From Abditibacteriaceae bacterium (GTDB taxonomy: Bacteria; Armatimonadota; Abditibacteriia; Abditibacteriales; Abditibacteriaceae), in NCBI GenBank assembly GCA_031372065.1, contig JANMKN010000214.1, forward strand, positions 1-32,076: a DNA stretch of 32,076 nt, written 5' to 3'. Both the position numbers and the translations under genes were made by a program. Below the pieces are notes generated by a model. That model had not been told where the DNA came from, made no database searches, and saw only the letters and a program-made list of their open reading frames with translations. This document shows positions 1 to 32,076 of this stretch, one piece after another (position 1 is the stretch's first letter; every line of letters begins with the position of its first letter).

Positions 1-500
1 GCATCGTTGACAGCTTCGATGGCATCCGTCAAAACCGTCAAAACGGCGGCACAGTTCGCGGCGGTCACCGGCGGACTGACAATCGCCGATTCATATTGTG
101 AGTGCCCCGCCAAATAAGCGCCCAAACGCTCCAGTTGAGTGACGCGCCCGTCCTGCGTGTCGGCGGGCTGCAAAACATCGGGGCCGATGCCGGTGTCCAG
201 CCACGCATTACCGGCTGCGCCTAAGTGCAGCTGCAAAACGCGAATCGCCTTGCGAATCAGGCGGATAACGGCTTTATCGGCGTTGCTACGAGCGGTTTTG
301 GCGGAGTTGAGCGCCTTAAAGGTGGCGTTGGCGGTTTGGTTGGCATTATAGAGATTGGTGCGGTCGGTGCGAATCGCCGCTTCCAAATTATGCACCAGCG
401 CGATGTCGCCATCGGCTACGGTATCTCTGGCTCCATCGGCGGCTTCATCGGCCATCGTCAGCAGTTTGTCAAGTCCTTTGGGCAGTTCATTACTTGCCAT
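1..500 (-). CDS. Hypothetical alpha-helical protein, 3' end runs off the window (not in the ORF track)
   Basis: Hand translation from ATG at 500: MASNELPKGLDKLLTMADEAADGARDTVADGDIALVHNLEAAIRTDRTNLYNANQ..., open to position 1. RBS AAGGAGA about 8 nt upstream. Resembles the N-terminus of helical proteins that often end in an FN3 domain (recollection, C-terminus not visible). Confidence 0.85.
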   Translation of the reverse strand, partial: MASNELPKGLDKLLTMADEAADGARDTVADGDIALVHNLEAAIRTDRTNLYNANQTANATFKALNSAKTARSNADKAVIRLIRKAIRVLQLHLGAAGNAWLDTGIGPDVLQPADTQDGRVTQLERLGAYLAGHSQYESAIVSPPVTAANCAAVLTVLTDAIEAVND

Positions 501-603
501 AGCAATAGTCTCCTTGTTACGACGAAAATAAAAAGGGAGGCCCAAAAGGGCCGAAAACAAGCGAAAAAACGCGAAAAACGACCAAATTAGACACGGCGGC
601 GTG

Positions 604-830
604 CCGCAGGGTATCAAGTTTGGGCGCTCGATACCCGGCGGCGTCCCGACCACCTCAACTTTTCGGCGCTTGATACCCTGCGGCATCCCGCAGGGTATCG
701 AGCGCCGAAACTCGATACCCTGCGGGGTCCCGCTATGCTCCGAGCGCCGAAACTCGATACCCCGTGGCACCCCGCCATGCTCCGAATGCGGAAAAAAGAT
801 GCCCTGCGGGACGCCGAAGGCATCTTTTCT
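604..830. repeat. 42-bp tandem array (about 5.5 units) of alternating inverted 15-bp arms
   Basis: Units start at 604, 646, 688, 730, 772 and 814. Unit 3 is CCGCAGGGTATCGAG-cgccgaaa-CTCGATACCCTGCGG-ggtc, a perfect 15-bp inverted pair. Confidence 0.9.
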
Positions 831-861
831 CATTAGACTGATAAGTCCAACTGCCTAATCT

Positions 862-889
862 ATTTTACAACGCGCCCACTCTTTGACAA
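862..889 (-). promoter_or_regulatory. Putative sigma70-type promoter reading into the 42-bp array and the gene at 500
   Basis: Minus strand TTGTCA-N16-TAAAAT. Confidence 0.45.
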
Positions 890-967
890 GAGGCCGCCGC
901 CCCATTTTTCGCTGGCATTCTGCGAATCTGTTTTTATTGCCCCTATCCGGCATTATAACCAAAAAGG

Positions 968-990
968 CCGCATAATAGGAGTTGTGCCGG
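968..990 (+). mobile_element. attI-like cassette insertion point (G/TT crossover at 981)
   Basis: GCATAATAGGA-GTTGTGCCG. The core GTTGTGCCG is complementary (8/9) to CGGCTCAAC at the start of the downstream attC. It is followed by GCGCGCGGC, as is the core at 1328. Confidence 0.55.
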
Positions 991-1060
991 TGCGCGCGGC
1001 TTGGCTGCGCGTTAAAACTATGAATGAACGAAACTAAGATAAGAATTGGAGGTGGCGCGG

Positions 1061-1213
1061 ATGGTTTTTATTTACATAGCATTGGGCTTAATGGGAATTC
1101 TGGCTGTAAATCTCTCGCCCCTGTCTAAAAGGATTAAATGGATTTTGAGCCTATGCATCCTGCTTGTTATTGGGCCAATGATTGCATTGGTCATAGCTTG
1201 GTTGCCACGTTAA
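1061..1213 (+). CDS. 50-aa two-helix membrane protein (gene cassette 1, below the ORF-track cutoff)
   Basis: GGAGGT RBS, ATG 1061 to TAA 1213: MVFIYIALGLMGILAVNLSPLSKRIKWILSLCILLVIGPMIALVIAWLPR. AT-rich and ends just before attC. Confidence 0.7.
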   Translation: MVFIYIALGLMGILAVNLSPLSKRIKWILSLCILLVIGPMIALVIAWLPR

Positions 1214-1248
1214 AGCTGCTATCAATCGCCATTAACCAAAGGACAACG

Positions 1249-1334
1249 GCTCAACAAGGCGCTGCACCCGACCGCCTACAGCTCCGCTCGTTCCTCGCTT
1301 CGCTTCCGGCGGCGGGTGAGCTTGGTCGTTGTGT
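1249..1334 (+). mobile_element. Integron attC recombination site (86 bp)
   Basis: R'' GCTCAAC (RYYYAAC) and R' GTTGTGT. Inner arms GCT[G]CACCCG[A]CCGCC and GGCGGCGGGTGAGC pair with two unpaired bases, the classical attC fold. Confidence 0.85.
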
Positions 1335-1392
1335 GGCGGCGCGCGGCGTTTCGAGGACATTGAGGCATTGAAGTTAATATACTTAGTTCATC

Positions 1393-1839
1393 ATGGGTAA
1401 TTCACAAGAAGTAAAGATTCAGATTTTTTGCCAGAATCTCCCTGGGAGCCAATTTGAAGAAAGAACAAGCGTTCGGCTGGGGATTCAGAAAGGCACAGTG
1501 GTAATTGAAGATGTTGCCGGCGATAGGCAAAGCGCAAGCTTCATTGTTCCTTTAACAGTTTCGACAAATTCCAAAACTGGAAAACCCAACTTCTTGGGGC
1601 CATTTGCACAGGGGACTCCAGATGAACGATTCATCTATTTGTGTTGGGGTGAAAGACATAATGGAACTTGGGATGGATTCAGGAGAGCAAAAATTCATTT
1701 GAGTCATCTCAGTTATGAAGCCATAGACAAAGCGATGGAAAGCGGACAAGCAATCAAAGTCGTTGTGAATATGACGAATGACAAAGGCGGGCCGCTCTGT
1801 GCTTCGATAAAAGGGGACAAAATCAAGTGGGAGATATAG
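1393..1839 (+). CDS. DUF5990-like protein (gene cassette 2)
   Basis: 148 aa. Motifs LPG..LGIQKG, FLGPFAQG..ERFIYLCWG and FRRAKIHL match my recollection of DUF5990. AT-rich, directly after attC. Confidence 0.75.
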   Translation: MGNSQEVKIQIFCQNLPGSQFEERTSVRLGIQKGTVVIEDVAGDRQSASFIVPLTVSTNSKTGKPNFLGPFAQGTPDERFIYLCWGERHNGTWDGFRRAKIHLSHLSYEAIDKAMESGQAIKVVVNMTNDKGGPLCASIKGDKIKWEI

Positions 1840-1948
1840 CGTCCAGACGCCATCAATTGCAACACATCTACAGCCGGCGAACAAGAGACTATGTTGGCAA
1901 GGGGTGTCCTTTTAGCAATTGATTTTGAGTGTTGATAGTCACAACAGT

Positions 1949-1981
1949 AGCGCGTTCCTCAAGTGAGGAGCGCGCTTTTTG
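1949..1981 (+). terminator. Rho-independent terminator between convergent genes
   Basis: AGCGCGTTCCTC-aagt-GAGGAGCGCGCT followed by a T run. Confidence 0.7.
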
Positions 1982-2015
1982 CTTGTCTGCGCATTGATTT
2001 GCGGCCCGAAAACCA

Positions 2016-3332
2016 TCAAATTGCGGGCGAGACGCCCGCGCTCCATTCCGAGAGAGCGCTTTGGGCGCGTTCGACTTGGCGGGCGGGTTTGTCGGCTTTT
2101 TTATATTTTTCCGGCAACGGCGGCAAAAGTGCCCAGTTAGAATTCATCGGCTGAAAATGCTTCGGCTCGGCGTGCGTGATGTAATGCGCAAGGGCGCCCA
2201 TGACGGTTTCGCGCGGGAAAATCAGCGGCTCCTCGTTTTTCATCAAACGCGCGGCGTTCAGGCCCGCCATCAGGCCGGCAGCGGCGCTTTCGACGTAGCC
2301 TTCGACACCGGTTAATTGTCCGGCGAAAAACAAATCGTCGCGCGCTTGGGTTTGGAAAGTCGGGCGCAAAACGGCGGGAGAGTTGATGAAAATGTTTTTG
2401 TGAATCACGCCAAAACGCACGATTTCGACGTTTTGCAGGCCGGGAATCAAACGAAGCACGCGCGTTTGTTCGGGCCACTTGAGGCGCGTTTGAAAACCGA
2501 CGAGGTTATACATCGTGCCTTCGGTGTTTTCGGCGCGCAGTTGCACGGCGGCAAAAGGCCAGCGCCCGGTTTTCGGGTCATCCAATCCGGCGCCGCGCAG
2601 TGGGCCATAGCGCATGGTTAAGCGCCCGCGATTGGCGAGTTCTTCAATCGGCAGGCAGCTTTCAAAATACGGCACGTCGTCTTCGTTATGCGCTTCGGCT
2701 TTTTCGGCGGTCAAAAGCGCCTCGCGCAAGATGTCGTATTGCTCTTCGGAAAGCGCCGCGTTCCAATAGGCCGCGTCGCCTTTTTCGTAGCGCGAGGCGA
2801 GAAATAGCGTTTCGTAGTCCAGCGAATCGGCGTCCACAATCGGCGCGACGGCATCGAAGAAATTCAGAAAGTCGCCGCCCAAAATGCGCTGAATATCGTT
2901 GGCTAAGGCTTCGGAAGTTAGTGGGCCGCTCGATACGATGCAAGGCCCATCGGGAATCGCTTCGATTTCGCCGCGCACAATTTCCACATTCGGATGCGCC
3001 GCCAGCTTTCCGGTAATCGCAGCGGCAAATTTTTCGCGGTCAACGGCTAAAGCGCTGCCCGCAGGCACCGAACTTTCGTCGGCGCTGGCGAGAATCAGCG
3101 AATCCAATTGGCGCATTTCCCATTTCAAAAGGCCGCTGGCTTTGTCGAGGTTGTTGCTTTTCAGAGAGTTCGAGCAAACCAACTCGGCTAAATTGCCGGT
3201 TTGATGCACTTTTGTCGGCTTGATGGGCCGCATTTCGTGCAAGCGCACCCTAACGCCGCGTTGCGCTGCCTGCCAAGCCGCTTCGCAACCGGCGAGGCCG
3301 CCGCCGATTATCGTGAGTTCTGAGTTATTCAT
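2016..3332 (-). CDS. trmFO: Methylenetetrahydrofolate-tRNA-(uracil-54)-methyltransferase TrmFO
   Basis: IIGGGLAGCEAAWQ FAD motif, AELVCSNSL, YFESCLPIEE, YNLVGFQTRLKW, FFAGQLTGVEGYVES, FQPMN. Confidence 0.96.
   Translation of the reverse strand: MNNSELTIIGGGLAGCEAAWQAAQRGVRVRLHEMRPIKPTKVHQTGNLAELVCSNSLKSNNLDKASGLLKWEMRQLDSLILASADESSVPAGSALAVDREKFAAAITGKLAAHPNVEIVRGEIEAIPDGPCIVSSGPLTSEALANDIQRILGGDFLNFFDAVAPIVDADSLDYETLFLASRYEKGDAAYWNAALSEEQYDILREALLTAEKAEAHNEDDVPYFESCLPIEELANRGRLTMRYGPLRGAGLDDPKTGRWPFAAVQLRAENTEGTMYNLVGFQTRLKWPEQTRVLRLIPGLQNVEIVRFGVIHKNIFINSPAVLRPTFQTQARDDLFFAGQLTGVEGYVESAAAGLMAGLNAARLMKNEEPLIFPRETVMGALAHYITHAEPKHFQPMNSNWALLPPLPEKYKKADKPARQVERAQSALSEWSAGVSPAI
2023..2044. repeat. 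REP-like palindrome, copy 1 (inside the trmFO 3' end)
   Basis: GCGGGCG-aga-CGCCCGC-GCTCC, identical to 19924-19945. Confidence 0.75.
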
Positions 3333-4620
3333 TCGCTTCGTTCATCCAAGTTCGCGCCGCCTCGAAAGCCTCATCCAGCGTGCCGACTTCGCCTGTCAAC
3401 TGCGCCAAATACACTTGTTTGGTGATTTTGCCGATTCGCGGGCCGGGTTTGAGGCCCATTTCCAGCAAATGACGGCCCATCAAAAGCGGCGCGGGCGGCG
3501 CGTCCGCGATGTTTAATTGTTCCATTTTTGTGATGAACCAATCCTCCGCCTCGTGTGCGCCGCGCGCTTTTGCCAGTTGCGCCATCAAACGCGGCAATCC
3601 GGGCAGCAAACGCGCCGACAAAAAGCGAAATTCGCGGTCAGAAACTTCGTTTTGCCGATGCCAATCGGTGATGCGCTTGCGTTCGCCGACTAATTGAATA
3701 GTCGCAAGGCGCACATTGAAATTGTCCAACGAATGCACATTGAGGCCATCCAACAATTGCTCTGTGCCTCGCCAACCGAGAAACGTGCCGAGCGCCGCCA
3801 ACATCAATGTCACTTGCTGCGCATAAGGCAAGTTTCCTTTTTCGCGCGCGGCATTATCCAAAGTCGCGCAAAGTTCGTCGCCGCGCCGCGACAAAGCAGT
3901 TTCCAAATAGGGAAACAGCTGGTGCAGAACGCCGAGTTCGCGCGCGATGCGCAAACCGAGCGACGGGCGCGGCGCTTTGAGCAGCAATTTTTCCCACTCG
4001 CCCCAAATGCGTTCGCGCGGCAAATCGGATAAATCAATGGCGCGGCAGATTTCGATGCTGCGCGGCTCCATTTGCATCTCAAAACGCGCCGCGAATTGCA
4101 CGGCGCGCAAAACGCGCAGCGAATCTTCGGCGAAATGCGCGGCATCTACCACGCGCAAGGTTTTGTTTTCCAAATCAGCGCGCCCGCCAAATGGGTCGAG
4201 AATCTCGCCCGTCAGCGGGTCTTTGAGAATGGCATTGACCGTGAAATCGCGGCGGCGCGCGGCGTCTTCGACAGTGGCGTGCGGGTCGCCTTCGACTTCA
4301 AAACCTTTGTGCCCGGCACCGATTTTCTTATCGCGGCGCGGCAGCGAAATATCCAATTCAAAGCGCTCTTTTTCGCTCCACCACGCCAACTTGTAAACGC
4401 GAAAACTTTCGCCGACGCAATCCACGCGCCCGAATTTTCGCAAAAGCTCGCGCAAAAGCGGCGCTTCGAGGCCGTAAACTTCAATATCGGCGTCTTTGGG
4501 ATGCAAACCGAGCAATTCGTCGCGCACAAAGCCTCCGACAAGCAGCGCGCGGCCACCGCGCTCACGCACGACGCGGGCGATGGCTTGCGCTTTTTCAAGC
4601 AACGATTGGCTGACGGACAC
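3325..4620 (-). CDS. cca: CCA tRNA nucleotidyltransferase (class II, poly(A) polymerase family)
   Basis: LVGGFVRDELLG..DADIE, RRDFTVNAI, EDSLRVLRAVQFAARF, ERIWGEWEKLL, LMGRHLLEMGLKPGP. Start moved to GTG 4620 (TATACT 7 nt upstream). The stop overlaps the trmFO start. Confidence 0.9.
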   Translation of the reverse strand: MSVSQSLLEKAQAIARVVRERGGRALLVGGFVRDELLGLHPKDADIEVYGLEAPLLRELLRKFGRVDCVGESFRVYKLAWWSEKERFELDISLPRRDKKIGAGHKGFEVEGDPHATVEDAARRRDFTVNAILKDPLTGEILDPFGGRADLENKTLRVVDAAHFAEDSLRVLRAVQFAARFEMQMEPRSIEICRAIDLSDLPRERIWGEWEKLLLKAPRPSLGLRIARELGVLHQLFPYLETALSRRGDELCATLDNAAREKGNLPYAQQVTLMLAALGTFLGWRGTEQLLDGLNVHSLDNFNVRLATIQLVGERKRITDWHRQNEVSDREFRFLSARLLPGLPRLMAQLAKARGAHEAEDWFITKMEQLNIADAPPAPLLMGRHLLEMGLKPGPRIGKITKQVYLAQLTGEVGTLDEAFEAARTWMNEANE

Positions 4621-4672
4621 TCTGCACAGTATAACGGGGCAACAAGTCAAAAAATGACTGCACGAGGGGCAC

Positions 4673-4966
4673 AATGGCACCAATCAGGGCCAAAATGGAA
4701 GCAGTTGAAGACACACTGCAAGCAGTCAGGGCCACACTGGAGGCAATCAGAGGCAAATGGGAAGCAATTTGCCCCTCACTGGAAGCAAACGACCCTGAAA
4801 TGGAGACAATTGGAGCCAAACGGGGAGCAGTCAGGGCCAAACGGGGAGCAATCAGGGGCACACTGGAAGCAGTCAGGGGCACACTGGAAGCAGTCAGGGC
4901 CTCACTGGAAGCAGTCAGGCGTAGAATTATACCAGTCGGGCGCAGAATTATACCAGTCAGGCGCAG
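4673..4966. repeat. 14 x 21-bp degenerate tandem array between divergent genes
   Basis: Consensus ACTGGAAGCARTCAGGGCCAM, exact 21-nt register without indels, CAR at positions 9-11 in all 14 units. Confidence 0.92.
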
Positions 4967-5027
4967 CGATTGGCCGACGGATCACGCAAACACAGGGTCA
5001 CAGCTATGAAACGATAAACTGCGCGGG

Positions 5028-5933
5028 GTGAACGTAGTTTTTCTGGTGTCGGAAGTTGGCATTGTCGCGCTGTTTGCGTTTTGTGCTGCTGTCGCGTGGC
5101 GCAAGCGGCAAAGCGACGGCGGGCGCGAACTTTCTCTGTTACTCTCGGCGGCGCTGTTCGCCACGCTTTTTGAAGATTTAAACGTGCGCCAGTTGAGCGG
5201 GCGCGGCTCGTATTTTTACAACGACAAATTTCTGCTGGATATTGACCGCGTGCCTGTCTTCATCATTTTGGCGTGGGCAGTGATCTTGTGGGGCGCCATG
5301 CAAATTTCCGATGCAGCGCCTTTGCCCGAAGTGGCGCGCGTCGGCAGCGATGGAATTTTGGCGGTGATGCTTGATTTGGGCTTCGATGTCACGGCGATTC
5401 GCCATGAATTTTGGACATGGCGCGGGTTTTCGTTCGATGAGGCGTGGTTTGGCGTGCCAGCGGGCAATTTTTTCGGCTGGCTATGGGTTTCTCTGGCGTT
5501 TTCGGCCCTGTCGCGGGCTTTATGGCATTGTAACCCACGCGGCGCGGTTTGGTGGCAGTTATTTATTGTGCCGCCGCTGGGATTTTTGCTTTATCGCGTC
5601 CTCGAAAACAGCACCAATCATGTGCTGGTGGCGCTGCATTTGACCTCTGACCGTGCAGCGCTCATGGCATTCTTCCTCGTTTTCGCCTTGCTAAGTGGCG
5701 CCGTGGCAGTCACACCAAAGAAGTCACACCAACAATCATCGGCGCGACGCTTGGCTCACAACAGTCGCGTGGCTTTTCATGTTTTTGCGGTTTTGGGCTT
5801 GGTGGCGCTATCATCGGACGCGCCGGGCGCCGCGCAACGCACGCTTTTACTGCCTTTGGCACTGATAATTTGGGCTTTAGATTTCCTGTGGCTGCGGCGC
5901 GTTTTGAAAGTGGAAAACAATTATGGGACGTAA
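5028..5933 (+). CDS. Carotenoid biosynthesis protein-like (DUF422/CruF-like) membrane protein
   Basis: Multi-TM. VPVFIILAW, LDLGFDVTA..FWTW and WFGVPAGNFFGW are typical of the family. Confidence 0.75.
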   Translation: MNVVFLVSEVGIVALFAFCAAVAWRKRQSDGGRELSLLLSAALFATLFEDLNVRQLSGRGSYFYNDKFLLDIDRVPVFIILAWAVILWGAMQISDAAPLPEVARVGSDGILAVMLDLGFDVTAIRHEFWTWRGFSFDEAWFGVPAGNFFGWLWVSLAFSALSRALWHCNPRGAVWWQLFIVPPLGFLLYRVLENSTNHVLVALHLTSDRAALMAFFLVFALLSGAVAVTPKKSHQQSSARRLAHNSRVAFHVFAVLGLVALSSDAPGAAQRTLLLPLALIIWALDFLWLRRVLKVENNYGT

Positions 5934-6246
5934 CGATTCACAACCAATAAACGGCTCGTGGGGAATGTTAGTCGCCGTTACAGGATGGCTCATTCCCAGC
6001 GGCATTTATTATATGATGCGCGCGCAATTCGGGCAGGATGCTATATGGCCGCAAGTCGGGCCGCTTTTGTTGACGGCGTTTGAAATTCTGATTGTTTTTG
6101 GTCAATTGGGCGCGTTTTTGTTGGCCGCCCTCGCGTGGCCGGGCAAATGGGCCAAATTAACCGTGCCCGTCGCCATTATTTTGTTTCTCTGGCATCTTTA
6201 TGCGTTGTTTATGGCGTTTGATTCTTTGAAACCCAACCAGATTTAA
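5923..6246 (+). CDS. Hypothetical 3-TM membrane protein
   Basis: 107 aa with three hydrophobic segments. Start overlaps the upstream stop. Confidence 0.7.
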   Translation: MGRNDSQPINGSWGMLVAVTGWLIPSGIYYMMRAQFGQDAIWPQVGPLLLTAFEILIVFGQLGAFLLAALAWPGKWAKLTVPVAIILFLWHLYALFMAFDSLKPNQI

Positions 6247-6250
6247 TGTC

Positions 6251-6880
6251 TTACTGCACGCTGAAACCCCACGTCTGAGTGTATTGCTCGTTCGAGAGGT
6301 TTTTGACGTGCGCATCGGCAAAAAGCACGTTATAGCGCAGGTTTCGCGATAAAATATTGTTTTCGCCGTGCCACGCGCCCGAACCATCGGCCAAAACGTG
6401 CGTTTGAGTGGGAAATTGCAAATCTTCGGCAGCTTTTTCGCGCAACATCAGTTCAGTGCGATAAAAGTAGCTCATGCCAAATTTGGCGTAACAAGTCGGA
6501 CGCGCGTCCAACGCCAGACCTGTGGTGTCGCAAATATCGAAGCCGGTATCCGCCGCGCATTGCCAAAGTCGCCCCTCTTTCACATAAGGCGCCATGACTT
6601 CGGTCAAAAGCGGCGTTTCGTTCATGATTTGCAAGCCGCCGGGGAAATTTTGCCAGATTTGCGGCGTATATTTATCCGCCGGATCAAGGCCGCGCGGAAA
6701 TCGCTCGAAATCGGAAGTGTAAAGGGCAATCGCCTGCCCCAATTGATGCAAATTCGACGAACAAACTGTCTGCCGTCCGCGTGCGCGAGCCTGCGCCAAC
6801 GCAGGAAAAATAAGCGCCGCTAACAACGTCAGCACGCCAATGACAACTAAGATTTCGACTAAAGTAAAAGCACGACGCAT
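6251..6880 (-). CDS. Prepilin-type N-terminal cleavage/methylation protein (DUF1559-like, with an H-X-DG-like C-terminus)
   Basis: MRRAFTLVEILVVI..FPALAQAR..CSSNLHQLG at the N-terminus, WH..NVLFADAHVK at the C-terminus. Confidence 0.9.
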   Translation of the reverse strand: MRRAFTLVEILVVIGVLTLLAALIFPALAQARARGRQTVCSSNLHQLGQAIALYTSDFERFPRGLDPADKYTPQIWQNFPGGLQIMNETPLLTEVMAPYVKEGRLWQCAADTGFDICDTTGLALDARPTCYAKFGMSYFYRTELMLREKAAEDLQFPTQTHVLADGSGAWHGENNILSRNLRYNVLFADAHVKNLSNEQYTQTWGFSVQ

Positions 6881-6889
6881 AACGACAGC

Positions 6890-6972
6890 TTGGAGTTTTG
6901 CGTGAGGAGTTCTGAGCTAAAACGGATAATCCCGATCAACTTAAAACTCTTAACTCAAAACTCTCAACTCAA
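6890..6972. repeat. Inverted heptamer-repeat hairpin (GAGTT/AACTC family)
   Basis: Left arm tggagt-tttgcgt-gaggagt-tctgagc. Right arm aacttaa-aactctt-aactcaa-aactctc-aactcaa. Confidence 0.7.
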
Positions 6973-9900
6973 CCATTAACTGTCCACAACGTGTAGCTGC
7001 CTTCAAAACCACGCAAATCACAATTGCGATGGGCTGACCAGTCGAAGGCTTCAATATCCAGTTCGCCTTCTTTTGCTAACTGCTCGCGTGCGGCATTGGA
7101 AAGGCGCACTTCGGGGTCTTTGGTAGATTCCACTACGCGCGAGGTAAAGTTCACCATTGTGCCAAAGGCGTCCTCTTCTTCGATCAAAACCGGGCCAAAA
7201 TGGATGCCGGCGCGCACCAGCAGATTCTCGGCGCCGGGATTCTCGTGTATCGAAAGGCTGGCTGCCAACGCATCGGAAACGGTGCGAAAGGCCACCATAA
7301 GCGAGTCACCGATGGTTTTTATGACATAACCGCCCTGCTCTACCGTCACCTGACGGCCTTTCTTGTAATGCGCCCGCAGCACTTGATTAAAACTTTCGTT
7401 GCCGATCTGATTTGCCATCATGGTGGAACCCACAATATCGGTGAACACAATCGCTAAAGTGCTGCGCGAACCACCGGCCCAAGTGCGAAAACTCTGCATC
7501 CGAATTTCGCCGGCGGCGGACACCAATCCCGCTTCCAAATCACGCAGCGCATCAGCGGCGCGATCCATCTGCATGACGGCGGCGGGCTGCGTGGACTGCT
7601 GCACTCTTTCTTCGCGATCCGACATAGAAACTTTGGCGCTGCAAACGCTGCATTCAATGGTGTCGAATCCGCGTTCACGACGACGACGCACTTGCGTTTC
7701 GGTAAGCGGCGTGCCGCATTCTTGGCAAGCGAAAACGCGACGGCGCTCCAGCGTATTTGGCAACGAACGTTTTAGCAAATGCGAATAAATGAACTCCTCG
7801 AAGGCGAATCGCGTTTCCTCAGCAGTCGCATCATCGAAGAATAACGACAGTTCGGCCCGTCCTTCCTCCATTTCACGCATCAAAATCCCGCAGGAACCGC
7901 CACTGTTAGCTTGATAAGTCGCCGCGTTTTTCCACATATTTTTGCGCTCGAACTCACCGGAATGAGAAAGGCGCACGCAAAGCGTGGCATAAACGTGGGC
8001 AACGGGGCCTTCGAAGGTAAACACAACGGTAGTGCCGCTGGGATCGTGAACATCAGGATATTCGCGCGTGGATTGCGCAGGAAAGACCAGCAGCGAACCC
8101 TCTGGGCCTTGCTCACGCAGGGCTATTTCGTGGCGCAGCAAGTCTTCCACCATTGCGATGAGCAATAAGCGCTCTTGTTCCGCGTTGGGTAAGCGCTCAT
8201 CTTTCGACATCGGGAATTTGCCGTTATAAATCCAATCTTCGGGCATCGTTCCCATCCCAACCGGATCATTGCGAACAGCGTTTACCAAAGCCGAAGCGTA
8301 GGCATCAATTCGTTCGGGCTGAAGTAAAATCAAATTTCCGAAACTCAGGCGGCGAATCAAGCCCTGCGCTTCGACAAGGCCGATACACGTTTCAAATTGT
8401 TCGATTAAGTCGGGCGTTTGCATGGGGGCTTGCCCAGACCGCAAAAATGACATGAATAAGTCATCTTCCACGGTAAGCAAGCGCCCGCCCTGTTTTTCGA
8501 TAAGCAGAAAATCTTTGATGCGCTGGAAGAGATCAGTCGAAGAGACTTTGGGCAAGCTGTCCCAATCAATAGATTCCATGATGGCGCGCTTTAAATCGCC
8601 AACGCCCCAACCTTCGCGGGCGCTGGTTTCGAAATAACCATCGAAATCATGCTGTTGTAAAAACGCTTCGAGACGTTCGCGTGGCACGCCAACGTTGCCG
8701 CGATCCATGCGGGCTGCCACTAAAAACTTCTTCAAAGGCAGCGCATCCGGGCCAGCAGCGTTTTGCGCCTGACGCAAAGCGCGATCCCAATGGCGCACGC
8801 CGCTAAAGGGGTCGGTTTCGCTGCGAACGTCAAACACGACCAGCGCAATCGCCACTTCATTTAAGTGCAATTGATGAATTAAACGATAACCCGGCTGTCC
8901 TGCCAAATCCCACAACAGCGTTTCACGATTTTCGCGCCGCCCGTCTTCCAATTCCACCTGATCGCTAACAAAGCGCCACACGAAACGTCCATGCGTGGAT
9001 TCTGTGGGCGTAAAAGGATGACCAGTTAAAACCAGACCCAATCCCGTTTTGCCCGCGCCGCTGTCGCCGACCAGCACCACCTTAGCATTGGTGTAATGCA
9101 CCGTTTGCGTGCTGCCTGCCGAGGTGCGCAATTTTCCGACGTCCACATCGTAGATGTCAATATCACGATCTTCGTTGGCGATAACAGCCAAGGTGTGTTC
9201 CTGCGGCGCCCATGACACGCCAGCAGAAAATAAACTGGTCACACCGGTTTCAGCCAAACCGGGCAAAATCTGCCAAGTATCGGTGCGCCATAAACGTAAG
9301 GCGCCGCTCAAATTTCGGCCCGCCATTATCCGTCCACAATGCGAAAATGACACGCAAGTAATCGGCTCAATATCGCCTTGCAAAACGTGTTTGAGTTGGC
9401 CCGTATCCGGGTCCCAGAGGCGCACCATGCGATCCGAAGAGGAAGCAGCCAATACCTTATTGTTAGGTGACCACGCCAAAGACAACACAGCATCGTTGCC
9501 AGAAGTCAACGAACGCTGCATTCGTTCGCCAGCGGCATCCCAAATGCGAATCGAACCTTCGCTTGAGGCCGCCGCCATCATTTTCCCGTCGCGTGACCAA
9601 GCGACATCTAAGGCCTGACCGGATGGCATTCGCAACATCCGCGTCATGCGCGCGGTTTTGGCATCCCACAAACGCACGGTGTTATCCGCCGAGGCCGATG
9701 CGTAAAAATCGCCGTCGGGCGCCCACGCCACACGAAAAATCAAGCCTTTATGCTCACGGTAGGCTTGTAGTAGGCTGCCATTGGTATCCCAATGTTTAAT
9801 GCCGCCATTATCTTGTCCCGAAATCAAAATCTTGCCATCGGGCGACCATGCCAAACAGGAAACTCCAGCCTCTACCGAGCGCATCACATGAAGGGTGGTG

Positions 9901-10058
9901 CCTGTGCGCATATCCCAAGTGCGCACCGTCAGATCGCTACTACTTGATGCCAGATAACGACCATCCGCCGACCACGCGATTTGTGAAATCGCATCGGTAT
10001 GGCCGGTCAAAGTCCGGTGTAGTCGAAATCCCAGTGGTAGTTCTGTAGTAGCTGGCAT
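6969..10058 (-). CDS. Roco-family protein: 7x WD40 - Roc GTPase - COR - Zn ribbon - class III adenylate/guanylate cyclase
   Basis: Seven WD repeats. G1 GDSGAGKT, G2 ESTHG, G3 WDLAGQ, G4-like ARMD, G5 ETSA. CQEC..CSVC. Cyclase motifs FTDIVGST, KTIGDS, RAGIHFG and DAFGTMVNFTSR. Start at ATG 10058 or TTG 10073. Confidence 0.88.
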   Translation of the reverse strand: MPATTELPLGFRLHRTLTGHTDAISQIAWSADGRYLASSSSDLTVRTWDMRTGTTLHVMRSVEAGVSCLAWSPDGKILISGQDNGGIKHWDTNGSLLQAYREHKGLIFRVAWAPDGDFYASASADNTVRLWDAKTARMTRMLRMPSGQALDVAWSRDGKMMAAASSEGSIRIWDAAGERMQRSLTSGNDAVLSLAWSPNNKVLAASSSDRMVRLWDPDTGQLKHVLQGDIEPITCVSFSHCGRIMAGRNLSGALRLWRTDTWQILPGLAETGVTSLFSAGVSWAPQEHTLAVIANEDRDIDIYDVDVGKLRTSAGSTQTVHYTNAKVVLVGDSGAGKTGLGLVLTGHPFTPTESTHGRFVWRFVSDQVELEDGRRENRETLLWDLAGQPGYRLIHQLHLNEVAIALVVFDVRSETDPFSGVRHWDRALRQAQNAAGPDALPLKKFLVAARMDRGNVGVPRERLEAFLQQHDFDGYFETSAREGWGVGDLKRAIMESIDWDSLPKVSSTDLFQRIKDFLLIEKQGGRLLTVEDDLFMSFLRSGQAPMQTPDLIEQFETCIGLVEAQGLIRRLSFGNLILLQPERIDAYASALVNAVRNDPVGMGTMPEDWIYNGKFPMSKDERLPNAEQERLLLIAMVEDLLRHEIALREQGPEGSLLVFPAQSTREYPDVHDPSGTTVVFTFEGPVAHVYATLCVRLSHSGEFERKNMWKNAATYQANSGGSCGILMREMEEGRAELSLFFDDATAEETRFAFEEFIYSHLLKRSLPNTLERRRVFACQECGTPLTETQVRRRRERGFDTIECSVCSAKVSMSDREERVQQSTQPAAVMQMDRAADALRDLEAGLVSAAGEIRMQSFRTWAGGSRSTLAIVFTDIVGSTMMANQIGNESFNQVLRAHYKKGRQVTVEQGGYVIKTIGDSLMVAFRTVSDALAASLSIHENPGAENLLVRAGIHFGPVLIEEEDAFGTMVNFTSRVVESTKDPEVRLSNAAREQLAKEGELDIEAFDWSAHRNCDLRGFEGSYTLWTVNG

Positions 10059-10195
10059 GAGAATCAGAAGCAACAGATGTTCTTCTTACAGAGAACAATA
10101 TATCCCGTCCCCTTGTTTATTGCATCTTGAGAGAAAAACTACCAGCAAGGGACGTGCCATTTTGTTAAAAGTCCAAATTTCCAAAGGCACTATGC

Positions 10196-11908
10196 TTATG
10201 CAGATGGCAATGCTTGCGGCGGCGATTCATTGCGCAAGCGGGCTGGCACAAAATCTAAATCGCTGGCTTCGCGCATCGCCAAGCGAATTTGAAATTCCAA
10301 AACTTCGGCGGGCACCGGGTTTTGATAATCATCTAAGCAATCGGCCAAGGCTGTAACTGCGTCCAATTTTTCTACTTTGACTAACCGATAAACTTTTACG
10401 GCCAAGGCTTCTGCCGCGCCGGGCGTCAGCAGTAACGGCACTTGTGCAGCCATTTTTTCAAAAGCACCATCGGGAATTTCCAAGCCGCGCCGTTTGCACA
10501 ACGCTTGAATCAAATGAAAACTTTCTTCGCTCTCCATAGTGGGGAACAAAGGAATTTTGACATCCACGCGGCCCGGACGTTTGAGGTCAACTTCAATCAA
10601 ATCGGGGCGGCTTGAGGCTAAAACCCAAATTATCTTGCCGCGATTGCGCGAGTTGCTCATTTCTTCGGCCATCATTGAATAAATGCGGCCCGAAACGCCC
10701 GAATCACCCGAACCTGCATCGCGCTTGCCCAATGCTTGGTCAGCTTCGTCAATGAAAACGTAGCAGCGCCCCAGCGCCTGCAACAAACGAAAAATCTTTT
10801 CGAGATTGCCTTCGGTGGAGCCAACCCATTTGTCGCGAAAATTTTTCATTTTCACAACCGGCACGCCTGCCTCGCCTGCCAGACATTCAACCATGAACGT
10901 TTTGCCGGTTCCGACGGGGCCGCATAATAAATAGCCCATCGGCATGGCTTGCGTTTCGCCTTGTTTCCAGAGCGCAATGTCCTGTCGCAGCCAAAGTTTT
11001 ACTTTTTCCTGCCCGTAAAGATCATCCAGAGTGCGTTTTGATTCGACGAATTCAATCAAGCCATCGCATTCTTTTTCGATGAGTTGCTTTTTCAGTTGAA
11101 CCAAATCTCCATCGCCCAGCGGCTCGGCTTTGTGCTGCCGCGTTTTGAGCATGGTTTCGACAGAGCCAAGCGAAGCTCCCGCTAATTGCTGCGAGGGGAA
11201 TTGCAAATTCCCCGCATAATTTTGCAGCGCCTTGCCATAAAGTGGTGCCAAAACCGTGAGGCCACGTTGCAAATCATCCGGCGAAGGCAACGGGATTTTT
11301 ACCAATGCCGCGCGTGCATTATTGGCGAGCATCGGATGCAAATCGTTGAGGTTTTCCGCGATAAAAAACGTGGCGAGGCCATGTTCAATCAGTAAAGTGT
11401 CGCTGCTCCACTCGCGCATCAACAGCGCCAACGCGTTTAAGTCGTAATTAAGCGCGCCGGGCAAGGCTGGCGCGACCAAATGCGCGGCTTTGATAAAACA
11501 ACCGACCTGCGTTTTGGTGCGCCCCAAACGTCCTAAATTGGCGATGTAACGAAAATAATGCGTCAGAGTTTCGATGGCCGGACGCGGCATTCGTGGCAAC
11601 TGCGGATTGTCCCGATAAGCCGGCCATTGCTCGAAAAGTTGCCCACCTTTTTCGATGCGAATCCCGTTGCCTAAATCGTAAGAAAGAATTACATCGAAGC
11701 GCGTGAGCATGACACGCATGAGAAAATCGGGCAGCGAACCTAATTCGCCGCCCGTTCCCATTGGCAATAAAATGCGGTCATTCACATTGCCGTAAAGCAC
11801 AAACTGATTGGAGGCCGAACTGGCGTATAACGTGACCAATTCATTAGCCCAATCGGGTAACGCGCCTTGTGGCAAATTCAGCGAAGGCGGCACGGGAGGA
11901 GTGAGCAT
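10196..11908 (-). CDS. Classical-clade AAA+ ATPase with a degenerate N-terminal module and an active C-terminal module
   Basis: Walker A GPVGTGKT, pore loop KWVGSTE, Walker B VFIDEAD, SRH SSRPDLIEVDLKRPGRVD. The N-terminal ~290 aa lack a Walker A. Confidence 0.92.
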   Translation of the reverse strand: MLTPPVPPSLNLPQGALPDWANELVTLYASSASNQFVLYGNVNDRILLPMGTGGELGSLPDFLMRVMLTRFDVILSYDLGNGIRIEKGGQLFEQWPAYRDNPQLPRMPRPAIETLTHYFRYIANLGRLGRTKTQVGCFIKAAHLVAPALPGALNYDLNALALLMREWSSDTLLIEHGLATFFIAENLNDLHPMLANNARAALVKIPLPSPDDLQRGLTVLAPLYGKALQNYAGNLQFPSQQLAGASLGSVETMLKTRQHKAEPLGDGDLVQLKKQLIEKECDGLIEFVESKRTLDDLYGQEKVKLWLRQDIALWKQGETQAMPMGYLLCGPVGTGKTFMVECLAGEAGVPVVKMKNFRDKWVGSTEGNLEKIFRLLQALGRCYVFIDEADQALGKRDAGSGDSGVSGRIYSMMAEEMSNSRNRGKIIWVLASSRPDLIEVDLKRPGRVDVKIPLFPTMESEESFHLIQALCKRRGLEIPDGAFEKMAAQVPLLLTPGAAEALAVKVYRLVKVEKLDAVTALADCLDDYQNPVPAEVLEFQIRLAMREASDLDFVPARLRNESPPQALPSA

Positions 11909-11910
11909 TT

Positions 11911-11946
11911 TGAAAGTTAAGAGTTTTAAATTAGGAGTTTTGAGTT
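11911..11946. repeat. Heptamer repeat tract (single arm) abutting the 41-bp array
   Basis: tgaaagt-taagagt-tttaaat-taggagt-tttgagt, same family as 6890-6972. Confidence 0.65.
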
Positions 11947-11955
11947 AAAATCTGC

Positions 11956-12187
11956 TGATTTGTGCCAATCAGCACTAAACGAGACTCAAAAGCTATTGAT
12001 TGGTGCCAATCAGCACCAAACGAGACTCAAAAGCTATTGATTGGTGCCAATCAACACCAAACGAGGCTTAAAAGCACTTGATTGGCACAAATCAGGGCCA
12101 AACGAGACTTAAAAGTTGCTGATTTGCGCCAATCAGGTGCTTGCGAGCAGCAAAAAGCTGTTGATTGGCGCCAATCGGGAGCTTTTG
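11956..12187. repeat. 6 x 41-bp tandem array with a 16-bp palindromic core TGATTGGNNCCAATCA
   Basis: Cores start at 11956, 11997, 12038, 12079, 12120 and 12162 (periods 41, 41, 41, 41, 42). Linkers resemble each other (GCACCAAACGAGACTCAAAAGCTAT). Confidence 0.93.
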
Positions 12188-12213
12188 ATGCTAATCTTGC
12201 CTTGCTTCGCGAC

Positions 12214-12978
12214 TCAATTGATTTCTGAAACCGGCCCCAAGCCTTGCGTGCTTGAAGTGGGAGAATCGGAAGCGACGACGCCGGGCATCGGGCGCGGGTC
12301 AAGAGCAATACCGGCTTGCGCGGCGAAGTCGGCCAAGGCTTGATCGGCCAAGGCTGATTGCTCTTCTTCTTTCATTTCGAATTCATGCACGTTGAGGCTG
12401 TCTTTGGCAACGCGGGCGCGTCCAGCGGCTTTTTGGCGGTCTTCTTCGACCATTTCATGCAAGCGATTGAGCGTGTCGCCGCTACCGCCGATGCTGGTAA
12501 TCATGCCGGAGGCCATTTCGGTCATCTCGGCAGTGGCCTTTTTGATTTTTAGGTCATCAATCGAATATTTAAGGGCTTCGATTTTCGATTTGGCGGCATC
12601 AACGGTCACATCGCGCGCTTTGACGAGGTCTTTGTAGGTGTCTTCGGCCTGTTCGAGTTGTTTTTTGTTTTCCACCAGTTCGCTGCTGGTTTTTTGTAGG
12701 CGCAGCGCCAATTGACCGGCCATGTCGCGATTGCCCGCGCGCAAATGCGCCGTGGTTTTGGCTTTCAGATCGCGTTCTTCCACTTCCTGTTTTTTGACCT
12801 GCATCATTAAGCGCTCGCAAAGGGCCGCATGCGAAGCCAAACCCTGATTGTAACGGGCAATCTGGGCGCGCAGATTTTCTTTTTCCACTTCGAGCAGGGC
12901 TTCGGGATTTTGCCGCTCGGCATTTGAAATGAACAAACTCAAAAATCCCTTAATCAAATTCGACAAACGCTTAAACAT
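12214..12978 (-). CDS. pspA: PspA/IM30 (Vipp1, ESCRT-III superfamily) protein
   Basis: Amphipathic N-helix MFKRLSNLIKGFLSLF, E..NPEALLE, long coiled coil with AGNRDMA, helix TLNRLHEMVEE, C-terminal extension. RBS AAGGAGA. Confidence 0.88.
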   Translation of the reverse strand: MFKRLSNLIKGFLSLFISNAERQNPEALLEVEKENLRAQIARYNQGLASHAALCERLMMQVKKQEVEERDLKAKTTAHLRAGNRDMAGQLALRLQKTSSELVENKKQLEQAEDTYKDLVKARDVTVDAAKSKIEALKYSIDDLKIKKATAEMTEMASGMITSIGGSGDTLNRLHEMVEEDRQKAAGRARVAKDSLNVHEFEMKEEEQSALADQALADFAAQAGIALDPRPMPGVVASDSPTSSTQGLGPVSEIN

Positions 12979-12995
12979 GAAATCTCCTTTTACAA

Positions 12996-13099
12996 TGGTC
13001 AGTTGTCGGTGGTCAGTGGTCAGAAATTTCTAATGCCAATCACCCTACTGCTCACTGTCCACGGCTTACTGTCCACTGCTCACTGATGGCTGACTGCTG
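12996..13099. repeat. Inverted heptamer-repeat hairpin (TGGTCAG/CACTG family) overlapping the 3' end of the 280-aa gene
   Basis: tggtcag-ttgtcgg-tggtcag-tggtcag, then ctcactg-tccacgg-cttactg-tccactg-ctcactg. Confidence 0.7.
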
Positions 13100-13908
13100 T
13101 TTGCATATTTCGACGGGCCAACATCAAGACTGAAAAACTCCAACACATCGTCCAGTCGTTCGGCTTCTCCATCGCAAAACTTCGATAGTTCTTCCACGCG
13201 TTTCCGCGCGCTTTCGATGGCTTTGCGGCGCTCTTGAATTTGTGATTCCAACGTTGCAATGTCGGTTTCGACTTTCTTGGTGAATTCTTCGCTTTTCTGG
13301 CCGAACGATTCCAAATACGCTTCCAACGCGGCCAATTTCCGAGTCGCATCGCCCACAATGGTTTGCGGCGTGGCGCCTAAAGTTTTACCGATAGCGTTAA
13401 GCGTCGCTTTAACAGTTTGGCGACGAATTTCGAGTGGCAAATCGGCAGGCAGCGAGTTGATGATTTCCAGCGCTTGTTCCGCCGTAAAATTCGTGGCGGG
13501 CACCCCTGCTGCGTCATAAATCATCGGCAGATTGACTTTGCCGTCGGCGCCGATTACAGCCGTTTTTTCCATTTTTCCATTTTCCGCTTGGGCCGCGCCC
13601 GCCGCTGCGTTTTTGATTTCAGCCAAGTTCGGCCCCGGCCCGCTTTGCACGACTTGCGTGGCAGTGGCTGTTACTTTAGCCGTGCCGGAAGCGGTGCCGG
13701 ACGGCACGACGCCCGTAGCGGCACTCTTTTCGCTTTTCGGGCCACGAACAGCGGCCAACAACTCGTCAATATCCGGCGCGGGCCGCGTCGAATAATCGCT
13801 CGTATCCGGCGAAGTGCCACTTGATACGGGCACGTTCGGCATTTCGTCTTCAGGCGGCATTTCGAACAGTAATCCGGCAGTTTTGCGCATCACATTTCGC
13901 AGACTCAT
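13066..13908 (-). CDS. Hypothetical protein with a low-complexity N-half and a C-terminal coiled coil
   Basis: 280 aa. Pro/Ser/Thr/Ala-rich linker, then a helical domain and heptads (IATLESQIQERRKAIESARKRVEEL). Co-oriented with pspA. Confidence 0.85.
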   Translation of the reverse strand: MSLRNVMRKTAGLLFEMPPEDEMPNVPVSSGTSPDTSDYSTRPAPDIDELLAAVRGPKSEKSAATGVVPSGTASGTAKVTATATQVVQSGPGPNLAEIKNAAAGAAQAENGKMEKTAVIGADGKVNLPMIYDAAGVPATNFTAEQALEIINSLPADLPLEIRRQTVKATLNAIGKTLGATPQTIVGDATRKLAALEAYLESFGQKSEEFTKKVETDIATLESQIQERRKAIESARKRVEELSKFCDGEAERLDDVLEFFSLDVGPSKYANSSQPSVSSGQ

Positions 13909-13918
13909 ATCGTTTTAT

Positions 13919-13993
13919 TGGTCGGAAGTCAGTAGTTAGTGGTCAGAAATAATGAAATCGGTCTACTGACCGCTGACTACCGCCCACTGACCA
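13919..13993. repeat. Inverted heptamer-repeat hairpin (TGGTCAG/CTGACCA family)
   Basis: tggtcgg-aagtcag-tagttag-tggtcag, then ctactga-ccgctga-ctaccgc-ccactga-cca. Shares AGTGGTCAGAAAT with the 12996 element. Confidence 0.75.
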
Positions 13994-13997
13994 TCGC

Positions 13998-15023
13998 CTA
14001 ATTCATTAGTCTCGCCAACGATTGTTCGTAGGGCGCGATTTCCTCCAGCACTTGCGTCATGGTGTTGGTTTGAGTGACCACATCTTCTATGTCGGCCAAA
14101 ACCTGTTCGGGCGGGCGCGCGCGAATCTCGTCGGAGATCAAACCGAAAGTATCCTCTAACAATTCCAACTGATGATTGAGATTCTGCAAAATGCGGCCCA
14201 TTTTGCCGACGAATTCACGGCGGCGCTCCAACACTTCGCTGCGCTTTTCCAGAACTGCCAAGGTGCCAGCGTCTTTTTCATCCTTCAACAAAGTGCGTAG
14301 TTTGTCCAATTCGCTATCGTAGTGCTTTTGCACTTCGTCAACGGTATTCTGCACCCATTTTTCGGATTGTTCATAGCTTTGCACGACACTGGTTGGCTTT
14401 GATGGCCGAAGCGCGGCGCCATTTTGCGCCATCGCGCTACGACGACGTGACGGACTGCTGGAATTGATCTGCGTTTGCCCTTTGCGTTCAAAGGCATCGT
14501 CCAGCCACGCCGGACGCCCAGAGTCTTTTCCGGTAGGAACTTCACCGATTTCACCGCGCGCTTCGGCCAAAATTGAAGCCAAATAAGCGCGAAACTGGCC
14601 TTCTTTGGTGGCAAATTGCAGAAACTTGTCCAACAAGTAATCTAACTTGCGCAAAACTTCGAGAAACCACGTTCTCTCGCCCATCGAAAGCGTGCCAATT
14701 TGCCCTCGCACTTGTTCGAGGTGCAAAAAGCGCCGCTGCAAATCAGGGCGCAAGGTCGGCAAAATCTCTGCCTTCATCTGGTTGCGACGCGCTTCAATTT
14801 CTGCGTCATGGCGCCGCGCCAAACGCTGCGAATACCAACGCGAATCGGGGACAAAAATAAGATACGCCGCTTCCAGCACAAAAGCGGGCAAAAGCACGAG
14901 TGGGCTGACCAGCGCCGCCGCTACCGCGACAGCACCAGCCATGCCGATGATATTGTAATTTTCCTTAAACGCTTCAGCGTAACGATTGCGCGGTGTCATG
15001 AAAGCGACGGGCGTGTCTACCAA
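13998..15023 (-). CDS. Membrane-anchored coiled-coil protein
   Basis: N-terminal hydrophobic hairpin (IIGMAGAVAVAAALVSPLVLLPAFVLEAAYLIFV) followed by long helical heptads. The start may be ATG 14999. Confidence 0.85.
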   Translation of the reverse strand: MVDTPVAFMTPRNRYAEAFKENYNIIGMAGAVAVAAALVSPLVLLPAFVLEAAYLIFVPDSRWYSQRLARRHDAEIEARRNQMKAEILPTLRPDLQRRFLHLEQVRGQIGTLSMGERTWFLEVLRKLDYLLDKFLQFATKEGQFRAYLASILAEARGEIGEVPTGKDSGRPAWLDDAFERKGQTQINSSSPSRRRSAMAQNGAALRPSKPTSVVQSYEQSEKWVQNTVDEVQKHYDSELDKLRTLLKDEKDAGTLAVLEKRSEVLERRREFVGKMGRILQNLNHQLELLEDTFGLISDEIRARPPEQVLADIEDVVTQTNTMTQVLEEIAPYEQSLARLMN

Positions 15024-15118
15024 TCCAGTCCATCTTATTATATCTGGCCCGCGCCCTTTAATTATTCTAACCGTTCTATCCGGTTGTGTGCTTTAAATGC
15101 CACCTTAGATGATGTAAT

Positions 15119-16351
15119 TTAGCCGCCTATAATCGCAAGCCACTGGCTGTTGGCATTGTTGACGGCGCTGTAAGGCGGCAATTCGGCTGCCGCGAAATCG
15201 GTTTGGAAACCTTGCGCGTTTTGCGCCGACAGTTGGCTATTTAGCGACAACTTCGACGATGGACGGGCCGGACGAAAATTGTAGTTCACCCCATCACCCA
15301 GCGATTCGTCGCTGCCCAAAAATTGGATGAATTCCTGCCCGCCTTGTTTTTGCTCTGGCGTGACCCATGAACCACTCAATACCGCCACTGAATAATCGGA
15401 AACCATCGCCGGACGCGGATAAATTACTACTAAATTAGGATTGGAAGTCGCCGCGCCGAGCGCCAGATTTTCATAAGACGTTATCACGTCATAGCGTCCC
15501 GGATCGCGCACGAAGGCTTTGAATAAAGCCGAGGAACCATTACGCGCGTCGGCATCGAAAACCAAGCCTTTTTTAATATCGCGCAGAAAACTTTGAAAGC
15601 CGCTACTGACGGCCAATTTTTCAAAACTCTGATTCATGCCGGTTTGCTGTCCGTAAGCATAAAGCATTGAGCCAAGTGTCAAAAAACCGCTGTTGGCTTT
15701 GAGCGGATCAGCCGTGGAAAAGCGAAATTTGCCCCACGGCGCTTTGGTTTGGCCGCTACACAAAGCGCGCATGGCGCCCCACGGATTCGCGCCGCCCAAA
15801 AGTGGCTTCAAAAAGGCCGCTTTGTTTTTTGTGGTAACAAAAACAATCGGGCTGCGAAAATACACGCGAAAAGCGTTGCCGTCGTCCATGTTTATCAATC
15901 GCTTGCCTTTTTTCGACTGCCAGACTTCATCCACACGCGAGGCAAAAGCACTCGAACTGGGCGCATAGAGAATTGGCTGCTTGGCGCCGCTGATAATGGC
16001 GTGCATCGCTTCTCGTGACTCTTCGGTTGTAATCGTCACTTCATAGCGCCCGGCATTTTTGGCGTTGAATTTTGTGATTTCATCTTGTAGCCAGCCGCCT
16101 TTTGACGGACTGGTCAAAAGCAAAAGCTGCGTGCCGCCATTGCCAGAATTGGTGCTGGCATTGCTTCCCGAATTATCGCCGGAATTACTTTTAGAATTGC
16201 CGTTGGAATTACCAGAGTTGCCATTGGCTTTCCCCGGCAATGAAGGCAGCTTAAAACCGCCTGCGCCTTTGCCAATCATACGCCATGCGCCGATGCCAAA
16301 GCCGATGACCAAAAGAAACAAAACAACTTTGCCGGGACCTGTTAATTTCAT
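15119..16351 (-). CDS. Membrane-anchored extracellular solute-binding (PBP type 2) protein of the kind often linked to vWA domains
   Basis: N-terminal TM, Gly/Asn/Ser linker, then QPILYAPSSS, SPIVF, TADPLKANSG, YENLAL, VIYP and FIQFL. Confidence 0.8.
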   Translation of the reverse strand: MKLTGPGKVVLFLLVIGFGIGAWRMIGKGAGGFKLPSLPGKANGNSGNSNGNSKSNSGDNSGSNASTNSGNGGTQLLLLTSPSKGGWLQDEITKFNAKNAGRYEVTITTEESREAMHAIISGAKQPILYAPSSSAFASRVDEVWQSKKGKRLINMDDGNAFRVYFRSPIVFVTTKNKAAFLKPLLGGANPWGAMRALCSGQTKAPWGKFRFSTADPLKANSGFLTLGSMLYAYGQQTGMNQSFEKLAVSSGFQSFLRDIKKGLVFDADARNGSSALFKAFVRDPGRYDVITSYENLALGAATSNPNLVVIYPRPAMVSDYSVAVLSGSWVTPEQKQGGQEFIQFLGSDESLGDGVNYNFRPARPSSKLSLNSQLSAQNAQGFQTDFAAAELPPYSAVNNANSQWLAIIGG

Positions 16352-16416
16352 GAGAATCCTTCACGCTTTCTGGAACGATATTTTATTAACTTCGGATTAA
16401 GTTTGCTTTAAGCAAC

Positions 16417-17709
16417 TTAACGCGCACTTGCACAAAGCGCGTCCAAACGCGCGAAAAAATCGGGAAATGTCTTCGCCACGCAACCCGGATCGAGGATTTC
16501 CACGCCCGGCGTCACCAAACCTGTAATCGCAAAACTCATCGCTATGCGGTGGTCTTCGTAAGTCTCGATTTGCGCCGCGCGCAATTGACTTCGCGGATGA
16601 ATCGTCAGGCTGTCCTCGCCTTCTTCGACTTGCACGCCCAAACGCCGCAATTCGCTGACAATGGCGTGAATGCGATCCGTTTCCTTGTGGCGGATGTGGC
16701 CGATATTGCGAATTGTAGTTGGCGAATCAGCAAACGGTGCGATAGCCGCCAAAGTCATCACCGTATCGGAAATGGCGTTCATATCCACATCTACGCCGCG
16801 CAATTGCTGTGGGCCGCGCACTTCGATGTAATCGTCGCCTTTTTCAACAGCGCAACCCATTTTCTCTAATACATCTACGAACGCGGCGTCGCCTTGCAAC
16901 GCTTCTTTGCCGATGCCCAAAACGCGCACACGCCCGCCCGTTACGGCGGCAGCGGCCCAAAAATAACTGGCGCCTGAGGCATCCGGTTCGATGTTGTAAT
17001 TTTGCGCGCGATATTTTTGCCCGCCGCGAATCGAAAAGTGCCGCAGATTTTCATGCGACACTTCAATGCCCCACTGTTGCATCATGCGCAGCGTGATTTC
17101 GATATACGGCTGCGAAAACAATTCGCCTTCGATTTCGATTTCAACATCGTTTGCGCAAAGCGGCGCAACCATAAGCAAAGCGCTCAACGGTTGACTGCTT
17201 TTGGCGGCCCGCATCACAACTTGGCCGCCTTTTAAGCCATTGGCGCGCACTGTGATTGGCAAGCAGTCAGTGCCATTATCGTCGCGCGCGTCGGCGCCCA
17301 TTTGTTGCAAAGCCGAAAGCAAATCGCCAATAGGACGCTCGCGCATTCGCGGCACACCATCAATGTGAAAAGTGCCCTGTCCCAGCGCCAAAAGCGCCGT
17401 CAAAAAGCGCGCGCTGGTGCCCGAATTGCCGACGAAAAGTTCGGCTTCGCTGGAGGGGAGAATGCCGCCTTGCCCTTGCACTTCAAACAATTCTTCTTCG
17501 GCATCAGCGCGCACCGAAATTCCCAAATGGCGCAGCGATTCGCCCATGTAATGCGTATCGTCCGAAAACAAGGCGCCTTCCAAACGCGAAGGGCCATCGG
17601 CCAAAGCCGCCAACAAAAGCGCGCGATTGGTGATGCTTTTCGAGCCGGGCACGCGCACAAGGCCCTCGATAGGCCGCAATACGGGTTTTATGAGAAGCGA
17701 ATCGGTCAT
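16417..17709 (-). CDS. aroA: 3-phosphoshikimate 1-carboxyvinyltransferase (EPSP synthase)
   Basis: VPGSKSITNRALLLAALA, GNSGTSARFL, RMRERPI, SSQ, RHKETDRI, DHRIAMSF, KTFP. Confidence 0.97.
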   Translation of the reverse strand: MTDSLLIKPVLRPIEGLVRVPGSKSITNRALLLAALADGPSRLEGALFSDDTHYMGESLRHLGISVRADAEEELFEVQGQGGILPSSEAELFVGNSGTSARFLTALLALGQGTFHIDGVPRMRERPIGDLLSALQQMGADARDDNGTDCLPITVRANGLKGGQVVMRAAKSSQPLSALLMVAPLCANDVEIEIEGELFSQPYIEITLRMMQQWGIEVSHENLRHFSIRGGQKYRAQNYNIEPDASGASYFWAAAAVTGGRVRVLGIGKEALQGDAAFVDVLEKMGCAVEKGDDYIEVRGPQQLRGVDVDMNAISDTVMTLAAIAPFADSPTTIRNIGHIRHKETDRIHAIVSELRRLGVQVEEGEDSLTIHPRSQLRAAQIETYEDHRIAMSFAITGLVTPGVEILDPGCVAKTFPDFFARLDALCASAR

Positions 17710-18563
17710 GAATATCTTTTTTCGCTCAGTTCTTTCAAAAGTTGTTTTTGTTCGTCGGCATGATGACGCACAACGGCTTCGAGGTCGTCCACACGTTGCA
17801 ACAACAGGCCGATTTCCACTTCGGCTTTGGTGTTGATTTGGTGGTCAATTTCCGCCGCAATGCGGTCTTTGGCGACTTCCTGATTCTGGCTGATTAAGAC
17901 AAAAATTGATAGCAGCGAGGCTTCCAAGCCGGTTATTAAAGCCAAAATATCATGCGGCGACGGGTCGAATGGCGTGCCGGGAAACCACGGCTGATTCAGC
18001 AAAAGCCAAAAGCAAAATAAAATCGTGTGCGCCACTAAAAACGGCATACTGCCTGCGATGCCGGCCACTTTATTGGCGAGTTTCAAGCCTGCGGTTTGCC
18101 GCTCGTCGTCCATCTCGTTGACGTTGCGGCTGACCGCCTGACGGAGCAGCGAATCGGTGCGATGTAAGCGGTGCCCCAGTTCCATCAAAACCGTAATGGC
18201 CGCTTGCGGATGGCGTTCTAAGAATTCAAGAAAGTCCTCGCGGTGCAAAGTCAGCGCTTGCACGCTTTCGGTGGCTTGCACACGCGCCGAACGCGGCTCG
18301 CCCGTGAGCATCGAAAGTTCGCCGAAAAACCCACCCGCGCCCGCTTCGCCGACGACAAGTTCATTGCCGTCGCTGCCATGCACAGCAATTTTGGCGCGTC
18401 CTTCCAACACCACGAAAAAATCGTTGCCCGGTTCGCCTTCCCGAATGATAACGGTGCCGGGCGCAAAACTAACCGGCGTCATCATGCGCAGCACATCGCG
18501 CAAATCGTCATCGCTCATGTGCGCAAAGAGCGGCACTTGCCGCAACGCAGTTAAATCTTCCAT
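17706..18563 (-). CDS. Cyclic nucleotide-binding domain plus DUF1003 membrane domain protein
   Basis: Phosphate-binding cassette FFGELSMLTGEPRSARV. DUF1003-like GSMPF..FDPSP..LEASLLSIFVLISQN. ATGA overlap with aroA. Confidence 0.9.
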   Translation of the reverse strand: MEDLTALRQVPLFAHMSDDDLRDVLRMMTPVSFAPGTVIIREGEPGNDFFVVLEGRAKIAVHGSDGNELVVGEAGAGGFFGELSMLTGEPRSARVQATESVQALTLHREDFLEFLERHPQAAITVLMELGHRLHRTDSLLRQAVSRNVNEMDDERQTAGLKLANKVAGIAGSMPFLVAHTILFCFWLLLNQPWFPGTPFDPSPHDILALITGLEASLLSIFVLISQNQEVAKDRIAAEIDHQINTKAEVEIGLLLQRVDDLEAVVRHHADEQKQLLKELSEKRYS

Positions 18564-18631
18564 TTCGTTCTGCCGTCGCTTAATTTGACACGTTTGGCGA
18601 AGCGACTCAAGGTTTAAAACAAAGTAAGTGC

Positions 18632-18667
18632 AAAAAACGGAGCCGACAATGCTGCCAGCCCCGCTTT
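18632..18667 (-). terminator. Rho-independent terminator after the esterase gene
   Basis: Minus strand GCGGGGCTGGCA-gcat-TGTCGGCTCCGT (with G-U pairs) followed by a T run. Confidence 0.6.
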
Positions 18668-18719
18668 AAATGCAAACACGGAATCTCGGACTCTTTCTTC
18701 AATCCAGAGCACTTCCGAC

Positions 18720-19910
18720 CTACTCTTTTGGATAATCGCGCCACAACCAGCGCAGCGTGTCAGGAAAGACCGCGCGGCCATGACTGGGGCTATGTTGGCC
18801 TTGACCGAAAACGAATTTGTAATCATATTTGGCAAACGCGAGCGACTTCGCCATTTGCTGATTGGCGAGCGGCCAGTTGCCGTTGTTGTTGTCGAGATCG
18901 TTGGAGCCGTCTTGCAAGAAAACGCGAATCGGTTTGGACGGCGTTTTGCGAATGAGTGCTTCGTAGTTGTGCCCGCCTTCGCGCATTGTCGGGCCGTTGG
19001 CGATGTTGGTGAAACTGCCGATCCAACTGACGACTTTGCCGAATGCTTCCGGCTTTTGCCACGTGACCGTAAACGCGCAGATGCCGCCGCTGCTCAGGCC
19101 ACAAACCGCGCGCGAAGCTGCGTCGTGCTTGAGTTTCACGGTCTTTTCGACTTCGGGCAAGATTTCTTCCAGCAAAAAACGCGCGTATTGGTCGGAAAGC
19201 GTATCGTATTCAAAGCTGCGATTGCTTTTCCCGCCCGGCCCAACGCCGGGATCAAGAAAAATGCCGACCGTGACGGGCATTTCGCCTTTGGCAATCATGT
19301 TATCGAAGACTTTGGCGGTGTAGTCTTTGTAGCCGCCACCATCTTGAAAAACCATCACGCAAGCCGGTTTTGCCTCGTTGTATTGGGCCGGGACATAAGT
19401 CCACCATTTGCGTTCGGTGCCGGGAAAAATGGTGCTTTTCCAAATCGGCATCTCGGTCACTTTGCCTTTGGGCGCGCCTTGCTCGGTGGCTTCAATCGGC
19501 GTGGTGTAAACCTCCAAAAAGCTGCCGCCGACATCTTTGCTGTCCACCTCGTAGTTCCAGCGAAAGCCGGTGCCTTCAGGAAGCGAAACCGCTGCGGCCC
19601 AAATGTTGGAGGTGCCCAATTTTGTCAAGGGCAACTTCCAATCGCTGGTGCGCGAAACGACGCTGACCTTTTGCGCTCCGTCTGACTCGTAGGCCCATAC
19701 GGTGTCGAGTTGATCTACTTTGGGGTTGGCTCCGGTCTGCAAATTTTTAGCGCCAAACCAGCCGCGCAGACGCTCCGCTAATTGTGTCGCGGCTTCGCCT
19801 TGCGGGTTCGCGGCAAGAGCGAGTTGCGCGCTTTTGGGTGTGAGTTGTTCTTGAGCTTGCAATGGCAAAGCCAAAAGCCCAGCCAGCAAAACAGTAGTGA
19901 TGAATTTCAT
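18720..19910 (-). CDS. Secreted Fes/enterochelin esterase-like alpha/beta hydrolase
   Basis: Signal peptide MKFITTVLLAGLLALPLQA from ATG 19910. YVPAQY, VFQDG, NRSFEYD, nucleophile GLSSGG. The 5' extension in the ORF track overlaps the divergent gene and is rejected. Confidence 0.88.
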   Translation of the reverse strand: MKFITTVLLAGLLALPLQAQEQLTPKSAQLALAANPQGEAATQLAERLRGWFGAKNLQTGANPKVDQLDTVWAYESDGAQKVSVVSRTSDWKLPLTKLGTSNIWAAAVSLPEGTGFRWNYEVDSKDVGGSFLEVYTTPIEATEQGAPKGKVTEMPIWKSTIFPGTERKWWTYVPAQYNEAKPACVMVFQDGGGYKDYTAKVFDNMIAKGEMPVTVGIFLDPGVGPGGKSNRSFEYDTLSDQYARFLLEEILPEVEKTVKLKHDAASRAVCGLSSGGICAFTVTWQKPEAFGKVVSWIGSFTNIANGPTMREGGHNYEALIRKTPSKPIRVFLQDGSNDLDNNNGNWPLANQQMAKSLAFAKYDYKFVFGQGQHSPSHGRAVFPDTLRWLWRDYPKE

Positions 19911-19923
19911 GGATAACCTTTCA

Positions 19924-19945
19924 GCGGGCGAGACGCCCGCGCTCC
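19924..19945. repeat. REP-like palindrome, copy 2
   Basis: Identical 22-mer to 2023-2044, between divergent starts. Confidence 0.75.
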
Positions 19946-19974
19946 GTATGAATAATATGAATAAACTGCGCAGC

Positions 19975-20988
19975 ATGAAAAAAGTGCTTTCCCTGCCGCC
20001 GTCATCGCATATCGAATTGATGTTCGCGCCGGAAGTTTGGGCCACGCTGACGAGCGAATTTGCAGTGACCGTCAACGACGAGCCAAAACAAAAAACATCC
20101 GACGAATTACGCGATTGCATCGGCGAATTCGACGCGGTTTTGACCGGTTGGGGCAGTCCGCGTTTCACGCGCGAAGTTTTGCAAGCCGCGACCAATTTGC
20201 AAATCGTGGCGCACACTGCCGGTTCGCCACGCGCGATTTTCGATGACGATGCAGTGAACGAAATTCTCATCCCGCGCGGCATCACGGTTTATACCGGCGC
20301 GAGCAGCATGGCGCGCAACGTGGCCGAATTCACCATTGGCGTGATGATTCAAGGTGCGCGGCACATTTCGCAGCACGAAGCCGCTTTTCGCGCCCAAAAA
20401 CGCGGCGGAGCCGATTTTCCACGCGCCGCGCAAGGGCTTTTAGGCGCTACGGTGGGAATCGTTTCGGCTTCAATGGTCGGGCGCCAAGTGATGCGCGTTT
20501 TGCAGCCGTTCGACTGCGAAATTTTGCTTTTCGACCCGCTAATTTTGCCCGAAGCCGCGCGGCAACTCGGCGCGCAAAAAGTGGAACTGGACGAACTGTT
20601 CGAGCGCAGCGACATCGTGAGTTTGCACGCGCCGAATTTGCCCGCCACGCAAAAAATGATCGGCGCCGCGCAACTGCAAAAACTGCGCGATGGCGCGACT
20701 TTTATCAACACTTCGCGCGGCGGCGTGGTCGATCAAGAAGCGCTGTTGGCCGAATGTCAAAGCGGACGAATTATCGCCGCGTTGGACGTGACCGAACCCG
20801 AACCCCTGCCGCCCGACAGCGCGTTTTGGAATCTGCCAAACGTCATTCTTACACCGCACATCGCGGGCAAAGGCCAAGCCGGTTATTACGGCATCGGCCA
20901 AGGCGCATTAGAGGCCCTGCGCGATTGCTTTGCAGGTCGTCCCGTAGCGGGCGCTGTGCCGCTGGGACATTACGAGTTCGTGGCTTAG
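19975..20988 (+). CDS. D-isomer-specific 2-hydroxyacid dehydrogenase family protein
   Basis: LTGWG, HTAGS, VAEF, VGIVSASMVGR, SLHAP, INTSRG, LDVTEPEP, TPHIAG. Start at ATG 19975 (TAAACT 7 nt upstream). Confidence 0.9.
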   Translation: MKKVLSLPPSSHIELMFAPEVWATLTSEFAVTVNDEPKQKTSDELRDCIGEFDAVLTGWGSPRFTREVLQAATNLQIVAHTAGSPRAIFDDDAVNEILIPRGITVYTGASSMARNVAEFTIGVMIQGARHISQHEAAFRAQKRGGADFPRAAQGLLGATVGIVSASMVGRQVMRVLQPFDCEILLFDPLILPEAARQLGAQKVELDELFERSDIVSLHAPNLPATQKMIGAAQLQKLRDGATFINTSRGGVVDQEALLAECQSGRIIAALDVTEPEPLPPDSAFWNLPNVILTPHIAGKGQAGYYGIGQGALEALRDCFAGRPVAGAVPLGHYEFVA

Positions 20989-21068
20989 GAAGCAGGAGGC
21001 AGCGGCAGGAGGCAGTAACTACTTTGGTTTTCTGCTTACTGCAATCCGCCTCCTGCCTCCTGACTACT
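20987..21068. repeat. Inverted heptamer-repeat hairpin (AGGAGGC/CTGCCTC family)
   Basis: aggaagc-aggaggc-agcggc-aggaggc, then ctgctta-ctgcaat-ccgcctc-ctgcctc-ctgacta. Confidence 0.7.
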
Positions 21069-21077
21069 CTCCCTCTT

Positions 21078-21740
21078 ATGCTGCTTGATTTAATCGTCGC
21101 GCGTTACAACGAAAATTTAAATTGGCTGCGGCGCGTGCCGAAATCGTTGCGCGTCACGGTTTACGATAAAAGCGGCGAGAACACGCCGAACGCCATCGTT
21201 TTGCCCAACATCGGACGCGAAGCGCACACTTATTTGTGGCACATTGTAGAAAATTACGCGGCGCTGGCTGAGATGACAATTTTTTGTCAGGGCAAGCCGT
21301 TTGATCATGCTTATGATTTTCATCAATCGCTGCGAAATTTAGCCGAAACGCCTGTTTCGGACGGTTTTCTGCCACTGGGCCACATCGTAGATACCGACAA
21401 CGCACGCGGACAATGGCTTTTCACGCGTTGGAGCAAAAATCAAGACGGGCACGAACTGGATATGCGCGGTTTTCATCGCGCTCTTTTTGGCAACGAGGGG
21501 CCAGAAGAATACACGTTTCGCCTCGGCGCGCAGTTTGGTGTGACGCGGCAAATCATTCGTAATCGCCCGCGAGAATTTTATGAACGCGCCTTGCAAGTGG
21601 CGATAAATTTCCCTGATGCTGCGCACTGTTTCGAGCGCAGTTGGCCGCTGTTTTTTGGCGCCGCAAATCCCGATTTGGCGTGGCTTGAAGGCCGTAAAAC
21701 GGCCTATTTAAAACCGATTCGACGTTTAGCGAACGAATGA
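21078..21740 (+). CDS. DUF3431-family protein
   Basis: IVARYNENLNWL, LPNIGREAHTYLWHIVENY, IFCQGKPFDH, AHCFERSW. True start ATG 21078. Confidence 0.82.
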   Translation: MLLDLIVARYNENLNWLRRVPKSLRVTVYDKSGENTPNAIVLPNIGREAHTYLWHIVENYAALAEMTIFCQGKPFDHAYDFHQSLRNLAETPVSDGFLPLGHIVDTDNARGQWLFTRWSKNQDGHELDMRGFHRALFGNEGPEEYTFRLGAQFGVTRQIIRNRPREFYERALQVAINFPDAAHCFERSWPLFFGAANPDLAWLEGRKTAYLKPIRRLANE

Positions 21741-21759
21741 CTTTTGGAAGCCTCATTTA

Positions 21760-21803
21760 CAAAACGGGCGCGCATGATTTCATAAATCGTGCGCGCCCGT
21801 TTG
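21760..21803. terminator. Bidirectional terminator between convergent genes
   Basis: AAACGGGCGCGCATGATTT-cat-AAATCGTGCGCGCCCGTTT. Confidence 0.8.
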
Positions 21804-21838
21804 CTCCTTCCGCGAGTAGCAGGTTTTGTCAGAGGTTC

Positions 21839-24800
21839 TTACCCCGAACCGTCATCGTTGGTAATCGTGCCGATACCGCGCGCCTTGCTTACCGAGGCGT
21901 TGACCACGCCAGACAGCAACACGAAGAACGTCTCATTGGGTTCGGCGAGAACATCACCTTTCACCTCGACAGTTATCTTTTGACTCGTAATGTGGTTAGG
22001 ACCACCAAAATTCAGCGAGCCACCTTTCAAGGTGTAGTCACTGGTGGACTTGGCCGTGCCATCCGCTGTGGCGTATAAAACGGAGATCGCTTTTTCGCTG
22101 GCACCCACTAAAGTCACAGTGAAAATGAAATTAGTGAAGCCGGAGCCGCCTTCCTGCTTACTCACATCGTCAATGATCAATGATGGCGACGTATCGTCGT
22201 CCAGAATGGTGCCTGTTCCCGTATTGCTGCCTGCGGTAATTGTGGCGTTTTCGGGTGACGATATCTTCGCCACGAATGTCTCGTTTTCCTCATCCAGCGT
22301 GTCGCCATTGATCGTTACATGGGCAATACCGACCGTCGTTCCGGCGCTGATGGAAACAACTACAGGCGCCGCAGATGTAACCGGAACGTAGTCCACGTTG
22401 GCCGCTGCCGGAAACACACCGGTGCCGGCGGGGCTGTTCGCGGTGGTGAGGGCAACCTTGACGACTTTGCCGCTGGCGGCGGAAAGCGTGACGTGGAACG
22501 TTGCTGAAAGTTGGCCGCCATTACCTTCCTTGGTAATCGGACTATCAATGGACACCGTGGGAGGCGCATCGTCATCGGTGATCGTAGCTTGGACACGCGA
22601 TGTGCTGATTTTGCCATTGACGGGCGTCGTCAAAAAAACGAAGAGATTCTCATCGAATTCGTCGGTGGAATCCGTGCTTATCGGAACGCTGAATTGCGAG
22701 GACGACTGGCCCACGAGAATAACCAGATTCTGCCGTGTCGCTGTATAGTCACCCGGCGCTTTGGCGGTGCCGTCCGTAGTGTTCCATGTGACAGTGACCG
22801 GTCGGCCACTCACGAGGGAAGCGCCTACCGCGTCCACCAAATTGACCTTGAAGTTGGCAAACTTGACGCCTCCCGTGCCTTCACTCACGGTAACGTCACC
22901 CGTCGAGATAATCGGCAGCGCGTCGTTATCAATGATGGTGCCAACACCTTTGGCCACAGTGATTTCGGCAACGGTGGGCACACTGAGATTGACGAAAAAG
23001 GTTTCATCGTCTTCGTCCAAGTTATCGCCTTTGATGGGCACAATTATGATGCCTTTAGTTTGATTGGCTGGGATTGTCAAAGTGCCGGATGTGGCGACAT
23101 AGTCCTTGCCTGCCTCGGCTTTACCCATCGCAGCGTTGGTGTCCGCCGTAGCGTATTTGACCGTCACGTCTTGCGGTACCGTATCGGACAACGTCACGGT
23201 GAAATTCAAAGTCTTGTTGGCATCACCCAAATTGCCTTCGAGAATGCTGGGGCTGTTAATGGACAGTTTGGTTTTGTCGTCGTTGGTGATGGTGCCCTTT
23301 GCCTGCAAAGTGGGCTGCAAATTGTTCAGCGTGGCATTGGTCGGATTACTCAACGTGACCCGGAAAGTTTCGTCCGCTTCGTAATTCGTATCGCCGAAGA
23401 TAGGCACAAAAATTTTGCCGTTGTCTTGTCCGGCAGGAATGACCAGCTTACCCGGCGAGACACTATCCGAATCGAAAGCAGTGCCGTAATCGTTGCCCAC
23501 CGTGGCAGTAGTGCCGGTGATGTCATCGGAGACTGCGTAATCCACCGTCACGGTCTTGCTGCTTGTCGCTGGCAGTTTGACAATGATTTCCATGATGGTG
23601 GTGCCCGCGTTGCCTTCTACGAGGGATACGGGATCCATGAAAAGCAACGGCGACGCATTCAGAGTGATGTCGGTGCTAGGGGTGTAAACCTGATTCAGCA
23701 CAATATTCGTCTTCGGCGAATTCACTACATCGAAACCGGCTGCAACGCTGGCGCCGGATTGCGCTTGGACAATCTTGAAGTTTTGGTTGGCGGTCGGCGC
23801 AAATCCGTTTATGTAACTCGCATTCAAGGTGCCGCCCATTTGTAAGGTCGAGGGGAAATTGGAAAGCGCCACGATACGGTCGAATTGAGTGCCGCCAGTC
23901 GTGCCGCCGATTTCCATGTTAATAGCGCCACCAGTATTGAACAGGTTGCTGGTGCCAGTATTGATGTTGAGAGTGCCAGCTTTTCCCACGCCGCCGACGT
24001 TCAGCGTGCCTTGGTTGATAAGAACGCTGGTCATACTCGTCGTGCCAGCGAAGGTGTTGAATATGCCTTTGTTGGTGAACTGACCCTCAATCGCATCGCC
24101 CGCCGCATTAATGTTGTAGTTGCCACCATCATTGATAAGTGGATCAACGAGCGTTTTTAGCGGAGCGCCGCCGTTCCAGTTCATGGTGCCTTTATTCGTC
24201 CACACTTGGTTGTCGTGGAAAAACTTGCTTCCGGAGCCACTCATGTTCACTGTTAGTCCGGCATCAAAGGTAAGGGCACCGCTGTAAAAATCACTATTCA
24301 GCCAATTCACGGTGCGCGCACCAAAGGGATCGGTGACAATCAATTTAGCGGCATTACATTGCACATTGGGAATGACATTGTCCGCTGCATCGCCCAGTTG
24401 CAGCGTGCCGTTCACTGTGATGTTGCCATTCAAGAACATTTGCGCTGCATCGCATTCAAATGTGCCGGCGCCGGAGATGACAGTTCCGGCGTTCAATTCG
24501 GAGATGTTGCCGCCCTTGATGGCCATGATTCCCGTATCGGTTTTCAAAACTCCCGTATTCATGTTTTTCAGCAGACCCAGATTAACTGTTCCGCTGCCCA
24601 GTGTTTTTTGGATAAGCCCATAGTTGATGACGATGCCCCCAACGCCAGCATCTTGGAACGTGCCATTCCTTGGCAAAACAATGGTGCCGATGTTTGTGAT
24701 GTCGGCATAGAGGTAACCGGGGCCATTCCATGTGAACTTGCCCTGATTGGTAATCCCCGAAACGGCACGGAGGAACTGGCCAGAGGAACCTATCGCAAAT

Positions 24801-25270
24801 GCTTGACAATTCGGGCCGAGGGTGAGGGAAGGAGCAAAGGCAATGGTAAATTGGTTGTTTGAGATGGCACCGCCCTGCCAATTAAAACTATTGGTGACCG
24901 TTACACCCAAATTGGCGGAGACTGCACCCAAGAGGCTGCCATTTTCCAAGGTCAAACTGTTGAGCGTGATGTTTTCGGCCAGTGCCGCTGACTGGTCTGC
25001 CGCGATGGTAACATCGGCCCCGTCGATGGGATAGGATCCGATAGGGCCATTCAGGGCGCAAGCGTCATCGGGCGTATGGGCCCAGTTACGGGCATCTTTC
25101 CAACTGGGATCACCTGGACCTTGGAGAACACAAGCTCCGGTGTTGATATCCGTCGCATAGCCGGAGTAATTGTGAAATGTCCACGCACTCGCGGCACTGT
25201 TGAAGGCCATGACGGCCATCAGGAGAAACGGCAGGGGGTTGGCGCGCAGCCAACGGTGGAAACGGAACAT
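21839..25270 (-). CDS. Secreted surface protein with a beta-strand-repeat passenger-like region and five Calx-beta domains
   Basis: Signal peptide from ATG 25270 (RBS GAGG). Gly/Asn/Thr-rich repeats. Five EG..V.Y.T.DGTA..DY..E.F.V.L..GTI.NDD-type units. Confidence 0.9.
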   Translation of the reverse strand: MFRFHRWLRANPLPFLLMAVMAFNSAASAWTFHNYSGYATDINTGACVLQGPGDPSWKDARNWAHTPDDACALNGPIGSYPIDGADVTIAADQSAALAENITLNSLTLENGSLLGAVSANLGVTVTNSFNWQGGAISNNQFTIAFAPSLTLGPNCQAFAIGSSGQFLRAVSGITNQGKFTWNGPGYLYADITNIGTIVLPRNGTFQDAGVGGIVINYGLIQKTLGSGTVNLGLLKNMNTGVLKTDTGIMAIKGGNISELNAGTVISGAGTFECDAAQMFLNGNITVNGTLQLGDAADNVIPNVQCNAAKLIVTDPFGARTVNWLNSDFYSGALTFDAGLTVNMSGSGSKFFHDNQVWTNKGTMNWNGGAPLKTLVDPLINDGGNYNINAAGDAIEGQFTNKGIFNTFAGTTSMTSVLINQGTLNVGGVGKAGTLNINTGTSNLFNTGGAINMEIGGTTGGTQFDRIVALSNFPSTLQMGGTLNASYINGFAPTANQNFKIVQAQSGASVAAGFDVVNSPKTNIVLNQVYTPSTDITLNASPLLFMDPVSLVEGNAGTTIMEIIVKLPATSSKTVTVDYAVSDDITGTTATVGNDYGTAFDSDSVSPGKLVIPAGQDNGKIFVPIFGDTNYEADETFRVTLSNPTNATLNNLQPTLQAKGTITNDDKTKLSINSPSILEGNLGDANKTLNFTVTLSDTVPQDVTVKYATADTNAAMGKAEAGKDYVATSGTLTIPANQTKGIIIVPIKGDNLDEDDETFFVNLSVPTVAEITVAKGVGTIIDNDALPIISTGDVTVSEGTGGVKFANFKVNLVDAVGASLVSGRPVTVTWNTTDGTAKAPGDYTATRQNLVILVGQSSSQFSVPISTDSTDEFDENLFVFLTTPVNGKISTSRVQATITDDDAPPTVSIDSPITKEGNGGQLSATFHVTLSAASGKVVKVALTTANSPAGTGVFPAAANVDYVPVTSAAPVVVSISAGTTVGIAHVTINGDTLDEENETFVAKISSPENATITAGSNTGTGTILDDDTSPSLIIDDVSKQEGGSGFTNFIFTVTLVGASEKAISVLYATADGTAKSTSDYTLKGGSLNFGGPNHITSQKITVEVKGDVLAEPNETFFVLLSGVVNASVSKARGIGTITNDDGSG

Positions 25271-25346
25271 GCGAGTCCTCTTTTTACGGCAGATTTTGTC
25301 AGGGCCCTGAAAAGCAATGGACGAATGCAAGGGCAGTTGTCGGGGG

Positions 25347-25663
25347 ATCTAGGAAGAGAACGCCATCGATATGATCGATTTCGTGCTGCACGACTACGGC
25401 CTCGAAATCTTCGGCGTCCAATTCGTGCCATGATCCCCATTCGTCCTGATAGCGCACGACGACGCGCATCGCGCGGCGCACGTTGGCCGTGAAATCTGGC
25501 AGCGACAGGCAGCCTTCTTGGCTGGGCTTGAGAGTCTTGAAAAACTTGTCGTAGGCTTCCACGCTTGATTTCGTGGTATCCGAAGAAGCCACCCTAACAT
25601 CGCGTGCCGTAAGACGGGCACCCTCCACATAGGGAATATGGAGTTCAATTTTAACGTCGACAT
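25347..25663 (-). pseudogene. Chimeric remnant: 5' end of an astacin/Calx-beta paralog fused to the C-terminal half of a peptide deformylase
   Basis: AGGAGA RBS and ATG 25663, then a frameshift to DTTKSSVEAYDKFFKTLKPSQ (25580-25518), then EGCLS..QHEIDHIDGVLF (25517-25347). Deformylase motif 1 (GxGxAAxQ) is absent. Confidence 0.8.
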
Positions 25664-25755
25664 GGAATTCTCCTGTCACCGAAGATTATGAAATTCTCTT
25701 ATAAGGGAATTTCAATAAAAATGGTTTACCTTATCTTTTCCATAAAAATCATCAC

Positions 25756-25788
25756 GTTTCAGAACTATTTCAGTCACATTTCAGTCAC
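25756..25788. promoter_or_regulatory. 11-bp direct repeats, possible OmpR/PhoB-type regulator site
   Basis: GTTTCAGAACT-ATTTCAGTCAC-ATTTCAGTCAC, about 95 bp upstream of ATG 25663. Confidence 0.4.
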
Positions 25789-25900
25789 GTCTGAGTAAAA
25801 TTCCAGTTTATTATGAGCTGTCTGATTGGCGTGTCTGTTGGGCTGTCACAGGAGAACCTAATCTCTATAATTTAATCTCTGGGTCATGTTTGTCGAATGA

Positions 25901-25947
25901 AACAAAAAGGCAGGGACGATTTACGAATCGTCCCTGCCTTTTTTGTT
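25901..25947 (-). terminator. Rho-independent terminator after the astacin/Calx-beta gene
   Basis: AAAAAGGCAGGGACGATT-tacg-AATCGTCCCTGCCTTTTTT. Confidence 0.88.
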
Positions 25948-25970
25948 GAGCTACAATTTGCTACACGCTT

Positions 25971-28900
25971 TTACCCCGAACCGTCATCGTTGGTAATCGT
26001 GCCGATGCCGCGCGCTTTGCTCACGCTTGCATTCGTTGCACCCGAAAGCAGCACGAAAAAGGTTTCATTGCCTTCGACCGTTGTATCGCCGTTGATCGGA
26101 ACGAGTATGGTGCGCGTTAAGGCAGTGCCCGGTGCGAAACTCAAGGTGCCAGTTTTGGCGGCGTAGTCAGCGGGTGTTAAGTCTGAACGAGCAGTGCCAT
26201 TAGCTGTGGCATAGTTTACCATCACGGTTTTGCCGCTCACGGCTGTCAAACTCACTGTGAACACAAGGTTCTTGGCACCGCTGTTCCCTTCGGTGATGCT
26301 CACGTCGTCAATGGACAAGGAAGGTGCCGCGTCATCATCAATGATGGTGCCTACGGCGCTGGATTTGGCTGTGTCCAGTGTGGCATTCTCCGGCGCAGAG
26401 ATTTTGGCTAAGAAGGTTTCGTCTTCTTCGTCCAATACATCGCCGTTGATGGTCACATGAGCGATGCCCACTGTGCTACCCGCACTGATGGAAATCGTAA
26501 TCGGCGTCGTGGAAGACACCGGCACATAATCCACATTAGCGGTAGCCGGAAAGACACCGGTGCCCGCCGGACGATTTGCAGTGATGAGGTTGACCTTCAC
26601 CACTTTGCCACTGGGCGCCGAGAGATTGATGTGAAACGTGGATGAGGTCGTGCCGCCATTGTATTCTTTGGCGGCGGTGTTGGTTATCGAAACCAATGGT
26701 GCGGCGTCGTCATCGGTGACGGTGCAAATCACGCGCGTTGTGCTGATTTTGGCGTTGACAGGCGCCGTCAAGAAAGCGTAGAAGTTTTCATCGTATTCAT
26801 CGGTGGAATCGGTGATTACGGGCACACTGAACTTCGCCGTGGTTTGGCCCGCCGGAATCGTGAGATTGACACGAGTTGGGGTGTAATCGGATGGCGTGCG
26901 CGCCGTGCCGTCAGTGGTGTTGCAGGTGAACTGCACATCGCGGCCACTCACGGTATTCAGATTGATGGTGAAGTTAGCAGTCTTGGTGCCGCCGGTGCCC
27001 TCGACAACAGTGATGTTGCTGCTGGAGAGGATCGGCAAGGCATCATTATCAATGATGGTGCCGATGCCTCCATGTTGGCCGCCTGCGACGATAATCGCAT
27101 TAGTCGGTTGGCTCAGAGTAACGAAGAAACTCTCATTGTCTTCGTTCAAGTTGTCGCCGATAATTGGCACACTGATGTTGCCGCTGGTTAGGCCTGCGGG
27201 AATGGTCAACGTGCCGGAAGTGGTGACATAATCTGCCCCTGCCATCGCCGCACTGAGATTGGCACCTGATGTCGCATATTTCACCGTTACGGCTTGCAGC
27301 AACTTATCGGACAATGTCACAGTGAAATTAAGCGACTTATTCGCATCGCCCTTGTTGCCTTCGAGAATGCTAACGCTGTTGATGCCCAATGTGGCCGAAT
27401 CGTCGTTGGTAATCGTGCCTGTTGCCTGCGTGTTGGACAAAAAGGCATTGACGGGATTGCTGAGATCGAGTTTGAAGGTTTCATCGGCCTCGAAATTCGT
27501 GTCTCCATTGACCGGCACTAAAATATCGCCGCTGGTTTGGCCTGCCGCAATGGTTAGCGTGCCGGTAGTCGCCGAGTAGTCGCTGCCTGCTGTAGCCGTG
27601 CCGTCGGCTGTCGCATAATCCACTTTCACCGGCTTGGTGTTTGTCGCCGCCAGACGAACAGTGAATTTCAAATTGGTGGTGCCGCTGTTGCCTTCTGTGA
27701 CAGTTGCGGGGTCGCTGATAGACAACCCTAACTGATTGCTCAGGATAACGTCGTCGCCATCGCCACCTTGATAAGTTGTTTGGAAAGTGCGGCTACCAAC
27801 TGTTAGCGCCGCGCCTTCGGGCAATCCAGCGAAAGTTCCGCTAACTGCCGCGCTCGGATCAATGATTTTGAAGGCGGCACCCAAAGCCGGTGTATAAGTG
27901 CCACCCAATTGCACGGCAAGCGCGCCATCCAGCGCCACGCTGCCGGTGGCAACCATCTTTCCGTAAACCGTCGCGCTGTTCAGCGTGCTTTGCAGCGTGC
28001 CGGTGCTGGTTTGACTGAAGTCCCAATTGATGGTCAACGTTTTGGCGCCTAAATTCAGTAGCCCAGAGTTAACGAAGGCGGCACCCCGATCATAGGTGCG
28101 GGAAAACATCCCGCTGGAAGTCGCCGTGAAGACACCGCCCGACTTGTTGTTGATCGTCGCATAAGTGTTGGTGTTGCCGTCCGCGTGAATGTCGCCAGCG
28201 CTCCACGTTGCCGTGCCGCTGTTGTTGATAGTGGAGCCGTCACCAGCTTCTTTGGTGGCAGTTCCGCTGATCTGCCAGGTGCTGCCGGATAGCACGTTGA
28301 CAACCGTTCCGCCAGCGCCCAGCGTCCCACCCGTCCAATTCAGCGCGCCGCGCACATCCATGCTGCCAGCGCCATACAGCGCACCGCTAATCACTTCAAG
28401 AGTCGAAGCGGCGCCCGCTGTGCCCACCGTGGTTGCACCCGTCAAGTTGATACCGGCGCCATCAATCTGGGCTTTGCCGCTTCCCGTAAAAGCCGCGCCC
28501 GTGCCCAGATTGTGTGTGGCGGCGATGAAGCGTGTCAGCCCGCTGCCATTGGTGGTGTAAGTCCCCACTCCCGTGCTGTCGCCATGCAAGGCCAACGTGC
28601 CGCTGTCCACGCGCGAGGTGCCGTTGTTATTAAAGGCCCAGTCACATTGCGTGGTGGTGCCCGCTCCGGTTTTTACGAAAGTTGCACCCGCGAAATTGGT
28701 AAAGGTGGCACCCCGATCATAGGTGCGGGAAAACATCCCGCTGGAAGTCGCCGTGAAGACACCGCCCGACTTGTTGTTGATCGTCGCATAAGTGTTGGTG
28801 TTGCCGTCCGCGTGAATGTCGCCACCCGTCCAATTGACGATGCCAAAGTTCGTGAGAGTGCAACCATCAGCCAAAAATTTCTGACTGCTGCTGCTGATGG

Positions 28901-31871
28901 TGAGTATGGCACCTGCTGAAACTGCCCAATTGCCATACATCACACCGCTCGTCCAGTTTCCGGTTTTAGTGGTCGTCAAACTTGTCACGCCACCCACGCC
29001 GGTATCGAGATTCAAGCCGCTGTTGCCGCCCAGAGTAAAACCATACACCGTTCGTGCGACCTGTGAAGTGACTGTATCTCCGTTGCCAATCACGGCGATG
29101 TCTTCTGGTCCCGGCACGCCATTGGGACTCCAGTTGGCCGCTGTGCCCCAAGAAGTGCTGTCGTCCAGATGATTAGGATCGTTTCCATCGTCTCGCAGTG
29201 TGTAGCCCGTCCATGTATAGACCTGATGGAAGTCCACCGTGATGATAGCATCCGCCTGAGTGGTGTTACCCGCTTTGTCACGCGCAACGGCAGTGAAGTC
29301 GTATTGGCCGTTCGACAGTTGCGTGCTGCTATTGCTGCCGGGCAGCGGCAGCCTGCCGTTAAGCGTTCCCGTATTGCTCCACAGGTGTGTAGAACCGTCA
29401 TAGGTGCTGGTGATGATAGGAGCAAGATTCGTCACCGTAACCCATGTCGAGCCATCCCAGAATTTGCCGTCTCCGATGCGCCGGATAAACAAATTAACCA
29501 CATCCATGCCTCCGCTGTCGGTCGCGCTGCCATTGAAACTGTAGGCGCTGGTAGTAACGGTAGAGCCATTCGCCGGTGAGGTGATTGCACAAGTTGGCGG
29601 GGCATTATCAACGTTGAAGCTCGTCTGATTGATGTCTTTCTGCGATGTTGACAGGTTGTTAAGGCCGTCTTTAGCGCTGGCGCTGATGTAATAAATCCCA
29701 TCAGTTAAATTGATGCCTGTGGGCACCAAAGTAGAACTCCAACTGCCGCTACTCACATTGGCTACCAGTGTGGCCTGTGCCGTCTGCCAACTCGTGCCGT
29801 TCCAATATTGGCTATTGTGGTTCAGCGTGAAATTAACGACGCTGCTATTGATGCCGTTCGTATCTGATGCCGTGCCACTGATGGCAGACAGCGTTGTCAC
29901 GGTAGCGTTGTTGCCGGGAGAAAGCACAGCAACGCTTGGCCCGGTTTGGTCAATGGTAAAATCGGTGTTCGCGTAAGTCCCGCCATCAATGCCGGAAACA
30001 TCTACGCCAATTACTTGGAAGCTATAGGTGCCGGTGCCGAAACTCGGTATCGTCACGCTCCAAGCGAAGTGCGCGGAGTTGCTGGCGTTGTCTACTTTCT
30101 TGTTGTTGGTGCTGCTGGTGAAGCTTGTAGTGCCCCAGTTGCCAATTGTCCAATCCCACCATTTGCCGTCGGCATTATTGCGCAAGGCCACCTTGACGTA
30201 ATCCACGCCAAGGTTATCGTCAGCGGCGCCGCTGGCTGCGGTAAAGCTGGCATAGTCTGGGCTGCTGACGGGTGCTGTAATGGTAGCCTTCGGCCCGGTG
30301 CCGTCAATGTCGTAATTTCTGAGGGTATACGCTCCTGCATCGTTGCCGGACACGTCTACTGCAATGGCTTCAACGGTGTAAGCACCGCCGCCCAACTGCG
30401 GCAGCGAAGTAGTCCAATCGAAGCGCTTGGAGTTGGTGGCACTTTCTACCCTCTTTGTGTTGGTGATCTCGCTGAAACTCGTGCTTCCCCAGTTCTGGGT
30501 GTTCCAATTCCACCATTTACTGTCGGTTCTATTGAATAGCGCTATCTTGACGTAATCCACGCCGATATTGTCTTCACCAGTGCCGGTGGCAGTCGTCACG
30601 CTACTGTAAGGCGTCGCGCTTACAACGGGCATTGTGATAGTCGTGGTAGGCTTGGTCGAATCGGCTACAGTGAAATCTATATTAGTCAATGAAGCAGAAG
30701 TGGTCGTCACGGTTTTGTTGACGGGTGTAAAGGTGCCACCACTCGGAGTGAGGAGAAACCTCCCGGCGGAGGTGCCGGGCAGCGTGTAGTAACCATTGGC
30801 ATCGGTCGTAGCAGGAACCACTGTTCCCGCAGGATCATAAGTGCCGTAATACTTGGTGACGCCAACGCCGCTGCAATTCACCTTGATGCCGGGAACACCG
30901 ACACCACCGCTGGTTACTCGCCCGCTTACGCTAATACCCCCACCATATTCGGCACCCATAACACCTTTATCCAAATCGCTCAGGTGAGGATTCGGGCCAC
31001 CAGCTTGGCCGATTTCGCCATTGGTGAAGTTCCCATCAGTCCAATGGGCATTAGCTGCGGCCTTAGCACGAATGTGAGCATAATAACTATTTCCATTCGT
31101 GTCTTTGTATCCGTCATCATACCCGTAATGCATCACCGAATCCCAGTCATAGGCGGCGGTGTTGTAGGAATTGGGCACTTTGGCCCAGTTGATGTTAGTG
31201 AGAGGATCAAAACCCGGAGTTCCCGATGTGATAGTAATATATTTATCGCGGTCAGTGCGACATTGTTCGTGTATCATGCCTAAGCAGTGTCCAATTTCAT
31301 GGGCGCATTCAATCACAGTGGCTTGATTATTCAGGTTTATGACTTGTTGGCCTTTAGTGCGCCCAACGCTGGAGTCCATTGTCCCACTGGCACTATACTT
31401 CACGCGCACATAATCGGCGTCACTACTCGTTTTGGCTTCCCAACGAATATCAGCGGCCTTTTGCCATTCAAAGACGCCAGCAAGAAACAAACTTTTAACG
31501 TTAGCGGGAACGCTACTATCAAAGAGGTAAGGTATTCTGCCGTTAGGCCACGAAAGGTAGTTATCCCAGTCGAATGCACCTTTAGTTCCTATACCGCTGG
31601 GTGATTGGCCCGCCAAATGATCGCGCCATCTTTTTAGGACATCAACCCGAAAACCCATGTCGCCCACATAGGCAATCTGCTGTCCGGGCTTCAACGTTTT
31701 GAAAAGCTTATCGTAGGCCTCTACGCTTTTTTTCGTGGTATCTACCGGAGCAGAAGAGCCACTCTGGGCACGAGTTGTAAGCACACCGGGGACAAGCAAA
31801 AACAGAGCAGCCATAAGCTGCCCAAACATTTTGCGCTGCGAACATTGGCGCAGTAATTGGACTCGTTGCAT
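25971..31871 (-). CDS. Large secreted metalloprotease/adhesin: astacin (M12A), Ig-like repeats, beta-strand repeats and five Calx-beta domains
   Basis: Signal peptide from ATG 31871 (RBS GGAG). Pro-region YVGDM, zinc motif HEIGHCLGMIHEQCRTDRD, Met-turn SVMHY. About four D.T.P..IT.P..GTA.D Ig-like units and five Calx-beta units. Confidence 0.92.
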   Translation of the reverse strand: MQRVQLLRQCSQRKMFGQLMAALFLLVPGVLTTRAQSGSSAPVDTTKKSVEAYDKLFKTLKPGQQIAYVGDMGFRVDVLKRWRDHLAGQSPSGIGTKGAFDWDNYLSWPNGRIPYLFDSSVPANVKSLFLAGVFEWQKAADIRWEAKTSSDADYVRVKYSASGTMDSSVGRTKGQQVINLNNQATVIECAHEIGHCLGMIHEQCRTDRDKYITITSGTPGFDPLTNINWAKVPNSYNTAAYDWDSVMHYGYDDGYKDTNGNSYYAHIRAKAAANAHWTDGNFTNGEIGQAGGPNPHLSDLDKGVMGAEYGGGISVSGRVTSGGVGVPGIKVNCSGVGVTKYYGTYDPAGTVVPATTDANGYYTLPGTSAGRFLLTPSGGTFTPVNKTVTTTSASLTNIDFTVADSTKPTTTITMPVVSATPYSSVTTATGTGEDNIGVDYVKIALFNRTDSKWWNWNTQNWGSTSFSEITNTKRVESATNSKRFDWTTSLPQLGGGAYTVEAIAVDVSGNDAGAYTLRNYDIDGTGPKATITAPVSSPDYASFTAASGAADDNLGVDYVKVALRNNADGKWWDWTIGNWGTTSFTSSTNNKKVDNASNSAHFAWSVTIPSFGTGTYSFQVIGVDVSGIDGGTYANTDFTIDQTGPSVAVLSPGNNATVTTLSAISGTASDTNGINSSVVNFTLNHNSQYWNGTSWQTAQATLVANVSSGSWSSTLVPTGINLTDGIYYISASAKDGLNNLSTSQKDINQTSFNVDNAPPTCAITSPANGSTVTTSAYSFNGSATDSGGMDVVNLFIRRIGDGKFWDGSTWVTVTNLAPIITSTYDGSTHLWSNTGTLNGRLPLPGSNSSTQLSNGQYDFTAVARDKAGNTTQADAIITVDFHQVYTWTGYTLRDDGNDPNHLDDSTSWGTAANWSPNGVPGPEDIAVIGNGDTVTSQVARTVYGFTLGGNSGLNLDTGVGGVTSLTTTKTGNWTSGVMYGNWAVSAGAILTISSSSQKFLADGCTLTNFGIVNWTGGDIHADGNTNTYATINNKSGGVFTATSSGMFSRTYDRGATFTNFAGATFVKTGAGTTTQCDWAFNNNGTSRVDSGTLALHGDSTGVGTYTTNGSGLTRFIAATHNLGTGAAFTGSGKAQIDGAGINLTGATTVGTAGAASTLEVISGALYGAGSMDVRGALNWTGGTLGAGGTVVNVLSGSTWQISGTATKEAGDGSTINNSGTATWSAGDIHADGNTNTYATINNKSGGVFTATSSGMFSRTYDRGAAFVNSGLLNLGAKTLTINWDFSQTSTGTLQSTLNSATVYGKMVATGSVALDGALAVQLGGTYTPALGAAFKIIDPSAAVSGTFAGLPEGAALTVGSRTFQTTYQGGDGDDVILSNQLGLSISDPATVTEGNSGTTNLKFTVRLAATNTKPVKVDYATADGTATAGSDYSATTGTLTIAAGQTSGDILVPVNGDTNFEADETFKLDLSNPVNAFLSNTQATGTITNDDSATLGINSVSILEGNKGDANKSLNFTVTLSDKLLQAVTVKYATSGANLSAAMAGADYVTTSGTLTIPAGLTSGNISVPIIGDNLNEDNESFFVTLSQPTNAIIVAGGQHGGIGTIIDNDALPILSSSNITVVEGTGGTKTANFTINLNTVSGRDVQFTCNTTDGTARTPSDYTPTRVNLTIPAGQTTAKFSVPVITDSTDEYDENFYAFLTAPVNAKISTTRVICTVTDDDAAPLVSITNTAAKEYNGGTTSSTFHINLSAPSGKVVKVNLITANRPAGTGVFPATANVDYVPVSSTTPITISISAGSTVGIAHVTINGDVLDEEDETFLAKISAPENATLDTAKSSAVGTIIDDDAAPSLSIDDVSITEGNSGAKNLVFTVSLTAVSGKTVMVNYATANGTARSDLTPADYAAKTGTLSFAPGTALTRTILVPINGDTTVEGNETFFVLLSGATNASVSKARGIGTITNDDGSG
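28080..28824. repeat. Perfect 118-bp intragenic direct repeat (28080-28197 = 28707-28824)
   Basis: Base-by-base identical, offset 627 nt (209 codons). Encodes GDIHADGNTNTYATINNKSGGVFTATSSGMFSRTYDRGA twice. Confidence 0.9.
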
Positions 31872-32076
31872 CGTGAGCTTCTCCAAAAACAAAATTAATG
31901 CGCCATTGAAGCCAAAAACAACGGCAATAAGGCCGCACCACAATGATTATACAATTTGCAGCCTTTATATCATGTCAACTTCATGACAAAAACCAATTTT
32001 TAAAAGAATTTTGCGAAAAATAAGGGCAGAATTTATTCTTGGGGGTATTAAACCCCAAAAGAATAAAATAGCCATC

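Follow-up and report, generated by a model that had tools for sequence, protein, structure and literature searches.

A WD40-Roc-COR protein with a predicted adenylyl cyclase, one effector variant of a patchily distributed family

In a 32,076-nucleotide stretch of a contig from an Abditibacteriaceae bacterium (the window), we found a single minus-strand gene (6969..10058) whose 1029-aa product is predicted from sequence and model to combine a propeller of seven blades with a Roc-COR GTPase module of the LRRK2 type and an adenylyl-cyclase domain that keeps every catalytic residue, in the order WD40-Roc-COR-Zn ribbon-helix-class IIIc cyclase. An earlier note had described this open reading frame as a Roco protein with a WD40 sensor and a nucleotide cyclase, and Pfam, an AlphaFold model and fold search confirmed it. 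The start codon is an ATG at 10058; an in-frame TTG at 10073 is an alternative start that would add five residues, and the close orthologs L001 and L096 also have 1029 aa and an ATG start. A search for an RNA holder listed none. The same note knew of no characterised protein with this architecture; it does not stand alone, being an effector variant within a large family in which the C-terminal slot more often holds a TIR domain. In our tentative reading, to which we give somewhat less than an even chance, the protein is an NLR-like sensor encoded by one gene, serving against invaders or as an alarm; it would be silent as a monomer with GTP bound and would make cAMP upon dimerisation.

The predicted sensor is the seven-bladed WD40 propeller at residues ~10-305 (9144..10031, minus strand), assigned by Pfam, the AlphaFold model and structure match. 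The blade number proposed earlier was borne out by the Pfam match (PF00400, E 6.5e-47), by 28 modelled strands within residues 11-305 and by a TM of 0.95 in structure comparison with seven-bladed propellers. The propeller is followed by a short helix (307-316), and it occupies the position of the LRR in other prokaryotic Rocos. Its repeats are only 21-48% alike among themselves, and across the family WD40 is the region of lowest conservation (mean column identity 0.51). Among three genus orthologs, for which dS is near saturation, region-averaged dN/dS was 0.03-0.25, and WD40 (0.09-0.12) evolved no faster than the cyclase (0.08-0.14). Fast evolution of the sensor repeats is a trait of the AP-GTPase counter-invader class (Kaur 2021); the propeller of this lineage appears to be under purifying selection.

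The Roc GTPase domain spans residues 319-497 (8568..9104, minus strand) and was assigned by Pfam (Ras E 2.9e-16, Roc E 7.5e-14) and motif conservation. A full G-motif set had been claimed, and G1-G5 were all found: G1 GDSGAGKT (331-338), G2 T355, G3 DLAGQ (384-388) and G5 SAR (479-481), though G4 is a variant ARxD (449-452), the canonical form being NKxD. Such a non-canonical G4 would suit a very improbable alternative in which the domains are uncoupled, the ARxD Roc serving as a mere scaffold or the cyclase being constitutive, inactive or making another cyclic nucleotide. This is opposed by the conservation of Roc, which is the best-conserved region (mean column identity 0.755 vs 0.657 for the cyclase). 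Across 111 aligned proteins, the Asp of G3 and that of G4 are present in all, A449, R450 and D452 are likewise unchanged in 111, and the G1 Lys is retained in 110 (one gap).

By sequence comparison and modelling, COR follows Roc directly, with a helical COR-A at residues ~499-664 (8067..8564; fold search and profile alignment), a COR-B core at ~672-770 (7749..8045; model and fold search) and a four-Cys Zn ribbon at ~771-820 (7599..7748; alignment ranges and Cys conservation), all on the minus strand. At a threshold as loose as E<=5, Pfam still matched neither COR-A nor COR-B within residues 495-860, COR-A being too divergent for the Pfam model, and when the Roc-COR profile was compared with solved-structure sequences, the best 60 of 369 matches were Rab-type GTPases only. 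For COR we therefore rely on fold search and on comparing profiles with profiles. Modelled residues 495-860 have a pLDDT of 92.3, and among the Foldseek matches listed all were Roco proteins down to rank 33, the best being 3dpt (E 8.2e-10). A second structure aligner superposed the model on the Roco of Chlorobium tepidum (CtRoco, 3dpu) with Z 17.0 and rmsd 4.4 over 287 aligned residues; identity to CtRoco in COR is ~10%. When profiles were aligned, a Roc-COR protein labelled as such by Pfam matched through COR-A (probability 96%, E 2.5e-9), and the Atlas, as a lead only, named COR-A/COR-B at 0.85. Thus the middle region, on whose modelling as COR the earlier note had staked its reading, does so, with fold matches to the CtRoco/LRRK COR first in two aligners.

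The CxxC..CxxC ribbon reported earlier is present and conserved, its Cys being kept among 111 aligned proteins in 111 (C778), 107 (C781), 111 (C803) and 110 (C806), but it is probably the C-terminal part of COR-B rather than a domain of its own. In the numbering of the 495-860 model, positions 7-324 align with CtRoco 427-940 in 3dpu, while in the GTP monomer 8r4b only positions 1-279 align, with CtRoco 613-891. CtRoco residues 892-940 are described as involved in dimerisation and as disordered in 8r4b (PMC11052575). The models thus suggest that the ribbon occupies the place of CtRoco 892-940, the COR-B dimerisation element. A homodimer prediction for residues 495-860 scored 0.07 (mark 0.42). 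New here are the ribbon at this position and a fixed-length helix before the cyclase.

This linker, a predicted signalling helix from model and alignment, covers residues ~825-862 (7473..7586, minus strand), with residues 825-852 helical in the AlphaFold model. Its first part is common to TIR and cyclase versions. In 102 of the 103 cyclase-bearing forms, A835 and D874 lie 39 residues apart, and after A835 the linker of the TIR versions measures 22 residues in 43 of 47; a single TIR version carries an exact 7-residue deletion in the linker, and the stretch preceding A835 is variable (28 to 35).

The cyclase domain itself (residues 863-1029; 6972..7472, minus strand) is a predicted adenylyl cyclase, identified by Pfam (PF00211, E 1.3e-16), motifs and arm length. 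All six catalytic residues are kept, so that the metal Asp pair, the adenine-type Lys and Asp and the Asn/Arg pair are all present as the earlier note had them; among 103 cyclase-bearing homologs they occur in 102 (D874), 97 (K914), 103 (D918), 97 (D963), 97 (N970) and 103 (R974). The arm from G955 to D963 is 7 residues, and we assigned class IIIc because of this length, a 7-residue dimerisation arm being described for a class IIIc example (PMC4626032). The best matches of the domain among solved structures were class IIIc adenylyl cyclases (Ma1120, E 1.8e-15). When set against 15 further cyclases from the host, the Roco-fused ones formed a group of their own (30 rows; support 97/94). Two further observations might fit uncoupled domains with a different product, namely a paralog in G001 with Glu where the adenine-specifying Lys stands, and weak matches to PycC of Pycsar (best E 8.9e-7). 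The PycC matches are limited to the N-terminal part of the domain, and K914 and D963 fit the adenine pattern and align with Ma1120, which speaks against this alternative.

How might the switch work? Class III cyclase activity requires dimerisation (PMC4626032), the catalytic site assembling only from a pair of cyclase domains. CtRoco, the sole bacterial Roco to have been analysed in depth, is reported to dimerise in the absence of nucleotide and to become monomeric when it binds GTP (PMC11052575). Because GTP monomerises CtRoco, GTP probably keeps the cyclase OFF, and the GDP-bound or empty dimer is probably its ON state, a polarity drawn by analogy from one distant homolog with ~10% COR identity. 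At normal GTP levels, the protein would be mostly GTP-bound and monomeric, and the cyclase silent. A propeller ligand, probably an invader-derived protein, or a drop in GTP would favour the GDP or empty dimer; the COR-B/Zn-ribbon elements would then pair, and the fixed-length helices would align the two short-armed cyclase domains. The output may be a cAMP burst for general cNMP receptors of the host, or an ATP drain paralleling NAD loss by the TIR siblings; these routes are proposed because no receptor gene travels with the cyclase gene. Of the one-chain GTPase-gated cAMP switch put forward earlier, the domain anatomy and the idea are supported, but the direction of gating is likely inverse.

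A more specific form of this proposal, which we regard as rather doubtful, is an inverse G-switch in which GTP silences the Roco, cAMP is made on GTP hydrolysis or a fall of the GTP pool, and the cyclase works as an effector that needs no receptor, draining ATP, and can be exchanged for TIR. If true, the protein would be a GTP-depletion or invader alarm, and a strictly dimer-dependent Roco output would read the signalling Roc-COR state enzymatically. The opposite polarity, in which a standing dimer, or an empty dimer separating the cyclases, is turned on when GTP rotates the linker helix as for the LRRK2 kinase, seems to us improbable. A linker of constant length would be well suited to pass on a rotation within a dimer that is always present, the GTP state is called the active one in CtRoco and LRRK2 (PMC11052575), and class III cyclases are often regulated through reorientation within the dimer (PMC4626032). 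However, GTP separates the CtRoco dimer and disorders the very element that the Zn ribbon replaces, and an enzyme switched on by GTP would already be active in growing cells if the propeller did not block it.

The invader-sensing reading draws on the family. Among 80 genome loci, the C-terminal effector is TIR at 47, cyclase at 22 and both at 5, and in a more distant relative (L101) the slot holds DUF4365. To judge from sequence, a TIR of the NAD-cleaving type fills the same slot in relatives from many bacteria and some archaea. A Roc-COR tree, inferred quickly under LG+G4 without L079 and bearing long-branch warnings, gave at least three and at best nine cyclase/TIR changes, for which we claim no direction, and placed the methanogen copies among bacterial ones. 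In the host phylum the family was found in 5 of 151 genomes, and 1742 matches, possibly including single-domain ones, were obtained among 8000 candidates. The family is patchy and horizontally spread. The TIR siblings adjoin a NACHT gene (a cluster of 10 loci), have a nucleoside deoxyribosyltransferase-like neighbour at 5 loci and further TIR genes nearby, and in one case stand beside a PtuB-like gene. The swappable slot, the cyclase/TIR changes, the patchy spread and these defence-type neighbours are features that we counted for an immune-type behaviour of the family. Carriage by phages was rejected: IMG/VR gave 45 matches, none of them a family member, and every one is essentially confined to the GTPase domain (21-33% identity). 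A plasmid search returned three matches, all cyanobacterial, and 0/3 covered the cyclase.

The surroundings of this copy tell another story. The neighbourhood consists of housekeeping-type genes (aroA, a CCA-adding enzyme, trmFO-like), an AAA ATPase gene and an N-methyl/DUF1559 gene stand next to it on either side, and the synteny of the locus is kept in 3/3 other genomes of the genus. Genomic context gives defence no direct support here. Around 27 other cyclase-type loci, PADLOC matched 10 of 112 neighbours at E<=1e-8, about four of them defence-specific (a raw count without background genes), and no cNMP-binding domain was found in these 112 neighbours at E<=1e-12. That this copy serves simply in defence is disfavoured by the genus synteny, the apparent purifying selection on WD40 and the lack of an adjacent cNMP receptor. 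A scan for promoters and terminators between the AAA gene and the cyclase gene gave nothing useful. We rejected the idea that the SBP-PspA-AAA genes upstream work together with this gene: they are syntenic in the genus, but no such neighbour cluster occurs at the other loci. A pseudogene in G002 was rejected too, because adjacent genes are also frameshifted, which suggests sequencing error.

These observations bear on a less probable but serious alternative, namely a domesticated machine in which a Roc-gated adenylyl cyclase passes on a cellular signal, be it the GTP:GDP ratio or a metabolite or host protein bound by the propeller, to general cAMP signalling, without acting against invaders in this lineage. 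It gains from the stable synteny and propeller constraint described above, from the scarcity of defence genes among the neighbours and the lack of a cognate receptor, and from the host genome, where 19 cyclase-domain and 6 cNMP-binding matches indicate that ordinary cAMP signalling is available; a cNMP-binding/DUF1003 gene also lies only 7.6 kb from the cyclase gene. Yet that gene is without counterpart among the 112 neighbours elsewhere, cyclase and TIR share one chain at 5/80 loci and swap along the tree, and the distribution over phyla and into archaea is very patchy.

The parent class and sister architectures of the WD40-Roc-COR-cyclase protein are already catalogued (Kaur 2021). AP-GTPase/Roc proteins are there predicted, without experiment, to be counter-invader systems (PMC8195603), and their Roc-COR members combine a repeat sensor, a Roc-COR switch and a variable C-terminal effector, as the TIR, cyclase and DUF4365 forms do here. 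Where the main text of that paper, in the part available, has LRR sensors only, a WD40 propeller stands in this protein. Its supplement includes propeller-Roc-TIR and LRR-Roc-COR-cyclase forms, and term searches of it gave a propeller GTPase with cyclase in 0/42 'propeller+AP' and 0/10 'ACYC' places; its propeller forms are listed without COR, which was found here by fold and profile. The literature searched, mostly open-access papers, yielded no description of a WD40-Roc-COR-cyclase protein and no report of experimental protection against invaders by any family member. Matched TIR and cyclase siblings on one chassis offer a way to test the prediction of NLR-like bacterial immune Roc-COR sensors.

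With CtRoco (PDB 3dpt, 3dpu, 6hlu, 8r4b) and human LRRK1/LRRK2 the protein has in common the Roc-COR tandem, the COR fold and a repeat domain before Roc. It differs from CtRoco in its WD40 in place of LRR, its low COR identity and the four-Cys ribbon ending COR-B, and its cyclase takes the position of the LRRK2 kinase. According to a 2019 review, as far as its text was available, all known prokaryotic Rocos were LRR-Roc-COR (PMC6337361); their function is unsettled, and whether the LRRK2 Roc-COR signals as monomer or dimer is debated (PMC6337361, PMC11052575). Since this natural Roco is fused to an enzyme working only as a dimer, its signalling state becomes measurable by cAMP assay or cya complementation.

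Pycsar employs the same class III cyclase fold in anti-phage signalling (PMC11224242), but the present protein has a large sensor-switch module, and membership was rejected on the weak and partial PycC matches, the adenine-type K914/D963, where PycC has residues specifying pyrimidines, and the lack of an adjacent cNMP-binding effector. The class IIIc adenylyl cyclases Ma1120, LipJ/Rv1900c and Rv1264 of Mycobacterium share its six canonical residues and 7-residue arm, the predicted regulator here being, unlike theirs, a Roc-COR module. Bacterial STAND/NLR-like sensors (NACHT, Avs) combine a repeat sensor, an NTPase switch and a swappable effector needing oligomerisation. Although its domains run in the reverse order and no STAND ATPase domain was found, its NTPase being Ras-like and joined to COR, the WD40-Roc-COR-cyclase protein has this tripartite logic in common with them.

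The window copy of the gene is a single ORF on the minus strand (6969-10058) encoding a protein of 1029 residues (P0001), in which Pfam places WD40 repeats in the N-terminal part, Ras/Roc at residues 326-496 and a class III cyclase at about 867-1026. The sequence motifs that an earlier note had listed were all found in place. An AlphaFold2 model built with 111 homologs (pLDDT 88.5) folded the N-terminal part as a seven-bladed propeller, with 28 strands across residues 11-305, and the propeller reached a TM of 0.95 against seven-bladed WD40 structures. In the model, Roc comes next, then a helical and a sheet region, a small ribbon, a helix (825-852) and the cyclase. The G4 motif, usually NKxD, is ARxD, and its A, R and D are shared by 111/111 aligned sequences. 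The WD40-Roc-COR-cyclase gene is real and intact.

The same note described the middle of the protein only as being of COR length. Residues 495-860 matched no COR model in Pfam, even at E ≤ 5, and when the Roc-COR profile was compared with the sequences of solved structures, the best 60 matches were Rab-type GTPases only. The model of this region had a pLDDT of 92.3, and the Foldseek matches listed to rank 33 were all CtRoco (Chlorobium tepidum Roco), LRRK1 or LRRK2, with a best E of 8.2e-10 and identities of 8-13%. CtRoco was also top in a second, independent structure aligner run on 48,161 chains (Z 17.0, rmsd 4.4, 287 aligned), where the best non-Roco chain had a Z of 10.8. Profile comparison with the Pfam-labelled Roc-COR protein of another locus (L058) spanned COR-A (probability 96%, E 2.5e-9), and the first Atlas matches were COR clusters at 0.85, taken as a lead only. 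Fold search and profile comparison through COR-A thus identify the region as COR, and P0001 is therefore a genuine Roco protein whose COR has diverged.

In the cyclase domain, all six canonical catalytic residues are present, and each of them is kept in 97-103 of the 103 cyclase-bearing homologs; R/K1016 is kept too. The nearest solved relatives are mycobacterial adenylyl cyclases, with Ma1120 best at E 1.8e-15. The dimerisation arm has 7 residues, which is a mark of class IIIc, and class III cyclases require a dimer (excerpts of PMC4626032). PycC models gave weak, partial matches, and the pyrimidine-specifying residue pattern given in the excerpted text of PMC11224242 is absent from the domain. 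The predicted product is most likely cAMP. The Roco-fused cyclases grouped together, apart from 15 other cyclases of the host (support 97/94), a tree consistent with a single origin of the fusion; in the host genome, cyclase domains gave 19 matches and cNMP-binding domains 6. One genome of the same genus (G001) also encodes a second, divergent paralog of the WD40-Roc-COR-cyclase (L100:4550-7801, +) with Glu at the adenine-specifying Lys position, which could mean a changed product or lost activity.

Empty CtRoco is dimeric, the GTP-bound protein is monomeric, and with GDP the two states are in equilibrium (PMC11052575); prokaryotic Rocos have micromolar GDP affinity and release GDP fast (PMC6337361; both in excerpt). 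From the observed anatomy and motifs of P0001 and the observed behaviour of its family, we propose by analogy that in the growing cell P0001 would be a silent, GTP-bound monomer; loss of GTP, or a ligand on the propeller, would favour the dimer, the Zn ribbon and helix would bring two cyclase domains together, and the paired cyclases would raise cAMP and lower ATP. Such a GTP-off, dimer-on mechanism in an alarm or counter-invader role is possible, and we favour it tentatively. The sensor would be off by default, which would fit both cyclase and TIR effectors, because TIR NADases too require self-association. The opposite, GTP-on polarity is the intuitive one; beside a CtRoco that is monomeric with GTP, we regard it as unlikely. 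That P0001 is an inverse, GTP-silenced alarm cyclase is itself rather doubtful.

Against the nucleotide-free CtRoco structures, the model aligned as far as CtRoco 940 (model 324-326, P0001 about 818-820), whereas against the GTP monomer (8r4b) the alignment stopped at CtRoco 891 (model 279, P0001 773). Excerpts of Galicia et al. (PMC11052575) describe CtRoco 892-940 as taking part in dimerisation and disordered in the GTP monomer. Because the alignment ends differ between empty and GTP-bound CtRoco at 892-940, these range end-points suggest that the four-Cys ribbon (P0001 778-806) probably takes the place of the dimerisation element of COR-B. The loop from C803 to A835 is variable (28-35 residues), and A835 lies 39 residues before the first catalytic Asp in 102/103 aligned cyclase proteins. 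The expected helix spacing was found in 28/30 cyclase forms and 43/47 TIR forms (siblings with TIR in the effector slot) at genome loci; one TIR form has a helix short by exactly seven residues, and the first part of the helix is common to both forms. Since its length is conserved, the linker suggests a mechanical link from switch to effector. A reading in which the domains are uncoupled, or have some other activity, seems improbable.

Residues 310-1029 as query gave 1742 matches among 8000 candidates, and most of the cyclase was matched in 110 of the best 120 (query included), a count biased by the query. A COR-region scan of one genome per species confirmed at least 261 stretches, of which the best 80 were analysed. 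These came from Cyanobacteria, Acidobacteria, Chloroflexi, Planctomycetes, Verrucomicrobia, Actinobacteria, Proteobacteria, methanogens and others, the closest being from Abditibacteriaceae (87% identity). Among the same 80, the C-terminal effector was TIR in 47, cyclase in 22 and cyclase then TIR in 3; two had an N-terminal TIR plus cyclase and six had neither (two with a cyclase in another frame, two frameshifted before the effector, two running off the contig end). By a simple pattern, 39/47 TIR domains have a catalytic-type Glu motif; in a more distant relative the C-terminal domain is DUF4365. A quick tree of Roc-COR with 85 rows shows 9 changes of the cyclase/TIR label, of which strong branches require at least 3, and places archaeal copies among the bacterial ones. 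Matches at E ≤ 1e-40 occurred in 5/151 genomes of the host phylum, and of 41 chosen relatives, own genome included, 8 matched at E ≤ 0.001, with strong matches in 7. Two more Roc-like matches in the host genome (C334:15397-15795 and C69:6363-6854), in long open frames, are probably other Roco proteins.

Conflict-type genes often adjoin the TIR siblings: a divergent NACHT gene at 10 loci, not independent because they come from related cyanobacteria, a nucleoside deoxyribosyltransferase-like gene at 5 loci, and further TIR genes. Of 156 picked neighbours, 135 were scanned, once those from near-duplicate loci had been dropped along with three long proteins and six others; 15/135 matched PADLOC at E ≤ 1e-10 (raw count), five being generic kinases or ABC ATPases. 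A cassette repeated at L013:3541-10487 and related cyanobacterial loci joins the divergent NACHT gene and WD40-Roco-TIR to a 169-aa gene that matched no Pfam family and to one resembling nucleoside 2-deoxyribosyltransferase; it is a candidate multi-gene defence system. In Entotheonella (L046:6822-12025, +), a WD40-Roco-TIR fused to an AAA_21 ATPase, with a PtuB-like gene behind, appears to be grafted onto a Septu-like pair. The cyclase forms are mostly stand-alone. In 112 of 130 mechanically called neighbours at 27 loci, no cNMP-binding domain was found at E ≤ 1e-12, a threshold that may miss weaker ones, and 10/112 matched PADLOC at E ≤ 1e-8 (raw count), about four meaningfully. Single cyclase loci adjoin a transposase, integrase, Schlafen, GIY-YIG, canonical Roc-COR-TIR or second WD40-Roco-TIR gene. 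Tandem Roco genes occur at L044:6426-12809 (cyclase form, then divergent WD40-Roco-TIR) and L058:1-6017 (cyclase form, then canonical Roc-COR protein with ThsB-like TIR). The same GTP-off machine used in routine signalling is a somewhat weaker possibility than the alarm role.

The window gene has an AAA ATPase gene on one side and an N-methyl/DUF1559 gene on the other, and 3/3 other genus genomes share this order; dN/dS is 0.03-0.25, and the propeller shows no excess. Directly upstream (10196-16351, -) lie genes for a solute-binding protein, two proteins of 341 and 280 aa for which no clear family was found, PspA/IM30 and a CDC48-like AAA ATPase, the PspA and AAA pairing being reminiscent of ESCRT-III and Vps4. 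This five-gene run is kept in the genus and is not linked to the Roco gene at other family loci. A cNMP-binding/DUF1003 protein (17706-18563, -), 7.6 kb from the cyclase gene and near it also in G002 and G003 of the genus, is a possible local cAMP receptor; no counterpart was seen in the neighbourhood of cyclase genes at other loci. A 41-bp unit containing a palindrome is repeated about 4.7 times in the stretch that separates the PspA gene from the AAA gene (11945-12136) and may form a small array or a REP-like element. A 21-bp unit recurs in about 12 degenerate copies, together with a second short 21-bp repeat (4665-4966), in the gap separating the CCA-enzyme gene from the one at 5028; the repeats overlap a 111-aa repeat ORF (4674-5009, +). 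Two large Calx-beta repeat proteins are encoded at 21839-31943 (-), and the larger of them, of 1990 aa, has a peptidase domain of the astacin type.

Our literature searches returned no paper on a WD40-Roc-COR-cyclase and none with an anti-phage test of a Roco; the architecture is not described in the excerpted texts of PMC7159879, PMC4316618 and PMC13069673 or of preprints 10.64898/2025.12.03.692087 and 10.64898/2026.10.19.760177. P0001 offers a testable Roco switch whose output is a dimer-dependent enzyme. Kaur et al. 2021 (PMC8195603) predict that LRR-AP-GTPase-COR proteins, which combine with at least 24 effectors, serve as counter-invader systems, and the supplement has propeller forms with TIR, Zn ribbon or calcineurin and two AP-GTPase-COR entries with ACYC; term searches of its supplementary file 6 found no propeller plus cyclase entry. 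The WD40-Roc-COR-cyclase is a new form within this so far only predicted class.
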